Part shown: one piece after another, positions 1-64,000 of the stretch
How the letters are laid out: each line of letters begins with the position of its first letter
How positions within the stretch are numbered: position 1 is the first letter of the stretch
Assembly (NCBI GenBank): GCA_964633325.1
Contig: CAZWFS010000001.1
Coordinates: 3,063 to 67,062 of the forward strand
DNA from: an uncultured Candidatus Saccharibacteria bacterium
GTDB lineage: Bacteria; Patescibacteriota; Saccharimonadia; Saccharimonadales; CAZWFS01
DNA: 64,000 nt
Direction of reading: 5' to 3'
Program-made: the position numbers and the translations under genes
The notes under the pieces: generated by a model
Told to the model about the DNA's origin: nothing
The model's database searches: none
What the model saw: only the letters and a program-made list of their open reading frames with translations

Positions 1-13
1 GCGGTCCATATTC

Positions 14-601
14 GTGCGGATTGCTCGGGAGCTAAACAGCTTGACCGGCGGGCGCATACACCCTAACGCGATCACTGTCACAGCTTTATTAGCCCATATA
101 CCAATCTCATGGCTGATTGCCACTAGGCAATATTTATTGGCTGCTGTGTTATTAGTAATCTTTGGGCTTTTTGACGCACTTGATGGCGCCCTGGCTCGCG
201 TCCAGCAACGCGTCAGCAAGGTAGGTATGCTGCTGGATTCGATCACTGATCGCATGAAGGAGATTATTATTTATATAGGCATCGCCTTGGCCTTGATCAA
301 CGGCGGACAGCCTAACGCTGTCGTATGGGCCGTAGCGGCCTGCGGCGCGTCGCTACTAGTGAGTTACGTTAACGCATGGGGAGAGGCGGTCGTGGCTGGC
401 GATAACCTAAACAAGCACGAGCTAAACAAGTCGTTCCGAAGTGGATTAATGAGTTTTGATATCCGGATAACAGTTATTTTGGTTGGCTTGGCCAGTGGTA
501 AGTTAGTCGAGGCAGTCATTGTCATAGCCGTTTTGGCATGGATAACGGCATTGGAGAGGCTTATTAAGTTAATACGGGCGCTTCAACATGTACAAAGTTG
601 A
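14..601 (+). CDS. CDP-alcohol phosphatidyltransferase family protein; may be 5' partial because the frame is open to the window edge
   Basis: DALDGALAR-x8-G-x3-D-x3-D matches the CDP-alcohol phosphatidyltransferase signature D-G-x2-A-R...G-x3-D-x3-D. The protein is hydrophobic and multi-TM. Confidence 0.6.
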   Translation: MRIARELNSLTGGRIHPNAITVTALLAHIPISWLIATRQYLLAAVLLVIFGLFDALDGALARVQQRVSKVGMLLDSITDRMKEIIIYIGIALALINGGQPNAVVWAVAACGASLLVSYVNAWGEAVVAGDNLNKHELNKSFRSGLMSFDIRITVILVGLASGKLVEAVIVIAVLAWITALERLIKLIRALQHVQS

Positions 602-1244
602 TTTGCATACACACTCTATCGCCTCGCAAGACGGGGGCATTAAACTGGAACAATACCGCCAAGCGCTAAAAGAAAGCGTGCTAGATTGCATTGCCATAAC
701 CGACCATAACCGTATAGATATGGCTAGTGCTATTCATAGTGAACTGGGAGAAAAAATCATCGTCGGCGAAGAAATTATGAGCGAGGCTGGCGAGATTATC
801 GGCCTGTTTCTTACAAAAACAGTGCGGCCCGGCCAGTCCGCACAGGCTACCATGCAAGACATCAAGGACCAGGGAGGCCTGGTTTATGTGCCGCATCCCT
901 TTGAAACAATCCGCCACGGTTTGCACCCTGCAACATTAGACAACCTGAGTGATTGGATTGATTTGATAGAAGTCTGCAATGGGCGGGCTTTTTTACAGCA
1001 GCGCGGTGCCCAAGTGGTGGTGTGGGCACGCTTGAACGGAGTTCCGGGAGTAGCCAGTAGCGATGCGCATGGAATGCGGGGTTTAGGCCGAACGTATGCC
1101 CGAATCGGCGAAATGCCGGACAGTGACAATTTGGTCGAAAATATGCGACGGGCGACTTTAATTACCACCCGCCCTGGTGTCCGGGAATTGTTGTACCCAA
1201 AATATCATCGACTGATAAAGAAAGTCAGGCCAGATAATAACTAA
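588..1244 (+). CDS. PHP-domain metal-dependent phosphoesterase
   Basis: N-terminal DLHTHS...SDG and a later HPFE fit the PHP (polymerase/histidinol phosphatase) fold. Its start overlaps the upstream gene stop, suggesting translational coupling. Confidence 0.55.
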   Translation: MYKVDLHTHSIASQDGGIKLEQYRQALKESVLDCIAITDHNRIDMASAIHSELGEKIIVGEEIMSEAGEIIGLFLTKTVRPGQSAQATMQDIKDQGGLVYVPHPFETIRHGLHPATLDNLSDWIDLIEVCNGRAFLQQRGAQVVVWARLNGVPGVASSDAHGMRGLGRTYARIGEMPDSDNLVENMRRATLITTRPGVRELLYPKYHRLIKKVRPDNN

Positions 1245-1801
1245 TGATGGACACCTTTTTCTTTGCCGTGTGGTTCTTTTTACCCGCTGGCATAGCCAAT
1301 ATGACACCGGTTTTAGCCAATAAGGTTCCGCGACTTAATGAGTGGGATACTCCTATGGACTTCGGAAAATCCTTTCGCGGCAAACGTATTTTTGGCGACC
1401 ATAAAAGATGGCGGGGTGTTGTCAGCGGTGTAGTTGTGGCTTCTATAATTGTACTGATTGAATACTCTCTATACCAGCATAGTGCCGGCATCAGGTCTCT
1501 GGTAACGGAACTTGACTACGGTATCCCTGAAGTACTCTGGCTAGGGCCGCTATTGGGCGCCGGCGCATTGTTCGGTGACGCCATAAAAAGTTTCTTCAAA
1601 CGACGGGTCGGAGTAAAGCCCGGTCATTCCTGGTTTCCTTTTGACCAGTCAGATTACATTGTCGGGGGGCTATTAGCTAGCCTTATCATTGTACGGCTGA
1701 ATGTTCTTACCTACTTGTTTATATTTGCTACCTGGTTCGCGCTCCACCTGATAGCCAGCTTCATCGCCTTTCAGCTCGGCCTCAAACTCAAACCAATTTA
1801 A
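1244..1801 (+). CDS. CarS-like (DUF46, CDP-archaeol synthase family) integral membrane cytidylyltransferase
   Basis: FFLPAGIANMTPVL...PMDFGKSFRGKRIFGDHKRWRG closely resembles the CarS/DUF46 N-terminal signature (LPAYIAN...P.DFGK...G..K.WRG). The protein is polytopic. The start abuts the upstream stop. Confidence 0.5.
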   Translation: MMDTFFFAVWFFLPAGIANMTPVLANKVPRLNEWDTPMDFGKSFRGKRIFGDHKRWRGVVSGVVVASIIVLIEYSLYQHSAGIRSLVTELDYGIPEVLWLGPLLGAGALFGDAIKSFFKRRVGVKPGHSWFPFDQSDYIVGGLLASLIIVRLNVLTYLFIFATWFALHLIASFIAFQLGLKLKPI

Positions 1802-2586
1802 CGGTCTATTGGCAACGGGCTTCGACGTTTAGGGCTAGCCCAACGCAGGTCTTTCTGGGCGCTTACGAACGACTCAACGGCCAATCCTTTTTTCAAAAAT
1901 GCATTATCGAACATTCCGAACATGCTCTCCGTCTGGGACGGCATCACCCTTAGCGCCTCGAATTTTAGACGGGCTATCTCAGGTGAAAAACTTAATACCA
2001 TGTCGCACTTTTCAACCGGGATACGACAAGGCTCCTCAACGTTAAAGTAAAATTTAAATTTCTGATTTATAACGGCAGTAAATCTATCGACTTGGTCGCA
2101 ATTAAAAATCGCATAATATAGCACTGGACTAAATCCCAAATCCTGATTCAGTGCTAAATTAACCCAACGATTCACGGCTATATGATCCCAGTGGCCGGTC
2201 ACGCCATCCGGAGGGAAAGTAATCACCGTATCCGGTTGGTATTGTTTTATGAGGGCCGTGATTTTAGATACCGAAGTCTCGTCTGCAACATCGCAACAGC
2301 AACCATCTTGAAAGCTAAGCCAGTGATGGTGCTTAACTTTTAGTACTTTTAGTGCACTCGTCAGCTCTGTCTCGCGGATATCACCTAAAGTGGCGGCCGG
2401 CCATTTTTGTTCATTTTGTATACCGGCCTCCCCCCTCGTAGCCGTTATGCACACAACTGTCTGGCCATTCTGGGCGGCTACAGCCATCAAGCCAGCCATC
2501 ATGAATGACTCATCGTCCGGATGAGCCCAGATGCCCATAATCGTTCCAAGCGATTTGATGGTTGAGGGTGAGGAGAGCGTTTTCAT
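1798..2586 (-). CDS. PIG-L/LmbE family N-acetylglucosaminyl deacetylase
   Basis: AHPDDE motif near the N-terminus (MGIWAHPDDESFM) with downstream His/Asp residues, as in LmbE/BshB-like deacetylases. Confidence 0.6.
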   Translation of the reverse strand: MKTLSSPSTIKSLGTIMGIWAHPDDESFMMAGLMAVAAQNGQTVVCITATRGEAGIQNEQKWPAATLGDIRETELTSALKVLKVKHHHWLSFQDGCCCDVADETSVSKITALIKQYQPDTVITFPPDGVTGHWDHIAVNRWVNLALNQDLGFSPVLYYAIFNCDQVDRFTAVINQKFKFYFNVEEPCRIPVEKCDMVLSFSPEIARLKFEALRVMPSQTESMFGMFDNAFLKKGLAVESFVSAQKDLRWASPKRRSPLPIDR

Positions 2587-2835
2587 TGGACTACAAGGCG
2601 ATTAATTTATGTGGTCGCACATATTACAGATTAATAATAGCAGTATTGTTAGTAGCTAGGGGTGCTTCCGCTTTCGTCCTGTCCGTACTTCATATATGTA
2701 CTTCTCTGCAACTGGAATAAAACAGGGATGCCCCGTGTCTACTTTACGAGTCTCAATGTATTAGCCGGCTCAAGTCGGTTGCTAATAAGTTTTATGTGAT
2801 CAGGTAAGGGCGCTGCAAAGCCACCAACGCGCTGC

Positions 2836-3873
2836 TCATCCAAGTTCTTTTTTAAACCTTTCTATGATGTCTTTATCCCCGGTCTCAATCGGCTGCGAAC
2901 CATTAAGAAAGGCTAAATATAAACTGACAAAGTCGCCAAGCGCCACAGCCCAGAGCAGCTGCTCCAGCTTGTTGCTTCCTCGAACCTCTACCCTATGTGG
3001 AGATGGCCAACGGCCGCTTAGCAGCTTGTCGCTCAGGTCATAACGCCGGGTTACTCGAGAATGATCGTATGAGGACATAAGGTAGATTATCCCATAAGGT
3101 TTTTCCGTCGGATGAGATGTCCAGCCAGTAAATTCATTATGATTAAATTCTGGAAAAGGATACGTCCAGGCAACATTCTTAGCATTTTCGTTAAAGCTGA
3201 TCTTCCATTTGTGGGCCGCCGGGAAAAGATGGCTACCGGCATAAATGACCGGCGAGCGGCCCATTAGTTCCTGGGCTAACTGCTTAGCTTTATTATTCCG
3301 CGCGGGAACTGTGGGAAGCCAATTTTGCACAGCTTCCTTCAAAAATTCAGCAGCTCCTTGCATCGCTTCGGCCGTACCGGATTGAGCCAGTACCCCGTAG
3401 CGATCCATTAAGCTTATCAGACCCCGGAGACCATATAAGGCACCGTAGCGCGGTTTATCGATCTTAGGCAGCTCGACGAGCGGGTAGCCTTTTGCTATCG
3501 AAATATCCGCTAATTTACCGCCGGATGCCACAACCGCTATACGTGCACCTTTTCTTTCGGCTTGCGATAAGGCCGATATAGTTTCCTCGGTATTACCCGA
3601 ATAGCTTGAAGCTATAAACAGGGTTTTTTTGTTTACGTACGGAGGTATGTCATAATCACGGACGACCTCAAAGGGCAGCGTGTAACCTGGCCAACTGGTA
3701 CTCAGTAAGGCCCATAGGGCTGAACCTCCCATACCGGCATGCACAATATTTTCAAATGATCCAGAGACCTTTGGGAGGCTAAACTCGTGCTGAAGTTGCT
3801 GCCATTGCTTCTCGGCTATACCTAGTGCGTCCTGCGCGTCGCGTTCATGAATATATTTCAGATCGTCAAGCAT
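2836..3873 (-). CDS. bifunctional phosphoglucose/phosphomannose isomerase (SIS domain); start moved to an internal ATG that has a GGAGGA RBS
   Basis: SIS-domain signature IASSYSGNTEETISALSQAERKGARI with a bact-PGI_C-like C-terminus. The track ORF 2836..4065 has a low-complexity N-terminal extension lacking an RBS. Confidence 0.55.
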   Translation of the reverse strand: MLDDLKYIHERDAQDALGIAEKQWQQLQHEFSLPKVSGSFENIVHAGMGGSALWALLSTSWPGYTLPFEVVRDYDIPPYVNKKTLFIASSYSGNTEETISALSQAERKGARIAVVASGGKLADISIAKGYPLVELPKIDKPRYGALYGLRGLISLMDRYGVLAQSGTAEAMQGAAEFLKEAVQNWLPTVPARNNKAKQLAQELMGRSPVIYAGSHLFPAAHKWKISFNENAKNVAWTYPFPEFNHNEFTGWTSHPTEKPYGIIYLMSSYDHSRVTRRYDLSDKLLSGRWPSPHRVEVRGSNKLEQLLWAVALGDFVSLYLAFLNGSQPIETGDKDIIERFKKELG

Positions 3874-4175
3874 AAATCCTCCGGTATTAGTAACTATAGA
3901 GTAGTAAATCTTATTTCGAAACACAAAGATAGTTTTAAAGAGCTTGCTAAGGATCTTTCTTTGGATTGTTACTCGTAACCCCGGTGAGATGTAAGAGCCT
4001 TTCAGGTAAAGGAAGTATATTTGAAGAGTACGGAGAGGAGCGATAGCGGTCTGTCCGATCGCCAATGTTACGAGTAGATTGTTAGGAGGCTACAAAGCCG
4101 CTTATGTTATAGTAAATGGGTAAATATTTAACATAATAATCGAAAAAGTCCCTAAGATGGGACCGGGGGGAACAT

Positions 4176-4670
4176 ATGTTTGGGCACGATAACCAGGACG
4201 AACACCAAGACGATCAAGCTCACAACGGTCAGGTAACCGCTCCGACCGATCCGGTCGTTGACGACAACCTTGGGCTGGGAGACGAGAGCCCTAACGACAC
4301 CGGTACCACAGCACCCCCTGTACATACGACTACCGAAGGGTTCATTGTTGATCCGGTCACACCGACGGTAGCACCCACTGCTACTGTGCTATCCTCGGCA
4401 AACGGCGCCGCAGTGACTGATGATTTGCTTACGATCAAGCAGCAGGCCTTGCACCAACTATCTCCATTAGTCGGGCACTTAAACCAAACGCCAGAAGAAA
4501 AGTTCCGAACCCTTATGATGATGATTCAGGCATCTGACGATCAATCGAAACTCAAGGAAGCCTACGAAATAGCCCAACAAATTCCGGACGAAAAAGTCCG
4601 TGCCCAAGCGTTATTGGATGTGGTTAACGAGATCAACTACTTTACTCAACAGCACAAAGACAAGCCATAA
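4176..4670 (+). CDS. hypothetical protein with an acidic, low-complexity N-terminal region
   Basis: ORF in a gene-sized gap with GGGGGAACAT upstream of the ATG; no recognisable domain. Confidence 0.3.
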   Translation: MFGHDNQDEHQDDQAHNGQVTAPTDPVVDDNLGLGDESPNDTGTTAPPVHTTTEGFIVDPVTPTVAPTATVLSSANGAAVTDDLLTIKQQALHQLSPLVGHLNQTPEEKFRTLMMMIQASDDQSKLKEAYEIAQQIPDEKVRAQALLDVVNEINYFTQQHKDKP

Positions 4671-4760
4671 GCTGTTAGCTAATTTTAATAGAGACGAGTA
4701 GAGGGATTAAGAACGATAGCGGTCTTCCCGTTATTAGGAAATACGTACTACGCTATACGT

Positions 4761-5135
4761 TTAATATGGGTGCTCATACTGCGGATGCTTGTGCGCAGTT
4801 TCTATCTCTTTGCGCGTGGCGGCCGTCATAACTACATTGGGCATGCTGGCTAACACACTATTTAAGCGTTTTTGCTCTTCCAGCAGACGAGACATGAGCT
4901 GCCTCATGCCCTTTAATTCTTGCTCTAGATTGGCTATCCGACGAGTCTGCTGATCGACCTGGACAAATGATTGGCGCACCCACTGTTGCTGTTGTTGGTA
5001 CTGGCCGTTCATGGTCACGATAATGCGATCCCGGACATTCTGTACCTCGCTTTTGCTGACCATACGTTCAATAATTTTGTTTTTGGCATAGTCCAGCGCG
5101 CTTTGCAGATCTTGACGGGTCATCGATACTTGCAT
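4761..5135 (-). CDS. hypothetical coiled-coil protein
   Basis: ORF with Q-rich heptad-like sequence (QQQQWVRQSF...LEQELKGMRQL); no known domain. Confidence 0.35.
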   Translation of the reverse strand: MQVSMTRQDLQSALDYAKNKIIERMVSKSEVQNVRDRIIVTMNGQYQQQQQWVRQSFVQVDQQTRRIANLEQELKGMRQLMSRLLEEQKRLNSVLASMPNVVMTAATRKEIETAHKHPQYEHPY

Positions 5136-5470
5136 AGCTTTTCCCTCCTTTGCTTCCCTTAGGTTGCTGGCTGTTTATTTGGCGTTGTTATCTGTGTTAA
5201 TTGACCTTGTCATTATCTTTTTTGCCGCTTTAGAGGTCAAAACAAAAAAGCTTGACTGTTAATGTAGCCAAGCTTCGGAATACTCATGAAATCGTAGTTT
5301 CACCTACGGTCGGAAAACCAGAAAGCTGTCTTAGGAGTAAGAAGCTTGGTTACCGAAGGTACGAGGCAGAACTTTTCGCCATATAGGTTTATATTCTTGC
5401 CAAATCCCATCGTAAATTTAAGTATATAGCACACCTTCCGCGTAGCGCAAGTAAGAATTCTGTGGGCTCT

Positions 5471-6061
5471 TTAGCTATTAATGTGGTCAGAACGCCGGCT
5501 TAGGTATAGGCGGTGAGCAATCGTTCCCAATATCGTAGTAGCTGCAAAAATAGCTACTACATCGCCAGGGCCGCTATTGGGCGTAGATGTGGTAGTACTA
5601 CTAGTTGGCGGAGGAGTTGTCGGGTTTGGGGTGGCTGGATTTGGAGCCGACGAAGGAGCACTACCCGGAGAGGGTGAGGGGTTTGGGGCTGGTGCTGGTG
5701 AGCTGGGCTGAGGCGCTGGGCTAGGCGGATTTGATGATGGCGGAGCCGGCGACGGGTTAGGTTGAGTAGGATTAGACGAATTACCCTCTTGTTTCTTATC
5801 ATCACCATTAGCTGGCTGATTCTCTTGAGACGTGGCGGTCTCATTCTGACCGGTAGTAGCAGTCTGTCTGTCCCGGTTGGCCAGCTTGTTATATAACCAA
5901 CGCCCGCCAAAGAACAAACCCAACACAACCGCTACCGTAATTAGTAGCGTCACTAAGGCAACCAGCCATGCTACGCCGACACGTTCGCGGCGCTCCGCCT
6001 GGTAATACTCTTGGATTTCCGCAGGAACTTCATCCTTCTTCTTGCGACTAAATAACGCCAT
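5471..6061 (-). CDS. membrane-anchored Pro/Ser/Thr-rich protein
   Basis: One N-terminal TM helix (VAWLVALVTLLITVAVVLGLFF) followed by a PSPAPP-rich low-complexity region. Confidence 0.4.
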   Translation of the reverse strand: MALFSRKKKDEVPAEIQEYYQAERRERVGVAWLVALVTLLITVAVVLGLFFGGRWLYNKLANRDRQTATTGQNETATSQENQPANGDDKKQEGNSSNPTQPNPSPAPPSSNPPSPAPQPSSPAPAPNPSPSPGSAPSSAPNPATPNPTTPPPTSSTTTSTPNSGPGDVVAIFAATTILGTIAHRLYLSRRSDHINS

Positions 6062-6202
6062 ACTCTGCTCCTAAACCACCCTTTAAACATAATCATAGTA
6101 CATAACTCCCCATTTTGCAACCCCTTTATCCACCAGGGACTGAAAGCCGTTAACCTTAGGTTGTTAGGCATGCTGGTTGTTTTGCTTTTCAAAAATTCAA
6201 GT

Positions 6203-6239
6203 CAAAAAGAAGTTCGGATTCACTCCGAACTTCTTTTTT
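6203..6239. terminator. intrinsic terminator hairpin downstream of groEL; U-runs on both strands
   Basis: gaagttcgga-ttcac-tccgaacttc stem-loop followed by TTTTTT, preceded by an A-run on the other strand. Confidence 0.55.
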
Positions 6240-6253
6240 CCTATTGGGAGGTA

Positions 6254-6317
6254 AGCAGCCAGAGAAAATGTTTCATTTTCCCTGCGCGATGAGAGGAGGA
6301 ATCACCTCCTCTCATGG
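6254..6317. repeat. conserved twin-hairpin intergenic element, copy 1; copy 2 is at about 34289..34354
   Basis: About 64 nt reading AGCAGCCAGAGAAAATG-loop-CATTTTCCCTGCGC-ATGAGAGGAGG-loop-CCTCCTCTCAT. It recurs nearly identically at 34289-34354 with the differences confined to loops. Confidence 0.5.
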
Positions 6318-6333
6318 GCAAGCGCAGCGTGGC

Positions 6334-7989
6334 CTACATTCCCATCATGCCGCCAGGCATTCCACCGCCGCCGCCCGGGGCTGGGGCTTCCTTTTCGGGT
6401 ACTTCGGCTACCAGGGCGCCCATGGTCATGGCCGTGCCGGCAATCGACGTAGCATTCTGCAAAGTTTCTTTGACAACCCTGACCGGGTCAACAATTCCGT
6501 TAGCTTTGAGGTCAACTAATTTGCTTGGGTCATTGACGTTAACACCCTGTCCGGCCTTTCCGGCCTTAACCTGGGGTAGCCATTCGTCGGCGTTGATGCC
6601 AGCGTTATCCAACAGGATGCGGAAGGGCTGTTCCAGCGCTTTTTTAAGCAGTAATCGGCCGGCTGTCACGGAATCGTCATCGCTGGCAGTCGTGGTGATA
6701 TTGCTTGTCAGGTTGATAAGCGTAACTCCACCGCCAGGTACGATGCCTTCTTCCAGGGCGGCTTTGACGGCCGCTACGGCGTCGTCAACCCGGAATTTCT
6801 TTTCCTCAATCTCGGTCTCTGTTGCGCCACCCACTTTAATGACAGCTACTTTGCCGGAAAGGGCTGCGCGCCGCTTTTCCAGATTCTCTCGGTCATACTC
6901 GCTACTGGCAGCTGCCACTTGGGCATTGATCTGCTTAATACGGGCGTCTACTTCAGTAACCGAACCATCACCTTCGATTATGGTGGTCTCGTCTTTAGTG
7001 ACAATTACCTTGCGGGCCGTACCAACCATATCGAGTTCAGCGTTTTCAAACGTGAAGCCTTGGTCCTCGGTAATTACCGTGGCTCCAGTCAGGATAGCAA
7101 TGTCGGCTAGGATATCCTTGCGGCGGTCCCCAAAGGCAGGCGCTTTTATAGCCACTGTATTGAATACGCCCTTCAGCTTGTTAAGCACCAAGGTGCCAAG
7201 CGCTTCCCCTTCCACGTCTTCTGCGATGATGACCAAATCTTTCTTACCGGCCTGAGCCATTTTCTCCAGCAGCGGCAAAAATTCTTGTATGGAACTGATC
7301 TTCTTATCGGTTATCACAATGGAGGGCTTGTCGTAAACGACTTCCATGCGGGTAGGATCGGTAACCATGTAGGGGCTAACAAAACCGCGGTCAAAGGTAA
7401 AGCCTTCTACTACTTCGCTCTCCAACAGTAAGCCTTGGCCCTCTTCTACCGTCACGACGCCGTCTTTGCCGACTTTGTCGATGACGTCGGCAATCAACGC
7501 GCCAATGGCGCTGTCTCCGGCAGAGATGGTGGCCACTTCAGCCACGCGGTTCTTCTTGCCCTGGATGTCCTCGGCTAGACCGCTAAGCTTGGTGATGACA
7601 TCATGGGCGGCAGCCTCCAGTCCTTTACGCAGGAGCATGGGGTTGTGTCCAGCCGCAATCAGCTTGTTGGCCTCGTTCAGGATGTGATAGGTTAGCACCG
7701 TAACTGTGGTGGTACCGTCTCCTGCGACATCGTTCATCTTGCTAGCTGCTTGTTTGATAAGTTCAGCGCCCACTTTATAGCCTAGAGTCTCGTCGTCGAC
7801 ATCGGCCAGCTCCACACCTTTAGCTACGGTCACGCCGTCATGGGTAACTGTCGGGTTACCGTATGACTTGCTTATAACAACGTTACGGCCTTTGGGACCC
7901 ATAGTCGTCTTTACCGCGTCATACAATACCTTGGCTCCCGCCAGGACACGTCGCCGCGCATCGTCATCGTAAAAAACTTTCTTTGCCAT
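6334..7989 (-). CDS. groEL: chaperonin GroEL (Hsp60)
   Basis: Full-length GroEL sequence ([14 protein letters not shown]..., GGM-rich C-terminal tail). AGGAGG RBS. Confidence 0.95.
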
Positions 7990-8009
7990 AGTTGAATAAA
8001 CCTCCTTGT

Positions 8010-8276
8010 TTACTTGGTAAGTGTGCCGTAAATATTTTCAGCTTTGATAATCATATACTCGACGCCGGCAATCTTGATGTCAGTGCCGGACCAGCTGTAA
8101 ACGATCCGATCGCCAGCCTTGACACCTTCCACCTTTTTGCCCACGGCCAGTACTTTAGCCACTTTGGGTTTTTCCTGCGCTTTATCCGGCAGATACAGAC
8201 CGCTGGCTGTCTTGGATTCAGCCTCCTCCTGCTGGGCGACCACATAGTCTGCAAGCGGTTGAATTGGGACACTCAT
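8010..8276 (-). CDS. groES: co-chaperonin GroES; start placed at the internal ATG that has an AGGAGGAG RBS
   Basis: MSVPIQPLADYVVAQQ...AGDRIVYS is a typical GroES sequence, located immediately upstream of groEL. Confidence 0.9.
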   Translation of the reverse strand: MSVPIQPLADYVVAQQEEAESKTASGLYLPDKAQEKPKVAKVLAVGKKVEGVKAGDRIVYSWSGTDIKIAGVEYMIIKAENIYGTLTK

Positions 8277-8316
8277 AGATAGAACTCCTCCTGTTAACAC
8301 TTTTGCCTTGAGTATT

Positions 8317-8343
8317 TTAGCACTTGCATGATGAGAGTGCTAA
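8317..8343. promoter_or_regulatory. CIRCE operator (HrcA binding site) upstream of groES
   Basis: TTAGCACTT-N9-GAGTGCTAA matches the CIRCE consensus TTAGCACTC-N9-GAGTGCTAA in 17 of 18 arm positions. Confidence 0.7.
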
Positions 8344-8559
8344 TGTAGCCCTATGGTATCGAATTGGGTTCAGTAATGTCAACCCGAGATCTTAAATTAA
8401 GCTTTTTGGTATCTTTGATTGAATTGCGCGGGGCTAATAAAACCAGCGTTATTAATAAAGCCTGCTAACCCGGACGGGTGTTTGCATGCACTAATATAGA
8501 TTACAATTTATATTCAAATGTTTTACATTAGTGAGTATTCATGTTACAGTTAGCGCCTT

Positions 8560-9087
8560 ATGACATCTCCTTCGGAATCATCGACTGAGGCTTTGCGTCC
8601 TGCTTTTGTGGACATGTACCCTGTGCCCGAAGACTGGGTAGCATTGCAGGGTGGTAAGCCACGCATCTTCCGTAATCCACATAAGCCCGACACTCGCTGG
8701 ATAGTACTTCACGTGTATGAAGAACACGGGGATGTGGGGCAGCGGTTTCAGAGTGGCCTTGTTGTAGACACCCTTCCGCCGAGAGGCAAAATCCAGCTTT
8801 TACACAAAGTTATCCAGCGCCATGACGACGAAGGAAGGTTAATAGAAAGAGGCGTTGTAATCCCTTCAATCATGGATCGCTCTGTTCATGGCGATTATTG
8901 CGAAGATCGCAGCTCGCAGTCAAACGGAGGTACCTATAATCGCATAGGGAATCAGCAACGTTACGAAGAATACCTGCAGGAGCTCTCGATGATGGGCATG
9001 GAAGAACTCCGATTCACCTTTAACAGGGATGGTTTTGTACTTCAGGCTTATCCTGAAATTCGACCAGCTAGACCGCTAGGCGATTAG
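8560..9087 (+). CDS. hypothetical protein
   Basis: ORF only; no recognisable motif. Confidence 0.3.
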   Translation: MTSPSESSTEALRPAFVDMYPVPEDWVALQGGKPRIFRNPHKPDTRWIVLHVYEEHGDVGQRFQSGLVVDTLPPRGKIQLLHKVIQRHDDEGRLIERGVVIPSIMDRSVHGDYCEDRSSQSNGGTYNRIGNQQRYEEYLQELSMMGMEELRFTFNRDGFVLQAYPEIRPARPLGD

Positions 9088-9281
9088 CCAGCGGCTTGCC
9101 AGCGCTAAGTTAAGATGTCCAATGCTTTTTGTCTCAAATTGGGTATCTGCCAAACGGCGTAAGGGAACATATTTAGACCCATGATACTTCATGGTTTTAA
9201 GAATTTTGGTTTTATATATTAACACAACTGCCAGCGCTTTTCCGTTCAATCCAAGCCGATTCTCATGCTACAATTCGACAT

Positions 9282-10232
9282 ATGAATTCCTTGAGGGAAA
9301 AAGCTACTATTATTGGCGTTCCGCTGGATCTAGGAGCTGAGAATTTGGGGGTGGACGTGGGGCCGGATGCCTTCCGGTATCAGAAAATCGTCGAGAAGCT
9401 GGAGGGCGCAGGACTGATGATAAGTGATGCCGGCAATGTGGTTTGTGCGGAGCGAAGCACCATAAAAGTAGGCAATCCGAAGCTTCGCTACATGGAAGAA
9501 ATTGTCCGGATATCTGAAGAGGTATCGCACATGAGCGAATCGGCAATAACCAAAGGTGAGCGAGTAATTGCGCTGGGCGGCGACCATTCAATATGTTTAG
9601 GCGTTGTCTCCGGAGCTTCGGCGGCATTAAAGGGTGATCTGGGGCTGATTTATTTGGATGCCCACGGGGACTCCAATACACCGGAAACTACTTTGTCGGG
9701 CAATATCCACGGCATGCACTTAGCTTCCCTGCTCGGATATGGCGCTCCGGAACTGACTCATATACACAGCGAATCAGCCAAAATCACGAAAGAAAATCTG
9801 CTACACATAGGTGGCAGTGACTTCGATGATGCCGAATGGGAATTCATGCAGCGCGAGGGCTTCCCGATGTTCACCATGTTCGACCTGCTTTCAAAAAATC
9901 TTTCACCGCTATTAAAGATGATTGACGACCTTAGCAGCCGGGTCGGAAACGTTTGGGTCAGTTTGGATCTGGACGTTATCGACAGCGTCTACGCCCCGGG
10001 CGCCGGCATTCCTAATCAAGGTGGCTTGGCCTACCGAGAAATAGCCCTGATTGCCAACTACATAGGTGAACACTGCAACGTGGTAGGCGTAGATGTGGTT
10101 GAATACAACCCCCTCCAAGATATCAATCGTAAAACAGCCGAACTTGGCATAGAGCTAATCGCTAAATTATTAGGCACCAACTATAGCTGGTACACCACCT
10201 ACATGGGTCACAATCAAGTTTCTGAGTCTTAG
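9282..10232 (+). CDS. arginase/agmatinase/formiminoglutamase family (ureohydrolase) protein
   Basis: GGDHS, DAHGD and SLDLDVIDSVYAPG motifs are the three Mn-binding signature regions of the arginase family. Confidence 0.7.
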   Translation: MNSLREKATIIGVPLDLGAENLGVDVGPDAFRYQKIVEKLEGAGLMISDAGNVVCAERSTIKVGNPKLRYMEEIVRISEEVSHMSESAITKGERVIALGGDHSICLGVVSGASAALKGDLGLIYLDAHGDSNTPETTLSGNIHGMHLASLLGYGAPELTHIHSESAKITKENLLHIGGSDFDDAEWEFMQREGFPMFTMFDLLSKNLSPLLKMIDDLSSRVGNVWVSLDLDVIDSVYAPGAGIPNQGGLAYREIALIANYIGEHCNVVGVDVVEYNPLQDINRKTAELGIELIAKLLGTNYSWYTTYMGHNQVSES

Positions 10233-11044
10233 GCTGCCAGCTTCTCTGAAACCTTAGGATCATGAGCCACAATGTCATACACAACCCCTAACTGGGCGTC
10301 CATTTGGGGTGTCCACTGCCCTTTACCAAAGTCAATGCAGTAAATTTCAAGAGTTTCAGGATTAACCAGTAGATTAGGAGAAGACTGAAAGCCGTTAACT
10401 AAATGCTTATAGCTAAGGGTCTCGGGGCCAGCATCTTTATTATCTCTTACAAAATTTGAGAATTCGCCTAAATCAAGTGAATTCTCAACCAAAAACTCAT
10501 CACCCTGTCCTTCTACGATGTCCTTAGCACGAGCTAAAACTTGGTGCATTATTTGTAAGCGAGTAACTAAACCATAGATGTTACCCCTGAGTATGTCCGA
10601 GTTTCGTTGCTCGGTAGTTAACTCAGAAAGCATAAAGCGAGGCAATCTCTCCTGTAATGTATAGGATTTTATGGTATCCTGGCCCCCGCTCTGCATGTTA
10701 CCTACTACAAATGCGCTATTAGGCACATAATCGCCAAGGAATCGCTTCAGCAATTCGTACTTTGCTTTCTTGTATTTTGCATCAGCAAAAGCTGCCTCAG
10801 GAGAAAATTTTTCACGTCGGCGCGGTTTATTGCTCGCTTTAATGACAGCCTCGCCTACATACCGCGGAAACTCATCGGCATACTCAGCCCCTGCGGCTTG
10901 CTCATGACGGAATTCATAGACTTTGTTGTCTTTGCCAGAGCCAATCTTCCGCCCAATTGGGTAACGAAAAGGTCCGTGTATTTCGCGATATTGAGACATA
11001 ATTTTATTTTTAAGGTTAGCTTTTCTATTAATTAACAGTGACAA
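10229..11044 (-). CDS. hypothetical protein; possible kinase-like fold
   Basis: GRKIGSGKDNKVYEF resembles a glycine-rich nucleotide-binding loop; the rest is unassigned. Confidence 0.3.
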   Translation of the reverse strand: MSLLINRKANLKNKIMSQYREIHGPFRYPIGRKIGSGKDNKVYEFRHEQAAGAEYADEFPRYVGEAVIKASNKPRRREKFSPEAAFADAKYKKAKYELLKRFLGDYVPNSAFVVGNMQSGGQDTIKSYTLQERLPRFMLSELTTEQRNSDILRGNIYGLVTRLQIMHQVLARAKDIVEGQGDEFLVENSLDLGEFSNFVRDNKDAGPETLSYKHLVNGFQSSPNLLVNPETLEIYCIDFGKGQWTPQMDAQLGVVYDIVAHDPKVSEKLAA

Positions 11045-11068
11045 TATACCATAATACTATTTAATTGT

Positions 11069-12427
11069 CTAGTTAAGTTTGCGCGCTCGGCTGGATAGCT
11101 TTTGGCGGGCAGTGGCGATTTCGTCCCAGGGGTGTTCACCTGTAGCGTCTTCTTGGGTTTTTTCGTGCCCTTTGCCCAGCAAAAGGACGACGTCGCCTTT
11201 TTGGGCCCTGTTGACTGCAAATTGAATTGCCTCGCTCCGGTCATGTATCAAAAACAGATCCTTATCCCGAATTTTGCCGGCTTTTTCGGCTCCCACCGCA
11301 ATGTCGTTCAAAATAGTGCCCGGATCCTCCTGACGGTCATCTTCCTGGCAAAGCACCACTTCATCGGCGTACTTGCCGGCAATCTCGCCCTGCAGGGGCC
11401 GCTTGCCTTTATCACCGCCGCCGAGCGAGCCAAACAACACGATGATTTTGCCCTGGACAATTGGCCGCAGATCCGCAAATAATTTTTCAAAGCTATCAGG
11501 GCTGTGAGCGTAATCGACAATTACGTCGAAGTCCTGACCTTCGTCAATTTTAGTCATACGGCCTTCTACGCTATCTAGCGCCGTTATCCCCTTTTCAATC
11601 TGTTCTTTTGTTAGACCCAAGGCGCGTCCCACGCAGACTGCAGCCAATGAATTATCAATATTGAAGCTGCCCGGCAGGCGGCATTCAATTTGGTATTCCT
11701 CATCACCCGCCTTAGCCAGATAACTGCTCCCGCCGGGGCTTAGCTTAACGTTAATTGCCCTAACATCACCTTTGGTCTGGCCATATAAAATCGGGTTGGC
11801 AATGGCGGCTGCGAACACTTGGGCGTTTGGATCCTCGGCGTTAATAATTCCTGCCTGTAAACCCTTTTTATTACGATTTGCTAGTATAAACAGCTTCTTT
11901 TTGGCGTCGCGGTAGCGCTCGAAAGTACCATGATAGGCTAAATGCTCATGTGTCAGGTTGGTCAGGACTGCCACGGAATACGGCACGCCCCATACGCGGT
12001 TTTGAGCCAGCGCATGGCTAGTCGTCTCTAGTACTAACCACTCTACGCCCTGGCTCTTCATCCATTTGAGCCGCTGCATAAGTTCTGGAACGGTGACGTT
12101 AGTCATATGGTGCAGCTGCGGTCGGATATCCATTCCGGCACCGTAACTTACGGTACTATTGAAGCCAACCCTATAACCAGCTTCGTGTAGCATGCGGTGA
12201 ATCAAGAAAACAGTAGATGTCTTGCCGTTAGTACCAGTTACGCCAATGACTTTTAGCCCCTTGGCTGGAAACCCATTGATCGTATTGAACACTACGCCCT
12301 CTAACAGATGTCCATACGGCTCAATCTTTGGAAACAGCCCCTTAGGGATAAATTTCTTCACTAGTCTGCGAAAACCCATAAGCCCTAGTATAGCGGAATT
12401 TACAGTAGTCCCGCCTGCGCCCTTCAC
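11069..12427 (-). CDS. Mur ligase family protein, MurE-like
   Basis: GVTGTNGKTST P-loop and a DYAHSPDSFEKLF motif typical of the MurE/MurT branch of Mur ligases. Confidence 0.55.
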   Translation of the reverse strand: MKGAGGTTVNSAILGLMGFRRLVKKFIPKGLFPKIEPYGHLLEGVVFNTINGFPAKGLKVIGVTGTNGKTSTVFLIHRMLHEAGYRVGFNSTVSYGAGMDIRPQLHHMTNVTVPELMQRLKWMKSQGVEWLVLETTSHALAQNRVWGVPYSVAVLTNLTHEHLAYHGTFERYRDAKKKLFILANRNKKGLQAGIINAEDPNAQVFAAAIANPILYGQTKGDVRAINVKLSPGGSSYLAKAGDEEYQIECRLPGSFNIDNSLAAVCVGRALGLTKEQIEKGITALDSVEGRMTKIDEGQDFDVIVDYAHSPDSFEKLFADLRPIVQGKIIVLFGSLGGGDKGKRPLQGEIAGKYADEVVLCQEDDRQEDPGTILNDIAVGAEKAGKIRDKDLFLIHDRSEAIQFAVNRAQKGDVVLLLGKGHEKTQEDATGEHPWDEIATARQKLSSRARKLN

Positions 12428-12470
12428 GGCAAGAGAGCAAGTCTTCTAAACCACGTCATGCGCCGTTGAC

Positions 12471-13952
12471 TTAGCCCGTGTCGCTGGTTTCCGTATGGTC
12501 TACATGTACTGGCTTCAGGTAAGCAATCCGGTGCTTGCCTGCCTGGCTCTCAGCGGTAGATTGGTCCGCTTCAATCAGCCCCTGTAAATAAGCCTGTAGC
12601 TTAGCCTGAACGGGTTCAACGAAATGGGAATGTTCCGTGCCTTTAACTTGTTTGCCATCAATCACTTGGTCAGAACTTAATTCCTCCGTCCCATTCTTGC
12701 TACTTGCGCCAGCAAGACCATGGGCAACCTCATGGGCCACCGTCAGGGCGATCCCAAGGTCGGGGGGAAGCGGGTCGCCAGTCGTTGTCCTACTAGTGCC
12801 GCTATCTAACACAACTAAAAATTGATTATTGGTAGGCTCGTGGGGTTCCGCGGCGCGTACGTTGATACCTATTGCGCTACATTGTTGCCGCTCAGGAGGC
12901 CGGACAAGAACTTTATCTACACCTGGGGTTTCAGAGTCAACAAGGCACAGCCGTTCGTCCGATACTAACACCAGGCTTAGCCTCAGGTTCAACTGGCCCC
13001 GCATAGCCTTTTGCCGCATCACGGCGATGTCACTAGTTATAGGGTTACCTTCAAGTGTCGCGCCAATATCTAGGACTTTGGTTATCAGGACGTCCAGGGC
13101 CCGAGGATCAATCTCCAGCGGTTCAGTTTTGTCATCAAGTTTACTGGTATAAATATTGAACATAATGCCTTGAGAGGTCCGGACGGCCATATTGAATTCT
13201 GCTTGATAATGCTCTAGTTGGCTTTTGACTACGGCTTCGTCGCGTTCAATATTTTCTAATCCACTATTTTGCTGCTCAAGTTGAGCGGTCTCAGCTATCG
13301 TGGCGTCGATCCGGCTCCTGATATCATCATACTTTCGGACAGCCTCGGGCAGCTCCCATATATAGTCGCGGCTGTATCTGACATCAGTCAGCTCAGCAGT
13401 CAGTTTAGCTTCTAGCGATCGGGCTGCTGCAAGCGCGGCCCGTTGGTCAATAGCAAAGGAAGTTACCTCAAAGGGATGATTCTGAACCACCACATCGGCC
13501 TGGTCATATAATCGTTGCTCCTCGGATGTTGCGGGCATCAGCTCCTCTTGCTGGCTGTCAACTATTTCCGGGGGGATATGATTATGGTGTTCGGCGCCTT
13601 GTGGGGCATCATGCCTAAGCGCTCCAGTACCTTCATACACTGCGCCTCCTAGCACCCCTAAGTGAGCCACCGCCAGCATCCCGAGAGCCATAGCCTTCCT
13701 CCCCCAACCAGGACGTCGTTGTTCAACAGCGTCAAAGGCATCTGCCACCCAATCGACACCACTTTGCACTTTCCGGGATAGCCAGTTACCCTGAAGGTCG
13801 ACTGGCGGCCATGAAGCAGCTTCCGCATGAGTAGGATCCACTTCCTCCACCCATAGGCCAGCGAAAGGATCTGGCTCGTTCCAAGACATACCGTCATATA
13901 CTAAAGGCGGACTGGGTTCGGGAGGCGTTGGTAATTTAGGATGAGATGTCAT
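12471..13952 (-). CDS. membrane protein with a C-terminal HEXXH zinc-metallopeptidase-like motif
   Basis: Pro-rich N-terminus, one TM segment (ALGMLAVAHLGVLGGAV) and TVAHEVAHG near the C-terminus. Confidence 0.35.
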   Translation of the reverse strand: MTSHPKLPTPPEPSPPLVYDGMSWNEPDPFAGLWVEEVDPTHAEAASWPPVDLQGNWLSRKVQSGVDWVADAFDAVEQRRPGWGRKAMALGMLAVAHLGVLGGAVYEGTGALRHDAPQGAEHHNHIPPEIVDSQQEELMPATSEEQRLYDQADVVVQNHPFEVTSFAIDQRAALAAARSLEAKLTAELTDVRYSRDYIWELPEAVRKYDDIRSRIDATIAETAQLEQQNSGLENIERDEAVVKSQLEHYQAEFNMAVRTSQGIMFNIYTSKLDDKTEPLEIDPRALDVLITKVLDIGATLEGNPITSDIAVMRQKAMRGQLNLRLSLVLVSDERLCLVDSETPGVDKVLVRPPERQQCSAIGINVRAAEPHEPTNNQFLVVLDSGTSRTTTGDPLPPDLGIALTVAHEVAHGLAGASSKNGTEELSSDQVIDGKQVKGTEHSHFVEPVQAKLQAYLQGLIEADQSTAESQAGKHRIAYLKPVHVDHTETSDTG

Positions 13953-14015
13953 TGTATAATAGTTTGTTTTTTATAGTACTTATAAACATTAGCATATTAT
14001 TGACATAAAGGCAAT

Positions 14016-15092
14016 ATGAAAATTTTGGGAATTGAGACGAGTTGTGACGAAACGGCAGTGGCAGTGGTGGAGGACGGTTGCCGCTTACTATCTAATGCCG
14101 TGCTTTCCAGTATGGATTTGCATGCAGTTTATGGTGGGGTGGTGCCGGAGATTGCCGCCCGCAGCCATATAGAATCGATAATCCCAGTAATCAAACAAGC
14201 CCTGGAGGAGGCACGGTGCGAATGGGGTGATGTTGATGGCATTGCCGTTACTTATGGCGCTGGACTAGGTGGTTCCCTGCTCATTGGGGTGCTAGCCGCC
14301 CGCACTTTGGCAATTATCAAAGATAAGCCGCTTTATGCGATAAATCATGTCGAAGGCCACGTATACGCCAATTTCATTACTGAGTACAGAGCTGAGAGTA
14401 CAGAGCTGAGAGATTATCATTTGCCGCCTGCCGCGCCGGCATTTCCGATGCTGGCCTTAATTGTCTCCGGGGGACACAGCCAGCTGGCGCTGTTTAGGAA
14501 CCATTTTGACTACACTTTGCTAGGACAGACGCAGGATGACGCCATCGGCGAGGCTTTTGACAAGGTAGCAAAAATCCTAGGACTCCCCTACCCTGGCGGG
14601 CCAAGCGTGGGCAAAAAAGCTTTGGAGGGCAACCCGCGCACTTTCACCTTACCGAAAGCCAAGATGACGGGTAAATACGATTTCTCATTCAGCGGGTTAA
14701 AGACAGCCGTTTTAAGGCTCTGTCAACAACAGATTGGGGAAGATTACGCATTTCCCTCTTCCGGGCTGCCAGAACGGCTCTCTGAGACCCAGAAGGCCGA
14801 TATTGCCGCCAGCTTCCAGCGCGTGGCCATTGAAACGGTCGTAGATAAGACGCTTCTAGCCTATAAAGAGTTCCAGCCGGCCAGCGTCGTTATTGCAGGA
14901 GGGGTGGCCGCTAGCCCAGAACTGCGTCGCCAGTTAAGCGAAAGGCTCCCCTGCCCTATAAACTATACCGACCCAAAACTCTGCACCGACAACGGCGCTA
15001 TGATTGCCGCCCTGGGCTGCTTCAAGATGAAGCATGGCCAACCAGCTGTCGACCCTTATTCGCTCGATATTGCACCGAATTTATCAATGTAA
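14016..15092 (+). CDS. tsaD: tRNA N6-adenosine threonylcarbamoyltransferase TsaD (Kae1/Gcp family)
   Basis: MKILGIETSCDETAVAVV N-terminus and HxxGH-type motifs (NHVEGH) of the Kae1/TsaD family. Confidence 0.85.
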   Translation: MKILGIETSCDETAVAVVEDGCRLLSNAVLSSMDLHAVYGGVVPEIAARSHIESIIPVIKQALEEARCEWGDVDGIAVTYGAGLGGSLLIGVLAARTLAIIKDKPLYAINHVEGHVYANFITEYRAESTELRDYHLPPAAPAFPMLALIVSGGHSQLALFRNHFDYTLLGQTQDDAIGEAFDKVAKILGLPYPGGPSVGKKALEGNPRTFTLPKAKMTGKYDFSFSGLKTAVLRLCQQQIGEDYAFPSSGLPERLSETQKADIAASFQRVAIETVVDKTLLAYKEFQPASVVIAGGVAASPELRRQLSERLPCPINYTDPKLCTDNGAMIAALGCFKMKHGQPAVDPYSLDIAPNLSM

Positions 15093-15096
15093 AAGC

Positions 15097-15444
15097 TTAG
15101 GCTGATAACCGAGCTTGTGCATCCTGAACCAGTATTGCGAGAATCTCATCAGGATGCCTTGGCACCTGGGGTGTACCCACGCCAATAGACCTATTTATTT
15201 CCGCCATTTCAGGAGTTAAGTCATCAGGTGTACCGATAAAAGCAACCACCTGCCTTCCCAGCATTCGTGACGCTTCCCAGCTTATAGCATCTAGAGGATT
15301 CGGTAGCTCAGGATCATAACGGTAACGAGGTGGGCGCACTACCTGTCTACGAGGTAGTTCTGCATAAAGTATTGGATCTGATTCTGTGCCAAATGCAGAT
15401 TTCATAATTGCAGGTATGGTAACACAGCATAAGCTATATGTCAA
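15097..15444 (-). CDS. hypothetical protein
   Basis: ORF only. Confidence 0.3.
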   Translation of the reverse strand: MTYSLCCVTIPAIMKSAFGTESDPILYAELPRRQVVRPPRYRYDPELPNPLDAISWEASRMLGRQVVAFIGTPDDLTPEMAEINRSIGVGTPQVPRHPDEILAILVQDAQARLSA

Positions 15445-15756
15445 CTATTGCATTAAACAATTAAATAGGTTATACTTGGTAGGAAAACAAAAATGTTCGA
15501 GACCTGTCCGTCTAAGTCGGATCGTACCTTGAAGATAAAATGACAGTTTGGCAAAAGCAGAGTGGACTTTCACGTGAAAGTTTAGTTTATTGTTGCCAAA
15601 TTTCATGTGAAATCTTATCTGTTTAACAGAAGCTTAGGTAGTCTGGCTATGTTACGGCTTAAGAAGCAGCTATTTTATGTAGTGCGTTGACCCAAGAAGT
15701 CATAGAATCCTTAACAGATTGCTATCAGGTCGGCATCCTCTGTATAATGAACCTCC

Positions 15757-18351
15757 ATGACAACTGACAAACAGGGAAGTCGGGATTCTAGCAGCATGAA
15801 GCTGCCGAAAGTCTACGAACCCGCCCAGTACGAATCCGACATTTACGCCCTTTGGGAGAAAAGTGGAGCTTTCAAACCTCAGGGTAACGGCCAGCCCTTT
15901 TGTATTATCATGCCGCCGCCGAACGCTAACGGCTCGCTCCACTGTGGACACGCTATCGGATATACATTGACGGACGTAATCATCAGGTATAAACGAATGC
16001 AGGGCTTTAAAACACTATGGCTGCCAGGGACGGATCATGCTGGAATCGAGACGCAGTTCGTCTATGAACGCGATATTTTGGGTCCGGAAGGGAAAACCAG
16101 GTTAGACTTCACGCCTGACGAGTTCTTCCAAGATGTCATGGAATTTACGCTTGCCCGACAGGTTAAAATTTTAAGTCAGTTCCGCAGTATGGGATTCAGC
16201 CCTGACTGGAGCAGGCTGAAGTTTACTCTTGATCAAGACGTTATCGATGTTGTCTATGAAACGTTCAAACGCTTACATAATGACGGACATGTTTACAGGG
16301 GTAACCGTATCGTTAATTGGTGTCCCCGTTGTAGCGCTGCATTCGCCGATATCGAGCTAGAGCATAGGGAACAAGAGGATGCCATGTACACCCTAGATTA
16401 TGGTTCCGTACAGGTAGCTACGGTGCGTCCTGAGACTATCTTTGGCGATGTCGCCGTAGCCGTTCACCCCAAAGATGAGCGTTATAAAGATCTGAAGGGA
16501 AGGGAAGCGGTAATCCCACTAGTAGACCGCCCCATACCTATCATTACCGATGATTACGTAGACCTAAAAACTGGTACGGGAGCCTTGAAAATCACCCCAG
16601 GCCACGATCCGCATGATTATGATATTGGCCAGCGCCATAAATTACCGGAGATCTCTGTTATTGATAATGGGGGGTTAATGATTAACGTGCCGGAGGAATA
16701 CAGAGGCCTGAACGCTCAAACAGCCCGCAAAAAAGTGGTCGAGGATCTCAAAAAGGCGGGAAAACTGATGGGTACGCAACCTCTAGTCCACCAAGTTGCT
16801 GTCCACGACCGCTGCGGCACAACGATCGAACCACTAATCTCTGAGCAATGGTTCCTGCGCGTGAAAGAACTCAATAAGCCAGTTATCAAAGCGCTTAACG
16901 GCGAGGACGTCCGTATATTTCCAAAACGTTTTAAGAAAGTTGCACTTAACTGGTTGGAGCAAGAGCATGACTGGTGCGTAAGCCGGGACAGCTGTTGGTG
17001 GGGCATCCGCATGCCGGTTTACTACAGAATTTCTCACGACAGCAAAAAAGAACCTTACATAATAGCTAACAATGAGGATGAGGCGGCCGACTACTACGGC
17101 GCAGGGAACTATCAGGCGGAAACGGCGACGTTTGACACTTGGTTTTCCTCTGGGCAGTGGCCTTACGCCACGCTTATGAACACCGAAAAAGACGATTTTG
17201 CTACTTTTTACCCCACTGCCCTCATGGGAACGGCACGTGAAATCCTACACAAGTGGGTAACACGAATGGTCATGTTCGGCCTTTATAGGACTGGCCAGGT
17301 ACCGTTCAAGAACGTCTACTTGTGGGGGCTCGTAACAGATGAGCACGGGAAGAAAATGAGTAAAAGCAAGGGCAATGTAGTCGATCCGCTCAAGATGACG
17401 GATCTGTACGGTACCGACGCCTTACGGCTCGCAGGAGCCATAAGCAATACGGCCGGTTCCGATTCTCCATTGAGCGAAAAGCGTGTGGAAGCGATGCGAA
17501 ATTTCTGCAACAAACTATGGAACATCGCGCGGTATATCGAGGATAAGCTCGGCGCGGATTTCAGTACTGGAGCCCATCCAATACCAAAAACCATAGCCGA
17601 TCATTGGATGTTGAGTAATTTACAACAAGCGACAGAGAAAACCTCGGCGGAATTGAATGATTACCGATTGAATGAAGCGGCGAACGCCGTCTATCACTTG
17701 ATGTGGGATGATTTTGCTGATTGGTACATCGAGGCTTCCAAACAGGAATTGAACGCTAGCATGTTGGCTTATGGGCTGGAAACTATACTGAAGCTAGCGC
17801 ACCCCTTTGCCCCATTTGTGACTGAGACTATTTGGCAGACCCTGAACCAAGAAAACGATAGTTTATTGATTACCTCTAGTTGGCCGAAAGTACCGGGTGG
17901 CGACGCTAAAGCGGCACAGGAGTTCGAGGAGATTAAAAAAATTGTGGGTGAAATCCGCTACATACGTGGCGCGCTAAAGGCTCACAACTTGCACCTTTAT
18001 CACACCAGTGAGCCTTTTTTGCAGAAACATAGCGAGCTAATAGCCCATTTGGCTGGCTTGGAGTCGGTACAAGAAGTTAGAGATGGAACGGGGTTGCACC
18101 TTACCCAAACAAAGTACCGCTGCTGGCTGGACGTCGAGCAAGAAGCGGTCCAGCACTACGTAACTGAGCTGCATGGGAATATGACTGGCCAAGAAAAAGT
18201 AGTAGCACAGCTAAAAGGACGGCTGGAGAACAAAGATTATATTAAACGGGCGCCCAAGAAAATTGTCGAAGAGACTCGGCAGCAGCTAATTGAGGCCGAG
18301 ACCTTACTTAGCAAGCTTAACGAAGAATCCCAGCGGTTCAGCAGTAACTAG
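15757..18351 (+). CDS. valS: valyl-tRNA synthetase
   Basis: PPPNANGSLHCGHA (HIGH region) and KMSKS motifs. Class I aaRS of about 860 aa with a C-terminal coiled coil. Confidence 0.95.
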   Translation: MTTDKQGSRDSSSMKLPKVYEPAQYESDIYALWEKSGAFKPQGNGQPFCIIMPPPNANGSLHCGHAIGYTLTDVIIRYKRMQGFKTLWLPGTDHAGIETQFVYERDILGPEGKTRLDFTPDEFFQDVMEFTLARQVKILSQFRSMGFSPDWSRLKFTLDQDVIDVVYETFKRLHNDGHVYRGNRIVNWCPRCSAAFADIELEHREQEDAMYTLDYGSVQVATVRPETIFGDVAVAVHPKDERYKDLKGREAVIPLVDRPIPIITDDYVDLKTGTGALKITPGHDPHDYDIGQRHKLPEISVIDNGGLMINVPEEYRGLNAQTARKKVVEDLKKAGKLMGTQPLVHQVAVHDRCGTTIEPLISEQWFLRVKELNKPVIKALNGEDVRIFPKRFKKVALNWLEQEHDWCVSRDSCWWGIRMPVYYRISHDSKKEPYIIANNEDEAADYYGAGNYQAETATFDTWFSSGQWPYATLMNTEKDDFATFYPTALMGTAREILHKWVTRMVMFGLYRTGQVPFKNVYLWGLVTDEHGKKMSKSKGNVVDPLKMTDLYGTDALRLAGAISNTAGSDSPLSEKRVEAMRNFCNKLWNIARYIEDKLGADFSTGAHPIPKTIADHWMLSNLQQATEKTSAELNDYRLNEAANAVYHLMWDDFADWYIEASKQELNASMLAYGLETILKLAHPFAPFVTETIWQTLNQENDSLLITSSWPKVPGGDAKAAQEFEEIKKIVGEIRYIRGALKAHNLHLYHTSEPFLQKHSELIAHLAGLESVQEVRDGTGLHLTQTKYRCWLDVEQEAVQHYVTELHGNMTGQEKVVAQLKGRLENKDYIKRAPKKIVEETRQQLIEAETLLSKLNEESQRFSSN

Positions 18352-19190
18352 CCAGCCGGTTCAAGAGAGCTGCGGACGCGTTCGATGCTTTCGGCCACCC
18401 GGTAATCATCAAACCACAGGACGTGCCACCCCAGCTTCTCGGCTGCCATCAGATTAGCTCTAGAATCATCCACCAATAGAATCTCGGCCGGTGGGCAACC
18501 GGCTTTAGCTGCCGCTACCTCATAAATTTTGGTTTCCGGTTTGATGGCACCGACCTCCGAAGAATCAATTATTACATCATAGGGTATATCCGGCAAAAAG
18601 TTCTTGGCTACCATGGCCTTGATCTGTCCGGGCATTATATTACTTAGCAAACCAACCTGGTAATTTTCAGCTGCCCACCGGATTGTTTCCTGCATTTCCT
18701 CTATAGGATCAATAGCATCCAAATAGTAATCTTGCCAGTTAAGGTCTGCCACGTTTAGACGTTCCGCTAGCACGCGGTTGAATTCATCTGTACCTAGTTC
18801 TCCCCGACAGACGGCATCATTGTAATGCCAGAAAGTTGTCTCTATAAGGTCGGCAGGCGCACCCGTATCTTCGGCTATGCGCGTAAAGGCCCGGTGAAAG
18901 AAACGTACCAGGCAGCCATTAACGTCAAAGTAGGCAAAGCGAACCCCACTTTTGGAGACTTTCAAGTCGCGGCTTGAGGCGACAACCTCGCCAAGCAAGT
19001 CGCCCATGGACAGCCCTAGGGCGGCAGCAATGTTTTGAATTGTGAATATTGACGGAGCTTTGATGGCACCGCGTTCTATCTTGGCCAGAGTAGAATAACT
19101 GAGGTTGGCCTTATGGCAAAGGGTTTGCTGCGTCAAACCGGCCGCCTGTCTAGCCTCCTGCAGGCGTTTGCCCAACCCCTTTTCATCCAT
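18348..19190 (-). CDS. XRE-family HTH domain fused to a HAD-superfamily hydrolase domain
   Basis: N-terminal LTQQTLCHKANLSYSTLAKIERG helix-turn-helix, followed by HAD motifs (FDVNGCLV, LLSN, KPE...VDDS). Confidence 0.5.
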   Translation of the reverse strand: MDEKGLGKRLQEARQAAGLTQQTLCHKANLSYSTLAKIERGAIKAPSIFTIQNIAAALGLSMGDLLGEVVASSRDLKVSKSGVRFAYFDVNGCLVRFFHRAFTRIAEDTGAPADLIETTFWHYNDAVCRGELGTDEFNRVLAERLNVADLNWQDYYLDAIDPIEEMQETIRWAAENYQVGLLSNIMPGQIKAMVAKNFLPDIPYDVIIDSSEVGAIKPETKIYEVAAAKAGCPPAEILLVDDSRANLMAAEKLGWHVLWFDDYRVAESIERVRSSLEPAG

Positions 19191-19478
19191 AGACCATATC
19201 GTACCAATTAACGGCGGAAAATGGAAGAGAAACTAGTACTAAATGGCTAGCGATACCAAAGTCTGGGGCTACCAAATAAGTGCTGTGTCCTGTTAAAAGA
19301 TGGCTTTGAGGATAGCCAGAACCACAAGGAATAATAAAAGGCCTGAACCGCCAGCTACCACTAAAGAACTGGTATTATTGCCTCCCGTAGACCGGTACAC
19401 CTTGGAATATATCCACGTCCCAGCCCCTATGGCAAAAAGAAATGCAACAGTTATGTCAGAGAACATAACCGTATTGTA

Positions 19479-19871
19479 TCAGAGGCGCAGTTTATCGGCC
19501 ATAATGGCAAGCTCTGCCTGATCGGCCTCCCGTGTAAAGTCAGGCTCGACCCGAAATTGCGCCCCAGAGCTGATTGGAATCAGTTTGACGTGGGCGTGAG
19601 CCACATCTAGACCCTCAATCTGTACGCCAATTCGTTTGTCAGGTAAAACTTCATGCAGCCGTAGGGCAACCTTTTTTACTGTGTCCATAAGTGCGTGATA
19701 ATAGTCATCGGGCAAATCCATAAAATGATCGATCTGCGCCTTGGAAACAACGAGCACATGGCCCGGCTGGACCGGATGTATGTCGAGCAGGGCTATCGTC
19801 TTTTCGTCTTCGTAAATCTTATGGCAGGGGATTTCGCCTTTGATGATCTTGGTAAAGATGCTGTCTTCCAT
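19479..19871 (-). CDS. HIT (histidine triad) family protein
   Basis: Histidine-triad motif AHAHVKLIP and an N-terminus typical of the HINT branch. Confidence 0.75.
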   Translation of the reverse strand: MEDSIFTKIIKGEIPCHKIYEDEKTIALLDIHPVQPGHVLVVSKAQIDHFMDLPDDYYHALMDTVKKVALRLHEVLPDKRIGVQIEGLDVAHAHVKLIPISSGAQFRVEPDFTREADQAELAIMADKLRL

Positions 19872-19916
19872 ACTTCCATTGTAACCCCTTTCGTCGACCT
19901 GCCGTACAATTAGGTT

Positions 19917-20969
19917 ATGGGTTTTATTCGTAAGCTTGGAGTTATTGTGGCCGCTTCTTTACTGGGGACATCTTTACTGTTGGTGGTGGTAGCGGTCTGC
20001 TTGAATCAATTGTTTGGCAACTCGGGATATCTGAAGCGGGCATTGCAAGACAGTAAGGTTTACGAAACCCTAACGGATGACGCCTTACGGCAGTATCAAT
20101 ACACTGATAGTCCTGAGGATAGTAACGAGCTACCGATGGACAGGGAAGAGATCCATCAGGCGGCAAAAGAGGCTTTTAACCCACGGTTGCTACAAAGCTC
20201 CGCAGAGACAATGATTGACGGCACCTACGCTTGGCTGGAGGGGAAGACGGCACATCCGGATTTCCGGGTTGATCTGGGCGGCGCCAAGGCGGATTTTGCT
20301 CAGCGGATCGGCAGTTATGCACGCCAACGACTGGCTAGCTTGCCGGATTGCGGCCGTGGCCAATTACCGGACACGACCGACCCGTTCCAGATAAATTGCC
20401 GCCCTGTGGGATTTAGCTTTGAGCCAGAAATTAGACGTTTGACTGAAGGGCTGGCCAGCAGCCCGGACTACCTGGCCGACCCTGTTATTACTGCCAACAC
20501 ATTGACGGTCAAAAATGGCGAGGAGACAATACCAGTTTTTGAGCGCGCCAATAACCTGCCAGAAGCCTTTCGCGCGCTTAGGATAATGCCTTCCGTGTTC
20601 GGGTTACTAGCTACGGTGGCGGCAGGAATTATTATTGGCTTAGGCCGGCCCTGGATATCAGGTGTTAAACAGATCGCCAGAATATTTTTGGCAGCAGGTG
20701 TTATCACGCTCATAAGTTTATGGTTGGTTGGCTTCCTGGCTGATAAGCTGGTTGGGCAAGCAGCCGGATCCAGCCTCCAAGTTGCGGATTTCTCACAGCA
20801 AAACGTGTCGGCCGCCCTTATAAACACCACTCAGCAGGTAATCAGTGGTGTTGTCTTATCCATTGGTGTTATTTATATCTTTATTGGCCTGTTACTTACC
20901 CTGTGCATTCGGTTGGCGGGTCGTCGAAGGGCTATGGGCGAAGTTCCGCCAGCTCCATCGGGTAATTAG
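19917..20969 (+). CDS. hypothetical membrane protein
   Basis: N-terminal TM helix and a C-terminal cluster of TM helices; no motif. Confidence 0.4.
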   Translation: MGFIRKLGVIVAASLLGTSLLLVVVAVCLNQLFGNSGYLKRALQDSKVYETLTDDALRQYQYTDSPEDSNELPMDREEIHQAAKEAFNPRLLQSSAETMIDGTYAWLEGKTAHPDFRVDLGGAKADFAQRIGSYARQRLASLPDCGRGQLPDTTDPFQINCRPVGFSFEPEIRRLTEGLASSPDYLADPVITANTLTVKNGEETIPVFERANNLPEAFRALRIMPSVFGLLATVAAGIIIGLGRPWISGVKQIARIFLAAGVITLISLWLVGFLADKLVGQAAGSSLQVADFSQQNVSAALINTTQQVISGVVLSIGVIYIFIGLLLTLCIRLAGRRRAMGEVPPAPSGN

Positions 20970-20997
20970 CGCTCGGACAAAGGTTAAGCGGTGTATA

Positions 20998-21768
20998 ATG
21001 AGGATGATGAAATCCGTAACAATCCGGTTGGACCTGCGTCTGTTATGTGCCGTTCTTATACTGGTTATCATCGGTATGCTGGCCGTTTGGCAGCCATGGA
21101 CCGAACGCGCCAATAACAAAAAAACGGTGACTGTGACAGGGCAGGCGACTCTGGAAGAAACTCCCGATGAATATGTCTTTATGCCCAATTTTAACGCTAG
21201 CGCGGCTACATCCGCCGAGGCGGTGGCCCAAGTAACCAAAAAAGGCAATGAAGTCGTTGACGCACTGAAAAAAATGGGAATTCACGAAGATCAACTTACC
21301 ACTAGGGTAGACAATTACGCCACCGATAATGGCGGCGGTCCTGAATTGCAGATAGCTCCCGCACAGCCTAACAGGCCGGGCGGAGCAATCACGGCCTTCT
21401 ACTATATAAATTGCAAAGTTAAAGACAAGGCGGTGGCCCAAAAGGTAACCGATTATCTTGCTAGTAGTGGAGCAACGGGCGGCGTCACCCCCCAAGCCGA
21501 TTTTAGCCTGGAAACTCGTAGCCAATTGGACACCCATGTACGGCAAAAAGCAATCCAGGACGCCAAGAGCAAGGCCGAAACCGAAGCCCGCGAACTTAAC
21601 GTCCGCTTAGGTGAAGTTGTATCTGTCAGCGAGGAGCCGTCTCCAGGAGGCATGCCAGCTCTAGACGCCAAAGCTGAAACAAGCGCTGGTAATTCCGGTT
21701 CGCCGCCGGTACTGACTGGAACCCAACGCATTACACTAATTATCACAGTCACCTATTCGATCAAATAA
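20998..21768 (+). CDS. SIMPL/DUF541-domain secreted protein; start placed at an internal ATG after the upstream gene's stop
   Basis: Signal-anchor sequence followed by TVTGQATLEETPDEYVF, which is characteristic of SIMPL (DUF541) proteins. The track ORF 20845.. overlaps the upstream gene by 125 nt. Confidence 0.5.
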   Translation: MRMMKSVTIRLDLRLLCAVLILVIIGMLAVWQPWTERANNKKTVTVTGQATLEETPDEYVFMPNFNASAATSAEAVAQVTKKGNEVVDALKKMGIHEDQLTTRVDNYATDNGGGPELQIAPAQPNRPGGAITAFYYINCKVKDKAVAQKVTDYLASSGATGGVTPQADFSLETRSQLDTHVRQKAIQDAKSKAETEARELNVRLGEVVSVSEEPSPGGMPALDAKAETSAGNSGSPPVLTGTQRITLIITVTYSIK

Positions 21769-21841
21769 TAGCTTTTTGTCTCTCGACTCGCGTCGCTCAG
21801 GATCATTCGACAACCCCTAGGCTTGCCATGAGCTTGTCGAA

Positions 21842-21993
21842 TGGCGGAGAGGGAGGGATGACGCTATCGCTTCGCCGTTCAACCATGCTCGAAGCAAGCT
21901 TCTGCGCGTGGCCTCACTCTGCCGAACCTGGGTGTTCGAATCTTTCTCTGGAAGAGAAACGGCCATATCTTTCTGATATGACCGCCTCTCTCC
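21842..21993 (-). pseudogene. degenerate duplicate of the tRNA-Ser 3' region (pseudo-tRNA or att-site remnant)
   Basis: The 17-18 nt TGGCGGAGAGGGAGGGA(T) at 21842-21859 exactly repeats the 3' end of the adjacent tRNA-Ser. The 135 bp in between retains a T-arm-like GGTGTTCGAATC and an anticodon-arm-like segment. Confidence 0.35.
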
Positions 21994-22085
21994 TGGCGGA
22001 GAGGGAGGGATTCGAACCCTCGATGGAGTTGCCCCCATACTGCATTTCGAGTGCAGCGCACTAGACCGGACTATGCGACCTCTCC
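21994..22085 (-). tRNA. tRNA-Ser (anticodon CGA) with a long variable arm and encoded CCA
   Basis: The reverse complement reads GGAGAGG...CTGCA-CTCGAAA-TGCAG...GAGGGTTCGAATCCCTC-CCTCTCC-G-CCA. It folds as a cloverleaf with a class II variable arm. Confidence 0.7.
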
Positions 22086-22136
22086 ATATTCATCATATTA
22101 CTCTACCTCTGTTGGAGGTTCCAAATTAAAAAAACA

Positions 22137-22165
22137 TTGACTTGCCCTCATAAAGCTACTATACT
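22137..22165 (+). promoter_or_regulatory. sigma70-like promoter for the PadR gene
   Basis: TTGACT - 17 nt - TATACT located 29 nt upstream of the ATG. Confidence 0.4.
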
Positions 22166-22193
22166 TCTGGTGTAGTAGACTAAGGGTATACTA

Positions 22194-22568
22194 ATGCATA
22201 AACTTGACTCGTACGAACGCAAACTATTGGATGGATGGGAAGAGGTCTTTAAGAAAGGGCAGTTGACGCTTTGGATCATGCTGGCGCTCAAAGACAACCC
22301 CAAGCACATGACAGAGATTAAGCAGTTCGTGGCGTCACTAACCCTTGACCGGCTGCAAGCTGACAATCAAAGCATGTACCGGGCTTTGCGCCGCTATTAC
22401 GACGCCGAGTTGGTTGATATTAGCATCGAGCCTAATGATAGCGGCCCGGACCGTAAAGTATACGGACTGACCGAGACCGGATACAGGGTGTTGGAAGCAT
22501 TTCTGGACCGCAATATCCGTCTGTTTTATAAACCACAAGTAAAAAAGCTTATCGAAAGGAGCTTATAA
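22194..22568 (+). CDS. PadR-family transcriptional regulator
   Basis: Winged-HTH PadR pattern: LLDGWEE...LALKDNPKHMTEI...MYRALRRYYDAELV...GPDRKVYGLTETG. Confidence 0.7.
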   Translation: MHKLDSYERKLLDGWEEVFKKGQLTLWIMLALKDNPKHMTEIKQFVASLTLDRLQADNQSMYRALRRYYDAELVDISIEPNDSGPDRKVYGLTETGYRVLEAFLDRNIRLFYKPQVKKLIERSL

Positions 22569-22963
22569 TGACACGAAATAGTAAACTGTATGCCGGGTTT
22601 TGCGTGATTTGGTCAGTCGGGTTTTTTAGCGTATTGCACTGGGCTTTATTTGATCAGGAGGGTCGATGGCCCTATATTGTCGCCTCGGCACTAACCTACG
22701 GAATGGGTTTTGCAATAATGGGAGCCCTGCTTGGGCGTTTCGATAAAGCCAGCTCCACCCGCCACGATTTGCAGCTTTTATATTCTTCTACCAGTAACAT
22801 CATAAGTTTTTTTATAGGCGGGTTATGGATTCTGTTATTTCGAGGCGAGCATTGGTGGGAATTGCCAATTGCTGGCGGTTTTCTGGCTGTTGCCCTAGGA
22901 CTAACCTTGCGAGCCAGTCGGCGACGCATTAAGGGTATGAGCAAACAAGAATTGTTTAAATAA
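22568..22963 (+). CDS. small membrane protein translationally coupled to padR
   Basis: ATGA start/stop overlap with the PadR gene; four predicted TM helices. Confidence 0.4.
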   Translation: MTRNSKLYAGFCVIWSVGFFSVLHWALFDQEGRWPYIVASALTYGMGFAIMGALLGRFDKASSTRHDLQLLYSSTSNIISFFIGGLWILLFRGEHWWELPIAGGFLAVALGLTLRASRRRIKGMSKQELFK

Positions 22964-23124
22964 TTACATATTTTATGGTAAAGATTATATAGAGTAAGGG
23001 ATCGGCTTGGTTGGCTTTGTAGGAACCATCATTGACCCTGTTGTAATGATTCTGGTCGCTACTACTACCAAGAGTCAAAAGACTACTCCGGTTACGATGT
23101 AATGGAAATTGGTTGGCCGTATAG

Positions 23125-24243
23125 ATGAAGATAACACGCGAGAAGCGAACCTTGACTGGTTACGGACTTATAGTCGCAAGCGGCTTAATGGGCGCCGCAA
23201 TCACTATCGGGGCAGTTTCATTCTTTGACATGATCCTGAAACTGATTTGGGAAAATTTATTCAACCTGGATACGGTCGAGCCGTCTCGGTCCTTGGTGGG
23301 GCCGTTAATGTTAGTCCTGGGGGGGTTGAGCGTCGGTTTCTTCATCAAACGCTATGGCAAAGCGGGCGAGGGCTTGGAAGAAATTGCGCAGCAAGTTGCC
23401 AAGTCCGGTGGCATACAGTGGCGGCAAGTCCCTAGGACACTTGCGCTCAGCCTACTTTCAATAGCCAGCGGAGCCAGCCTTGGGCCGGAAGCCCCTTCAA
23501 CCGTTGCCAGTGCCGGCAGTGCTAGCTGGTTGGCGGAAAAGGCTAACAAAGGTCTTTGGCTCAAGAAAGCTATGGGGGTAGCTAGTTTGGTTGGCATGAT
23601 TGGTGGTTTTTTTGTATTAACGAATGAGGCAGGAGGTTTTGGGCTACCGGCTGACAGCGGGTCAGAGTTACATCATCTACCAGCGGCTTTCATCTTTGGA
23701 GTGGCCGGTGGGGCGTTAGGTGTTTTGGTCGCTGGTCTTATGCTAGTATCAGAGCCCCTATTTAAACATTACGACAAAAAGCCTGTGCATTTGGCCCTTA
23801 TAGGTTCGATAGCGGTTGCCATTATTACCTTTGCTGCTCCCTTGACCATGTTTAGCGGCCAGTATGTCATGCCCAAGCTTATAGCTGGTTCTGCCATAAT
23901 GACAGTTATCGGGTTAATGGCTTTAGCTTTAGCGAAATTGCTTTCCACTAGCATCTTACTTCGTAGCGGTTTTTTTGGCGGACCAATCTTCCCTACCTTG
24001 TTTGCTGGCACGGCACTAGGCCTGGCCTTGAATCACCTGATGGGTAGCCCTGACGGGGTTGCCGTCGCTGCCTCCGTAGCTGGGCTTCTGACTATAACGC
24101 TAAGAAAGCCCCTCATTGCAGGGCTGATGGCGATAGCTGTCACTAACACTGCTGCTACGCCGTCGGTTTTGGTGGGTGTGGCGGGAGCGATGCTGATACA
24201 TGGAGCTGCCGCAAGGCTGCGGCCTCCAAGCACTATTATTTAG
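23125..24243 (+). CDS. ClC-type chloride channel-like membrane protein (short)
   Basis: GASLGPEAP resembles the G(K/R)EGP motif and GFFGGPIFPTLFAGTALG resembles the GxFxP motif of ClC selectivity-filter regions. The protein is polytopic. Confidence 0.4.
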   Translation: MKITREKRTLTGYGLIVASGLMGAAITIGAVSFFDMILKLIWENLFNLDTVEPSRSLVGPLMLVLGGLSVGFFIKRYGKAGEGLEEIAQQVAKSGGIQWRQVPRTLALSLLSIASGASLGPEAPSTVASAGSASWLAEKANKGLWLKKAMGVASLVGMIGGFFVLTNEAGGFGLPADSGSELHHLPAAFIFGVAGGALGVLVAGLMLVSEPLFKHYDKKPVHLALIGSIAVAIITFAAPLTMFSGQYVMPKLIAGSAIMTVIGLMALALAKLLSTSILLRSGFFGGPIFPTLFAGTALGLALNHLMGSPDGVAVAASVAGLLTITLRKPLIAGLMAIAVTNTAATPSVLVGVAGAMLIHGAAARLRPPSTII

Positions 24244-24449
24244 TACCAATAATAAGGTTTTCTGGTAATGATAGTGGTACCAGCTACCTGACGTATTACG
24301 TACAGAGTACCACCAAGTTATTATACAAATATCAAAGGAATTGCGTATAGCTAAGGAGTATCTTGGCAACGGCTTGCCAGAGTTAGGATTATCAGCAGCC
24401 TAAGAAAAACGAGAAAACTAGTTTTGTATATATAGTTAGCTTTTGCGGT

Positions 24450-26264
24450 TTAGCGATAGCCCTCGGCTTGTTTGTCAAACATTTCTTTGTAAAGCCCGTC
24501 TTTATTTTTCATAAGTTGTGAGTGTGGTCCTTGCTCAATAACTTCACCGTCACGCATTACATAAATTGTTTCTGCACGTCTAACAGTGCTAAATCGGTGG
24601 GAAATGATTATTGTGGTCTTGTGTTTACTGTGAGCTTCAAGTGTCTTAAAGATTTCATACTCACTTTTTGCGTCTACGGCAGCAGTAGGTTCGTCCAAGA
24701 TTAAAATATCAGCGTCCCTAAAGAGCGCACGGGCTAAAGCAATCCTTTGCCATTGACCTCCTGACGGTTCAATACCGTCCTTGAAACCCACCTCAAGTAC
24801 CTGTTCGTATTGTTTCGGGTACTCTTTGATAAAAGGTTCAGCGTTAGCAATTTGTGAAGCCTTATGAACTCTTTTATTGTCACTAAAATCTTCAACTCGC
24901 CCAAGGGCAATGTTATCCCGAACCGAAAATGGGTAGTCGTTGAAGTTTTGAAACAACACACCAATGTGAGTGTAGTAGCTAGTTAAATCTAATTCTCTTA
25001 CATCTGTACCATTCACTAGTATTCTGCCTTCATCAGGGTCGTAAAAGCGGAGCAACAGTTTAATTACGGTAGTTTTACCAGCCCCATTCTCACCTACAAA
25101 TGCCAGGCTGTCACCAGGCTTAACGGTGAAGCTAACATTTTTAAGGGCTAGTTTTTCACTATTGGGATACTTAAATGATACGTTTTCAAAAGTAATAGTC
25201 GGGTTGGTCTTTGACGATAGCTCTACTGGGTTCTTCGGTTGTGGCATTTGTGGCTTCACATCAAACAGCCAGTACAAATCTTTCATGTACTCATTATTGT
25301 CGTAGATAAAGCTGAGTGAGTTAACGATAAGGCTTAATGAGCTGCCAAACTGCAAGATGATTCCACTGTAAAAGCTGTAGTCGGCTAGACTAAGAGTGCG
25401 GTCAAGTACTTTTTGAAGTAGCCAAAGCGTAACCCCTGCCGCCACAAGCACCTCGGTAGTTAAGCCAGCAAACATTCTTCCTTGCGTATTTCTGAGATAC
25501 TTGAGCTGGCGATTATAGAAGTCCGTATGTAGTCCCTCTAAAAAGTTAATTAAGTGGCTACGTGTTCCAAAGATTTTTGTTTCTTGTAGCTTATTTTTAT
25601 CTTGTAAGTACTGAGTAGTTCGGTGTGCCAATAATGGCTTGTCGCCCTTTTCGCCCCATAAGTTCCACTTTAATTTACTAAATCTTTTCTCTGCTAAAAA
25701 TCCAGGTATCAGAGAAGCTGCCATAACGAAGATTAGCCACGGCGCAAATGTCGCTACCACAATTAGGGTTGAAACTAATCTAACTACAGAGTGCAGACAC
25801 TGCAATATATAATTAGCGAAGTTCTGTGGAGTGTAGGAGTATTCTTGCTGTAACTTTTGAAGTTTTTTCTCAAAGTCATGGTCATGGTGTTGCTCCATAT
25901 CCAGCCCTGAAACGGCATTATTGAAATCAACGGTTATTCTCACGTACCATTTAATCCATGTTTTTCGTTCAATAAAGGTAAGCCACCGCCACGCAAAACG
26001 CTCGCCAAGTACTGCTAGAGTTGATAAGGCAAGCAGAAGATATACATAAGAATTAGATACGGGTTGATTTTGGAACACTTTAGTTAATTCACCGATGATA
26101 CGACTACCGAAATAGATTGTAAGAATACTTGACGTTACTTGTAGGGCAATTAGTAGCAAATAACTAATCAGCGAAGCTTTATCTATCTGCCAATAAAGAC
26201 GTATAGTGCGCCAAACGTTTTTGCGCAATGAGTAACTAGCAGATTGGTGTTTTGGTTTACTCAT
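24450..26264 (-). CDS. ABC transporter, fused permease and ATP-binding protein (exporter type)
   Basis: N-terminal six-TM domain, then Walker A GENGAGKTT, signature LSGGQWQRIALARAL and Walker B ILILDEPTAAVD. Confidence 0.85.
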   Translation of the reverse strand: MSKPKHQSASYSLRKNVWRTIRLYWQIDKASLISYLLLIALQVTSSILTIYFGSRIIGELTKVFQNQPVSNSYVYLLLALSTLAVLGERFAWRWLTFIERKTWIKWYVRITVDFNNAVSGLDMEQHHDHDFEKKLQKLQQEYSYTPQNFANYILQCLHSVVRLVSTLIVVATFAPWLIFVMAASLIPGFLAEKRFSKLKWNLWGEKGDKPLLAHRTTQYLQDKNKLQETKIFGTRSHLINFLEGLHTDFYNRQLKYLRNTQGRMFAGLTTEVLVAAGVTLWLLQKVLDRTLSLADYSFYSGIILQFGSSLSLIVNSLSFIYDNNEYMKDLYWLFDVKPQMPQPKNPVELSSKTNPTITFENVSFKYPNSEKLALKNVSFTVKPGDSLAFVGENGAGKTTVIKLLLRFYDPDEGRILVNGTDVRELDLTSYYTHIGVLFQNFNDYPFSVRDNIALGRVEDFSDNKRVHKASQIANAEPFIKEYPKQYEQVLEVGFKDGIEPSGGQWQRIALARALFRDADILILDEPTAAVDAKSEYEIFKTLEAHSKHKTTIIISHRFSTVRRAETIYVMRDGEVIEQGPHSQLMKNKDGLYKEMFDKQAEGYR

Positions 26265-26270
26265 ACTAAC

Positions 26271-26762
26271 TTAGCTCTCATCTTTCATTAACAGTATTGG
26301 CGGGTCAAAAAAGCTCATTTCATCTTTATCGGGTGGCTGTAGCTGGCTGGCAGATTTCTCAAGTCGTTCACGTGTTAGTGGTGCGTCAAGCTCTGTTTCT
26401 TTTTTATTACGAGTATCAACACGCTGCCATAGTTCCTCAAAAGGTAGCTCTAAATAATGTAACTCAATCCTTAATCCATTAGAATGAGCTTCAAGCCTTA
26501 ACTTATCTCGCTCCTCACGTCCCCAGAAACCATTTTCAAGAACAACATTGCTACCTGACTTCGCTAACTTTAATGCCTTTTTCCATTGTTCGGCTTCAAT
26601 ATCCGCCCTGGCTTTCTCGTCAAAGAAGCTAATGCCACGTTCGTATAGCTCTTGGTCTGGACTCATGACAACTGCTGGCATTTCACTAGCCAGTTTCTTT
26701 GCAAGCGTAGACTTACCAGCACCTGGCAAACCGCATAACAATACTAGAGTTCCTTGTTTCAT
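26271..26762 (-). CDS. small P-loop kinase-like protein (AAA_33/zeta-toxin/phosphotransferase-like)
   Basis: Walker A LLCGLPGAGKSTLAK at the N-terminus, about 160 aa. Confidence 0.5.
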   Translation of the reverse strand: MKQGTLVLLCGLPGAGKSTLAKKLASEMPAVVMSPDQELYERGISFFDEKARADIEAEQWKKALKLAKSGSNVVLENGFWGREERDKLRLEAHSNGLRIELHYLELPFEELWQRVDTRNKKETELDAPLTRERLEKSASQLQPPDKDEMSFFDPPILLMKDES

Positions 26763-28237
26763 TTAATTTCCTTATCTAAGTTAATTGTACGACTTATGCC
26801 GACCTGACGTAAGAAGTATTTATCGTGTGAAGCAATTAGCATTGCGCCTTGATAATTTTGCAGTGCAGCTTCAATCTTTTCTCTAGTCGGTAAGTCTAAA
26901 TGATTGGTTGGCTCGTCAAGGATTAGTAGTTGGTTTTGAGAAAGAAGCAACTTAGCAAAACTTAGCTTTGATTGCTGACCACGAGATAGTTCACTCGGCT
27001 TCTTTCTAAGCTCGTTTTCGTCTAGTCCTAGACTTCGTGCTTCACGATAAATTGCTGTTGAGGTAGCAGTTGTAACTTCAAGATTTTCAAAATTAGTCAG
27101 GCTGTAGTCCAGTCCATTAACGTCTTGTGAGAAATAACCAAACTTTATATCTTGTCCTACTTCTACAGTGCCAGTATTCGGCGTGAGTAAGTGAGCAGCA
27201 ATTTTAAGTAGCGTAGTTTTGCCACTGCCATTTGTACCTTGAATATGTAGTCTTTCGGTTCCTCGTATTTCAAAGTCAGGGTACGTAATAGTCTTATTGC
27301 TGTAGTTTTTTCTAACATTTTCAGCTCCTAGAATAAGCTTAGTTGGCGGAACATTCCCACCTAGTGTAACTTTATAGTTTTTGCTGGATTCTGGCTTCTC
27401 AACTTCCTCTAATTGCTCAAGCCGACCTTGTAACATTTTAGAGTTTTGCCCGAACTTAACAGTTACACGATTACGGAAAAAGTCCCTTTGGTACTTATCG
27501 TTATCATTGCGTTTAATATGCTTATGGGCGTGTTGGCTCTTATCGCTCTGTACCTTAATAGCTTTTTCTAGTCGTTTGCGTTCCTCAATGTTGCTTTCAT
27601 ATTTTGCATATTCACTCTGATATTCAATTTCCTTTTGTTGTTTGTAGAAATCGTAATCCCCACCGTATTGCTTAAGTTCGCCGTTGCGTAGTTCGGCAAT
27701 ACTAGTTGAGACTTTGTTGATGAAGTGCCTATCGTGGCTTACAAGCACAATACCGCCCCTAAAGTTTTTAACGAATTGTTCCAACCATACTAGACCGCCA
27801 GCGTCTAAATTATTGGTAGGCTCATCAAGCAGCAACATTGTTGGTTCTGGGTCTTTTGCGAGTACTTTCGCTAGTGCCAAGCGTGTTTTCTGACCACCAC
27901 TTAAGCTAGAAACAGCTCTGGTTTTTGGTACGCCTTCAAGCCCAACCAGACTTAGCGTATGGTCAATTTTCCAGTCTTCGCTGTGCTTATCAAAGCTATC
28001 TTGAATAGTGCCAACTGATTCAGCTTCCTGTGGCACATAGCCTACTGCTTCATGATGTAGTGCAATGTTGCCACTATCAGGCTTTAGCTCCCCTAAAACT
28101 ATTTTAAGCAAAGTAGTTTTACCCGCTCCATTTTCGCCAATAAGAGCAATGACCTCGCCAGCATTAACTGACAGACTTACATCTTTAAGCACAGGTTTAT
28201 CTCTGTATGATTTGTGTATGTGTTGCAAGGTAAACAT
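26759..28237 (-). CDS. ABC-F family ATPase (two tandem NBDs, no TM domain)
   Basis: Two Walker A motifs (GENGAGKTT and GTNGSGKTT), two LSGGQ-like signatures (LSGGQKTRL and LSRGQQSKL) and two Walker B motifs. Its 492 aa are in the range of antibiotic-resistance (ARE) ABC-F proteins. Confidence 0.8.
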   Translation of the reverse strand: MFTLQHIHKSYRDKPVLKDVSLSVNAGEVIALIGENGAGKTTLLKIVLGELKPDSGNIALHHEAVGYVPQEAESVGTIQDSFDKHSEDWKIDHTLSLVGLEGVPKTRAVSSLSGGQKTRLALAKVLAKDPEPTMLLLDEPTNNLDAGGLVWLEQFVKNFRGGIVLVSHDRHFINKVSTSIAELRNGELKQYGGDYDFYKQQKEIEYQSEYAKYESNIEERKRLEKAIKVQSDKSQHAHKHIKRNDNDKYQRDFFRNRVTVKFGQNSKMLQGRLEQLEEVEKPESSKNYKVTLGGNVPPTKLILGAENVRKNYSNKTITYPDFEIRGTERLHIQGTNGSGKTTLLKIAAHLLTPNTGTVEVGQDIKFGYFSQDVNGLDYSLTNFENLEVTTATSTAIYREARSLGLDENELRKKPSELSRGQQSKLSFAKLLLSQNQLLILDEPTNHLDLPTREKIEAALQNYQGAMLIASHDKYFLRQVGISRTINLDKEIK

Positions 28238-28448
28238 ATAAACTCCTAACTAAAAAAACCGAGCGTTGGTTAACGAAATATCGCCACACAACTGCTCGGT
28301 CTTTTACAAGGGTTTAACTGATAGAAAAACAATCAAATAGCAAAGCTACACAAAGCTGTGTGAACGACTTTAGCGGTTGATTGTTACTATCATAAGTACG
28401 TTTAACTCCTTTAGATAGCTACATTGTATAACAATTATGTTTATCTTG

Positions 28449-28994
28449 TCAAATTGACAGTTTTATTATCTCGTCTACAACTTTTTCAAGTGGCTGTTCT
28501 GCATTAACAAGCATTGCGCCATAGCTTTTCATTTGTTCGTCAATAGTATTATTCCAACCTAGTATATCTTTTAAGTCATCGGGGTGTTTTCCGTAATCAT
28601 TATTAGTTCTGTCATCAAGACGTTGCTGCAATACTTCATTACTAATTGAAAGGCTTATGACCTTATCAAATAAGTCCCATACATCTTTATCATTTGGAGT
28701 TGTACCGCATAGAAAAAAAGGCTTACCTTTAGTTTTAGCAAGTTCGGCAATTTCTTCTACTTTTGAGCGTTCTACTTTTAACCAATACCGCTTACGCCAC
28801 TCGTTAGTAGTATCCGTCCACCCTTTTTGCTCAGCAGCTTTTTTATCAGTTGAGCGGTTGTACCACACCCTAAAATTATCTTCATCAACATCATAAGCGT
28901 CATATCCACGCCTTTTTAATTCAAGCCGAATGGTTGATTTTCCAGTTCCTGAAATCCCAGTAATGAATATGAGTGGCATAGAGTAATTATACAA
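28449..28994 (-). CDS. small P-loop kinase-like protein
   Basis: Walker A ITGISGTGKST, about 180 aa. Architecture resembles small nucleotide/antibiotic kinase folds. Confidence 0.45.
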   Translation of the reverse strand: MYNYSMPLIFITGISGTGKSTIRLELKRRGYDAYDVDEDNFRVWYNRSTDKKAAEQKGWTDTTNEWRKRYWLKVERSKVEEIAELAKTKGKPFFLCGTTPNDKDVWDLFDKVISLSISNEVLQQRLDDRTNNDYGKHPDDLKDILGWNNTIDEQMKSYGAMLVNAEQPLEKVVDEIIKLSI

Positions 28995-29154
28995 AATTAT
29001 ATGCTCTGGAATAGTTGCTGTTTAAGGCACATACAGGCGTTTTAACGTGAGTTTATGGCAAACCTGCGGAATTGTAGGGAAACGGACTTTTCGTACAGCA
29101 AATCTGCAAAAAACAAAGAGAAAACACTGCGTTTTCAAATAATCTGTCAGAAAA

Positions 29155-29625
29155 CTATTGTCCTTGCTTATGTGGCGCATTCTTACCGTTAAAACCAGGT
29201 TGCACAGCAATTCTAGCTTTCCATTCTGCGTTATCAAGCACTGATACTGGTTCGGCGTTGTGTAGCTCCCGAAAGTCTTCACGAGCTGCTTTAATGACAC
29301 TACTAATTACTAAAGCACTGGGATAGAAATGTGGTGTTAGCAGTATTTGGGTCTTACTGCCAATATGCTGTTTGTCTAATACCTGGTAATAAAGGTGTGA
29401 AGGAAATATATACAATCCTTGTTGCTTGTAGTCCCCGTCTTCTATTCCGAAGTCTTTACCGATATTTGTTATAAATATAAATCTAACGTTGCAGTTACTA
29501 AGCAAACCACCACGCAAGGTTGAAGCCGTTACAGGATTAAGAGCGTGTACCCAATCGTTTAGCACATACCTTTCCAGCAGCCGTCCATTGGCTTCTATGT
29601 CGGCGTAAAGGAAATTAAAAGTCAT
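29155..29625 (-). CDS. hypothetical protein; its start overlaps the upstream HTH gene's stop
   Basis: ORF overlaps the upstream HTH gene by 11 nt, suggesting an operon; no motif. Confidence 0.3.
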   Translation of the reverse strand: MTFNFLYADIEANGRLLERYVLNDWVHALNPVTASTLRGGLLSNCNVRFIFITNIGKDFGIEDGDYKQQGLYIFPSHLYYQVLDKQHIGSKTQILLTPHFYPSALVISSVIKAAREDFRELHNAEPVSVLDNAEWKARIAVQPGFNGKNAPHKQGQ

Positions 29626-29857
29626 AAGCCACTACTTCACCTAACTTTGAAAGGTATAAAAGATTTGTGCGAGCATTATTTATCTTTTCAGCGAAGACCT
29701 TTTCATTACGAAAATGTCGGTAAAAAGTGTCCCTGCTGATACCAGCATAAGCGCAAGCTTCCGAAATACTTGAGCCGTGCTGCAAAGCGTCTTCCAGCTT
29801 GCTCATTACGGTGTAATTAACTTTGGCGGGTCTGCCGTTAGCTTTTTTATTTGTCAT
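29615..29857 (-). CDS. small helix-turn-helix DNA-binding protein
   Basis: GSSISEACAYAGISRDTFYRHF is a typical HTH of transposase-OrfA or terminase-small-subunit type. Confidence 0.45.
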   Translation of the reverse strand: MTNKKANGRPAKVNYTVMSKLEDALQHGSSISEACAYAGISRDTFYRHFRNEKVFAEKINNARTNLLYLSKLGEVVAYDF

Positions 29858-29985
29858 AAAACTCCTGTTTGTTTTTGTTTAAGGCTCTCTATTTATTATG
29901 ACAAAAATAGCACTTTAGTTATCTGACATTAGTAGAAATATAGCTACAGTGAGTATTTACCTGTCTGTCCGTATAAAATAGGACT

Positions 29986-30753
29986 ATGAAGAAGTCCGAA
30001 CTACAAAAATTGGTTGATGAACTTTTTGCTCAAGATTATCAAGGAGCAAGCCAATCTTACTCACGACCTGTTCTTTGGCCGACAGATTACAATAAAATCA
30101 TTGAAACCGCTCGCAAGAAACTAGGAATAACCAGTAAGGCACTTATGATTATTGGTAAGAACCAGGGCATATTGAGCCGTAAAGACGGAGTTATTGGCGC
30201 AAAGGATTACTACCCAATAGCCGAGGACAAGTATCTTGAGTTGGTTATCGCTCATATAAAAAGTAGCTCTAAGGCTAAGACTGATGTTCAAGCAAAGGAG
30301 CACTTTTATTCAGTGGTTGATGAAGTCCTTGGGCGAACTGGACTATCGGAAGAATGGCGGGAGTATGTAGCGGTATTCATCGTAACTAATATGCCACCAA
30401 GTAAAAACTTTCCAGCACCTTACCCATTCATTACTGTCCAAGATACTGATGACGATTCTGTAACTATCAAAATCCACAGAGGCATACGATATGAAGAATA
30501 TATTACGGCGTGGGCTGCTCTAGCCGAGTTTCTAGGACTAGGCAGACGTAAGGCTAAAAAACTTAGCGAGAAAACAGCAGCAATCCATGCTCAAATGTAT
30601 GGCAAGCGAGAGTTCTACGGACTTACGTACAGACAATTAGCAGAGGAGTACGGCATTGAACGCCTTACCGTTGATGACGCAAAGGACTACGTTAAGAAAG
30701 TCATTAAAAGACAAAAGAAACTGCGCAATGGGGGGACAGATTTAACTAAGTGA
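29986..30753 (+). CDS. hypothetical protein; first gene of the integrative element
   Basis: ORF only. Confidence 0.35.
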   Translation: MKKSELQKLVDELFAQDYQGASQSYSRPVLWPTDYNKIIETARKKLGITSKALMIIGKNQGILSRKDGVIGAKDYYPIAEDKYLELVIAHIKSSSKAKTDVQAKEHFYSVVDEVLGRTGLSEEWREYVAVFIVTNMPPSKNFPAPYPFITVQDTDDDSVTIKIHRGIRYEEYITAWAALAEFLGLGRRKAKKLSEKTAAIHAQMYGKREFYGLTYRQLAEEYGIERLTVDDAKDYVKKVIKRQKKLRNGGTDLTK

Positions 30754-30881
30754 TTTGCGTCTCCTTATAAATTATTGCATAGCATGTACGATAGTAATGT
30801 GATGATTTAAGGAACCGTTCTAGGACAAATATAAACGTCATCACATCTAGTGCGGTTCCCATTTCAGAAGGGGGTTCCATC

Positions 30882-31850
30882 ATGGACCCAATTAAAAAAA
30901 TAGACGAGCTTATGGGGCAGCATTTCCCAGAGCAGGAATACATTGTGGACAGGCTTGTGCCTGACGGTTCAATAACAATCCTGTCGGGTGCGTCAGGCTC
31001 GTTCAAGACCTACTCACTACTACAAATCGCAATAGCGGTGGCGAGTGGTAAACCGCTCTTTGAGCAGTACCAAACACAGCAAACAGGCGTACTCATCATA
31101 GATGAGGAAAACGGTGAACGCCTAATGCAGAAACGGCTGTACCAGCTCGGTGCAACAGCAGATTTGCCAATCTACTTTACGCCAAGAATGGGCTTTGAGC
31201 TGACAGAAGAAAATATAGATAACGTGCTGTTATCGTGCCTAACATACGACTTGAAGCTAGTTGTTATAGACAGCTTAATCCGTGTGCATAGCGCAGACGA
31301 AAACAGTGCCAGAGAAATGGCAAAAGTCTTTAAGCTACTACGTAAGTTTACAGAACAAGGCGTAGCGGTATTGGTAACACAGCATAACCGCAAGCCTGGC
31401 GCAAACGGTGGCGGAGCTGGCAATGAAATGCGTGGCTCAACCGATATACGGGCAGCCATAGATAGCCACATAGGCGTTACTCGCAAGAATAAGTGGTACC
31501 TAACCTTTGACCAAACCAAGCAACGCTACGATGTGGAACTTGACCCGTTCAAAGTTAAGGTGAATGCCGATAAAGACAGCTTCACCTTTGAGTACCTCGG
31601 CACTCTTACGGCGGAAGCTAACACGGCAGAACAGCTATACAAAGCGGTTACTGACCTGCTGGCGGAACATGAGCAACTTTCACAGAAAGAGCTGCTGGCA
31701 AAGCTTGCAGATACCGAAGCTAAGACTAACGAGCATACCTTGCGGGAACTGCTTAAACAGTGGGTTGCAGAAGGTGTGTTACCTCAGCCAAAACCAGGTG
31801 TTGGTAAGACTAAGTACTACCACCTTGAAGCAGAGGTTAGTAATGAGTAA
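30882..31850 (+). CDS. RecA-like AAA ATPase (AAA_25/RepA-type, replicative helicase-loader-like)
   Basis: Walker A SGASGSFKTY and Walker B LVVIDSLIRVH. Typical of plasmid and phage replication ATPases. Confidence 0.55.
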   Translation: MDPIKKIDELMGQHFPEQEYIVDRLVPDGSITILSGASGSFKTYSLLQIAIAVASGKPLFEQYQTQQTGVLIIDEENGERLMQKRLYQLGATADLPIYFTPRMGFELTEENIDNVLLSCLTYDLKLVVIDSLIRVHSADENSAREMAKVFKLLRKFTEQGVAVLVTQHNRKPGANGGGAGNEMRGSTDIRAAIDSHIGVTRKNKWYLTFDQTKQRYDVELDPFKVKVNADKDSFTFEYLGTLTAEANTAEQLYKAVTDLLAEHEQLSQKELLAKLADTEAKTNEHTLRELLKQWVAEGVLPQPKPGVGKTKYYHLEAEVSNE

Positions 31851-32067
31851 GCCAGAACCGAAAAACCGAGCTACTAATAGTAGTGCTAGCTTACTCGGTT
31901 CCGACAACCCACTACATGAAATGTACGAGCGTCCATTAACTAAGGCAGACGAAGAACAGATGATGTTCAACCTCGTCAACTTTGTAGAAACGCTGATAGC
32001 AATGGACAAGCAACACAAACAATGGAAAGAAAACAAGCAAGTAACTAAGGAGCAAGAAAATGAATAA
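31843..32067 (+). CDS. small hypothetical protein; ATGAGTAA start/stop overlap with the upstream gene
   Basis: In-frame ATG overlapping the upstream stop and preceded by GAGG. The longer track ORF 31564.. lies antisense and out of frame inside the upstream gene. Confidence 0.3.
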   Translation: MSKPEPKNRATNSSASLLGSDNPLHEMYERPLTKADEEQMMFNLVNFVETLIAMDKQHKQWKENKQVTKEQENE

Positions 32068-32512
32068 GCAAGACAAGGCAACAGAAAAGTTAATGGAAAA
32101 TATATGTACCGCAGTAGCCGAGTATCACAGCAAGGCAATGTCGGACCACGTAAAGACAGCAATGCAGCAACTAGCCAAAGCTGGATATGCGCTAAGGCGC
32201 CCACCTTTTGGTTACTCAACCACAGAAACTAGCGGATTGTTCCGCATAAACCGTATAGGCATGGCTATGCGTGTAGCAATGCAGGAAGCAGCCAACGGTG
32301 AGGTTTCTAGCGAGGAGTTTAAGCTACGGCTTTCTATCCTCTTTAGCGGTGAATCACTGGATATACGTAGTAAGGCTAGTCTAAAACGAATAGTTTCAAA
32401 TCCGTACTATATCGGCTTAATACGTTGTGGCAATGAGCTGTATAAGGGCTTGCACGAGCCACTGATTACGGCAGAGGAGCAGCAGAAGCTAATAGAGATA
32501 TTGGAAGCATAG
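32060..32512 (+). CDS. recombinase-domain-only protein (serine recombinase fragment lacking the catalytic resolvase domain and zinc ribbon)
   Basis: RRPPFGY and NPYYIGLIRCGNELYKG match the recombinase-domain motifs seen in the three full-length serine recombinases in this window (NPFYVG, NPYYCG, NRYYMG). Confidence 0.5.
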   Translation: MNKQDKATEKLMENICTAVAEYHSKAMSDHVKTAMQQLAKAGYALRRPPFGYSTTETSGLFRINRIGMAMRVAMQEAANGEVSSEEFKLRLSILFSGESLDIRSKASLKRIVSNPYYIGLIRCGNELYKGLHEPLITAEEQQKLIEILEA

Positions 32513-32590
32513 CCACTTGGGGGAGTTTATCTCCCCCTTGCTGGTAGCAATTACCAGAGGTACATCATAAAATATAAGTAGGAAACAATA

Positions 32591-34093
32591 ATGAATTATT
32601 TAATAGCACGGGTATCAGACCAAGACCAAAAGAAAGCCTTACCAGCGCAAAAGAAACGACTTGAAGACTACGCCAAGAGCTTAGACTGGATTGAGGATAA
32701 AGATTACAAATATATTGAGTTTGACGAAACAGCGTTCAAAGATAATCGCAAACGATTTAACGAACTAGTTCTAGCACCAATAGTAAATGCAATAGATAAA
32801 TCCATAATAGTCCACGATAAAGTGGACAGATTCACGAGGGATTCTTCATCAGAAGAAAAATCTATCCTTACCAGGCTTGCTAAACAAGACAAGATTGAAC
32901 TGCACTTTCCGCACGACCACCTTATTATTAACTCTGAATCAGCAGCAACGGCACATTTCCAGTTTGATATAAATGTAGCTTTAGCTAGCTACTATTCAGG
33001 GGCTATTCGGGACAATGTTAAACGCCGATTTGACCAAATGCTAGATGACGGTATCTGGATTGGACGTGCGCCAATAGGCTACGTTAATTATCAAGAACAC
33101 GACGCTAACGGCAAAGTTATTTTTAAGGGCATACGTTTGGACTTAGAGCGTGACTACCACGTCAGGAAAGGCTTTGAGTTGCGCTCCACTGGGCTGTCCT
33201 ACAAAGCTATTGCCAAAGAAATGAAGAAAGCTGGTCTGCGTAGCCGTACTGAAAAAGCCGTAGTAATCAGTGCAGCGCAGTGGGAAGAAATACTTAACAA
33301 TCCGTTTTATGTAGGCAGAATGGTGTTTAAGGGTAAAGAGTATGACCATAACTATGACACTATTGTAGAGCCTTGGCTCTGGGACAAAGTACAGGAAGTC
33401 AAAAACAGACGGGCTAATGGCAAAACCAAGTACAACAGTAAGCCATTCCTGTTTAAGAACTTAAAGTGCCACGTCTGCGGGTATTCAATAACCTTTGACG
33501 GACCTAAGCACAATGGCAAGACTTACGGGAAGTGTACCGAGTATGGTGGCAAGCACGGCGCAGTATGGGTAAATGAAGAAATACTTATTGAGCAAGTGCG
33601 TGAGCTGCTAAGAGCCATTCAGCTTCCTAAACGTCTGTTACCTAAATTAGTTGCTGAAATAGATAAGAACCACGCTAGTGAGCAAGACCGCTATGTTACT
33701 ACTAGAACTCGCTTAGAAAAAGAATATAACGCCCTGGACGAAGAACTAGAGGACTTATTTAAAGACCGCAAGCAGTTCAAAACCCGCCACGAGCTGTTTG
33801 AGCGAATGGTTAAAAAGATTGAAAAGCGTCAGAAAGATATTATGGAAGACCTGAAAGACCACAGTGCTGGCGATAAGGCGTTTGTTATCGGCGCAAGCTA
33901 CTTATTAGATGTATGTAGTCGTGCAGTTGAGTTGTTTGACGCTGAAAGTACGAAAGTGGAGCAAAAACGGTACCTAATAGAGTTCATACTTACGTACATA
34001 ACTTTGGACGGCGAAAAGCTGCATTTAACACTTAAGGAACCGTTTGAAGCGGTCATTTCATTGGCAAAAACTGGGAAATGGTACACCCGATAG
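32591..34093 (+). CDS. large serine recombinase (integrase)
   Basis: N-terminal catalytic motif LIARVSDQDQ, recombinase domain (GYVNY...NNPFYVGRMVFKG), Cys-rich zinc ribbon (CHVCGYS...CTEYGG) and a C-terminal coiled coil. Confidence 0.8.
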   Translation: MNYLIARVSDQDQKKALPAQKKRLEDYAKSLDWIEDKDYKYIEFDETAFKDNRKRFNELVLAPIVNAIDKSIIVHDKVDRFTRDSSSEEKSILTRLAKQDKIELHFPHDHLIINSESAATAHFQFDINVALASYYSGAIRDNVKRRFDQMLDDGIWIGRAPIGYVNYQEHDANGKVIFKGIRLDLERDYHVRKGFELRSTGLSYKAIAKEMKKAGLRSRTEKAVVISAAQWEEILNNPFYVGRMVFKGKEYDHNYDTIVEPWLWDKVQEVKNRRANGKTKYNSKPFLFKNLKCHVCGYSITFDGPKHNGKTYGKCTEYGGKHGAVWVNEEILIEQVRELLRAIQLPKRLLPKLVAEIDKNHASEQDRYVTTRTRLEKEYNALDEELEDLFKDRKQFKTRHELFERMVKKIEKRQKDIMEDLKDHSAGDKAFVIGASYLLDVCSRAVELFDAESTKVEQKRYLIEFILTYITLDGEKLHLTLKEPFEAVISLAKTGKWYTR

Positions 34094-34155
34094 GATTCGA
34101 ACCTACGACCTTTGGCTCCGCAAGCCAACGCTCTATCCAGCTGAGCTACGGGTGC
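34079..34155 (-). tRNA. tRNA-Arg (anticodon read as GCG; unusual and to be verified) with encoded CCA; overlaps the recombinase stop codon
   Basis: The reverse complement reads GCACCCG-TA-GCTC-AGCTGGATA-GAGC-G-TTGGC-TTGCGGA-GCCAA-AGGTC-GTAGG-TTCGAAT-CCTAT-CGGGTGT-A-CCA. The cloverleaf has a G1:U72 pair. Confidence 0.55.
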
Positions 34156-34288
34156 TCGAAAATATGATATAGAACAGAGGTGAGTTTACCATATTGTCTC
34201 AGGAAAGCCTATGGTTGCTAGAGATTTGGGTGAAATGGCAAAAAGTTCGAATTCACTTCGCGCTTTTTGGTTCCGTTTGTGGGAGGAG

Positions 34289-34354
34289 AGCAGCCAGAGA
34301 AAATGTATTCCATTTTCCCTGCGCTATGAGAGGAGGAGTCACCTCCTCTCATGG
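34289..34354. repeat. conserved twin-hairpin intergenic element, copy 2
   Basis: Near-identical to 6254-6317. It is preceded by a degenerate copy of the same TTCAC-loop terminator hairpin and lies immediately 3' of minus-strand gene 34357..34953. Confidence 0.5.
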
Positions 34355-34356
34355 TT

Positions 34357-34953
34357 TTAGAAGCGGACGCGGCGCATTAGGCGTTCCAGGGGATCCTGGC
34401 TACGCTGTTCTACTGGTAGGGCGGCGGAAAGCACGCGCACTATTTTATCCTCGTCCGCTGGATCGTAATAGATACTTATAGATGTCATAAACCTCTTCAG
34501 TGGCAATAACAGGATGGATCTTATGACGCCCTCTTCGAGTATGGCAAAAGATTTAAGCTCGCCGTAGCCGTAAAATTTTGGGCCAATTTGTACACCCGAC
34601 GAATTAACGGAGTACTCCAGTACCCGAGGCGTACGGGCAGCCATAACGCCGAAGACAGCGCCGACCACCACGATCATCCCAGCCGAAATCCGGTCGCCTT
34701 GGGTAAAGAAATATACAATTATAGCGGCAACAGCCGTGGCCAGACCAAGCATTACGAACCAACCAGTGGACTTGTGATGCGCTACATACTCTGAAGCAGT
34801 CCATGATACAGGCTCTATAGGCTGGATAGAATTAGCCGGCGCTTCCGGTGCCGTCTGGCCGGACGCATCCTCGGACTTGAATTGCCATCCGGGCGCTTCT
34901 TGGTCGGTTTTAGTCTCTTCCGTACCTGCGTATCCTGGCTGATCATCGTCCAT
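34357..34953 (-). CDS. hypothetical membrane protein
   Basis: Acidic N-terminus followed by two TM helices; no motif. Confidence 0.4.
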   Translation of the reverse strand: MDDDQPGYAGTEETKTDQEAPGWQFKSEDASGQTAPEAPANSIQPIEPVSWTASEYVAHHKSTGWFVMLGLATAVAAIIVYFFTQGDRISAGMIVVVGAVFGVMAARTPRVLEYSVNSSGVQIGPKFYGYGELKSFAILEEGVIRSILLLPLKRFMTSISIYYDPADEDKIVRVLSAALPVEQRSQDPLERLMRRVRF

Positions 34954-34995
34954 AAGCGTTATTGTACATTAGCGGGTAACTTTAACAAACGGCGG

Positions 34996-35088
34996 GAACC
35001 GAACGTGGCGGAGAGGGAGGGATTCGAACCCTCGCGGGGGATTGCTCCCCCCTATCGATTTAGCAAACCGACCCCTTCAGCCTCTTGG
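34996..35088 (-). tRNA. tRNA-Ser (anticodon GCU) with a long variable arm and encoded CCA
   Basis: The reverse complement reads GGAGAGG...TCGGT-TTGCTAA-ATCGA-(19-nt variable arm)-GAGGG-TTCGAAT-CCCTC-CCTCTCC-G-CCA. Confidence 0.75.
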
Positions 35089-35494
35089 GTACCTCTCCTT
35101 GCGCCAGACTCGGCCATTATAACAAACGCGGAGGAATACGGGCCTGGAATTTTTAGGGGCCCTCCGACTTTATAATTACTCGCTCAGGATTTTTCGGTCT
35201 CCTGGCCCGCCATACACTTGTCAAATGGCGGGACATTCGGGTCTGGAACCTTTCACCCTGTTTCTGTCCCTATACAGTCTAGCGGATAAAATGGGACACA
35301 ACCAGACTAGTTTGTGCCATTTTTGTAAAATCTCATCTGAAAATGAGACAAATGGAACAAGCGTCTCATTAAAAGACGTGTCCCATTCTATGAGGTAACT
35401 TGACTACAATCATAAGTTATGACATAGCAAGCATAACTACACGCTTATGTTAGTATAGAAGCGAAATAGTCCGTGAATCCTTGCGAGAGACGGA

Positions 35495-37099
35495 CTATTT
35501 TACTTTCTTGACCATTTTCTTGCGCCTTTCCATAGACAAAGCCAGAATAGCTTCGGTAATGTGGCGCATATTCATTGGCTCATGCCAGTTAACTTTGGTG
35601 ACTCGCACATAATGCGTCCTAGGCTTACCGTATTGATGTCTTTGGATGGTGACATGGTCGTCAATGGCGGCTTTGGCAAAAAACGCTAGGCAAAAATGCC
35701 GTTTGATAGCCGGATTAGCATTAACGTACGCTTTGGCAAAATCTAAGCCTTCCGCAAGCTGTAAGGCGCGGTCTCGACGAAAAGTGATAGTCGCTAAACG
35801 CTTCTCAGCTTCCTTGATAACGGATTTAGCTTGCTTAATGTCATGGCTGATCCGCTTTTGTTCGCTCTTCATGAGCTCGGCCGCAATCATTTTGTCATAG
35901 TAGGCCTGCAGCAAGTTCTCCTGCTCAGCTAGCAAATTATTTAGCCGCTGCTGTTGCTGTTTGACCTCGGTTTCAGCAAAGTGCTGTTCGCTCTTAAGCT
36001 CCTCGCCTACTTGCTTAACCAATAGTTCCCGGTCATCGGCCGAAACCTTGAGCCTCTTGAATTGCCGAGCGATAACTTCTTCGATCTTAGCGACTGGCAC
36101 ATATGGCAGGTCACAGCTACCGTCCTTACGATTCAGACAAAAGTAATAGCCGTATTCAACACCGTATCGATTCTTAGATACGCAGTAACAAAGGTGGCGA
36201 TCACAGCGACCGCATAAGAGTAGTCTGGATAGGTAATGGAAGTGGTGCCGGTGCTTGTTATCCCTAATTAGGTGATTAAGTCGCACCATTTGGACAGCTG
36301 CAAAGACAGATGACGTGACAATGGGCTGATGTCTGCCCTTATACTCGACGCCCATATAACGGACATAGCCCATGTAATAGCGATTGGTCAGCATCTTGTT
36401 AAGGCCGCCTAAGCTAAGTGGCGCTACGACTGAGCGTCTACGGATACGGCTCCTGAGGCCGCGTCGAGCCAGAGCTTCACACAACTGTCGTTGTCCATAG
36501 TCGCCGGTGGCATAACGTTCAAAGGCCCAGCGCACCAGTGGCGCTCGTACCGCATCGAGGATCACTGAGCGGACTTCGCGCCTATTAATTCGTTCAATGA
36601 CGTTGGTGTAACCAATGGGGGCTTGGAATGGTGTACCTCCTTGCTTGGCTTTCTCAGTGGCTCCTTTTAAAGCTTCAGCCGCCAGGTTACGGCTATAGAA
36701 CTCAGCAATGGCAGCCATAATGCCGTGTAGTAACTGGCCGGATGGTGTATCATCGATGTTTTCAGTGACACTGACAAGCTGCGCCCCACCTTTCTTGATG
36801 GCAAGGCCAATCATGACATCGTCGTGGAGATTGCGAGCTAGCCGGTCAATCTTATGAACAATGACGTATTCAATCTTCTTCTTGTCGCACAAGTCTTGTA
36901 AAAGCTGCTGCAATCCTGGTCGAGCAGCTGATCTGGCTGACTCACCACGGTCGACGTATTCTTTAATCTTGGTAGCACCCAGCTCCTTGGCTTTGCGTCT
37001 ACAAGCCTCTCGCTGCGCTGGAATCGAGAATCCATCCCGATTCGTATTACCTTTGATTTGATCGAGCGTTGACACTCGCAGATATATAGCTACTTTCAT
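35495..37099 (-). CDS. large serine recombinase (integrase); start placed at the internal ATG that has a GGGAGGAG RBS
   Basis: MKVAIYLRVSTLDQ catalytic motif, recombinase domain (NRYYMGYVRYMG), CxxC...C zinc-ribbon region and a long C-terminal coiled coil. The track ORF carries a 66-aa N-terminal extension. Confidence 0.8.
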   Translation of the reverse strand: MKVAIYLRVSTLDQIKGNTNRDGFSIPAQREACRRKAKELGATKIKEYVDRGESARSAARPGLQQLLQDLCDKKKIEYVIVHKIDRLARNLHDDVMIGLAIKKGGAQLVSVTENIDDTPSGQLLHGIMAAIAEFYSRNLAAEALKGATEKAKQGGTPFQAPIGYTNVIERINRREVRSVILDAVRAPLVRWAFERYATGDYGQRQLCEALARRGLRSRIRRRSVVAPLSLGGLNKMLTNRYYMGYVRYMGVEYKGRHQPIVTSSVFAAVQMVRLNHLIRDNKHRHHFHYLSRLLLCGRCDRHLCYCVSKNRYGVEYGYYFCLNRKDGSCDLPYVPVAKIEEVIARQFKRLKVSADDRELLVKQVGEELKSEQHFAETEVKQQQQRLNNLLAEQENLLQAYYDKMIAAELMKSEQKRISHDIKQAKSVIKEAEKRLATITFRRDRALQLAEGLDFAKAYVNANPAIKRHFCLAFFAKAAIDDHVTIQRHQYGKPRTHYVRVTKVNWHEPMNMRHITEAILALSMERRKKMVKKVK

Positions 37100-37156
37100 A
37101 GCTCCTCCCTTCATTAAGTTAGCCTTCTTATGATGGAAGGATGAGATAATATAGCT

Positions 37157-37753
37157 ATGAGACCCGAAGACTTTACCCGTATAGACTTCAGCCAGATAGA
37201 CCGTATGGCTGCAAATGCTTTGCGGGCGGCGGAACTCGTCCAGCCCAGTGTAGATAGGGCTATTGAAGTGCTCAGTCGCATACAAACAGATATTCAACCG
37301 TATATGCCCAAGATCTTAGAAGCCGTAGAACGGATTCGGCCGGTTATCCTTCGTACTTCAAGCATCTATTTCATGCCATCAAATACGTTAACTCCTACTC
37401 AAACCCAGCCCTTGCTTGCCGAGCCAGCAGTCCCACCCACTCAGCGGCTTAAAAAGAACATCTGTTTAGTTGCCGGTAACAGTTTCAAATTTAAAAACAA
37501 AGCACTCCGAGCCGTAACCCTAACATCTAAGCCTGGCAAGCTCTTGCAACTGCTACTAACAAGTAACGAGCACTTCGTCACTGATGCAGCCATCTGCCGT
37601 GAGCTAGACTTGGAAGACATACGTGGTTTTAGCTATGTGCTGCGTGATCTTAAGAAATTTTTCCGCCAAAATGAGCTCGAAATTATTATTGAAGACCGCA
37701 AAAATCCTAACGGCTATATTCTCATAGATATCCGAAAAACAGATACAAACTAA
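37157..37753 (+). CDS. hypothetical protein; divergent neighbour of the integrase and a possible element regulator
   Basis: ORF only. Confidence 0.3.
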   Translation: MRPEDFTRIDFSQIDRMAANALRAAELVQPSVDRAIEVLSRIQTDIQPYMPKILEAVERIRPVILRTSSIYFMPSNTLTPTQTQPLLAEPAVPPTQRLKKNICLVAGNSFKFKNKALRAVTLTSKPGKLLQLLLTSNEHFVTDAAICRELDLEDIRGFSYVLRDLKKFFRQNELEIIIEDRKNPNGYILIDIRKTDTN

Positions 37754-37845
37754 CTCACTTTGACTCCTAATTAGCCATTTTTTAGTTCCGTCGTGTAACG
37801 GCACTTCTTAGCGTAGCTTTATAAGTGTTAACTAAGGAGTTAAAA

Positions 37846-39171
37846 ATGAGTGAGCAAACATTAGCAATCCAACAAGTAAGCGTCAAGGATTTAAATTCAG
37901 CGCCATACAATCCCCGTAAGTGGAGTGAAGATGCTATTAAGCAGCTGACCGACAGCATCCAGCAGTTCGGTTTGGTTGATCCAATTATTGTGAACGGTAC
38001 ACCCGAGCGTAAGAACGTGGTCATTGGTGGCCACTTCCGTTTGAAAATTGCCAAAGACCTGGGATTCAAAGAAGTGCCAGTAGTCTACGTTAATATTCCA
38101 GATGAAGCCCGCGAAAAAGAGCTGAACCTGCGGCTCAATAAAGCTGTTGGTGACTGGGAGTGGACGTTGCTGGCTGAATTCGATGAAACTCTGCTGGTAA
38201 ATGTTGGTTTCACTAGCGAGGAACTGGACACCATCTTCGACCTTGATGAAGTCATACCAGAAGAATTTGACCTGCAGAAGGAGTTAGATAAGCTCAAGAT
38301 CACTGAGATCAAGGTTGAGAAAGGCGACGTCTACCAGCTCGGTGATTCGCGTCTAATGTGCGGTGACTCCACCATTCCTGAAGATTTTGCCAAGCTGATG
38401 AACGGCGAACAGGCTGACATGTGCCTGACTGACCCACCCTATATCCTCGACTACTTAAAAAGTGGCAAACGCCATGGCAAGCCTACCGAAGGCTTTGGTG
38501 CTAAGAAAAACCGTCGCTACCTGGAAACTGACGTCTTGCCAGACAACTTTACTGAGCTTTGGATGGCCAACGTCGCTGCCCATGCCAAATCAGACTTCAG
38601 CATCATTGTCTACGAGAACTGGAAAAACCTACGCATCATCTGGACCGAGATGGAAAAGTACTGGAAGGTTAAAAACATGATCGTCTGGCATTTGCCAAAC
38701 CGCAATCAAGGTTTTGCAGCCAAGTACAAGTTTTTCTCTAAGCACGACATTGCCATGGTCGGTGCTAGCGGCGATATACCGTACAACCATGATGAGGAGC
38801 CGGAGGGCCTGCAAGAAGAATACGAATCAGCACTTTTCGCAATTGCTGGCAAACCTCAGTGGGAGGGCTACCAAAAAGGTAGAAAGTACCAGCCAACCGA
38901 CTTTATCGACTTTAATGCCGCCGACGAGAAAAGCTCTGGTCAGGCCATTATCTTCGGTGTTAAGCCGCTGGAAATCCTAATCCCATACATAAAGGTCCTG
39001 ACTAAACGTGGTGACCTAGTTGTAGAACCATTTTGCGGCAGCGGCAGCACTTTAGTTGCAGCCACCAAACTGCACCGGCGCTGTTACATCATGGAAAAGT
39101 CACCAGTCTACGCTGAAGTCGCTATGGATCGCTGGGAAAAAGCGACTGGTCTCAAGCGAGTTAAGCTATGA
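37846..39171 (+). CDS. ParB-like nuclease N-terminal domain fused to an N4/N6 DNA methyltransferase
   Basis: The ParB-N region (GGHFRLKIAKDLGFKEVPVVYV) is followed by a DPPY catalytic motif (CLTDPPYILDY) and the SAM-binding motif FCGSGSTLVAA. An AAGGAG RBS precedes the ATG at 37846; the track ORF starts at a GTG at 37825. Confidence 0.7.
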   Translation: MSEQTLAIQQVSVKDLNSAPYNPRKWSEDAIKQLTDSIQQFGLVDPIIVNGTPERKNVVIGGHFRLKIAKDLGFKEVPVVYVNIPDEAREKELNLRLNKAVGDWEWTLLAEFDETLLVNVGFTSEELDTIFDLDEVIPEEFDLQKELDKLKITEIKVEKGDVYQLGDSRLMCGDSTIPEDFAKLMNGEQADMCLTDPPYILDYLKSGKRHGKPTEGFGAKKNRRYLETDVLPDNFTELWMANVAAHAKSDFSIIVYENWKNLRIIWTEMEKYWKVKNMIVWHLPNRNQGFAAKYKFFSKHDIAMVGASGDIPYNHDEEPEGLQEEYESALFAIAGKPQWEGYQKGRKYQPTDFIDFNAADEKSSGQAIIFGVKPLEILIPYIKVLTKRGDLVVEPFCGSGSTLVAATKLHRRCYIMEKSPVYAEVAMDRWEKATGLKRVKL

Positions 39172-39566
39172 GCCGTAACCAAAAAACAGATAAGAAACGC
39201 TTGCTAGAGAAGTTAGCTAAGACACCAATTGTGGAAATCGCCTGCAAGCAAGCTGGTGTACCACGTAGCACCTACTACCGGTGGCGTAAGGATGATGAAA
39301 CCTTTGCCAACCAGTGCGACGAAACCATTGAGCAAAGCGCAGGCCTGATCAATGACATGGCTGAGAGCCAGCTTATCCAAGCCATTAAAGACCAGAACAT
39401 GACGGCTATTATCTTTTGGTTGAAGCACCACCATCCAACCTACTATGCCCGACTTCGGCTGGATGGGCACATCAAACATGAGAGTGAGGAACTAACGCCA
39501 GAACAGACCGAGGCGGTCGTTCGGGCGCTGGCATTCTTGAAGGAGAGTAACGATGGCAGTGGCTGA
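39168..39566 (+). CDS. terminase small subunit-like HTH protein
   Basis: IACKQAGVPRSTYYRWRKDDETF HTH. It overlaps the methylase stop (ATGA) and lies immediately upstream of terL. Confidence 0.5.
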   Translation: MSRNQKTDKKRLLEKLAKTPIVEIACKQAGVPRSTYYRWRKDDETFANQCDETIEQSAGLINDMAESQLIQAIKDQNMTAIIFWLKHHHPTYYARLRLDGHIKHESEELTPEQTEAVVRALAFLKESNDGSG

Positions 39567-41118
39567 ACTAGTTGACCTAACGCAGCTATCCGCTGGTGAT
39601 CTGGAGCACATCCGTAGCTCTAAGCAAGTTCGCATGGGCATCGCTAGCCGTAGCCTGACCGGTTTTATGCATTTGTACTTCCCCGAATACATCACCCGAC
39701 CCACAGCACCTTTTCATCATGAAATGTACGGTTTGCTTGAAGATGAGGCCATCGATCATCTAGTACTAATGGCCTTTCGGGGTTCTGGTAAGTCGACCAT
39801 TGTTACCCTCGGTTATCCCATCTGGGCAGCCTTAGGCACACCCAGCAAAAAGTTTATTCTAATCGCCAGCCAAACCCAACCGCAAGCCCAACAGCATCTC
39901 AAAAACATTAAACGGGAGTTTGAGAGCAATGAACTGTTGCGAAAAGACTTCGGCCCGCTGAATGAAATAGCCGACGAATGGGGCTCGGTATCGTTGGTAC
40001 TTCCTAAGTTTGATACTCGCATCACAGCCGTATCGGTTGAGCAAAGCATCCGTGGGGTGCGTCACGGGCCTCATAGGCCCGATTTAATTATTGCTGACGA
40101 TGTGGAAGATAGTAACTCAGTGAAAACTCGCGAGGGACGTAATAAGGTCTTTGACTGGTATACCGGCGAAGTTGTCCCTGCTGGTGATACCAATACCAAA
40201 AGAGTTGTCATTGGCAACCTGCTGCACGAAGACTCTTTGCTGATGCGCCTGAAAGAGGCCTTTGCGTTAAAAATGATGCAGGGCGTGTTCAAATCATATC
40301 CATTGATTAAGCACGGCAAACCGCTGTGGCGCGGTAAATACCCTGATAGCCAGGCGCTGCGGCGTGAGGAGTTGCGGGTCGGCAACCGGGTAGCCTGGCA
40401 CCGTGAGTACCTGTTGGAGATACTGCCAACCGAAGACCAAGTGGTACATCGAGGATGGCTACGCTACTACGATGAGCTGCCCGAACTTAATCGTGAAAAT
40501 CCTGACAATACACTGCGTTACTACAACACCTACCTAGGTATAGATTTAGCGATCAGCCAAAAAGATACCGCTGACTACACCGCCATGGTGGCAGTACACG
40601 TGTTTGGATTCCAAGAAACTTTGAAAGTTTACGTTGACCCCCTGATTATTAACAAGCGGCTGACTCATTTGCAGACGCTGGAAACCATTGCTCAGGTGGT
40701 GGAATCCGTAGGTGATAAGTACAAAGTGGAAATTATTGTCGAGGACGTTGGCTACCAGTCGTCCGTAATTGAACAACTGCAGAACAAAAACTACCGCGTG
40801 GAACCGTTTAAAGTTCTGGGTGCTGACAAACGTGCTCGTTTTATCTCTGTTAGCCACTTGTTTGAATTTGGTCGGATCTATCTGCCTAGAGCTGCTTCCA
40901 AGGAACTAGCTAACCAACTGACTGGGTTTGGCGTCGAAAAGCATGATGACCTGGTTGATGCTATCGTCATGACCCTTGGTAAAGTGGTGAGTAAAGACAA
41001 ACCGATTGGTACCTACAGTGGAGTTAGGCTTGGCAAACATAGCCTCTGGAAAGATTTTGACGACTTCGAGAATGGCCGAGGCCGGTGGTCGCTTAGTCGG
41101 TTTGATCAGCAGTGGTAG
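39553..41118 (+). CDS. phage terminase large subunit
   Basis: Walker A FRGSGKST and Walker B DLIIADDVED in the ATPase domain, followed by a C-terminal RNaseH-like nuclease region with conserved acidic residues. Confidence 0.75.
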   Translation: MAVAELVDLTQLSAGDLEHIRSSKQVRMGIASRSLTGFMHLYFPEYITRPTAPFHHEMYGLLEDEAIDHLVLMAFRGSGKSTIVTLGYPIWAALGTPSKKFILIASQTQPQAQQHLKNIKREFESNELLRKDFGPLNEIADEWGSVSLVLPKFDTRITAVSVEQSIRGVRHGPHRPDLIIADDVEDSNSVKTREGRNKVFDWYTGEVVPAGDTNTKRVVIGNLLHEDSLLMRLKEAFALKMMQGVFKSYPLIKHGKPLWRGKYPDSQALRREELRVGNRVAWHREYLLEILPTEDQVVHRGWLRYYDELPELNRENPDNTLRYYNTYLGIDLAISQKDTADYTAMVAVHVFGFQETLKVYVDPLIINKRLTHLQTLETIAQVVESVGDKYKVEIIVEDVGYQSSVIEQLQNKNYRVEPFKVLGADKRARFISVSHLFEFGRIYLPRAASKELANQLTGFGVEKHDDLVDAIVMTLGKVVSKDKPIGTYSGVRLGKHSLWKDFDDFENGRGRWSLSRFDQQW

Positions 41119-41360
41119 AGCTAGGCTGCTAAACCCGCATTGTCCTAGCCTTCTCCTCTGTTGACAGGTATAATGCTGATTGTCTAGGTCACTGATAAGC
41201 GAACGCGGTTCGCGTAGTTAAGCCATAGTAATGGGCAGCTACGTGAAAAGTAGGCTTAACGGCTTATCTGTGACCTAGACAGTTACTAGCGTGGCTGTCC
41301 ATTTTTATATAAGGGCAGCCTCCAAAACAACTAACTAGGCCTTCAGGAGGGGCTGTCAAA

Positions 41361-41816
41361 ATGAGTAAAGATAAAAGCGGAAACTGGTTCGGCAGGCACA
41401 AAATATTAACAGTAGTTGGTGTCCTTATTGTCATAGGCATCATAGCTAGTGCGGCTGGTGGGAATAAATCCAATACACAAACGGTGCCTAACAGTAATAG
41501 CAATACAACAACTACGGCACCGACCCCAGCTCAGCAAACACAACCGCAAAAAGAAAAGCTAACAATTAAGAACTCGACTTACTCGGAAACGAGCGGTCTC
41601 AAGCAGGTAGTCGGTGAAGTAACAAATAATGACTCCAGCCAGCACTCGGCTACCCTAAAGGCAACCTTCTACGACGCAAATGGCAAAATCTTAGGAACTG
41701 CCAGCGGCGCGGTCAACGAAGTAGCTCCAGGTGAAACCAAAACCTTCACGCTGATCACCGCCGACAATGTCAGCGGCTACAAGGACATGAAAGTTCAGGT
41801 CGACACACTGCTATAG
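41361..41816 (+). CDS. small secreted or membrane-anchored protein
   Basis: Signal-anchor (ILTVVGVLIVIGIIASAAG), a Thr/Asn-rich linker and a beta-rich C-terminus. AGGAGGGG RBS. Confidence 0.4.
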   Translation: MSKDKSGNWFGRHKILTVVGVLIVIGIIASAAGGNKSNTQTVPNSNSNTTTTAPTPAQQTQPQKEKLTIKNSTYSETSGLKQVVGEVTNNDSSQHSATLKATFYDANGKILGTASGAVNEVAPGETKTFTLITADNVSGYKDMKVQVDTLL

Positions 41817-41896
41817 TATATTCAAACAAAGAGCTAATGTATGGCCGAGCCTTCGGGCTCGGTTATGGTTTGCTAATGCTAAACTACTAATGAACT

Positions 41897-42790
41897 ATGG
41901 ATAAACAAAAAAGAGCTTACATATACGCAATTAGTGCTGTATTGCTTTGGTCAACCGTAGCCTCAGCTTTTAAGATCTCATTACGCTATCTGGATACCTT
42001 CCAGCTACTTTTCTTTGCAGCCCTGTCATCCACGTTGATATTGTTCCTCATACTGCAATTACAACACAAGCTAGAGCTGCTTAAACAGACTACTAGTAAG
42101 GACTACCTGCATTCTGCCCTTTTTGGCTTATTGAACCCTTTCTTGTATTACATAATCCTCTTTAAGGCCTATGATTTGCTCCCCGCTCAAGAAGCCCAAC
42201 CTTTGAACTACATTTGGGCCGTTATGCTGGTTATCTTGTCCATCCCCCTTCTTAAACAAAAGATTAGCTTAAAAAGTACCCTAGCTATCCTTATTAGTTT
42301 CTTTGGAGTATTCGTCATTGCAACTCATGGAAATGTTCTTGGATTTAGGTTTACAAACATAGGCGGTGCTTCATTAGCTATCGGTAGTTCTGTAATATGG
42401 GCCTTGTTTTGGATATACAACGTCAGAGACAAGAGAGATGAAGTTATAAAGCTCTTTTTAGGCTTTCTATTTGGGTTGGTGTATGTGGCAATAGCCACAA
42501 TCATTTTTTCAAGCCTGGCTGCTCCCGATATTCGTGGCCTCTTGGGAGCTATCTATGTTGGCTTATTTGAGATGGGAATCACTTTTGTCCTATGGTCTAA
42601 GGCCATAAAGTTGTCAGTTAATACGGCAAAGGTTAGCCGCTTCATCTTTCTATCTCCGTTCATATCCCTGATACTTATTCACTTTATAATCGGAGAGGAT
42701 ATTTTGCTTTCAACAATAGTAGGCCTTGTGTTTATTGTTGCTGGAATACTTTTGGAACAATCGGGCAAAAAACTTAGCGAAGCTAAGTGA
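41897..42790 (+). CDS. EamA/DMT-superfamily transporter
   Basis: Ten TM helices with the duplicated EamA architecture; N-terminus AISAVLLWSTVASAFKISLRY. Confidence 0.7.
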   Translation: MDKQKRAYIYAISAVLLWSTVASAFKISLRYLDTFQLLFFAALSSTLILFLILQLQHKLELLKQTTSKDYLHSALFGLLNPFLYYIILFKAYDLLPAQEAQPLNYIWAVMLVILSIPLLKQKISLKSTLAILISFFGVFVIATHGNVLGFRFTNIGGASLAIGSSVIWALFWIYNVRDKRDEVIKLFLGFLFGLVYVAIATIIFSSLAAPDIRGLLGAIYVGLFEMGITFVLWSKAIKLSVNTAKVSRFIFLSPFISLILIHFIIGEDILLSTIVGLVFIVAGILLEQSGKKLSEAK

Positions 42791-43055
42791 TAGAAACCGA
42801 TTTTGGCATCCTCGGCGATTTACGTGTGGTCGCTTAGAGACTTCGAGTAGTTTGCTTATCACACAGAGAACCCAAGCTTAAAGCAAAAGGCCCTGAGGGT
42901 ACTGTAGATATTTGGCTCAGTAGGAGCAAAAGAATGGTATTTAGATAACCGGGAGAAAGCACGTCCGGCGATTGGGACTATGTTATCGCAGAACTTAAGC
43001 ACGCAAATTAGGCTGTAGTCACGGACGCTACTTTTACTCCCTTTTGCTTACCGTT

Positions 43056-44390
43056 CTATAAAAGCTGTTTACTTAATTCCGCAGGCCATTCTCGCCGGAT
43101 AAAAGGCATATACTGCACTTCTTCAGCTAGTTTTTTGACCAGCTTTTCAAGCTCGCTAAAGCCATCATCAACTTCCTTCTGCCCGATAACAACCTTGTGC
43201 GGCACGTGATCTTCGTGGGCAGCCTTCAGCCGAGAAGACACACTGATAGCCTTATCGTCTATTTCAATGCGTAGCGGTAAGTTCTCGTATTTGTTAACCA
43301 AATCTTGGCAATGCTTAACGAACTCGGCACCAACTGGTAACAATCTGATCTGCACCGGACTTACCCATAACGGCAATCCCTGCTCGAAGTTGTCGAACAG
43401 TATATACAAATATCGTTCAACGCCACCTGGAATGGCCGAATGGATGATGATCGGGTTTTTTGATTCACCATTCTCATCGATGTAGTGAATATTTAGTCGC
43501 CGGGCGTTATCAATATCAACCTGGATACAAGCTATTTCACGAGCCTGGCCGAGCTTGTCGATGACTTTGTAATCGACGTTGACGACCCAATAGCGGTCTT
43601 TACCGTCTTCTAGGATATTGACCAGCACATCAGCACCGAGTGATATCGGTATTTGCTCTATGTAGCCTTGGTATTCTTGCCAGACTTTTTCTGATGGCAC
43701 TTCAATCACGACCTGATAGCTACGATTTGCGGCAGCGACCGATTGGAGAATCTGCTCTTGTAACTTCGGGAACCAGTCAAAGGCCTCGGAAACATCCTTA
43801 AAGTAGGGGTGAATGTCTGGCATATAGAACCGTCTTTGCCGAAGCAGCATCATCATTTCGCCGCTTTGTTCTTGCCGATAGCAATCGGATAGTGAAAAGT
43901 GAGCGAACGGAAATTGTTTGTAGCTCAACGGTGCTTTGGAAGCTAGGTTGAACTGCGGATAGCTAGCATCGTAACTCATGACAATGTCTGACTTGCCCGA
44001 TTTGAACTGGTACAGCCGGTCGCCATATAACGAAGCGTAAGCATCAACCACCGGATGCTGAAGACTAAACATATTCGCGCCGTTGACCTCATAGATCGGT
44101 AAGCCGATACCATGCACGAGTTGTCGGGCGTAATCCTGTACTAACCGTCGCATCAGGTTGGCTTTATAGTTGTATTGCACATGGCCAATATCGGCATTCG
44201 GCTCCCAGTTGAAACCTAGTTTACTGGCGTGAGCAAGATATGCTGGCTTGTCGTTAGATTGGTCTACCAATACTTCGCCAAGTGCCTCTCGGCGGACAAA
44301 ACGAGCAAACTCACTGTTAATTTTACGCAGCTTTAAGTAATCGTCTATTTCAACGACCTGTTTTTGTTGGTTTAAGATAAAGTATTTCAT
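43056..44390 (-). CDS. thrS: threonyl-tRNA synthetase, catalytic and anticodon-binding domains only (lacks the N-terminal TGS/editing domains)
   Basis: PIIIHSAIPGGVERYLYILFDNF and PLWVSPVQIRLLPV match the ThrRS motif-3 and anticodon-domain regions. At 444 aa it is too short to contain the N1/N2 domains. Confidence 0.65.
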   Translation of the reverse strand: MKYFILNQQKQVVEIDDYLKLRKINSEFARFVRREALGEVLVDQSNDKPAYLAHASKLGFNWEPNADIGHVQYNYKANLMRRLVQDYARQLVHGIGLPIYEVNGANMFSLQHPVVDAYASLYGDRLYQFKSGKSDIVMSYDASYPQFNLASKAPLSYKQFPFAHFSLSDCYRQEQSGEMMMLLRQRRFYMPDIHPYFKDVSEAFDWFPKLQEQILQSVAAANRSYQVVIEVPSEKVWQEYQGYIEQIPISLGADVLVNILEDGKDRYWVVNVDYKVIDKLGQAREIACIQVDIDNARRLNIHYIDENGESKNPIIIHSAIPGGVERYLYILFDNFEQGLPLWVSPVQIRLLPVGAEFVKHCQDLVNKYENLPLRIEIDDKAISVSSRLKAAHEDHVPHKVVIGQKEVDDGFSELEKLVKKLAEEVQYMPFIRREWPAELSKQLL

Positions 44391-44780
44391 TTGGAAACTC
44401 CATTAGGGTTAAGTTCTATTACCTCTGCTTGTCGCCCTAAATGGAGTTTTCCCTTGAGAAATAAAAAACTCCCGCCGTTGGGAGTTTTCAATCATGACAA
44501 ACCCAACGGTCTAGGACGGTACCGTTGTCGTGGTTGATTGGCTTGAAATGATTGGATAAATCATAGAGTGTATTATAGCACGAAACTTAAGTATTGACAA
44601 ATTTTTGTATAACGTGTAAGCTTGCCTGGATGATAAGTTTAACCCAAGTATTATTTATTGTACCGCCAGCCCCTAGTAGTCACCGGAGGCTTTGCTAGGT
44701 TTTAAATAACATAAATCCAAGAATCAGCGCAAGGCGGCCTCCGGGCCGTCTTTTTACTTGCGCTGATTTACGGAGTAATT

Positions 44781-45752
44781 ATGTTAAATCTAAATATTGA
44801 ACGTGTCGAACTTGGCACGGATGAAATGCAAAAGCTAGTGAGACAAGGACATAGAGTCAGAGAAACCCCTCATCTTGGTGGTCCTTATTTTGGAAAATAT
44901 GCCTTAACACTAGGTGGTCTGGCAAGCGATGTTGTCCTAGTTGATACCATTAAGGCTGCCCGGGACAAGTTTGGTAAGGTCCAAGACTTGGCTGGAATTA
45001 GAATACTCTCGAATAGTGAGGGAGAACGTATCCCAGCTGCCGCAACAAATAACTTCGCTCTGGAAGCTACAAAAAAGAAAACAGCACAAGCTAGATTAGA
45101 TGAAGTAGCTAGTTTGGTAGAAAGTTTGGGAGTTGCAGGGGCTGAACGATTTTTTCAAAACGGTGCTGTTGATTTTGTAGCATTGCATACTCATTGCACA
45201 GAATCAGTCGTTGCTGACGGTATATCCGTTTCAACCTTTGCTGATTTATGGAGAAAATCGGGAGAGACCGCCAATGCCATGATGTTTTATATGGCAGAAC
45301 AAGGTTTGCTTGAACGCTGGTATGACTCCGAGGCAAAAGAGGTTATGGGAGTAAACGACACAGGCCAATCTGCCCTGCTAAGGAGTGAGGGTAGTTACTT
45401 TGATTCGTGTACGACAGTACACGGTGTGTTGCCTCCTGTGGAGGCTATGCTAGCAATTGAAGCCGTCCAGGCTGTAATTGACGGGCGAGATGTTACTTAT
45501 GACCATCTTTATGTTAGGAGTACGGAGTACACCAAAGACGAAGCGGTCAATGACCGTGTGCGTGATATTGCACTTGGTACTCTTGCGTTGCTGGGAGGTT
45601 TAAGTGGTCAAGTTTCCTATCGCTACATCATTGCCGATAACCAACTACTAGACGAGATAGGGGGCGCGAAAACTCACTTCGATATGTTAAAAGTAGGCCA
45701 AAGATTTGATGCTGATACACTTACAAGGAAATGGAGTGGTTCAAATGATTAA
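44781..45752 (+). CDS. hypothetical protein; upstream partner of the VanX-like gene
   Basis: ORF whose stop overlaps the next gene's start (ATGATTAA); no motif. Confidence 0.35.
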   Translation: MLNLNIERVELGTDEMQKLVRQGHRVRETPHLGGPYFGKYALTLGGLASDVVLVDTIKAARDKFGKVQDLAGIRILSNSEGERIPAAATNNFALEATKKKTAQARLDEVASLVESLGVAGAERFFQNGAVDFVALHTHCTESVVADGISVSTFADLWRKSGETANAMMFYMAEQGLLERWYDSEAKEVMGVNDTGQSALLRSEGSYFDSCTTVHGVLPPVEAMLAIEAVQAVIDGRDVTYDHLYVRSTEYTKDEAVNDRVRDIALGTLALLGGLSGQVSYRYIIADNQLLDEIGGAKTHFDMLKVGQRFDADTLTRKWSGSND

Positions 45753-46463
45753 AACAAACTTACTGGCCAAAATTACTACACCTTCACCACATCCATCCAG
45801 CATAAAGATTAAGGATTGTGGCGACGATTTAGTGTCGTTAGACGACCAATTTACAGTCAAGCCATTTTGGCTTGATAAAAATGCTCTCGTTCGTGAAATT
45901 GAGGGTAAATACTACTTACCTTACATAGTAGAACATCCTGACTTTCAATTAAAAGTAAGGGCTGGTGTCCTAAAAGACTAATCATTGCCAGGGAGTATTT
46001 ACCCGACCATTGGCAAGTAATAGTCAAGGCAGGTTTTCGACCCCTAGGGGTACAGCAGTCAATGTTTCAGGACTTTCTTGAAAAAGTCAGAATCGAACAT
46101 TCTGACTGGAGTAGCAAAAAATGTCTCGAGTATGCTAGTCAATATATTTCAAATGCTGACAAGGTTATACCGCCCCATGTTACAGGAGGCGCTATTGATA
46201 TAGATGTCTACGACACTCTCAATAAGAAATTCGTTGATATGGGAGGCAAGATGTGTGAGCTTAGCGAGCTTTCACACTGTTTAAATAGCAAACTGACTAA
46301 AGCGCAGCACAGTAATCAGGAAGTACTGATTGCTGCAATGTGTAGGTCTGATTTTGCGCCTCTTTATTCAGAATGGTGGCACTATAGTTATGGCGACCAG
46401 CGGTGGGCAGCATTTTACGATAAGAAAAAAGCTGTTTACAACGCTGTTAATTCAGAAAGTTAG
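45745..46463 (+). pseudogene. M15-family D-Ala-D-Ala dipeptidase (VanX/DdpX-like), split by a frameshift near 45940-45980
   Basis: Frame B encodes QVIVKAGFRPLGVQQSMF (similar to DdpX LVIYDAYRPQQAQAM), then HVTGGAIDID and WWHYSY (zinc ligands of VanX: SxHxxGxAxD...EWWH). The preceding frame A (45745-45981) carries the N-terminal part and ends 40 nt after frame B opens. Confidence 0.5.
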
Positions 46464-46492
46464 ATTACAATTAACGTAACAAGGAAAAAATT

Positions 46493-47923
46493 ATGAGTGA
46501 TAAAAAACTACTACCTTCAAAAACTGACAATATTTCAGATTGGTATACTACCGTTATTAAATTAGCCGACCTGGCTGAATACGGCCCTACCAAAGGCACA
46601 ATCATAGTCAAACCCTATGGCTGCGCCATATGGGAATTAATACAAGAAACACTTAACAAGGAATTCAAAGCCAGGGGTGTTAGCAATGCTTTCTTTCCAC
46701 TTTTCATCCCTATGTCTTTTTTAGAAAAAGAAAAAGCGCATGTTGAGGGTTTTGCCCCAGAACTTGCGGTTGTAACTCACGCCGGAGGCGAAAAACTTGA
46801 GGAACCACTCGTAGTGCGCCCAACAAGTGAAACGATAATCTATGATGCATACTCCAAATGGGTACACTCGTGGCGTGATTTGCCAATCATGATGAATCAG
46901 TGGTGCAGCGTTGTGAGGTGGAATAAACGCACAATGCCCTTTATCCGTACCAGTGAATTTTGGTGGCAAGAGGGGCATACCGCTCATGCTACACACGATG
47001 AAGCAATTGAGTTGCAAAATTGGGCAATGCAAACTTATGCAAAACTCTACCGTGAATACTTTGCGATGGACGGATATATGGGCTGGAAATCTACTGCCGA
47101 ACGTTTTGCAGGCGCAGACAGCACGCTTACTTTTGAATCGTTAATGCCTAGCGGGAAAACACTTCAAGCCTGTACATCTCACGATCTAGGGCAAAATTTT
47201 GCCAAAGCGTTTGATATTAGTTTTCAGGATAAAGACGGTACTGAAAGTTACGCATGGCAAACAAGTTGGGGCATATCAACTCGTTCACTTGGTGGTCTCA
47301 TCATGGCACACGGAGACAATAATGGTTTGCGGTTACCTCCAAAGTTAGCACCCGTACAAGTTGCGATTGTGCCCGTTAAGGCAGAATCGGGTGTTGTTAG
47401 TTACTGCCAGGAAATTAAAGATGACTTGGAAAAACAGGGTTTACGAGTGATTGTAGATGACCGTGATGATGAGACGTTTGGTTTTCGGCTCAATAAGTGG
47501 GAAGTAAAAGGCGCGCCTATAATACTAAAAATAGGCGACAAAGAGCGTACACAGCAAACGGTGCTTGCTAAGCGTAGAGACAGTGGCGATGAAATATCTG
47601 TTGAAAAGACTAAACTTACCGACAAAATAAGTGAACTCCTTGAAGATGTTCATACAAGAATGTTCATTGAATCGCAGAGTTTCATAAAAGAAAATACACG
47701 TTCAGCTAAAACCTACGATGAGTTCAAGAAAGTCCTCAAAGAACACAAAGGTTTCATCAAAGTTTGCTGGAACGATAACCCTGAAATTGAAAAGAAAATT
47801 AAAGAAGAAACTAAAGCCAAAACCAGTTGCAGACCGATTGATCTGCCAGAAGTAGAAGACGGTGTAGACTTTTACACTGGCGAGCCAGCCAAACAACAAT
47901 GGCTCTTTGCTCAAAGCTATTAA
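46493..47923 (+). CDS. proS: prolyl-tRNA synthetase, archaeal/eukaryote-like type
   Basis: N-terminus ISDWYTTVIKLADLAEY...IVKPYGCAIWE and class II motifs. About 476 aa with the C-terminal ProRS-specific domain. Confidence 0.85.
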   Translation: MSDKKLLPSKTDNISDWYTTVIKLADLAEYGPTKGTIIVKPYGCAIWELIQETLNKEFKARGVSNAFFPLFIPMSFLEKEKAHVEGFAPELAVVTHAGGEKLEEPLVVRPTSETIIYDAYSKWVHSWRDLPIMMNQWCSVVRWNKRTMPFIRTSEFWWQEGHTAHATHDEAIELQNWAMQTYAKLYREYFAMDGYMGWKSTAERFAGADSTLTFESLMPSGKTLQACTSHDLGQNFAKAFDISFQDKDGTESYAWQTSWGISTRSLGGLIMAHGDNNGLRLPPKLAPVQVAIVPVKAESGVVSYCQEIKDDLEKQGLRVIVDDRDDETFGFRLNKWEVKGAPIILKIGDKERTQQTVLAKRRDSGDEISVEKTKLTDKISELLEDVHTRMFIESQSFIKENTRSAKTYDEFKKVLKEHKGFIKVCWNDNPEIEKKIKEETKAKTSCRPIDLPEVEDGVDFYTGEPAKQQWLFAQSY

Positions 47924-48274
47924 ATCTTTTACAGTAATAACATAGATTAAATTCTGCAAATCGCTCCACTTTAGTTCGGCGCATTTCTTAGAATAACCTA
48001 AAAATTGACGGTTCACATAGTTTGGAGTAGTATAATCACACAAAAGCAATGAAGGGGTATGCCGCCCTGGAGCTGCCTGCGATGAGCAGTGCCGGAAGCT
48101 CAACCGTATAAATAGAGACACTGATGTCGACCAAGTCGGAGTCAGTTATTGAGGTCGCAAGCAGTGATGTTGCGACAAAAGCAAGATGGTAACACGAGTA
48201 GCCTCGTTCTTGCTAAGCACAGAGATGTGTTTAGTGGGAACGGGGCTATATTATTTTGAAAGGAGATATAACAA

Positions 48275-48610
48275 ATGAAAATAGTATACGAAGACTTTGA
48301 AAAAGTTGATATCAGAGTAGGTAGGATAGTTGATATAGAAGATTTTCCAGAAGCTCGTAAGGCTTCATACCGACTTAAGATAGATCTAGGACAAGAAATC
48401 GGTATTAAAAAATCATGTGCCCAATTGCCTAAGAATTACACCAAAGAACAGCTCAAAGATAAACTTGTTCTGTGTGTGGTTAACTTCCCTCCGCGTCAAA
48501 TTGGGCCGGCGGTATCAGAAGTTCTAACGCTAGGAGTGCCTGACGATGAAAATGAATGCGTACTGGTTATCCCTGATAAGGATATACCCTTAGGCGGAAA
48601 ATTATATTAG
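48275..48610 (+). CDS. stand-alone tRNA-binding domain protein (Trbp111/CsaA/EMAP-II-like OB fold)
   Basis: DIRVGRIVDIEDFPEARK...IDLGQEIGIKKSCAQL...LVLCVVNFPP is the canonical Trbp111-type tRNA-binding domain. It lies 11 nt upstream of alaS. Confidence 0.7.
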   Translation: MKIVYEDFEKVDIRVGRIVDIEDFPEARKASYRLKIDLGQEIGIKKSCAQLPKNYTKEQLKDKLVLCVVNFPPRQIGPAVSEVLTLGVPDDENECVLVIPDKDIPLGGKLY

Positions 48611-48621
48611 GAGAAACCACC

Positions 48622-50505
48622 ATGGATACACAAACTATTCGTAGTAAATATCTAGAGTTCATGAAAGAACGAGGGCATGTAATTGTGCCTCGCGCCCAAT
48701 TGGTGCCACAAGATGACGCCTCTACATTGTTCACCGGCAGCGGCATGCAGCCAATGGTGCCGTATCTGCTGGGTGCAGAGCACCCGGAAGGCACGAGGAT
48801 AGCGGATAGTCAGACGGTCTTTCGTGTTGTTGACATTGACGAAGTGGGAGATTCTAGTCATTGCACATTCTATGAAATGATTGGCAACTGGAGCTTGGGT
48901 GATTATTTCAAACGCGAACAGCTAACTTGGATTTTTGAATTCTGTGTAGATGTTATTGGGCTTAACCCCGAGCGAATGTACCCTACTTGTTATATAGGTA
49001 GTGATGAGTTTGGAATCCCGAAAGACCAGGAAGCGGCTCAAATTTGGCAAGAATTATTTAAGACAAAAGACATTAAAGCACAAGCGGTAGATATTGGCTC
49101 TAAAACTGATGGGTATCAAAAAGGAATGAGTGGTGGCAGAATTTTCTATTATGAGGGTAACGAAAATTGGTGGAGCCGTGGAGGTCCCGAAGCGGGTACG
49201 CCAGTCGGCGACCCCTGTGGCCCAGACAGCGAAATCATGTATGAGTTTCCTGATGTTGAGCACGATTTAAAATTTGGGCCAAATTGCCACCCAGCCTGTG
49301 ATTGTGGCCGTTTTATAGAAATCGGTAACAATGTATTTATGGGATACAAGCATACTTCTAGTGGTTTTGAAAAGCTGCCGAAACCAAACATTGATTTTGG
49401 TGGAGGGCTGGAACGGATTGCCGCAGCCGCAGAAGGAAGTGGCGATATGTATAAAATTAGTGTCCTGTGGCCAATTATTGAGAAAATTCAAGAACTTAGC
49501 GGCAAGTCATACGAAGATTACACGAAAGCAATGCGTGTGATTGCCGACCATTCAAGAGCTGCTGTATGGCTGGCAGTTGATGGAGTAGTGCCAAGCAATA
49601 CACAGCAGGGCTATGTTATGCGCCGTCTCATGCGCCGTGCCATTCGTTATGGATTAGAATTAGGCGTTGCTAATGATTTGTGCTCTCAGTTAATTCCAAC
49701 AATAGTTCAAATATATGAGCTGGATTTTCCTGAAGTTAGCGACAGAAATGACATGGTAGTTGACTTGCTGGACAAGGAGGAAAAATTATTTCGCCAGACA
49801 TTACGTAATGGAGTGAAAGAATTTAGCAAAATGACACGAAGCGGTAGCTTGAATGGTAAACACGTTTTTACTCTTCATGATACTTATGGCTTTCCTGCAG
49901 AACTTAGTATTGAGGAGGCCGCGCTCAATAATGTTCTGGTAGACGAGAACTGGCGTACAGAATTTGACCAATTGATGAGCAAACAAAAGGAACGCTCCCG
50001 AACGGCAACAGAAGGTCAATTTAAGGGCGGCCTGGGCGGGCATTCAGCAATGCACAAGAAATACCACACCGCAACACACTTGATGTATAAAGCGTTGCGC
50101 ATGGTTTTAGGTAAACATGTTATTCAACGAGGTAGCAACATTACAGAAGAACGTTTACGTTTTGATTTTTCTCATCCTGAAAAAATGACACCAGAACAAA
50201 TCGCTGAAGTAGAAAGTATTGTAAACGAACAGATTGAAAAAGATTTGCCGATGACATGGCAAGAACGACCCACCAAAGAGGCCTTAGAAGCTGGCGTTTT
50301 AGGTGCATTTGGTCACAAATACGGTGATACGGTGAAAGTTTATACAGCTGGCGACCCTAACGGCGAATGGTTTAGTATGGAAATTTGCGGTGGTCCACAC
50401 GTTGACCATACTAGTGAATTGGCTGAAGGTGGTAAAAAATTCAAGATCAGCAAAGAAGAAGCAAGTTCAGCTGGTATCCGCAGGATTAAAGCCATCTTGG
50501 AATGA
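48622..50505 (+). CDS. alaS: alanyl-tRNA synthetase (catalytic, tRNA-recognition and editing domains; no C-Ala domain)
   Basis: N-terminus RSKYLEFMKERGHVIVPRAQLVP...TLFTGSGMQP, with editing-site HxxxH (HTATH) and CGGPH motifs. At 627 aa it ends right after the editing domain. Confidence 0.85.
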   Translation: MDTQTIRSKYLEFMKERGHVIVPRAQLVPQDDASTLFTGSGMQPMVPYLLGAEHPEGTRIADSQTVFRVVDIDEVGDSSHCTFYEMIGNWSLGDYFKREQLTWIFEFCVDVIGLNPERMYPTCYIGSDEFGIPKDQEAAQIWQELFKTKDIKAQAVDIGSKTDGYQKGMSGGRIFYYEGNENWWSRGGPEAGTPVGDPCGPDSEIMYEFPDVEHDLKFGPNCHPACDCGRFIEIGNNVFMGYKHTSSGFEKLPKPNIDFGGGLERIAAAAEGSGDMYKISVLWPIIEKIQELSGKSYEDYTKAMRVIADHSRAAVWLAVDGVVPSNTQQGYVMRRLMRRAIRYGLELGVANDLCSQLIPTIVQIYELDFPEVSDRNDMVVDLLDKEEKLFRQTLRNGVKEFSKMTRSGSLNGKHVFTLHDTYGFPAELSIEEAALNNVLVDENWRTEFDQLMSKQKERSRTATEGQFKGGLGGHSAMHKKYHTATHLMYKALRMVLGKHVIQRGSNITEERLRFDFSHPEKMTPEQIAEVESIVNEQIEKDLPMTWQERPTKEALEAGVLGAFGHKYGDTVKVYTAGDPNGEWFSMEICGGPHVDHTSELAEGGKKFKISKEEASSAGIRRIKAILE

Positions 50506-50561
50506 TCGATTGACGGAAATTAAGACTAAACTCCTAGACTTCCCACCCCTTCGCGGTACCT

Positions 50562-51935
50562 TTGTCCTTGATGAATCAACAAGGAACACAACTAACCAAT
50601 ACCTCAGCTCTCCAGTTGCCACATGAAAAAAACGGGAGGCCTGTCGATAGTATAGCCGTCAAAGCAAAACGAGTTGAATACTGCCTCTATGCCCGAAAAT
50701 CCAGCGAAGATGATGAACGCCAAGCCCTTTCCATTGATTCACAGATCAAAGAAATGGCAGTTCAGGTCGAAAGCCAGGGACTACGGGTTACAGAGATCCG
50801 GAAAGAGAGTCACTCTGCCAAACAATCTGGACAAAGACCAGTGTTTCAACAATTGATTGAGGATGTTCGCAAAGGACTATTCACTGGCATATTGAGCTGG
50901 GCACCAGATCGCCTAAGCAGAAATGCCGGTGACTTGGGCTCAGTCGTAGACCTTATGGATCAAGGTAAGTTAGTTGAGATCAGAACTCACGGCCAGGTAT
51001 TCACCAACTCACCCAACGACAAGTTTCTGCTAATGATTCTATGTTCCCAGGCCAAACTTGAGAACGACAACAGAGGCATCAACGTTAAAAGAGGCATGAA
51101 AACCAAGTGTGAACTGGGCTTTCGGCCTAATATGACACCACTCGGTTACCTTAACGACCATTACTCCGGCAAAGGTCAAAAGAAGGTGTTCGTAGATAAG
51201 AAGCGAGCACCAATTATCAAAGAGGCCTTTGAAAAGGTGGCTACCGGTGCTAGCGGACGCGATATTTATAACTGGATGAAAGAAATCAACTATAGGACTA
51301 AGAGCGGCAAGTTAATGACACTGAGTGGTGTTTACCGTATGCTCAATAACCCATATTACTGCGGTATCTTCGAATTCCCGACCGGCAGTGGCAAATGGTA
51401 CAAAGGATCGTATACGTCGATTATCTCTAGAGAATTATTTGATGCGGTTCAAAAGAAGATGGAAGTGAACCCAAAAAGTAAGCCAGGAACCAAGCAATTT
51501 GACTATACCAAATTGCTTAAATGTGGTGGCTGTGGCTCCGGCGTCACGGCGCAGGAGAAATTCAAAAAACGCAAAGACGGTACTGCTAAACGTTACGTTT
51601 ATTACCACTGTACTCAATCGCGAGACTTTGACTGCCCGCAAGGCTATATCCGGGAAGAAAAACTGGCCGAGGCCTTCGTCAACATGCTGGAGAAAGTAAC
51701 AGTTGAAGAAATTGAAAGCAAGGAAGCCCTGAGGGCTGAACTTGATAGATTCAGGCGTTTATCGTCTGCAGTACTGGGATACAGTAACAATCCAGAGCAA
51801 CCGGAGATTAATCTGCATAACTTTGCTAAATACGTGCTTACAGAAGGAACAAGAGCCGAAAAACGTGAATTGATCTCATGTCTTGATCAAACGATTTATC
51901 TTAAAGATAGACAAGTGCACACAACTCTGAGCTAG
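50562..51935 (+). CDS. large serine recombinase; true start uncertain
   Basis: Catalytic motif YARKSSEDDERQ, recombinase domain (NNPYYCGIFEF), zinc ribbon (CGGCGS...YYHC) and a C-terminal coiled coil. The track ORF starts at a TTG and places the catalytic Ser unusually far from the N-terminus (about aa 49). Confidence 0.75.
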   Translation: MSLMNQQGTQLTNTSALQLPHEKNGRPVDSIAVKAKRVEYCLYARKSSEDDERQALSIDSQIKEMAVQVESQGLRVTEIRKESHSAKQSGQRPVFQQLIEDVRKGLFTGILSWAPDRLSRNAGDLGSVVDLMDQGKLVEIRTHGQVFTNSPNDKFLLMILCSQAKLENDNRGINVKRGMKTKCELGFRPNMTPLGYLNDHYSGKGQKKVFVDKKRAPIIKEAFEKVATGASGRDIYNWMKEINYRTKSGKLMTLSGVYRMLNNPYYCGIFEFPTGSGKWYKGSYTSIISRELFDAVQKKMEVNPKSKPGTKQFDYTKLLKCGGCGSGVTAQEKFKKRKDGTAKRYVYYHCTQSRDFDCPQGYIREEKLAEAFVNMLEKVTVEEIESKEALRAELDRFRRLSSAVLGYSNNPEQPEINLHNFAKYVLTEGTRAEKRELISCLDQTIYLKDRQVHTTLS

Positions 51936-52013
51936 GAAACCGTAAGCTTGCAGAATAACTTGCTTATTGGATAGCTATATTTTTATCTGTTGTTCCCCTA
52001 TACTGAAGGAGCT

Positions 52014-55000
52014 ATGGGAAGTGTTACTGCACACCAGGATCAGAATCGTTTACTAGAAGTGGAGCCTACTAAGCTCCACAGTACAAAAGTTACTCTGCCT
52101 CTACGTCTAATCGACAGCGTAAAAGTTGGCAAGAATCGAGCCAATCAAATTTACCAAGACGAAGAATTAGTTGACGTTGATGTTTATGATGAGGGGGATA
52201 AGCTCTTAAAGTTAAAATCAGAAAAAGAAGAGTTTATTCTTAAGCTACCGGGAGCCAGAGCAACCATCACTAATAAAAATGTGTTAAGAATTGCAAACTA
52301 CACAGATGCAAAATCTATAAATCAAGATAGCAAATTAACTTGGGAGGACTTTCAGGGCTCCGAGGCACCAAACAGTACTAATGGAGTGAAAGAATCTTGG
52401 CTTCATTCCTTTAATTTTAAGGAAGAATATCCAGCAAAGAATATACCTGGTCTTAGAAAACCCCAAGCGGGCGCAATACACTCTGTAGCCGCTCATTGGT
52501 CTGTGAAAAACGACTGCGCCACAATTGTAATGCCTACTGGTATAGGGAAAACTGAAACGATGCTTTCGGTTATGGTTCATCAACAATGTGAAAAGATTCT
52601 TGTTCTTGTACCCACCAGTGCGCTTAGGAAACAAATATATAACAAATTCTTAACGCTAGGTAAGTTGAAGAAACTTGGGGTTGTTGAGCAGAAAGCACTG
52701 AGCCCCCGTGTATTAATGATTGAGCACACCATTGAAAATGTGGCTGAAGCAAAAGAAGTATTAAAAAACGCCAACGTTATTGTAGCTACTGTAAGTGTCC
52801 TAAATCGCTCAAGTGATACCGTCAAACAAGTAATATCTGAGGGATGCTCTCATTTGTTTATAGATGAAGCGCACCATGTACCTGCCAATAGTTGGAGTGC
52901 CATAAAAGACCTTTTTGAGAACAAATATATCTTGCAATTTACTGCTACACCGTTTAGGCGAGACTCAAAAGTAATTGAGGGGGATATCATATACAACTAC
53001 CCCCTAGGAATGGCGCAGAATGACGGCTACTTTAAGAAGATTAACTTATTGAAGCTTCAGGAGTTTGATGACGCGAAGTCAGACGAAGAAATAGCCAAAG
53101 CGGCAATAGGAGCACTTGAGAATGATCTAAACGGCCCAATAAAACTTGATCATATGATTATGGCTAGGTGTAAGGATAAGGATCGAGCTCGTGATATAAT
53201 CCGACATTACAAAAAACACGGTACAACATACAACCCGGTTCTTATTGATTCTGAATTGACCAGTAAACAATATAGAGAAATCGAGGAGAAGCTAAAGAAC
53301 GGCGAAACTAGGATTATTGTCTGTGTAAATATGCTTGGTGAAGGTTTTGATCTGCCTAATCTCAAAATAGCTGCCCTACATGATGTCCATAAGAGCCTTG
53401 CGATCACCCTCCAATTCATAGGTCGTTTTACAAGAGAAGCTAAGGATGTTGGTGACGCTACCGTTGTAGTGAATGTGAATGATCCCCAAGTTAATAAGGA
53501 CTTGGAGGGTCTATATTCTGAAAACCCAGATTGGAATGAAATCTTAAAGCAAAAAAGTGAATCTACCATAGAGCACGAAATAGAATCCCATGAGTTTATA
53601 AAAGAATTTTCAGGGGAGCTTTCAAAGCACATTTCTCTTTGGAATTTACGCCCATCATTCTCAACGCTAATTTATGAAACTAAGTGTCAAGACTGGAACC
53701 CCAAAAAGTTCGAGGAGGTAATGCCCAAGCGATACAAATACTGGCATGCAATAAACCAAAAAGAGAAAATACTGGTTGTAGTTATTAGCAAAGAAGATGA
53801 GGTAAATTGGGGCCGCTATAAGGACATTCATAATCACAGCTTTGAACTTTGTGTGGTGCATTGGAGCGAAGAGCATAAAGCGTTGTTTATACAATCTAGT
53901 GACTACGATGCAATTAACCCGGCAGGTTTATCAAGAGCTATTTGTGGAGAAGATACCAAAATCAAAAATGGGTCTAATGTATTCAACATATATTCAGGCG
54001 TGGAGCGCATTCTTGCTCGTAATCTCGGCATCTCGACTGTTGGGAATAATATATCCTACACAATGCACTTTGGTAGTGACATTACTCAAGGCCTCTCAAA
54101 ATTAGATAAGTCTTTAGGGGTTCTGAACAACATTTCGGCTTGGGGTTTTGAGGGCGGTGATCGTTTTATGGCAGGCTGCTCGGAAAGAAGTGGCAAAATT
54201 TGGTCTATCGGTGGTGGTCCTATGATGCTTTGGAAAAGTTGGTGTCATAAGGTGGCCGACAAAGTTTTTGATGAAACTATTGAGGCGAATAAGGTAATCG
54301 AAGAATTTCTTCGCCCCGTCCAGCTCGAAAAGAGGCACAAATCCGTACCTCTGTTGATCGAATGGAGTGAAAGGATTCTTAAGGCAAAAGAGGACAATAT
54401 AACTGTCTTGTTCGGTAAAGAAGAGTTTAAAATTTATGACGTAGAAATAGAGATTACTAATTTTTCTGATTCAGGTCCTGTTCACTTCCGAGTATTTAAT
54501 GATACCCATGAAACAAAATACAAAATAGATTACTCAAAAACGGACTGCAAATACTCCATTGTCAGTGGCAACGATATGAGTATTAAAAAGTACAGTGCAC
54601 AGCCTGTTCCGTTTATGGACTACGTTTTGAGAGACCCGGTTGTCGTTATATACGTGGACGGGTCTTTCTCATACAACAATTATCACGTACCTACACCGCC
54701 ACTAAACCAATTTTATGACAAAGAGCGTTTGCAGGTTGTTGATTGGCAAAAGACAAATATACGGGTGGAGTCAATGAAAAAAGAAAGAAAAACCGATAGT
54801 ATTCAACACAAAGTGTGGCAAATGCTTAATGATGAATATGAAGTCGTCTTTAACGATGACGATTCAGGAGAAGCTGCCGATCTAATCGCCATAAGGCAGG
54901 AGTCTACTGACACAATAAAGTTGCACCTAGTTCACTGTAAATTTTCATCAAAGCCAAACACTGGGTCTAGAATAGGAGATTTTTATGCTCTCTGTGGACA

Positions 55001-55304
55001 GGCGCAAAAATCAATCAAGTGGAAGCATAATGGGCTCGATTATCTTTGTGAACACATGAAGCATCGTAATGAGGCATGGGAAAAGACAAAGAACAGCAGA
55101 TTTTTAAAGGGCAGCGTGGTTGATTTAAATAAGTTAAAAAAATTCTCAAGATTTGCGACAAACTTTGTATTCGAAGTTACAGTCGTACAGCCCGGGTTAT
55201 CAAAGGCAAAAATATCTGATGACGTCATTCAGCTTTTAGGTAGCACGGAGGACTATTTACTAAAGACTTCCAATGCCAGCTTTAATGTGTTTTGTTCAAA
55301 GTAG
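52014..55304 (+). CDS. large SF2 (DEAH/ResIII-type) helicase with an about 600-aa uncharacterised C-terminal region (possible nuclease); candidate defence protein
   Basis: Helicase motif I MPTGIGKT, Ia LVLVPTSAL, II FIDEAHH, III TATPFR and VI QFIGRFTR. The C-terminal half has no recognised domain except a possible D...(E/H)xK-like segment (EAADLIAIRQES...LHLVHCKF). The start was moved to the ATG at 52014, which has a GAAGGAG RBS. Confidence 0.7.
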   Translation: MGSVTAHQDQNRLLEVEPTKLHSTKVTLPLRLIDSVKVGKNRANQIYQDEELVDVDVYDEGDKLLKLKSEKEEFILKLPGARATITNKNVLRIANYTDAKSINQDSKLTWEDFQGSEAPNSTNGVKESWLHSFNFKEEYPAKNIPGLRKPQAGAIHSVAAHWSVKNDCATIVMPTGIGKTETMLSVMVHQQCEKILVLVPTSALRKQIYNKFLTLGKLKKLGVVEQKALSPRVLMIEHTIENVAEAKEVLKNANVIVATVSVLNRSSDTVKQVISEGCSHLFIDEAHHVPANSWSAIKDLFENKYILQFTATPFRRDSKVIEGDIIYNYPLGMAQNDGYFKKINLLKLQEFDDAKSDEEIAKAAIGALENDLNGPIKLDHMIMARCKDKDRARDIIRHYKKHGTTYNPVLIDSELTSKQYREIEEKLKNGETRIIVCVNMLGEGFDLPNLKIAALHDVHKSLAITLQFIGRFTREAKDVGDATVVVNVNDPQVNKDLEGLYSENPDWNEILKQKSESTIEHEIESHEFIKEFSGELSKHISLWNLRPSFSTLIYETKCQDWNPKKFEEVMPKRYKYWHAINQKEKILVVVISKEDEVNWGRYKDIHNHSFELCVVHWSEEHKALFIQSSDYDAINPAGLSRAICGEDTKIKNGSNVFNIYSGVERILARNLGISTVGNNISYTMHFGSDITQGLSKLDKSLGVLNNISAWGFEGGDRFMAGCSERSGKIWSIGGGPMMLWKSWCHKVADKVFDETIEANKVIEEFLRPVQLEKRHKSVPLLIEWSERILKAKEDNITVLFGKEEFKIYDVEIEITNFSDSGPVHFRVFNDTHETKYKIDYSKTDCKYSIVSGNDMSIKKYSAQPVPFMDYVLRDPVVVIYVDGSFSYNNYHVPTPPLNQFYDKERLQVVDWQKTNIRVESMKKERKTDSIQHKVWQMLNDEYEVVFNDDDSGEAADLIAIRQESTDTIKLHLVHCKFSSKPNTGSRIGDFYALCGQAQKSIKWKHNGLDYLCEHMKHRNEAWEKTKNSRFLKGSVVDLNKLKKFSRFATNFVFEVTVVQPGLSKAKISDDVIQLLGSTEDYLLKTSNASFNVFCSK

Positions 55305-55784
55305 TTTGGGGGATAAGTTCACAATTACTCCCGGGTGCACGCGTAGGTCCGGTGAGAATTCTTATGTTCTTGGAGTTTAAAGGACAATACGTTCAAGGGT
55401 GTACGTAGTTAGTGTAGATGCATTCTTTTCGTTGCGTTCTGGCATCCACGGCGCATCTCTTGAACCTTTTACCCAAAGTGCAAGAAATACTGGGTTTGTA
55501 GTTTTGTGTACATCCGGGGTGACGGAAAGAATCTATGCTTTTTACGCCAGACTTTTACCATAGCCACAATAATCGCAATGTAGACCAAACCATTCTAGAA
55601 CCAAAATTCATTTAAAAGTTCCAGAAAATCAGGGCTTTAAGGAGTAATTGGCGAGTTCCAGTCCCAGGTGGGGTCAAGCTAAATCAAGCACTTAAGACAA
55701 ATAGAAGACCCCTCGCGGGGTTTTCCTTCCTCTTTGATTGTTCTTGTCCTTTCACTGACCCCTGTAAAAGTTCCACTTTCTATC

Positions 55785-55876
55785 TGGCGGAAGGGGTGGG
55801 ATTCGAACCCACGGACCCGTTGCCGGGTCTCCGGTTTTCAAGACCGGTGCACTCGACCAGACTATGCGACCCTTCC
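55785..55876 (-). tRNA. tRNA-Ser (anticodon UGA) with a long variable arm and encoded CCA
   Basis: The reverse complement reads GGAAGGG...CCGGT-CTTGAAA-ACCGG...GTGGG-TTCGAAT-CCCAC-CCCTTCC-G-CCA. Confidence 0.75.
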
Positions 55877-55939
55877 ACGAAATTAAGTGATTATAACTTA
55901 ACAGGGGTGATTATAACAGTTAAGCTACCCGGCTCCAAG

Positions 55940-56614
55940 CTAAAGCCTTTGGGCAAATATAATGGCATCGACTTGGCGGGCGCCGGCTACTTTAAGGGCT
56001 TTGGCGGCTTGCTCCAACGTAGCGCCGGTAGTCAAAACATCGTCAACCAGTATTATATGCGCGTCCTTAATCAGAAAGTCCTTGCGCGGGGAGAAAGCGC
56101 CCTCTAACTGACGGAGGCGCTCTGCTCTACTTGCACCTACTTGCCTGGACTGGCCGTGGCGAGCTAATAAAGCAATATGCCTGCGGCCTAGTCGCCTTGA
56201 TAAAGCCCTGGCTATTAACTGGGATTGGTCGTAGCCACGGATGCGCACCCGCGAGGTAGCGGCCGGAACGTGAGAGATAATCACGCTTTTATCAAAATAG
56301 GGGATTGTCCCCTCAATAAGCGTGGCGATGGTTTTGGCGGCATCCTTGGCGCGTTCAAACTTTAGGGAATGGACTAACTGTTTACTAGGCCCCGTATATT
56401 CACCGGCAATCCAGACATGTCGGAGATAGCTAGAGCGGCGACACTTGCTGCATACCGCACTATCCTGGGTGGCTGCATGACAACGATAACATCTAGAGGG
56501 CATTGGTGTTTCGACTTCTGACAGGCACCACTCACATAGCAAGGCACCTTCCCGCTGGCACCCAAGACACTGGTGCGGAGCCAAAAAACCGATTACTTGT
56601 TCAAGAAACAGCAT
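55940..56614 (-). CDS. comFC: ComF-family protein (ComFC-like phosphoribosyltransferase with an N-terminal double zinc ribbon)
   Basis: CLGCQREG...CEWC and CYRCHAATQDSAVCSKC zinc ribbons, followed by the PRTase motif ILVDDVLTTGATL. Confidence 0.7.
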   Translation of the reverse strand: MLFLEQVIGFLAPHQCLGCQREGALLCEWCLSEVETPMPSRCYRCHAATQDSAVCSKCRRSSYLRHVWIAGEYTGPSKQLVHSLKFERAKDAAKTIATLIEGTIPYFDKSVIISHVPAATSRVRIRGYDQSQLIARALSRRLGRRHIALLARHGQSRQVGASRAERLRQLEGAFSPRKDFLIKDAHIILVDDVLTTGATLEQAAKALKVAGARQVDAIIFAQRL

Positions 56615-57014
56615 GCTTTATCCATTTTACATATACCCATCAAAAATTGCTTTTCGGTTTTTGGGGTCGATGATTTTTGAGTCGGAAGTTTCCGAAATTT
56701 TATCAGCGTACTCTGGAGTACGGTTATCAAATTTCGGAAAGTTCTGGCCGAAAAGAGCGGGCCTAGAAGCCGGAAAGTGGCTTCTGGTGGGTATACCCTT
56801 TAGTTACCTCAAACTAGTCAAACCCAGGCAGAAGAAACCGCATCTAACACTCAAAGGCTGAAGGCATTCATTGACCAAAGCTACTGTTGTTGTGCGAATT
56901 ACCGTTGTAAATATGTATGTTTAGTGGTTGCAAGGTGTTTACTAACTAAGCTATACTGCTAACAAGATAAAAACGCAAGCCAAATACTATATTACACCTG
57001 GAGGGTAAAAAATT

Positions 57015-57500
57015 ATGGCGCGACGTAACCGCGACGAAGACCTATTGATGGAAGACGAACTGACTGCCGCATTCTTGGGCGACGATGACATGCCAGCTGA
57101 TGACGCAGGCGCCCAGCCGGCTGCTCAACAAGCCCAGGCTCCGACTACTGACGAATGGGACGAGGAAGAAGCCGTTCCCGGACAGCTTGCCGTTGACGTT
57201 TACGAAACTAAGGAGCGCTTGGTGGTGAAAGCCCGAACCGCAGGAGTAAATAAATCCGACCTTGACGTTAGTATTTCTGATAATACCCTGAGCATCCGCG
57301 GGACGCTTTCGGCCGGTACCGAGGATGACGTAGAGAATTACTTTGTGCAAGAATGTTACTGGGGCGAATTCTCGCGCAGCATCGCCCTGCCGGTGCCTGT
57401 CAAAGAGGATGAGATCGAAGCCGTACTTAAGGACGGCGTGCTCACCATTAGCTTCACAAAGGTTAAACAAGATACCGTCAAAAAGATTCAAATCCTCTAA
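57015..57500 (+). CDS. small heat-shock protein (Hsp20/alpha-crystallin family)
   Basis: Alpha-crystallin domain (LAVDVYETKERLVVKARTAGVNKSDLDVSI...). The gene is preceded by TTGCAA - 18 nt - TATACT. Confidence 0.8.
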   Translation: MARRNRDEDLLMEDELTAAFLGDDDMPADDAGAQPAAQQAQAPTTDEWDEEEAVPGQLAVDVYETKERLVVKARTAGVNKSDLDVSISDNTLSIRGTLSAGTEDDVENYFVQECYWGEFSRSIALPVPVKEDEIEAVLKDGVLTISFTKVKQDTVKKIQIL

Positions 57501-57573
57501 GCTGTATGTAGTCAATAATTAAAGACCGTCCGTGTAATAACGGACGGTTTTTTGTTTTACAGCTCGAGGAATT

Positions 57574-57990
57574 TTAGCTGGTTGTTTGGGTGGCCTTGGC
57601 CAGTACGAAGCGAACGATGAACTGGGCTAGCGCTACCACTATTAAACCTACAATGGCATAGAGTATGGTGTTCTTTGCGCCGGTGACATTGCCGGAATCA
57701 CCACCGGAGGTAATGTATTTGAGCCCTCCTACGATTATCATTATGACAGCGACCACACCTACTATCAGCGAAAACACGTTTACGATTAGTTTAATGATGC
57801 TGTCCAGCCTTGATGTGGCTGTAGCATCATCGGGTTCACACTCTGCTCCGGGAGATAGGGTTAAGTCAGCCCCACACTGGACCTTCTTGCCCAGCTCTTG
57901 AGCATAAACAGTTGCCGGGAGTACCGCGGGAGCCGCGAAAAGCCCAAACGCCATAGCGCTTAATAAAAATCTTTTAATTGCTGTAATCAT
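57574..57990 (-). CDS. VirB2/TrbC-like pilin-family protein, paralog A
   Basis: Signal peptide, a Cys pair in the exposed region and a core of two hydrophobic helices joined by GGLKYITSGGDSGN. The C-terminus ALAQFIVRFVLAKAT is shared with paralog B. Confidence 0.55.
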   Translation of the reverse strand: MITAIKRFLLSAMAFGLFAAPAVLPATVYAQELGKKVQCGADLTLSPGAECEPDDATATSRLDSIIKLIVNVFSLIVGVVAVIMIIVGGLKYITSGGDSGNVTGAKNTILYAIVGLIVVALAQFIVRFVLAKATQTTS

Positions 57991-58137
57991 TTTTAGTTAT
58001 ACCTTTCTTTGATATAGCCTTACTTATATCATAAACTTTTTACTTTATTCAAGTGCTCGGGCATGTAGACGGATATAGATGTCCGAATAAGAAGGCTTAA
58101 TTATTAATTGCCGGGGCCTTTTACCGCCCCTATCTTA

Positions 58138-58536
58138 CTACGTGGCCTTAGCTAACACGAAACGAACTATAAACTGGGCTAATGCAACAACGACCAGGCC
58201 GATTACTGCATAAAGCAACGTTGACCGCGCAGCGTTTATATTACTACTTTCTCCGCCGGAAATGATGAACTTAAGACCTGACACGATAATCATGATGATT
58301 GCCGCTATGCCGACAACCAGCGAAAAGATGTCAATAGCCGCCTTGACCACCGTACTGACCCTTACCCTGGAAGTGTCGCTGCCGCAAGCCTCGCTGGAAC
58401 CTATATTCACTCCGGCGCATATATCGTCAACTGCAGCGGCTTGGACGGCTGCAGGAACTAGAAATGCACCTACCAACAGCATCAGCACCACTAATGACGC
58501 TAGCCTGCCCCTAAGTGCATAAATCGCTTCCTTCAT
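58138..58536 (-). CDS. VirB2/TrbC-like pilin-family protein, paralog B
   Basis: Same architecture as paralog A; IMIIVSGLKFIISGGESSN core. Confidence 0.55.
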   Translation of the reverse strand: MKEAIYALRGRLASLVVLMLLVGAFLVPAAVQAAAVDDICAGVNIGSSEACGSDTSRVRVSTVVKAAIDIFSLVVGIAAIIMIIVSGLKFIISGGESSNINAARSTLLYAVIGLVVVALAQFIVRFVLAKAT

Positions 58537-58550
58537 AAAATTAACTCCGT

Positions 58551-58979
58551 TTATAGTTTATTAAGTACGAATATTACGATGGATTGGGCCAACGCCGCCA
58601 CCACTAGGCCGATTACCGCGAACAGCACGCTGTCACGCGCGCTATTGACTTTGTTTATATCGCCGCTGGCAGTCACGAAACGGATAGCGCCGATTATAAT
58701 GACGAACAGCGCTACAACCCCGACTACCATAGATAAAATATTAGCTATTTTAGTCAGGATGCCATTAGGCCCATAAAGTTTATTACTGCCAGGTTCTTGT
58801 GGGGTATTATCCTTGCATATAGTGGCGCTCGGAGTAGACTGGCAGACCGGGTCTAAGACCTGGGCCCTAACGGCTTGGGTGCCTGATAGCGCAAAAGCCA
58901 ACGTCATTATAGCCATAAGCAACAAGCTCCGTAACCTTTTAGGTGCCCACACATTAAGCATTTGCAAAATATGGGTCAT
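58551..58979 (-). CDS. VirB2/TrbC-like pilin-family protein, paralog C
   Basis: Signal peptide, Cys pair and FVIIIGAIRFVTASGDINK core. Confidence 0.5.
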   Translation of the reverse strand: MTHILQMLNVWAPKRLRSLLLMAIMTLAFALSGTQAVRAQVLDPVCQSTPSATICKDNTPQEPGSNKLYGPNGILTKIANILSMVVGVVALFVIIIGAIRFVTASGDINKVNSARDSVLFAVIGLVVAALAQSIVIFVLNKL

Positions 58980-59275
58980 TACGATACACCCCTTAGTACC
59001 AAGCTTACGATACTGAAAGCCAGGACAGAAATCGCCAGGCCTACGGCCGCGTAGATTATGGAGTTACGGGCTTTGGCTGTTTGGCTTGAATCGCCCAAGG
59101 CAACGGAGAATTTAATCCCTTGGATAATAAGGATGATAAGTGTACCTGCCCCAATAAGCCCGAACACTATCTGCAGGATGCCCCGAAGGCTAGCATCGGT
59201 AAAATCCGGCTGCGGAAGTTTTACATCTTGACGCGGTACATTCACCTGGGCAAGATAAGATAAAAGCTTCGTCAT
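58979..59275 (-). CDS. VirB2/TrbC-like pilin-family protein, paralog D (short)
   Basis: LIILIIQGIKFSVALGDSSQ core; no long N-terminal region. Confidence 0.45.
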   Translation of the reverse strand: MTKLLSYLAQVNVPRQDVKLPQPDFTDASLRGILQIVFGLIGAGTLIILIIQGIKFSVALGDSSQTAKARNSIIYAAVGLAISVLAFSIVSLVLRGVS

Positions 59276-59661
59276 ATAAGGCTCCCCGCTACAAGGTTGA
59301 CAATTACGGTGGCTGAAGCAGCTATGGCTAGGCCAATCAGGGCATTGATTATAGTGTTCAGAGCCTTCTTTGCGTTATCAGGTTCACCTTGGCTTAGGAT
59401 GTATTTGATGCCGCCAAATATGACGAACGCAACAGCTACCATACCCCCAAGTCGCAATAATATTTCCGCTAGTGCTAGCAGAATTTTGCCTATATCGTCC
59501 GGAAAATTAATAATAGGCGAGCATTTGCCAGCTATGGATTCTTCCCCCAAATACTTATACCAGGTAGGAAACATTTTGAAGGCCTTCGGATCACCGCAAG
59601 CCGCAAACTGTGTGAGTATATCCCAGCCAACCATTAGAATATGCCCCCTGGCACCAACCAT
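59272..59661 (-). CDS. VirB2/TrbC-like pilin-family protein, paralog E
   Basis: Cys pair and FVIFGGIKYILSQGEPDNAKK core. Confidence 0.45.
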   Translation of the reverse strand: MVGARGHILMVGWDILTQFAACGDPKAFKMFPTWYKYLGEESIAGKCSPIINFPDDIGKILLALAEILLRLGGMVAVAFVIFGGIKYILSQGEPDNAKKALNTIINALIGLAIAASATVIVNLVAGSLI

Positions 59662-60215
59662 TGCAGAAAGGCAAAGGTGAAAATGTATGCAATAAGGGCT
59701 ATGACGGCATTGCCAATACGTTTTTGGGCGGCTTGCGCTGTCTGCGGGTTATCTGCCGAAGCCGAGTACTGGATACCACCGATAATGATCATGATGACAA
59801 CAGTAATTCCCACAATCGCCGACAGGGCCCTGATGAAAATTACCAGGTATCTGATAATACCGCAGTTACTTTGGTCTAGACCCACAGAACTGCAGTCATT
59901 TTTAACGTATTTTGGAGTGTCGGTTGTCTTCGTGGGGTTATAGCTATGGCTAGTGTCGGGACAGGTTGTGCCAGGAGCTAGTGTTCCGGGCGGGCCGCCT
60001 GGGCAGCCTGCTGGGATCACTGGGCACACCACACCAGGAGCGCGCGGCCCAGCTGGACCACCGGGGCAGCCGGCTGGGATAGTTTGGGCGCCTACAAACA
60101 ATGCAGAGCTAGAAAAGATAATGAAGCCGGACAGAGCCGCCGTGGCAAGCACGGCGATCCTTATTGGAAATGATTTCTTTTTGTGAGACATATCTGATGC
60201 CGATTTTACAAACAT
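59634..60215 (-). CDS. VirB2/TrbC-like pilin-family protein, paralog F, with a collagen-like Cys/Pro/Gly repeat region
   Basis: Signal peptide, repeats PAGCPGGPAGPRAPGVVCP/PAGCPGGPPGTLAPGTTCP and a conserved core VIMIIIGGIQYSASADNPQ. Confidence 0.5.
   Translation of the reverse strand: MFVKSASDMSHKKKSFPIRIAVLATAALSGFIIFSSSALFVGAQTIPAGCPGGPAGPRAPGVVCPVIPAGCPGGPPGTLAPGTTCPDTSHSYNPTKTTDTPKYVKNDCSSVGLDQSNCGIIRYLVIFIRALSAIVGITVVIMIIIGGIQYSASADNPQTAQAAQKRIGNAVIALIAYIFTFAFLQWLVPGGIF
59990..60090. repeat. tandem direct DNA repeat inside the paralog F coding region
   Basis: ccgggcgggccgcctgggcagcctgctgggatcactgg... is repeated as ccagctggaccaccggggcagccggctgggat...; it encodes the PAGCPGGP peptide repeats. 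Confidence 0.5.
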
Positions 60216-60297
60216 TACCGGTGAAAGTCAAAAACACTACCTAAATCGCTTGTGTATTGAACCGTCTGGTATAATCTAAAAGCAAGAACTATCAAAC

Positions 60298-62712
60298 ATG
60301 AAAACAAAGCATATAATAATTTCCCTGTTCATGACCGTCATTTGCGGTCAGCTTTTACTCCTGCTAGCGCCACTATCGGCATCGACGGCCACCTATCAAG
60401 GAAAGTGGATCGATAGGAGCACCATTGAAATAAATGGCGTAAAATATATTGACAATAAGACCAGTGACAATACTCACCATTTCCAGGAAAACGGCAATGA
60501 CGACAAATCGAAATGTGTCGATGTTATCAAGGAGTTTAACAACGGCGATATTACCAAAGCTACCTCCGCACATTTGGTTAAGTGGGAAAGTTACTCACCC
60601 CGTATACCTGGTTTAGGCTCAGTTGATGCCACCTGTGTAGAGAAAAGCACTGACACGGTAAACATAGATCCCGCCTCGCTTGCGAACGCCAACAAGCCTC
60701 CTGGCGCTAACCCCAGCGGGCAGAATGAGGAGGACACTTGTGAATCCCATGGAGTTATGGCATGGCTCATGTGCCCGGTTATAGAGCTGTTGGACGGCAC
60801 CTTTAATTGGCTCGACACACAAATCCAAGCCTTATTAGAAATTAATCAAGACGCCTACACCAGCCCTAAGCTTCGTGAAGCCTGGGGTGCAATGCGTAAT
60901 ATCGCCTATATCATCTTGGTGCCCATGATGCTTGTCATGGTTATTGGTACGGCGCTCGGTATTGAATTGTTCAGCGCCTATACCGTCAAAAAAGCCATGC
61001 CGCGGATGGTAGCGGCTGTTATATTTATGACTTTGTCGTGGCAAATTTGCACTTTTATCATCGGTTTTTTCAATGTGGTCGGCGCTGGTGCCCTGGGTCT
61101 CATGACCGCCCCTTTTGGTGCGGCGCTGCAAGGCGACGTCACCCTCTCCCGCTTGTTCGAGGTCAGTTATGGGGGCTCGGTGGGTCAGTTTGCGGGCATC
61201 GGTGCTTTCTTACTGTTAATCAATAATATATCGGGTTTGATGGGTATTATAATGAGCTACCTTGGCCTGGCTGTTCTAGTAATGATCATTACCTTTTTGG
61301 TGCTGACCCTCCGCCAGATGTTCGTACTAGCTTTACTGGTGGTATCGCCGCTGGCTATCCTAGCGTGGATATTCCCTGGTAACGACAAGCTTTGGAAGTC
61401 CTGGTGGGGATTGTTCTCTAAGTTACTCATGATGTTCCCGCTCATAATGGTGCTTATTGGTGTTGGCCGGGTATTCGCGTTTATCATTGGGAACACTCCA
61501 GGAGGAACACTCCAAGGCAGTTTATTAAATCCTATCCTAAAAATTGTAGCCTATACGATTCCCTACGCGCTGATACCGCTGACGTTTAAGTTTGCCGGGG
61601 GAGTGTTTGCTACCGTTACCGGCATGGTCAATGACCGTAGCAAGGGCGTATTCGACAGAATGGGCAAGAAGCGCCAACAGAAATACGAACGGACAGGGCG
61701 GCAAGTGCTCCAAAAACGGGCTGACTGGCAGAACCGTTTGCAAACGGCCGCATCGCAGAACCGACCGGGGGCAAGAGGCGCAATGCAAAGTTTTGCCCTC
61801 GGAAAACTATCTAGAGGAGTGGGGGGCTATAATGTGATGGCGGCCGATTCAGCACGCCGCGCGGCTGTGCAGAAAGAGCTCAATGACCAAATCAACACTG
61901 GTCGTGATGATGAAATCCGCGGATTAACGGTAAATAAGGCAGCGGCAACACTGCAAAATGGATTAATGCGCCTCCACACGAATCCTGACGGTACTGAAAC
62001 CCGGCAATATAAAACTCTTGGTGGAGCATGGGTAAGTGAAGCGGCAGTCGATGACGGGTACCGGCGCTGGGGTGATGATAGTTACGCGCAGCAAACTGCC
62101 TTGTCTTACGAGATGCGCAAAGCGGCTACAGACGAAGAAGTCCAGGGCATTGGTGAAAGGTACCAGGATCTTGCGGTTGGCGGATGGGGTATGAGCGGGA
62201 ATATGGCAACTGGGACACTTAAGGGCGCTGGTTTCGAAAATCAGGGCACCCACTTGGAATTCAAACACATGAAACTGGATGGTAGCTTGGACCACGAGGC
62301 TTTTGTCAAAGAAGCGTATGAAAAGAAGGGCAGCTACCCATTGTCTCAAATGAGCGGGCACACTATTAAGCAGCTAAGGAATTCCCACGCTGCGGCAGTA
62401 GCGTCAGGAGATACTGAAACCCAGAGAAGGGTTGCAAGCGTGGCGGAAACATTCATGACCAGATATGGAGCGGGCGATGGCATGATGGATGATGGCAGTG
62501 GGAACATGGTACCTGCGCCGACTGGGGCTAGGGGACCAGCAGCTCCAGCTTATCAGACCAATTCCCATGGTGCCGCTTCTGTAGCCGAGGAAGTACGCAA
62601 ACTGGCCGTAGACACAGGAGTTTACCGAAGAGACGTGCATACAACCCCTGGCACACTTCCTGTAAGTCCGGGGCCAGTAGGTCCTATTCCTCCTATTGAT
62701 CCTCATCACTAG
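60298..62712 (+). CDS. VirB6/TrbL-like polytopic membrane protein with an N-terminal secreted domain and a C-terminal hydrophilic tail
   Basis: Signal peptide and about 130-aa extracellular region, followed by 6-7 TM helices in TrbL/VirB6-like spacing (aa about 200-440) and then a long hydrophilic C-terminus. The gene is divergent from the pilin array. Confidence 0.5.
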   Translation: MKTKHIIISLFMTVICGQLLLLLAPLSASTATYQGKWIDRSTIEINGVKYIDNKTSDNTHHFQENGNDDKSKCVDVIKEFNNGDITKATSAHLVKWESYSPRIPGLGSVDATCVEKSTDTVNIDPASLANANKPPGANPSGQNEEDTCESHGVMAWLMCPVIELLDGTFNWLDTQIQALLEINQDAYTSPKLREAWGAMRNIAYIILVPMMLVMVIGTALGIELFSAYTVKKAMPRMVAAVIFMTLSWQICTFIIGFFNVVGAGALGLMTAPFGAALQGDVTLSRLFEVSYGGSVGQFAGIGAFLLLINNISGLMGIIMSYLGLAVLVMIITFLVLTLRQMFVLALLVVSPLAILAWIFPGNDKLWKSWWGLFSKLLMMFPLIMVLIGVGRVFAFIIGNTPGGTLQGSLLNPILKIVAYTIPYALIPLTFKFAGGVFATVTGMVNDRSKGVFDRMGKKRQQKYERTGRQVLQKRADWQNRLQTAASQNRPGARGAMQSFALGKLSRGVGGYNVMAADSARRAAVQKELNDQINTGRDDEIRGLTVNKAAATLQNGLMRLHTNPDGTETRQYKTLGGAWVSEAAVDDGYRRWGDDSYAQQTALSYEMRKAATDEEVQGIGERYQDLAVGGWGMSGNMATGTLKGAGFENQGTHLEFKHMKLDGSLDHEAFVKEAYEKKGSYPLSQMSGHTIKQLRNSHAAAVASGDTETQRRVASVAETFMTRYGAGDGMMDDGSGNMVPAPTGARGPAAPAYQTNSHGAASVAEEVRKLAVDTGVYRRDVHTTPGTLPVSPGPVGPIPPIDPHH

Positions 62713-62794
62713 TTGCAAGTTGGCACAGGAAATATATAAATAAGCGTTTAGCTATAGTTGCGCGTAAGCATCTTGTACAGGATAATAAAAGTAT

Positions 62795-63958
62795 ATGGCA
62801 ACCTATAAAGTAATCCAGGATATTGAGGCTGAAGACAAGCTGCTAGGACCGCTGTCCTTAAGACAGTTTATCTATGCGGTAATTGTAGTGTTGCAGCTTT
62901 TCCTTGGCTATAAGCTACTTCCTATCAGTCCGTTTTTTATCGTACCAATGTTGCCGACCATTATCCTATTTACGGTGTTAGCGGCTCCGTTTGGAAGGGA
63001 CCAACCTTCTGAGGTATGGCTGCTGGCTAAGATCCGGTTTTTCCTAAAGCCCCGTAACCGTATATGGGATCAGAGCGGACTGAAGCAGCTGGTGACGATC
63101 ACCGTACCTAAACGGCCAGAGAAACACTTCACTAATAACTTGAGCCAGACCGAAGTGCACAGCCGCCTGCGCGCCCTGGCCGACACCATCGATAGCCGAG
63201 GCTGGGCCGTCAAGAACGTCAACGTCAATTTAAACAGCGAGCCTTCATACGCCGCGACCGGCTGGGGAAGTGACCGCCTAGTGGATGCCTCCAGCCTACC
63301 CCAAGAAGTACCCAGCTACGAAGTTACCGCTTCCGACGATATTATGGACGCCAGGAATAATCCAGTCGCACAACAATTGGACCAAATGATGATGGCCTCC
63401 GCCCAAGCTCACCGCAAGCAAGTAGTCCAGCAGATGCAGCAGCCAGCTGCCGCGCCGGCCAGCAATCCCGCGCCGACGCCAACTAATGACTATTGGTTCC
63501 TGAACCAGCCCGACCCCATGCAATTGCCAGATCCCGGCTATGTGACCTTTGGGGCACAGACCATTTCCCCGGGCACGCCATTGCCTGAAACCGCTGCATA
63601 CGGATATGCTGACCCGTCTGAAGAAGCAGCCATTGCCCAGCAGCTGCATACCCAGCAGTCTAATTCTCCGGCTGCGTCTTTTGCCCACATGAAAGTCATT
63701 AACCCATTGGGACAAGCTGAATCGCAGCCGCTATCGTCCGCCAATCCGCAGTCAACGGATGCCGCACAACAAGTAGCAGACGACAACGCAGTTAATGCTG
63801 ATAACAGATTGCAGACCACTAGCGGTACGCCCGCTAACCCTGCTATACTTAATCTGGCTAACAATAACGATCTGAATGTGGCGACGCTGCAGCGCGAAGC
63901 CAATCGTTCTACCAAGAAACATCCTCCGAACGATGAAGTAGTCATTTCGCTGCGATAA
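62795..63958 (+). CDS. PrgI/VirB3-like two-TM protein with a long low-complexity C-terminal extension
   Basis: The N-terminus KLLGPLSLRQFIYAVIVVLQLFLGYKLLP...FIVPMLPTIILF has the PrgI-family topology and position (it would precede a VirB4 ATPase beyond the window). The C-terminus is Q/A/P-rich. Confidence 0.4.
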   Translation: MATYKVIQDIEAEDKLLGPLSLRQFIYAVIVVLQLFLGYKLLPISPFFIVPMLPTIILFTVLAAPFGRDQPSEVWLLAKIRFFLKPRNRIWDQSGLKQLVTITVPKRPEKHFTNNLSQTEVHSRLRALADTIDSRGWAVKNVNVNLNSEPSYAATGWGSDRLVDASSLPQEVPSYEVTASDDIMDARNNPVAQQLDQMMMASAQAHRKQVVQQMQQPAAAPASNPAPTPTNDYWFLNQPDPMQLPDPGYVTFGAQTISPGTPLPETAAYGYADPSEEAAIAQQLHTQQSNSPAASFAHMKVINPLGQAESQPLSSANPQSTDAAQQVADDNAVNADNRLQTTSGTPANPAILNLANNNDLNVATLQREANRSTKKHPPNDEVVISLR

Positions 63959-64000
63959 GTATAAAAACGCGTATGTACCAAAGGGTGGAAATGAAAATCG

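Follow-up and report, generated by a model that had tools for sequence, protein, structure and literature searches.

Two Copies of a Structured Element Downstream of groEL and a Second Gene

The stretch of DNA analysed here (64,000 nt, referred to below as the window) contains a groEL gene and a 198-aa open reading frame (ORF), both on the minus strand and each followed at its 3′ end by one copy of a structured element. The two copies, at 6245–6317 and 34280–34354, are also on the minus strand and are ~90% identical. A search of the window for repeats matched 6261–6317 to 34298–34354 over 57 nt (88%) and 6245–6271 to 34280–34306 over 27 nt (93%). In transcript order, the features are:

6334–7989, minus strand: groEL, an ORF whose predicted 3′ UTR contains copy 1
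6305–6315, minus strand: copy 1, 5′ (purine) arm of hairpin P1, AUGAGAGGAGG, invariant in 33 type A copies
6300–6304, minus strand: copy 1, P1 loop UGAUU; the consensus UGAYU is nearly invariant in type A
6289–6299, minus strand: copy 1, 3′ (pyrimidine) arm of P1, CCUCCUCUCAU, from sequence, fold and pattern search
6288, minus strand: copy 1, P1–P2 junction base C
6258–6287, minus strand: copy 1, hairpin P2, GC-(bulged G)-CAGGGAAAAUG / AAA / CAUUUUCUCUG-GC, from the fold, with one G.U pair
6245–6257, minus strand: copy 1, tail UGCUUACCUCCCA, the proposed third strand, from sequence and the arm/tail covariation of the family
6203–6239, minus strand: copy 1, P3, an A/U-flanked long hairpin with a GUGAA loop, then UUUUU, from the fold
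34357–34953, minus strand: 198-aa ORF, whose predicted 3′ UTR contains copy 2
34326–34352, minus strand: copy 2, P1, AUGAGAGGAGG / UGACU / CCUCCUCUCAU, from sequence, fold and pattern search
34325, minus strand: copy 2, junction base A
34293–34324, minus strand: copy 2, P2, GC-(G)-CAGGGAAAAUG / GAAUA / CAUUUUCUCUG-GC, from the fold
34280–34292, minus strand: copy 2, tail UGCUCUCCUCCCA, the parallel complement of the purine arm, perfect over 11 layers
34240–34268, minus strand: copy 2, P3, a degenerate hairpin AAAAAGCGCGAAGUGAAUUCGAACUUUUU, from the fold

The order on the minus strand is thus P1 (AUGAGAGGAGG-UGAYU-CCUCCUCUCAU), one junction base, P2, tail, ~12 nt and P3, with a tail consensus of UGCU(C/U)(U/A)CCUCCCA in the window. 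Each copy has a minus-strand stop codon on one side and a GUGAA-loop hairpin on the other. An earlier reading of the DNA, made from the sequence alone, had described a twin-hairpin module occurring twice, each time 3′ of a minus-strand gene, and the repeat and pattern searches recovered both copies at those places. The perfect 11-bp stem that it had listed as the second hairpin (our P1) was likewise recovered, with a 5-nt loop: the pattern ATGAGAGGAGG-N5-CCTCCTCTCAT occurred exactly twice in the window, against 0.00 expected from shuffled sequence. A covariance model of the element matched each copy at ~85.6 bits (E ~1e-20), and with its filters off gave no credible copy in all 64 kb beyond these two. 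Weaker matches at 54278–54357 and 32468–32540 were judged on inspection not to belong to the repeat family.

Several details of the sequence-only reading had to be revised. Its first hairpin (our P2), given as 7 bp, has 11 bp with one G.U pair on the minus strand, because a plus-strand A.C mismatch becomes G.U there. The “about 12 nt containing GGGAGG”, taken as a spacer, is a third conserved part of the element, the tail. The differences between the copies, said to be confined to loops, extend to the tail (TA at 6252–6253, AG at 34287–34288) and the junction base (6288 and 34325). Of the terminator hairpins placed beside both copies, the GUGAA-loop hairpin is present at both, and the version at copy 2 is degenerate, with 15 of 17 bases around the loop matching P3 of copy 1. 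Folding of both copies, also proposed at that stage, gave minus-strand RNA energies of −61.1 kcal/mol (copy 1) and −49.0 kcal/mol (copy 2), far more stable than shuffled sequences (z = −6.5 and −5.8). That reading did not include the tail and its mirror relation to the second hairpin, nor the subtypes, target duplications or taxonomic setting described below.

P3 of copy 1 (6203–6239) looks like a bidirectional intrinsic terminator in the predicted fold. It has a 10-bp core stem followed by UUUUU, and a strict terminator scan makes no call there because the T-run is absorbed into the stem. Neither P1 nor P2 of type A copies is followed by a proximal U-tract. The core of this hairpin, GGAATAAATCC, occurs exactly a second time in the window, at 41461–41471 on the plus strand.

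The GroEL encoded in the window is 77–81% identical to the GroEL of Saccharibacteria MAG loci, which places the window in this lineage, and an identical copy was found only on one 2.1-kb Logan contig. The 198-aa ORF had no Pfam match; weak homologues (39–46% identity) are present at L055 and L111. Copy 2 is followed, 124 nt downstream and on the same strand, by a tRNA-Arg gene. Rfam 15 at the gathering threshold returned only four tRNAs over the whole window, and only chance matches to miRNA and snoRNA models (all ≤22 bits) at E ≤ 10 over 6100–6400; ten related loci yielded rRNA and tRNA only.

A Family of Repeats in Saccharibacteria

The P1 pattern was searched against GTDB at one genome per species, a set of representatives that does not include the window’s own genome. 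The exact pattern was present at 53 loci and the whole module at ~35, almost all of the carriers being Candidatus Saccharibacteria/Saccharimonadales MAGs. The covariance model recovered copies of this kind, which we call type A and to which both window copies belong, at 78–98 bits, as well as unexpected copies with a different P1 at 39–55 bits. Metagenomes scanned for P1 variants with a beginning other than that of type A gave at least 120 loci, of which at least ~105 are true members of the family. The parsed set comprised 158 copies; the true type A count is ~35, since ~4 antisense P1-only artefacts tagged as type A (L005−, L015+, L027− and L042+) sit in that set. We conclude that the window copies very probably belong to a large, Saccharibacteria-wide family of structured repeats. 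No description of the element was found in the literature, and no paper that connects Saccharibacteria to an element of this sort.

In an alignment of 33 type A copies, P1 and the tail are almost invariant, while P2 varies freely yet stays paired. Compensatory double changes were seen in nine of 19 pairs; one P2 pair, for example, is C-G in 20 copies, A-U in nine and U-A in four. Among the non-A copies in the matches listed, 93% of P2 cells were paired, compared to 78% in shuffles, and 14 of 19 pairs had double changes. None of 500 shuffles reached the observed values, and slid controls gave 40–56%. The further copies and the conserved stems that the sequence-only reading had named as tests of a structured element are therefore both present, in many related genomes, with the stems maintained by compensatory changes rather than broken. 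Its alternative of a small peptide was rejected: the 2-nt indel that it noted between the window copies does break a common frame, and P2 varies across the family in both length and sequence, so that there is no shared reading frame.

The P2 pairs also carry information about the folding strand. G.U pairs numbered 114 when the copies were folded in the sense orientation and 26 in antisense, an excess of which one conserved position may supply much. In 113 of 148 copies (p = 3e-11) the sense fold was the more stable of the two, a preference seen in every context subset. This asymmetry favours RNA, to a modest degree, as the strand that folds.

Some further features recur around the copies. Just 3′ of the tail, ahead of the terminator hairpin, type A loci carry the conserved motif RRGCGGAAUAG (window copy 2 reads CAAACGGAACC), and the type A unit may therefore exceed P1, P2 and tail. 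Tandem copies 130–750 nt apart are found at L020 (3668–3740 and 3808–3886, the second degenerate), L169 and L060. A pentaloop of the form RURAA (AUAAA, AUGAA, GUGAA or GUAAA), closed by an A-U pair, forms the apex of P2 in 74 of ~150 copies. The terminator-like hairpins that follow type A copies have this pentaloop too, and it may serve in both places as a protein-binding loop or be especially stable. Another recurrent motif, TTGACTAGTTATTG, is seen near elements in the flanks of L030, L057, L060 and L101, and may be a promoter −35 region or an operator.

The Tail Covaries with the Purine Arm of P1 in Parallel

Across the subtypes, the tail is the parallel, not the antiparallel, complement of the purine arm of P1 (A to U, G to C), and the two covary:

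purine arm GAGAGGAGG, tail CUCUCCUCC
purine arm GAGA-C-AAACC, tail CUCUUUUCCC
purine arm GAGA-C-AAAACC, tail CUCUUUUUCCC
purine arm GAGA-C-AAAC, tail CUCUUUUCC
purine arm GAGA-C-ACCCC, tail CUCUUCCC
purine arm GAGA-A-GGGG, tail CUCUCCCC
purine arm AGGUGGAGG, tail UCCCCCUCC

Outside the invariant GAGA/CUCU, 266 of 319 purine positions in the variable layers (83%) obey the parallel rule, compared to a null of 54% ± 2.6%, and none of 5000 permutations reached the observed value. The tail U-run equals the arm A-run plus one in 104 of the 115 non-A copies listed (rho 0.96), and the C-runs of arm and tail track one another (Fisher p = 1e-6). The mean contiguous parallel match was 7.4–8.7 layers in types B and C, with 8.7 in B. 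Antiparallel pairing of tail and arm was rejected for these types, its best run being 4.0 layers versus 8.7 in parallel; in type A, an antiparallel alternative of 5–8 bp is possible between GGAGGUGA and UCACCUCC. Because A-runs and GGAGG are their own mirror images, the parallel orientation leans on block order, register, C-runs and a few variants. In L150:1829–1902, the two arms and the tail all differ at layer 3, where G-C plus C has become A-U plus U.

A parallel complement, or mirror repeat, has no Watson–Crick explanation, and a triple helix in the major groove is its natural reading. The geometry is compatible with this: the 3′ arm of P1 ends at the foot of the helix, P2 starts and ends there, and a tail leaving P2 at the same place would continue upward in parallel with the purine arm. 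The G conserved in UGCUC faces the U-A pair, and G.T-A is the classical answer to such an inversion in pyrimidine-motif triplexes. Judged from the covariation, the arm and tail would carry the signature of an R-Y-Y triple helix, and a tertiary contact between tail and P1 is rather probable. In copy 1 of the window, nine of the 11 layers fit U.A-U, C+.G-C or G.U-A, and the misfits are layers 5 and 6, the two non-canonical layers CUUACCUCC.

Against a triplex stand these two layers and two properties of type A: it would need six protonated C+.G-C triples, some of them adjacent, and its tails vary between U and A at two layers though P1 is unchanged. In addition, the arm/tail match is 0.97–1.0 in copies that can be transcribed only in antisense, equal to that in the others, so the constraint is not tied to the local sense RNA and may act on a transposition intermediate or on DNA.

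Genomic Context of the Copies

On the P1 side, 23 type A copies border a co-oriented ORF at its 3′ end, and one borders an opposite-strand ORF at its 5′ end; the stop codon typically lies 4–6 nt before P1. Five copies follow groEL (the window, L010, L020, L029 and L037). Others follow class II ribonucleotide reductase (RNR; four genomes), RNase J (three genomes), a G5/DUF348 protein (three genomes), rpoD and nusA. At sites shared across genomes, P1 and tail are identical, and P2 has diverged by compensation but is still paired. Retention of P1 and tail where P2 has been rebuilt argues for selection in place.

Inspection showed that in about two-thirds of type A copies the next feature is an A/U-flanked hairpin with a RURAA loop; under strict criteria the same hairpin was found after 11 of 39. 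In the window, the one after groEL is the single hairpin of that A/U-flanked kind. Type A also occurs at the 3′ end of the rRNA operon, after 5S rRNA, in five to six genomes, where the terminator precedes the element, opposite to the order after ORFs. At L002, L006, L012, L017, L025 and L030, the copy lies ~40 nt past the 5S rRNA gene and its terminator hairpin. Type B was considered as a possible terminator of its own, formed by P2 and the U-rich tail; its proximal U-tract is poor, and the terminator scan makes no call.

The non-A copies have other neighbours. At least 22–26 of them lie 2–17 nt from the 5′ end of an opposite-strand tRNA gene (e.g., L137:3441–3660). The tRNA-linked copies have an orientation bias of ~26 to 2, with a sigma-70-like promoter (TTGACT-17-GATAAT) or another tRNA past the tail; the antisense of the element would therefore be transcribed as pre-tRNA leader. 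Some non-A copies are 10–30 nt from the start codons of opposite-strand genes, and some lie in the 16S–23S spacer or within lineage-specific insertions in 23S genes. Antisense copies within 23S insertions, or in tandem in the stretch from the spacer tRNAs to the 23S 5′ end, were seen at the following places:

L012:2672–2751, antisense 23S-linked copy
L060:1230–1308, antisense 23S-linked copy
L060:3421–3499, antisense 23S-linked copy
L060:3553–3628, antisense 23S-linked copy

Signs of Mobility

Direct target duplications of 21–56 nt flank at least 12 non-A copies, with a variable filler of 4–29 nt separating each duplication from the core:

L112: duplication with 38 of 38 nt identical
L107: 42 of 42 nt
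L083: 41 of 43 nt
L069: 40 of 42 nt

No target duplications were detected around the two window copies. Two 23S genes that are 84% identical each lack the element-containing insertion of the other, and a groEL gene 81% identical to that of the window (L129:6578–6700) has no element downstream, so that presence of the element varies at this orthologous site. The target duplications and the filled and empty sites indicate that the family apparently is, or was, mobile.

A duplicated fragment encoding the first ~15 residues of MsrA (...AIFAAGCFWG) lies upstream of msrA at L091:5050–5400 (minus strand), and also at L112, L070 and L172, in the order fragment, element, Shine–Dalgarno sequence and complete gene. 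The duplicates are identical over 38 nt in L112, and the diverged pairs differ mainly at synonymous sites, which suggests later replacement of alleles by recombination.

Terminal inverted repeats are absent. The left end, AUGAGAGGAGG, mirrors the right end read as its reverse complement, UGGGAGGAGAG, and the element is therefore not a classical MITE. A model in which orientation is set by the replication strand, as for a single-stranded DNA transposon, was rejected, opposite orientations being found inside single loci of ≤15 kb.

Discussion

We propose, with a confidence that is evenly poised, that the element is a mobile-derived 3′-UTR cassette, an RNA triple-helical knot that lies upstream of a terminator and probably guards the 3′ end. 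The two window copies would be transcribed in the 3′ UTRs of groEL and of the 198-aa ORF. P1 would form an 11-bp hairpin with an all-purine 5′ arm, and P2, a variable hairpin, would start and end at its foot. The pyrimidine tail would leave P2 at the foot and return along the major groove of P1, parallel to the purine arm, forming U.A-U, C+.G-C and G.U-A triples in an R-Y-Y “paperclip” of 9–11 layers with P2 as the second loop. Such a knot, ~45 nt upstream of the terminator, could act as a barrier to 3′-to-5′ exonucleases or as a cassette that defines the 3′ ends of housekeeping messages. The function as a stabiliser is the more tentative part of this proposal and somewhat less likely than not. 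The sequence-only reading had offered a 3′-UTR RNA or a REP/MITE-like repeat, and each would hold in part.

In its proposed function, the knot would resemble REP stabilisers as well as the ENE and MALAT1 triple helices (KSHV PAN, MALAT1, MENβ and the ENEs of plant and fungal transposons). These triple helices place a multi-layer major-groove triplex near a 3′ end, with ~10 layers of U.A-U plus C+.G-C and a proposed block to 3′-to-5′ decay. Some ENE-type triple helices ride on mobile elements too (PMC13541005). The architecture is different. In the ENE, a U-rich internal loop clamps an A-rich 3′ tract, which is the Watson–Crick purine strand; here there is no U-rich internal loop, and a purine/pyrimidine hairpin would receive a downstream pyrimidine strand, joined to it through P2. 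In type A the helix would be C-rich, and it would lie ~45 nt upstream of the transcript end, in a bacterial host. There is no sequence homology. Covariation that would preserve the triples is present between the 5′ arm, the 3′ arm and the tail, including layer 3 of L150; the relation is one of analogy, not homology. Riboswitches and group II introns are the only prokaryotic RNAs for which a 2026 review lists triple helices, there amounting to a few triples, and its 3′-end-protecting examples all come from eukaryotic, viral and eukaryotic-transposon RNAs (PMC13541005). Triple-helical pseudoknots (SAM-II, SAM-V, preQ1-II, telomerase RNA and frameshift stimulators), the only class with RNA triplexes established in prokaryotes, likewise place a pyrimidine strand in the major groove. 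They are of the H-type, with 3–5 triples, bind ligands and lie in 5′ UTRs, whereas the element is not a pseudoknot, would have 9–11 layers, is present in many copies and lies at the 3′ end.

We considered the possibility that the fold serves DNA, or a single-stranded intermediate in mobility, as an H-DNA-like structure or a cruciform plus triplex. The element would then be a selfish insertion: its hairpins and mirror repeat would either be required for it to be copied or inserted or would trigger duplication, and the window copies would be passengers in 3′ UTRs. The target duplications, the filler at their junctions and the filled and empty sites fit such an origin, as do the two orientations within single loci and the equally high arm/tail match in copies transcribed in antisense. 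The mirror relation is present on both strands, and the U/A variation of type A tails would suit a purine (GA/GU) motif on the complementary strand. Like H-DNA-forming sequences, the element has a homopyrimidine mirror repeat (the 3′ arm of P1 plus the tail), which is what an intramolecular triplex demands of its sequence; unlike them, it carries its purine arm in cis, as an inverted repeat, and has a covarying hairpin for a spacer, which points to folding of a single strand. P1 and tail of type A are moreover perfect at the groEL, RNR and RNase J sites though GroEL has diverged by ~20%, the bias at ORF ends is 23 to 1 for sense, the G.U pairs favour the sense strand, and the element lacks both terminal inverted repeats and an identified transposase. 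We therefore regard the DNA explanation, the main rival, as unlikely on its own, although it may hold together with the RNA cassette, as for REP and Correia elements.

Correia elements of Neisseria, which are MITEs, resemble the family in being non-coding insertions of ~100 nt with target duplications and subfamilies; they are co-transcribed with their neighbours, to which they can add terminators or processing sites. In the family described here, target-site duplication and polymorphism for presence or absence were found for non-A subtypes only, and the duplications are of variable length (21–56 nt) with filler, rather than 2–10 nt, and the ends are mirrored rather than inverted. The antisense copies within lineage-specific 23S insertions are reminiscent of 23S rRNA intervening sequences, a likeness that covers some non-A copies only, the window copies being in predicted mRNA 3′ UTRs.

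Another account would treat the element as an ordinary REP/BIME-like twin hairpin without tertiary structure, with a tail that is a protein-binding or processing sequence and resembles P1 as a by-product of low-complexity purine/pyrimidine sequence. P1 and P2 alone account for the z-scores of the fold, and the arm and tail are indeed largely of low complexity. REP and BIME elements are likewise short, structured and multi-copy, and are found for the most part directly behind genes. REPs such as that of malE–malF are known to protect the mRNA upstream of them from 3′ exonucleases. A REP is a 20–40 nt imperfect palindrome with a conserved 5′ GTAG-like head, often in inverted pairs, in a genome that has a RAYT gene. 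The element has no GTAG-type head and no paired arrangement, nor was a RAYT transposase noticed; it consists of three parts, the last a mirror-repeat tail, and shows long target duplications and a distribution restricted to Saccharibacteria. The by-product explanation is difficult to reconcile with the absence of any matching value in 5000 permutations, the exact tracking of U- and C-run lengths, the triple change in layer 3 of L150 and the specificity of tails to subtypes, and we consider it improbable.

Type A might alternatively be directed at the ribosome. The arm and loop, GGAGGUGAY, would then be a strong Shine–Dalgarno (SD) sequence held in a hairpin, and the tail, (C)ACCUCC, a mimic of the 16S 3′ end, the pair tethering or releasing terminating ribosomes, or the tail would be the anti-SD seed of an sRNA derived from the 3′ UTR. 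GGAGGUGAU can pair over nine positions with the 16S 3′ end GGAUUACCUCCUUUCU of a type A genome, the UGAYU loop is conserved, P1 begins 4–6 nt past stop codons, and about half of type A have UCACCUCC as the tail. (The 16S 3′ end GGAUUACCUCCUUUCU was read at L012:1100–1135, and has U where most bacteria have C in AUCACCUCC.) Set against this, the SD sequence is buried within an 11-bp stem, and the U/A variation of the tail would alter any target. Mimicry of SD and anti-SD as the defining feature of the family was rejected, since other subtypes have non-SD arms (GAGACAAACC and GAGACACCCC) with matching tails. A ribosome-directed role for type A thus seems to us very improbable.

Finally, an integron recombination site like attC, or else a small protein-coding gene, would agree with the position directly after stop codons, as for attC, and with the ATG that opens P1, but is effectively refuted by the alignments, which show two hairpins and a tail rather than one long imperfect hairpin with R″/L″/L′/R′ boxes (RYYYAAC ... 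GTTRRRY), no R″/R′ core sites (GTTRRRY), imprecise junctions with duplications, and indels and a hypervariable P2 that break the reading frame.

Returning to the RNA cassette, a triple helix of the length proposed is previously undescribed at bacterial mRNA ends, and there is a substantial chance that with this element a long RNA triple helix is seen in bacteria for the first time. The full reading, that of a natural bacterial R-Y-Y RNA triplex of 9–11 layers, borne by a mobile element and exapted as a cassette protecting the 3′ ends of housekeeping mRNAs, is one that we find plausible and on balance slightly doubtful. If true, it would be a prokaryotic functional counterpart of ENE/MALAT1, reached through a different architecture and carried by the ultra-small, host-dependent Saccharibacteria, and its subtypes would be a natural “mutagenesis” from which rules for triple helices could be tested, including G.U-A and C.C-G layers and the tolerance of mismatches. 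The long duplications of variable length, together with ends that carry no inverted repeats, hint that insertion proceeds by a mechanism unlike that of classical MITEs. The family is a useful marker for the annotation of Saccharibacteria genomes and accounts for some of the insertions in their rRNA genes, and the element could show how these genome-reduced bacteria control mRNA decay.

Follow-up and report, generated by a model that had tools for sequence, protein, structure and literature searches.

A tRNA-Arg-associated integrative element of Patescibacteria with a non-catalytic recombinase paralog and an attachment site inside its serine integrase gene

The region described here forms the integration module of an integrative element of 9.8 kb, which also carries a putative replication module and sits at the CCA end of tRNA-Arg in a Patescibacteria bacterium. 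The 150-aa gene ahead of its integrase is well supported as a functional, conserved, non-catalytic serine recombinase paralog, pared down to the alphaE helix and DNA-binding domain 1. Sequence comparison also gives good support for a second feature: integration removes the last 40 codons of the integrase gene, and excision would restore them. We favor, tentatively and at clearly less than an even chance, the reading that the small protein is a DNA-binding regulator of the integrase; the account as a whole, which joins a dead paralog, a regulator of the integrase and a split integrase gene, falls just short of an even chance. Positions are those of the window, the whole 64,000-nucleotide stretch that was analyzed.

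An attachment site within the integrase gene

Because comparison with related loci puts the left end at 24275, the element spans about 24275-34084, rather than the 29986-34155 proposed in the initial annotation; the low-GC stretch of the window coincides with these limits. The two ends have just the 6-nt core TGGTAC in common, the left-border hexamer recurring at the right junction (Table 1). No displaced tRNA fragment, the signature of a classical tRNA-gene island (Islander), was found at the left end.

Table 1. Features of the element and its target tRNA gene
Feature	Position	Strand	Remarks
attL crossover core TGGTAC, left border	24275..24280	.	related-element similarity starts exactly here
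Detached integrase 3' end (WY + 40 codons + stop)	24275..24403	+	in frame with the integrase only after end joining
MsbA-like ABC exporter, cargo	24450-26264	-	Pfam/NCBIfam
P-loop kinase, cargo	26271-26762	-	Pfam/NCBIfam
ABC-F ribosomal-protection-like protein, cargo	26759-28237	-	Pfam/NCBIfam
P-loop kinase, cargo	28449-28994	-	Pfam/NCBIfam
156-aa protein of conserved pair	29155-29625	-	pair in L001, L003, L006
80-aa HTH protein of conserved pair	29615-29857	-	pair in L001, L003, L006; HTH homologue in L017
255-aa conserved protein, first plus-strand module gene	29986..30753	+	position kept in related loci
AAA_25 P-loop ATPase, helicase-like, putative replication protein	30882..31850	+	Pfam E 2e-30
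74-aa protein	31843..32067	+	conserved in L001, L005, L006; dN/dS 0.06-0.15
150-aa mini-recombinase, alphaE helix + DNA-binding domain 1	32060..32512	+	no catalytic, zinc-ribbon/coiled-coil domains
Highly conserved spacer, candidate promoter/operator	32513..32590	+	85-97% identity
Large serine integrase, integrated (truncated) form, 500 aa	32591..34093	+	R, S, D, R, R catalytic set
attR crossover core TGGTAC	34079..34084	.	encoded CCA end + 3 nt of tRNA-Arg
tRNA-Arg, anticodon gcg, intact, integration target	34079..34155	-	ARAGORN; Rfam tRNA 69.8 bits

The 500-aa protein has both the catalytic domain and the DNA-binding domain 1 of a large serine integrase (Pfam Resolvase, E 1e-11; Pfam Recombinase, E 9e-13, the latter passing the cut-off). 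Its N-terminal motif is ARVSDQDQ, and the residues R, S, D, R and R occupy gamma-delta positions 8, 10, 67, 68 and 71. Pfam Zn_ribbon_recom did not match the 500-aa integrase; a CxxC...C motif spans residues 293-314, the long charged stretch after it is coiled-coil-like by composition, and PF13408 is present in some homologues. The stop codon, TAG at 34091-34093, lies 15 nt into the tRNA-Arg 3' end (CCA counted), and the final two codons plus the stop are tRNA sequence. The initial annotation was right that an integrative element with a full serine integrase occupies the 3' end of tRNA-Arg, and that the integrase gene ends inside it. It missed the location of the attachment site within that gene.

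Joining 32591-34084 to the sequence from 24281 onward yields a 538-aa ORF that runs across the reconstructed attP, and its detached part has been kept as coding sequence. The tail peptide is conserved in the related loci L001, L005 and L006. Could this conservation at 24275-24403 reflect merely a DNA arm bound by the integrase, with an accidental in-frame continuation? Conservation is required of an attachment-site arm in any case, and no circle was seen for the element; even so, this reading is very improbable. The conserved stretch runs about 100-125 nt, far past a 25-bp arm, the variable columns of the tail are distributed 2/2/12 over the codon positions, and its dN/dS of 0.02-0.16 indicates purifying selection. 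Homology links the tail peptide to the C-termini of the uninterrupted relatives P0064 and P0052, and in the attL context it has no in-frame start, TAG standing before TGG. The same logic holds in a clade at tRNA-Asn, where L004 has a junction between integrase and tRNA fragment and L008 has an uninterrupted integrase gene with the core TGGCTCCC.

With the crossover site placed within the integrase gene, the 500-aa enzyme made from the integrated copy would end in tRNA-encoded residues, and the 538-aa form made from the excised circle would have the conserved 40-residue tail. The element would thus carry two integrase isoforms, one for each of its states. We looked for a circular contig, a circular excision junction and an empty site for this element and found none; the uninterrupted integrase junctions that were seen are in chromosomal contigs.

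Among the other genes, the cargo block (24450..28994) is low in GC and variable, with different genes in its place in L001, L005 and L006. The 80-aa HTH protein, which gave weak matches to HTH_17 and to the N-terminal HTH of terminase small subunits, competes as a candidate for the role of excisionase or regulator. No Pfam or PHROG match was obtained for the 255-aa protein, which has a distant homologue in L019/L020. The AAA_25 protein, whose gene has a dN/dS of 0.03-0.05 between close elements, matches PHROG primase-helicase families through the helicase part of phage primase-helicases, and is compatible with the replication capacity that the initial annotation had suggested on its basis. The 74-aa gene overlaps each of its neighbors, the mini-recombinase gene included, by 8 nt, which suggests a single translationally coupled operon.

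A recombinase paralog reduced to alphaE and domain 1

The mini-recombinase gene has its own start codon and a Shine-Dalgarno sequence (AAGGAG, 32047-32052). The ORF contains RRPPFGY and NPYYIG and lacks catalytic and zinc-ribbon domains, as first annotated, but it is not restricted to a recombinase domain: the first ~40 residues form alphaE. The Pfam Resolvase match covers only profile positions 105-143 of 145, that is, the alphaE end. An AF2 model (pLDDT 93.4) predicts a helix at residues 3-40 followed by an alpha/beta domain, and the top 17 Foldseek matches are all large serine recombinase structures, with 4KIS (E 1e-5), 6DNW and the Bxb1, SPbeta and phiC31 integrases among them; the best are integrase-DNA complexes. 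In HMMER searches the protein aligned to residues ~115-255 of many integrases, and its C-terminus coincides with the end of domain 1. It shares the alphaE and domain 1 fold of large serine integrases, and neither their catalytic nor their zinc-ribbon/coiled-coil part.

The gene shares its element with the integrase and lies directly upstream of it in every independent locus (L001-L006, L013/14, L026). The truncated paralog first noted beside the integrase is thus real and adjacent, but it is no copy of its neighbor, as the two are only 24% identical over the shared region. The proposal that it is a decayed integrase, a functionless fragment of a former second one, is the least credible of all readings: Pfam scores below the gathering thresholds and the absence of both normal integrase ends would fit, but nine database clusters at 55-97% identity all hold to 150-152 aa, dN/dS is 0.20-0.36 (dS up to 1.6) and indicates purifying selection, position and ribosome-binding site are retained, homology to longer relatives begins at the start codon, the same architecture recurs across the whole family, and we found neither a catalytic-domain remnant upstream in any frame nor, in the ORF, the frameshifts against a longer ancestral frame that the initial annotation had named as its refuting condition.

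The nearest relatives are other forms of 140-200 aa and proteins of 230-300 aa that retain the resolvase domain. An exhaustive HMMER search gave 61 best matches (defined as E<=1e-10), of which 60 were 92-301 aa long and without the zinc-ribbon/coiled-coil part. A sample of 28 mid-size relatives (246-291 aa) had mostly lost the nucleophile serine (replaced in 24) and D67 (replaced in 22), with R8 kept in 23, R71 in 26 and R68 in all 28. In four independent loci (L015, L016, L017/18, L019/20), such a mid-size paralog has a 505-526-aa integrase behind it within 250-290 nt, and the integrase runs into a tRNA gene in all of these where the contig reaches the gene end. The mini-recombinase is a member of a separate family of mostly serine-less paralogs, and the assignment of this family of 'dead' recombinases to a place directly upstream of tRNA-targeting large serine integrases is well supported. 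The related integrases in L007, L008, L009 and L021 have no such partner, so a partner of this type is not universally required.

Possible roles of the mini-recombinase

The 78-nt spacer ahead of the integrase gene retains its high identity across L001, L004, L005 and L006, despite synonymous sites near saturation in the L001 mini-recombinase gene and the L004 integrase gene. It contains two palindromes, GGGGGAG-TTTAT-CTCCCCC (32519-32537) and CTGGTA-GCAAT-TACCAG (32541-32557). The spacer had no Rfam family match, and its RNA fold z-score was only -1.75.

According to the reading that we favor, the mini-recombinase would dimerize through alphaE and bind DNA through domain 1, most probably at the two palindromes and possibly at an arm of the attachment site too, and would from there control when the integrase is made or active. 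Its co-transcription with the helicase operon would tie this control to the activity of the replication module. The persistence of the spacer where either neighboring gene can approach synonymous saturation argues for such a regulator, as does the distribution of constraint within the protein, in which domain-1 motifs are most conserved and alphaE varies. Near-identical mini-recombinase genes (dN 0.08) also accompany strongly differing integrases (dN 0.34) that occupy different sites within one MAG, and at 24% identity the protein is unlikely to read the same half-sites as its own integrase. On the other side, the conserved spacer could serve the integrase solely as promoter and leader, unrelated to the mini-recombinase, and the 5-nt spacers of the palindromes are tighter than the domain-1 contact spacing in 4KIS-type integrase dimers. 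The three active-site arginines kept in mid-size relatives hint at recombinase-like binding at a crossover-like site, not at a plain repressor.

A possible but rather unlikely alternative, raised in the initial annotation and compatible with the data, is a recombination directionality factor, which would bind the integrase or the attL/attR complexes and permit excision, in the manner of gp47, gp3 and SprB with other large serine integrases. Such a factor is required when attL recombines with attR and is inhibitory to attP x attB. As far as the available parts of PMC12286644 and PMC11795197 go, excision by large serine integrases requires a second element-encoded protein, and the available part of PMC11795197 presents known factors as structurally diverse, scavenged proteins. 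The mini-recombinase gene always adjoins the integrase gene and, being in the helicase operon, would be expressed when the element is active. However, the factors described in that part of PMC11795197 attach where DNA-binding domain 2 meets the coiled coil, and neither there nor in our literature search was a recombinase paralog reported in this role. The gene tree of the mini-recombinase conflicts with that of the integrases, and near-identical copies stand beside very different integrases. Other candidates are the 80-aa HTH protein, with its weak HTH_17-type similarity, and the 74-aa protein.

It is still less probable, though likewise compatible with the data and raised in the initial annotation, that the protein acts as a dominant-negative poison subunit, its alphaE pairing with the integrase or its DNA-binding domain competing for half-sites, so that complexes unable to cut both strands would stabilize the integrated or the excised state. 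The missing catalytic domain suits this role, as do mid-size relatives that lack the nucleophile and keep the fold, and alphaE, which is modeled with high confidence, would be unstable alone. Yet alphaE shows less conservation than any other part of the protein, although the N-terminal region of the integrase is well conserved, and the low identity to the DNA-binding domain of the integrase argues against half-site competition.

Relation to known systems

Our literature search found neither a non-catalytic paralog partner nor a split integrase gene described for serine integrases. The closest parallels to the latter are Mx8 IntP and the SSV-type 'suicidal' integrases, whose genes span attP (PMC6070905, PMC4383910 and, in its available part, PMC7253208); there too, the integrase gene is altered or split on integration and made whole again on excision. 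Those enzymes are tyrosine recombinases, whereas here a serine integrase exchanges only its last 40 codons. In mycobacteriophage BPs, attP lies inside the repressor gene and the integrated or free state decides its C-terminus (PMC4557955, available part); there it is the repressor gene that is split, with a tyrosine recombinase as integrase, unlike the present case, where the integrase gene itself is split.

We consider it doubtful, though conceivable, that direction is controlled by state-set isoforms (538 aa in the circle, tail-less in the chromosome) with the catalytically dead paralog as a second component. If so, a Patescibacteria integrase clade that targets the encoded CCA end would use a mechanism unseen in model systems, in which a dead paralog, reduced here to alphaE and domain 1, decides between integration and excision.

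Similar to the Bxb1 gp47, phiC31 gp3 and SPbeta SprB systems, the element pairs a large serine integrase with a small accessory gene of its own, and the integrase resembles the model enzymes in its Resolvase and Recombinase domains; its C-terminal half is Cys-rich and coiled-coil-like in composition. It differs from them in its target, the CCA end of a tRNA gene, and in the attachment site inside its own gene. The accessory protein, too, is of another kind, a recombinase paralog, whereas the known factors have no kinship with recombinases and contact domain 2 and the coiled coil (PMC11795197, available part).

The element also fits the description of tycheposons: it adjoins a tRNA gene and combines variable cargo with putative replication gene(s) and a site-specific integrase. 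Like those of Prochlorococcus, as far as the available part of their account describes them, it is small and its putative replication gene is of helicase type; this is resemblance only, since host and integrase type differ. Tycheposon hosts are cyanobacteria, and tyrosine recombinases are used by 910 of the 937 tycheposons and cryptic elements surveyed, the available part of that account reporting neither a dead-recombinase partner nor a split integrase (bioRxiv 10.1101/2020.12.28.424599).

No DNA-binding-only derivative of a large serine integrase is described in the literature that could be searched. By functional analogy, the mini-recombinase might be likened to a resolvase that represses its own promoter, or to truncated transposases that regulate transposition. 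Tn3 and gamma-delta resolvases in their autoregulation, and the truncated transposase regulators IS1 InsA and Tn5 inhibitor, regulate the reaction or their own gene by occupying DNA. Two adjacent serine-recombinase-family genes per integration module are likewise found in staphylococcal SCC, where CcrA and CcrB are both full-length, catalytic and act together. The partner here has no catalytic domain, or no serine in the mid-size relatives, and never a zinc-ribbon/coiled-coil part. Weak NCBIfam similarities to CcrA/CcrB were seen.

Borders and gene order of the tRNA-Arg element

At the right border of the element, the final codons of the integrase gene (TGG TAC ACC CGA TAG) are the opposite-strand reading of the CCA end and acceptor stem of tRNA-Arg, one of four tRNA genes in the window, and the two genes therefore overlap by 15 nucleotides. 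The initial annotation had described a full serine integrase gene ending within the 3' end of this tRNA; that overlap, like the overall observation made at the site, is confirmed, with genes and overlap as stated. Upstream of the integrase, the neighbors among the AAA_25, 74-aa and 150-aa genes overlap by 8 nucleotides, and an AAGGAG box lies 7 nucleotides 5' of the ATG of the 150-aa ORF. This ORF does stand beside the integrase as annotated, but it does not encode the recombinase domain alone: its product starts with helix alphaE, matching positions 105-143 of the 145 in the Resolvase profile. The alphaE helix is the tail end of the Resolvase domain in Pfam's definition.

GC content is 0.37-0.44 in the stretch from about 24.4 to 34.1 kb, a drop from about 0.49. 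In blastn comparisons with related loci, which were retrieved via homologs of the 150-aa protein, the common blocks lie at 30.85-34.16 kb and 29.0-29.9 kb, with an isolated short block at 24275-24379 that reaches 24447 in the comparison with one of these loci, L006. When aligned, similarity at the left end begins exactly at TGGTACCAGCTACC (24275), and further upstream the genomes all differ; at the right end, the element meets the tRNA at AAATGGTACACCCGA (34079). The only sequence common to both junctions is TGGTAC, and no longer direct repeat of the tRNA-Arg 3' end occurs elsewhere in the window, which is what a short-crossover serine integrase would lead one to expect. These borders give an element of 9.8 kb (24275-34084), and this locus comparison replaces the borders first proposed, 29986-34155.

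To the left of the conserved module the cargo varies. The window element carries an MsbA-like ABC exporter, two P-loop kinases and an ABC-F protein; the related locus L001 carries SMODS/SLATT, radical SAM and other genes, and L006 carries Mrr, hydrolases and others. The ABC-F protein scores 428.9 bits against the NCBIfam cut-off of 380 for 'ribosomal protection-like ABC-F family protein' and, flanked as it is by the exporter and the two small kinases, may be antibiotic-tolerance cargo in a Patescibacteria element. Mobile elements of Patescibacteria are poorly known, and these carry ribosomal-protection-type ABC-F and defense genes. The closest element type is the tycheposons, which are likewise tRNA-associated, with replication genes and cargo (bioRxiv 10.1101/2020.12.28.424599); unlike the serine integrase of the window element, their integrases are mostly tyrosine.

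Coordinates of features in and next to the tRNA-Arg element (window positions)
Feature	Coordinates	Strand	Remarks
ABC-F protein	26759-28237	minus	cargo
80-aa HTH protein	29615-29857	minus	
255-aa protein	29986-30753	plus	no family match
AAA_25 ATPase	30882-31850	plus	
74-aa protein	31843-32067	plus	
150-aa ORF	32060-32512	plus	
Spacer	32513-32590		78 nucleotides
Spacer palindrome, first	32519-32537		5-nucleotide spacer
Spacer palindrome, second	32541-32557		5-nucleotide spacer
Integrase ORF, 500 aa	32591-34093	plus	Pfam Resolvase and Recombinase domains; N-terminal ARVSDQDQ motif
tRNA-Arg	34079-34155	minus	anticodon gcg
tRNA-Ser(gct)	35006-35098		flank of second insertion
Second insertion	35104-55779		
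Serine integrase	35495-37297	minus	second insertion
Small-terminase-like protein	39168-39566	plus	second insertion
Second serine recombinase	50562-51935		second insertion; zinc ribbon
tRNA-Ser(tga)	55785-55876		flank of second insertion

The attachment site predicted within the integrase gene

Joining the integrase ORF via the right TGGTAC to the sequence past the left TGGTAC yields an unbroken ORF of 538 aa, which terminates in WYQLPDVLRTEYHQVIIQISKELRIAKEYLGNGLPELGLSAA. The predicted attP junction reads ...ACTGGGAAATGGTAC/CAGCTACCTGACG... and the predicted attB junction ...GGTAATGATAGTGGTAC/ACCCGATAGGATTCG..., with the slash at the point of joining. We infer that the last 40 integrase codons would be lost on integration and restored if the element were excised. 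The same tail peptide is present at the left ends of three related loci (L001, L005 and L006) although its nucleotides have changed: over the first 32 codons of the tail, the variable columns number 2, 2 and 12 at codon positions 1, 2 and 3, and pairwise dN/dS in the tail (0.02-0.16) is similar to that in the integrase body (0.08-0.13). No in-frame start codon is available to the tail while the element is integrated, and in the window a TAG stands immediately before the TGG. Homologous tails occur in uninterrupted relatives, namely P0064 (542 aa, ...REVDMAREYLGSGL...), P0052, P0093/P0097 and P0113. In contrast to these, most close database relatives terminate in variable tRNA-derived residues; they are 500-528 aa long and cover only 92-94% of the reconstructed protein. 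With a C-terminal 86-residue query, integrase-tRNA, flank-tail and integrase-tail junctions were all found as predicted proteins.

In the tRNA-Asn clade, the integrase gene of L008 is uninterrupted (core TGGCTCCC) and that of L004 reads into a tRNA-Asn-like 3' fragment, so that the clade shows the same predicted split-gene logic as the window element. L004 (12010-12060 and 15271-15345) is the second element within one MAG; its integrase ends in a 25-nucleotide fragment resembling the tRNA-Asn 3' end, and an intact tRNA-Asn lies 3.2 kb beyond, past ParE, phosphoesterase and SEC-C genes, an arrangement that suggests a later insertion at the same tRNA-Asn.

The exact attP junction had no matches in metagenome contigs, no circular contig turned up, and no empty attB was found via the flanking host proteins, which turned up only an identical occupied copy (L025). 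Comparing the loci of the tRNA-Glu clade with one another by blastn revealed no detached tail. The uninterrupted junctions that were found lie within chromosomal contigs and are perhaps decayed tandem arrays; tandem arrays (L026, L008) would explain the junctions but imply attP x attR-type events. L026, which has an uninterrupted junction, was considered as a circle and rejected: the contig has no terminal overlap, and its left piece is another allele, at about 80% identity. The integrated element of L026 has, at its left end (positions 1-470), the remaining 3' part of an integrase gene of another allele. In L008, a complete gene for 533 aa (positions 10001-11602) lies in a 789-kb contig at a distance of 1.1 kb from tRNA-Asn.

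An integrase whose C terminus is set by integration state would be a built-in state sensor. For serine integrases, we found no report in the literature of an attP-spanning integrase gene with a state-dependent C terminus. Among tyrosine integrases, attP-spanning genes are described from Mx8 and from SSV-type elements (PMC7253208, PMC4383910, PMC6070905), and a state-dependent C terminus is described for the BPs repressor (PMC4557955). Serine integrases were not known, as of the Islander paper (PMC4383910), to target tRNA genes; several serine-integrase clades here apparently target them, with entry at the CCA end. This apparent targeting and the predicted splitting of the integrase gene by integration raise the interest of the element.

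Recombinase paralogs paired with tRNA-targeting integrases

The 150-aa protein falls into nine database clusters, all of 150-152 aa, at 97% to 55% identity. In every locus recovered its gene lies directly upstream of the integrase, behind an AAA_25 gene and a gene for 61-75 aa, and this position holds for two different elements in one MAG; the search of the genome collection gave only two loci, both from one MAG. The protein aligns with residues 113-242 of the neighboring integrase at 24% identity and is 25% identical to the second integrase in the window. It is thus not a recent copy, and a recent duplication of the neighboring integrase is rejected; the initial annotation had proposed aligning the two to date the duplication.

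Best conserved are the domain-1 motifs RRPPFGYSTTETSGLFR, KRIVSNPYYIG and GLHEPL, and alphaE is variable. An AlphaFold model from a 41-sequence alignment (pLDDT 93.4), which supersedes a poor AF2 model from 10 close sequences (pLDDT 62.8), has a single long helix (residues 3-40) and then a compact alpha/beta domain. In a Foldseek comparison with the PDB, large serine recombinases account for all of the 17 best matches: the C-terminal domain of an A118-type integrase on DNA (4KIS, E 1e-5) ranks first, ahead of complexes of Bxb1, SPbeta and phiC31; a PDB sequence search gave marginal matches only (E 0.3). The protein keeps the subunit-contact helix of serine recombinases and their first DNA-binding domain and, judged by its sequence, is unable to catalyze recombination. 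Almost identical copies are paired with very different integrases at different sites: between L004 and L005 the 150-aa proteins are nearly identical (dN 0.08) and the integrases far apart (dN 0.34), whereas between the window and L001 the integrases are 89% identical and the 150-aa proteins only 55%. The gene trees disagree, which makes the module a mosaic.

In an exhaustive HMMER search, the family profile had 1041 matches at E<=1e-3, the best 61 of which (E<=1e-10) comprise 29 short proteins of 92-202 aa that resemble the 150-aa protein in form, 31 of 229-301 aa and one full-length integrase. The mid-size proteins have a complete Resolvase domain together with the recombinase domain and end where the 150-aa protein ends. 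When 28 of them were aligned with the two window integrases and gamma-delta resolvase, the nucleophile serine was found replaced in 24 (11 Ala, 5 Thr, 5 Asn, 2 Val and 1 Cys) and Asp67 retained in only 6; Arg8 is retained in 23, Arg68 in all 28 and Arg71 in 26. At four independent metagenome loci (L015, L016, L017/18 and L019/20), a 505-526-aa integrase lies 250-290 nucleotides 3' of the mid-size paralog on the same strand, and in the three with the gene end on the contig it extends 41 nucleotides into a convergent tRNA-Glu gene. The integrase of a partner-less relative, L021, extends into tRNA-Gly; tRNA-Glu and tRNA-Gly are alike entered at the tRNA's encoded CCA end, with similar element-side arms. 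In the cassette, the gene for a non-catalytic recombinase paralog precedes that for a serine integrase that targets a tRNA gene, and given these family-wide data the 150-aa protein is the most reduced form of this conserved two-gene arrangement. In the mid-size loci, the gap before the integrase (L015 3182-3462, L017 8775-9058, L019 2822-3071) holds a hairpin and a conserved ORF of about 45 codons (MSVGEARKKLG...), which may be a further small cassette component.

Large serine integrases rank among the major tools of genome engineering, and their directional control is an active structural question. To our knowledge, all of their cofactors known so far are unrelated 'scavenged' proteins; a conserved non-catalytic partner derived from a recombinase would, if true, be a new class of cofactor or regulator. 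CcrA and CcrB are also adjacent paralogs, but both are catalytic, unlike the 150-aa partner. We found no directionality factor described in the literature as a recombinase paralog; such factors are scavenged proteins of diverse kinds, and they bind close to the coiled coil (PMC11795197; PMC12286644).

Possible roles of the 150-aa protein, and the neighboring insertion

The spacer that separates the 150-aa gene from the integrase gene shows 85-97% identity across all elements and is more conserved than the flanking coding sequence, even where the 150-aa gene of L001 or the integrase gene of L004 is near synonymous saturation. It matched no Rfam family and gave a weak RNA fold signal, and an RNA structure is not supported. 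CTGGTA/TACCAG hexamers in both the spacer and the att core were judged not significant. In a Logan contig (L027, SRR13766249) from a sample with an identical copy of the element, the short-read assembly breaks about 105 nucleotides past the stop codon of the 150-aa gene, at the conserved spacer and integrase start; the break could reflect a repeat or variant there.

Given that catalysis is lost with alphaE and domain 1 kept, that the spacer is conserved, and that near-identical copies accompany different integrases, our leading but still tentative reading makes the 150-aa protein a DNA-occupancy regulator. Dimerized via alphaE, it would bind DNA that all of the elements share, with the spacer palindromes as the likeliest target, and once bound would gate integrase expression or activity. 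The gene reads in the same direction as the helicase operon, with which it overlaps. Against a regulator, the palindromes are spaced more tightly than domain 1 in integrase dimers, the mid-size relatives keep active-site arginines, and some related integrases have no partner. A regulatory role is plausible, and is now based on family-wide evidence. That the protein is a true directionality factor is rather unlikely; the element's 74-aa protein is another candidate for an excision factor, and so is its 80-aa HTH protein, which has weak HTH_17 similarity and a resemblance to the N-terminal HTH of terminase small subunits. A poison subunit acting via the retained alphaE is improbable, and the protein may have some other role. 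The initial suggestion of a decayed integrase fails, and a pseudogene is very unlikely, given the constant length and position, a dN/dS of 0.20-0.36 (dS up to 1.6), homology to longer relatives that starts at the start codon, and no catalytic-domain remnant upstream by tblastn or six-frame HMM search, frameshifted or otherwise.

Two tRNA-Ser genes that stand only 32 nucleotides apart in L005 are separated in the window by a second insertion, about 20.7 kb long. Along with its serine recombinases it carries a ParB-methyltransferase fusion, small and large terminase subunits and a 1104-aa helicase, and it may consist of a prophage with another element in tandem. PHROG 4102, the N-terminal HTH of terminase small subunits, is matched by the 80-aa HTH protein encoded in the tRNA-Arg element and also by the small-terminase-like protein encoded in this phage-like insertion. 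Together with a weak alignment between the two proteins, these matches could hint at a satellite-helper relation of the two elements.

Follow-up and report, generated by a model that had tools for sequence, protein, structure and literature searches.

An island of about 6.6 kb in the window (the whole stretch of 64,000 nucleotides that was analysed) is one copy of a conserved mobile-element family which is widespread in Patescibacteria (CPR), and not a one-off decayed prophage. This family is apparently new to description, and the host of the window copy is probably a member of Saccharimonadia. Judging from sequence, the island may be a helper-dependent satellite of a family that often carries defence genes, a reading to which we give an even chance. 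A broader proposal, held more tentatively and a little short of even, is that Patescibacteria may harbour a phylum-wide class of satellites with TerS, TerL and a ParB-methyltransferase, without capsid genes and integrated by serine recombinase, which would be a main vehicle of defence islands and whose Saccharimonadia members would also have a new riboswitch-like RNA gating the secreted-protein/recombinase operon.

By comparison with a relative, locus L001, the island occupies 35.2-41.9 kb (about 35224 to about 41870). The genes between its ends, the structured RNA and the nearest landmarks are as follows:

35006-35098, minus strand: tRNA-Ser(GCT), host landmark flanking the left end of the island (ARAGORN, Rfam)
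35224-35354, no strand: left-end non-coding block, with abrupt onset of similarity to L001
35495-37102, minus strand: large serine recombinase of 535 aa, counted from the ATG at 37102 (Pfam, PHROGs, NCBIfam)
37157-37753, plus strand: 198-aa protein with no function assigned, which opens the plus strand operon
37825-39171, plus strand: fusion of ParB_N and N6_N4_Mtase, the ParB_N-DNA methyltransferase (Pfam; phrog_498, 2e-83; PADLOC)
39168-39566, plus strand: TerS-like protein with an N-terminal HTH (several PHROG TerS families, best 6e-10)
39553-41118, plus strand: intact TerL (phrog_38, 2e-87, nearly full length)
41181-41311, plus strand: structured RNA leader, conserved and with covariation support
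41361-41816, plus strand: 151-aa small secreted protein, FxLYD/DUF4352-like (phrog_14275; weak match to a Sie-like family)
41841-41863, plus strand: GC-rich hairpin GGCCGAGCCTTCGGGCTCGG, 3' of the last gene common to the window island and L001

The left-end block is 90.7% identical to L001 over 129 nt, above the identity of the coding regions, and contains 5 AATGGGACA-like repeats. It was also found in locus L095 (71%), where it adjoins a recombinase 68% identical to that of the window, and probably marks the element terminus or an att-proximal site. The right boundary was placed, approximately, within 41816-41897, where it probably lies, because the similarity to L001 stops at 41815; the 151-aa protein was counted as part of the element because it is common to L001. 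The host order of tRNA-Arg(GCG), membrane protein and tRNA-Ser(GCT) is also present upstream of a different cassette in L004. The window has two adjoining islands, each with a recombinase.

The original prediction of an integrase, a ParB-N/methyltransferase, TerS and TerL was borne out by the ORFs and by the Pfam and PHROGs matches, all of these genes being intact, and the domains and motifs of both a large serine recombinase and a TerL were found. The integrase belongs to the serine class and not to the tyrosine class: it has the Resolvase (PF00239, 1e-32), Recombinase (PF07508, 6e-10) and Zn_ribbon_recom (PF13408, 2e-7) domains, matches the phrog_95 integrase (2e-83) and shows the motif YLRVST. 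Of two start codons considered, the ATG at 37102 (MKVAIYLRVST...) is probably the true one, in preference to the TTG at 37297. The left-hand recombinases of L095 and L099 share 68% identity with this integrase, the right-hand ones of most cassettes 26-30%. The 198-aa protein had no family match in Pfam or PHROGs and its AlphaFold model was poor; its family is fast-evolving and present in 19 of 87 loci, unrelated genes occupying the slot elsewhere. The ParB_N-methyltransferase gene, whose first ATG is at 37846, is a conserved core gene of the cassette (cluster 0, in 134 loci), and the TerS cluster (cluster 2) was present in 117 loci. The start of terS overlaps the methyltransferase stop and its end overlaps the start of terL. 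In TerL, the alignment placed the Walker A (FRGSGKST) and Walker B (DLIIADDVED) motifs and the acidic residues D331, E397, D465, D466 and D469 of an RNase H-like nuclease; a T7-type N-terminal domain and Terminase_6C (Pfam) were also matched.

Downstream of terL, as expected, there are a small secreted protein and an EamA transporter: the RNA leader is followed by the gene of the 151-aa protein, that of the EamA transporter and one resembling class II aminoacyl-tRNA synthetases. An invariant -10 box (GTATAAT, 41168-41174) serves the leader alone. Its fold combines a long P1 helix and an inner helix with a pseudoknot, and a T-run accompanies its terminator-like hairpin (41278-41308); an anti-SD/SD platform is placed further 3', between the leader and the next gene. 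This predicted leader controls the 151-aa secreted protein gene. No Rfam match was obtained at E<=1 over 33.9-43.1 kb, and a search with the leader alone at E<=10 returned noise only; it is a candidate for an uncatalogued regulatory RNA, with unusually clear covariation.

It had also been claimed that portal, capsid, tail and lysis genes are missing, and the profile search of the ORFs of at least 130 aa in 35.4-43 kb (Pfam, PHROGs) gave no match to any of these families. An intact temperate tailed prophage would have them contiguous with terL. No structural gene was recognised in the window ORFs scanned between about 23 and 47 kb. Within 35.2-41.9 kb, Pfam and PHROGs gave no match to a primase, Rep or helicase, and the only head-related matches of the element were TerS and TerL, with no capsid-morphogenesis (size-redirection) gene. 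No ORF of the element matched the alpA, merR or stl regulators in Pfam, PHROGs or NCBIfam.

The same arrangement recurs across the phylum. Relatives of TerL are encoded in at least 595 stretches of GTDB species-representative genomes; the 80 stretches examined came from many Patescibacteria classes, and all 80, together with about 50 IMG/VR loci, have the order methyltransferase, (second methyltransferase), TerS, TerL. The capsid-less ParB-MTase/TerS/TerL cassette was found in 129/129 related loci from many classes, with a sharp boundary directly after terL. With 10 kb inspected on either side of each cassette, no ORF in these 129 loci resembles the portal, capsid, protease or tail genes of related phages, no intermediate decay state with a portal or capsid gene was seen among them, and structural families were absent from the Pfam-annotated contexts of relatives. 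A serine recombinase usually accompanies the cassette, its family occurring in 90 of 175 loci. Cargo and recombinase are positioned downstream of terL; the cargo is variable and usually includes defence systems, such as restriction-modification (type I, IIG, III), GmrSD, CBASS and TIR-caspase, and also a DGR. Many relatives have a divergent S24 LexA/CI-like repressor and an HNH endonuclease upstream, both absent from the window copy, and variants with methyltransferase and TerS but no TerL occur. A primase or Rep gene was found neither among the conserved accessory genes of the relatives nor in most relatives. In many loci tRNA genes adjoin the cassette or are near it, and some genomes or contigs hold several copies. 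A few copies are truncated or split (L032, L121, L130, L142, L148-L150). None of the contigs examined showed a circular or excised form.

Function appears to be maintained. In a 168-sequence alignment, TerL residues K80, R76, D182, D183, E185, D331, E397, D465 and D466 are kept in 125-127 of the 127 cassette TerLs counted; over all the catalytic residues checked the range is 121-127, with the Walker A lysine and the Walker B aspartates in all 127. Between the window and L001, dN/dS was about 0.03 (0.03-0.04) for TerL, TerS, the methyltransferase and the 198-aa gene, values that are approximate given that dS is near saturation; the 198-aa gene is thus under purifying selection too. Identity to L001 is 82-92% for the proteins of the island but only 50-53% for flanking host orthologues, and the insertion sites differ, which points to recent horizontal transfer between distantly related hosts.

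Real phages carry a homologous packaging module. Three phage contigs of 35-42 kb (L176, L139 and L146) have, in the same order, a methyltransferase (35-53% identical to that of the cassette) and TerL (39-49%), followed by portal-MuF, scaffold/protease and major capsid protein, and they also carry tail genes. In a neighbour-joining tree their TerLs fall inside the clade of the cassette TerLs, and their TerS belongs to a different family from that of the cassette. No serine recombinase was seen in the portion of these contigs that was read. We consider this lineage, on sequence grounds, a candidate for the helpers or ancestors of the island.

Taking together the recurrence without structural genes in 129 loci, the maintained function (conserved TerL residues, low dN/dS), the mobility (identity contrast with L001, multiple copies, tRNA proximity) and the homologous module of real phages, we favour the satellite reading; the TerL-less variants, the divergent S24 repressor with HNH and the defence cargo are satellite-like traits as well. 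The core of such an element would be a phage-derived packaging module, formed by the ParB_N-DNA methyltransferase, TerS and usually TerL, joined to a large serine recombinase and often to a LexA/CI-like repressor, an HNH endonuclease and defence cargo. At rest, the island would be inserted close to a tRNA gene. Infection by a helper phage of the related 35-40 kb lineage, or induction of such a phage, would switch on the operon of the island; the methyltransferase would then mark the DNA, and TerS would recognise a pac/cos site on that of the island. The island TerL would then cut the DNA and pump it into helper procapsids through the helper portal, a task which in the TerL-less variants may fall to the TerL of the helper. 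Finally, island and cargo 3' of terL would be transduced and the serine recombinase would integrate both in the new host. Against this reading stand the missing replication module in the window element and most relatives, the lack of circular or excised forms among the contigs examined, the absence of the S24 repressor and HNH gene from the window copy, and the size of 6.6 kb, far under a 35-40 kb headful, with capsid-size-redirection genes missing. Since the closest TerL from a real phage shares only 39-49% identity, compatibility with the helper portal can only be presumed.

The lack of a replication module and the small size would both be accommodated if the element acted as a platform for "lateral transduction" in situ, with no excision or replication: TerS and TerL would start headful packaging at a chromosomal pac site, so that the downstream cargo, along with adjacent host genes, would leave in capsids of the helper. 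The position of cargo and recombinase 3' of terL, the usual packaging direction, agrees with it, and phages and PICIs have been described as moving defence genes by lateral transduction (PMC12829572, PMC8575950). We regard this as unlikely, since the discrete, recently transferred borders and the dedicated recombinase point to movement as a unit; it is, besides, a variant of the satellite reading and no true alternative.

Similarly improbable is that the cassette is kept for immunity, the methyltransferase marking self while TerS and TerL bind and cut the concatemers of invading phages or titrate portal or terminase, and that it moves by serine recombinase and routes such as natural transformation. 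The cassette is indeed located in defence-rich islands, the pairing of methyltransferase and nuclease recalls restriction-modification logic, both nuclease and ATPase of TerL are conserved, and satellites are known for interfering with helper packaging (compare PMC11417361). However, PADLOC 2.0 gave matches to generic methyltransferase models only, and none for TerS, TerL, the recombinase or the proteins of unassigned function in the island; the TerL-less variants retain methyltransferase and TerS, a better fit to redirected packaging specificity than to defence by the TerL nuclease; and the same trio is the own packaging module of real phages.

GTA loci may be scattered over a genome. A dispersed, domesticated GTA-like system, or a split prophage, with head and tail genes elsewhere in the same genome, could have escaped an inspection limited to 10 kb around each cassette, and two recombinase-bearing islands do adjoin in the window. 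We find it very improbable: the best 120 portal homologues are all on contigs of no more than 41.6 kb whereas the cassette TerLs sit on contigs of 0.3-1.1 Mb, the scanned window ORFs showed no structural gene, the cassette varies in position and copy number, as fits a mobile element and not a fixed host system, and a genome of about 1 Mb has little space to spare. Hardly credible, finally, is the degraded prophage offered in the original prediction, an inert remnant with structural and lysis genes deleted and packaging genes decaying without present function: the module is clearly phage-derived, some copies are truncated or split and the window copy is minimal, but the selection and recurrence data largely refute it, given that neither relaxed selection nor disrupted genes were found in the island, its catalytic residues are conserved, the post-terL boundary is the same across classes without portal- or capsid-retaining intermediates, and it was recently transferred between hosts with orthologues about 50% identical.

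The other half of that prediction was a PICI-like satellite. The satellite part stands, by inference, as the best-supported reading, while the PICI definition failed. The core components of PICIs include a primase-replicase, an AlpA/MerR/Stl regulator and a capsid-morphogenesis gene (PMC10085698). The island has the integrase and TerS, and lacks the regulation, primase-replicase and capsid-morphogenesis modules. It resembles PICIs and SaPIs in being a small integrated island with an integrase, its own terS, accessory or defence cargo in the family and no tail or lysis genes; the likeness is greatest in the TerL-less variants, and relatives have a repressor transcribed divergently from the operon. 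It differs in having terL and a ParB_N-methyltransferase as conserved partner, in its host phylum, Patescibacteria, and in its large serine recombinase, PICIs usually having tyrosine integrases. With cfPICIs it shares terS and terL, and its relatives also the HNH endonuclease, but cfPICIs encode capsid, protease, portal and head-tail adaptor/connector, of which none was found in the window island or the 129 loci.

PLEs are not known to have terL, occur only in Vibrio and are dependent on phage ICP1, and no gene-content overlap with the island is known beyond the class of the serine recombinase. The likeness is that of a phage-parasitic, host-protecting island which uses a large serine recombinase, the enzyme by which the PLE of Vibrio cholerae integrates (PMC6002521). 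The 35-42 kb phages share with the island a homologous ParB_N-methyltransferase and TerL in the same order and differ by continuing into portal-MuF, scaffold/protease, major capsid protein and tail genes. Defective or cryptic prophages also show phage-derived genes near a tRNA gene without morphogenesis genes, whereas the island is under strong purifying selection, with a phylum-wide architecture and recent horizontal transfer.

Very little is known of the phages and mobile elements of CPR/Patescibacteria. If the satellite reading is true, this would be the first element of satellite type to be proposed in the phylum, and would provide a concrete route of gene flow and immunity exchange among epibiont genomes of about 1 Mb. 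Known satellite designs have either TerS alone (PICI) or a complete set of capsid genes (cfPICI); here TerS and TerL come together without capsid genes, and with a specific 35-40 kb phage lineage named as candidate helper the satellite question becomes testable in viromes.

The island of this uncultured Candidatus Saccharibacteria bacterium carries a phage-derived packaging module that is under strong selection, in a mobile, recombinase-bearing and cargo-carrying element that is never accompanied by morphogenesis genes. Its genes were identified from ORF calls, Pfam, PHROGs and NCBIfam, and all those listed in the original prediction (recombinase or integrase, ParB-methyltransferase, TerS and TerL) were found intact, together with the small secreted protein and the EamA transporter that it had placed 3' of terL. 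The features are as follows:

35006-35098: tRNA-Ser(GCT)
35495-37102, minus strand: large serine recombinase with Resolvase, Recombinase and zinc-ribbon domains (phrog_95, 2e-83)
37157-37753, plus strand: 198-aa protein matching no family of Pfam, PHROGs or NCBIfam
37825-39171, plus strand: ParB_N-N6/N4 methyltransferase fusion
39168-39566, plus strand: TerS-like HTH protein, overlapping the genes on both sides
39553-41118, plus strand: full-length TerL (phrog_38, 2e-87)
41181-41311 (within 41168-41360 of the window): candidate RNA leader with its own -10 box
3' of terL: 151-aa secreted FxLYD/DUF4352-like protein, EamA transporter and class II aminoacyl-tRNA synthetase-like gene

The start of the recombinase is likely the ATG at 37102 rather than the TTG at 37297. 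A profile check of the ORFs of at least 130 aa in 35.4-43 kb gave no match to any portal, capsid, tail or lysis family, in agreement with the predicted absence of capsid and tail genes. For the 198-aa protein the search gave only two homologues and the AlphaFold single-sequence model was unusable (pLDDT 51); from reading its sequence we suspect a C-terminal winged helix. The slot before the methyltransferase was considered as one family and this was ruled out by iterative HMM and hhalign, so that it is not part of the conserved core, which is methyltransferase-TerS-TerL plus recombinase.

An exact look-up of the window TerL gave no identical record, and its homologues number thousands at 50-60% identity, many of them on contigs of 0.3-1.1 Mb and some on contigs labelled Saccharimonadales or Patescibacteria. 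In the precomputed Pfam contexts the same order was found at unrelated sites: a variable gene, the ParB-methyltransferase, sometimes a second methyltransferase, TerS and TerL, with a serine recombinase nearby and structural genes absent from the annotated contexts. When the TerL alignment A1 was run against one genome per GTDB species, relatives were encoded in at least 595 stretches, and the 80 that were fetched cover Saccharimonadia, Berkel-, Peri-, Dojka-, Gracili-, Kuenen-, Falkow-, Portnoy- and Levyibacteria, and Paceibacterota. ORFs were called and clustered in every locus (175 loci at that stage); the methyltransferase and TerL clusters occurred together in 129 of the 175, TerS in 117 and a serine recombinase in 90, where it usually follows terL on the same strand at a distance of one or two genes. 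Two cassettes are present in several genomes or contigs; two complete ones lie 10-27 kb apart on single contigs in L095 plus L099 (one 39-kb contig), L125 plus L129, and L142, and each cassette of L095/L099 has its own left-hand recombinase. A full-text literature search, the coverage of which leaves out most subscription journals, returned no account of the cassette or of terminase-carrying islands in Patescibacteria.

Among the 127 cassette TerLs of at least 430 aa, every copy has the lysine of Walker A, the arginine ahead of the P-loop and D182 and D183 of Walker B, and the catalytic glutamate and the acidic residues of the nuclease were kept in 125-127. About 7 other copies were split or truncated, as is to be expected of a mobile element. 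By comparison with the closest relative of the island, locus L001 (TerL 90% identical), dN/dS was 0.03-0.04 for TerL, TerS, the methyltransferase and the 198-aa gene, an approximate ratio since dS is near saturation, and non-synonymous divergence was only 0.05-0.10. The L001 cassette adjoins LeuRS-like, HTH-HAD and HIT genes. Their orthologues in the window (15.7-19.9 kb) share only 50-53% identity with them; that a 90%-identical island is present in such divergent hosts, and at a different site, points to recent horizontal transfer.

Aligned with L001, the window is similar in nucleotide sequence over 37142-41121, 41400-41815 and a non-coding block at 35226-35354 (90.7%), and at the left the similarity starts abruptly at ~35224. 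From this extent the island runs from ~35224 to ~41870, the right end being approximate. The left-end non-coding block (window 35224-35400; L001 2928-3055; 1042-1173 in the cassette locus L095) is better conserved than the coding genes and holds five AATGGGACA-like repeats in ~100 nt, with 15 matches across the 64-kb window. Candidate roles of the block are those of an att-proximal site, a pac-like site and an operator array. No right-end block common to the island and L001 was found, and the search for att-like repeats between the island ends gave nothing convincing. Between the window recombinase and the minus-strand recombinases at the left of the L095 and L099 cassettes, which share one IMG/VR contig, identity is 68%. 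No terminal direct repeats, the sign of a circular contig, were found among cassette contigs, nor was an excised form seen. Of the fetched contigs, L151 alone (IMG/VR, 12176 bp) has such a repeat (29 bp); it is possibly circular, a 12-kb element whose TerL is 31% identical to that of the window and which showed no recognisable portal in the two ORFs scanned.

The tRNA-Arg(GCG), membrane protein and tRNA-Ser(GCT) arrangement belongs to the host and was also seen before a different cassette in locus L004; several other loci have a tRNA gene just past the right-hand recombinase. A second, separate island of low GC (0.37-0.44) occupies 24450-34155. It encodes ABC ATPases and AAA kinases, as well as an AAA_25 helicase-like protein (30882-31850); of its two serine-recombinase genes one is a fragment (32060-32512) and the other is full (32591-34093). 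The full recombinase gene overlaps by 15 nt at its 3' end the 3' end of tRNA-Arg(GCG) (34079-34155); terminase genes are absent from this second island. That it forms a single composite element with the terminase island was rejected, considering that the intervening tRNA-Arg, membrane protein and tRNA-Ser are the host arrangement also present in L004.

Seventeen other cassette loci match the 240 nt that follow terL, with 69-86% identity in nucleotides, while the TerLs of these loci are only ~50% identical in amino acids. Shuffled sequence folds much less well than this region (z = -6.6). In an alignment of 14 sequences an invariant -10 box is followed by an RNA of 130-150 nt, formed by a P1 helix of 21 bp, an inner and a short helix, and a pseudoknot between AAUGGGCAG and CUGUCCAUU. 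The proposed partners pair in 94.9% of cells, against at most 44% when they are slid, and 18 pairs show compensatory changes, the observed value being reached by 0 of 500 shuffles. The 3' end can adopt an alternative terminator-like hairpin with a T-run, and in most copies, as read from the alignment, an anti-SD (CCUCC) lies downstream, opposite the SD of the next gene. No family of Rfam 15 matches. With a covariance model the RNA was detected in ~21 loci, each time immediately 5' of a small gene for a secreted DUF4352 or FxLYD protein (among them L003, L017, L019, L021, L023-L026, L028, L031, L040, L041, L047, L069, L089, L096, L099 and L117), and in 109 metagenome loci (L179-L287). In L047 the RNA and the small secreted gene are inverted as a unit; in the metagenome set a serine recombinase often comes right after the small gene, and the RNA was also present beside recombinases without any terminase genes. 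This RNA resembles a riboswitch-like leader for the right-end module in Saccharimonadia islands, a new candidate.

The composition of the loci varies around the core. Upstream there is in many of them a divergently transcribed S24 LexA/CI-like repressor and, on the operon strand, a DUF2188 protein with a small HNH endonuclease. A conserved protein of 384-397 aa with only a weak zinc-ribbon match (L029 4351-5544, L288 4955-6109, L001 3306-4496 and ~10 more loci) is always on the opposite strand, left of the cassette and beside the S24 repressor. When the conserved accessory genes of unknown function were scanned with PHROGs, neither structural nor replication functions came up. Some loci (L016, L017, L019, L056, L076, L103-L105, L108, L109 and L290) have tandem TerL paralogues after TerS, with the ATPase and nuclease catalytic residues intact in both and D177 replaced by Q in 5 of 9 second copies. 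A variant without TerL was found in ~23 RNA-anchored metagenome loci (L179, L187, L191, L193, L214, L216, L217, L223, L230, L255, L261, L273 and others), in the order ParB-methyltransferase, TerS, RNA leader, DUF4352 and serine recombinase; its TerS is 30-49% identical to that of the window. Cargo genes sit either in the interval from terL to the recombinase or on the flanks of the cassette. Among them are restriction-modification systems (type I, type IIG-like and type III), GmrSD together with an EcoRI-type methylase, a TIR-caspase pair, a CBASS CD-NTase accompanied by Cap15, a DGR reverse transcriptase plus Avd, metal-efflux genes and ABC/FtsX transporters. The DGR reverse transcriptase and bAvd adjoin the cassette in L001 (12376-13657), the same locus that is closest to the window island, in L002 (6021-7302), and also in L026, L082 and L095.

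There is a lineage of phage-sized genomes in which a homologous module comes together with head and tail genes. The best TerLs of cultured phages, from Mu-like phages, were only 23-28% identical, and cultured phages were uninformative as helper candidates. A single-query scan of IMG/VR gave only remote relatives and an alignment-based scan was needed; in it, contigs whose TerL reached at least 36% identity were the cassette again and those at 32% or less were ordinary phages, with three exceptions, L146, L139 and L153. In the phage contig L146, TerL is followed by a portal-MuF fusion, a protease/scaffold protein and the major capsid protein, and L139 has the methyltransferase, TerL and the beginning of an L146-type portal. 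The TerLs of the exceptions are 45-49% identical to cassette TerLs, equal to the range between cassettes. A search with the L146-type portal gave only 367 homologues, the best 120 of which are all on contigs of at most 41.6 kb. One 35-kb contig, L176, runs from small early genes through ParB-methyltransferase, a different TerS, TerL, portal-MuF, scaffold and capsid to tail; its methyltransferase is 35% identical to that of the window and 53% to that of another cassette, and its TerL 39% to that of the window. In a crude neighbour-joining tree the phage TerLs nest within the cassette clade. Beyond the methyltransferase and TerL, phage and cassette loci have essentially nothing in common, and share no structural gene. 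L176 (8440-9948, cassette-type TerL) and the compared contig L178 (8516-9568, Terminase_3) share one portal and capsid lineage; unrelated TerL types on one lineage indicate that the packaging module has been swapped between its phages.

The original prediction proposed either a degraded prophage or a satellite. The degraded prophage is rejected, and the satellite stands as the best-supported, still unproven, reading. Helper-dependent transfer is the most economical explanation, and we give it about an even chance of being correct. The TerS of the island, with its own TerL or that of the helper, would bring island DNA into helper procapsids, the methyltransferase would pre-methylate the DNA, and the recombinase would integrate it in the next host. 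Against this stand the small size of the element with respect to a headful of 35-40 kb, the identity of only 39-49% between phage and cassette TerLs, the lack of an excised form among cassette contigs and the absence of a replication module. In an in-situ lateral-transduction variant replication would no longer be needed. That the island is a defence or packaging-interference module seems unlikely to us; restriction-modification and CBASS genes are found as cargo of other cassettes, and PADLOC on the island proteins gave no defence-system match beyond methyltransferase models. A dispersed GTA-like system is quite improbable. An inert remnant, with which the few broken TerL copies would agree and the conserved catalytic residues and low dN/dS would not, is the least probable of all.

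Helper-dependent transfer invites comparison with known phage satellites. The PICI core has five components, including an integrase, terS, a regulator type, a primase-replicase and a capsid-morphogenesis gene (PMC10085698); by these criteria the island has two of the five, integrase and terS, and is devoid of the other three. With cfPICI it has terL in common, and its relatives also the HNH gene, but the defining capsid, portal and adaptor genes are absent from it. A large serine recombinase is common to the island and PLE, and we know of no further overlap in gene content between them. The island is thus outside every described satellite family, and plausibly satellite-like in its way of working.
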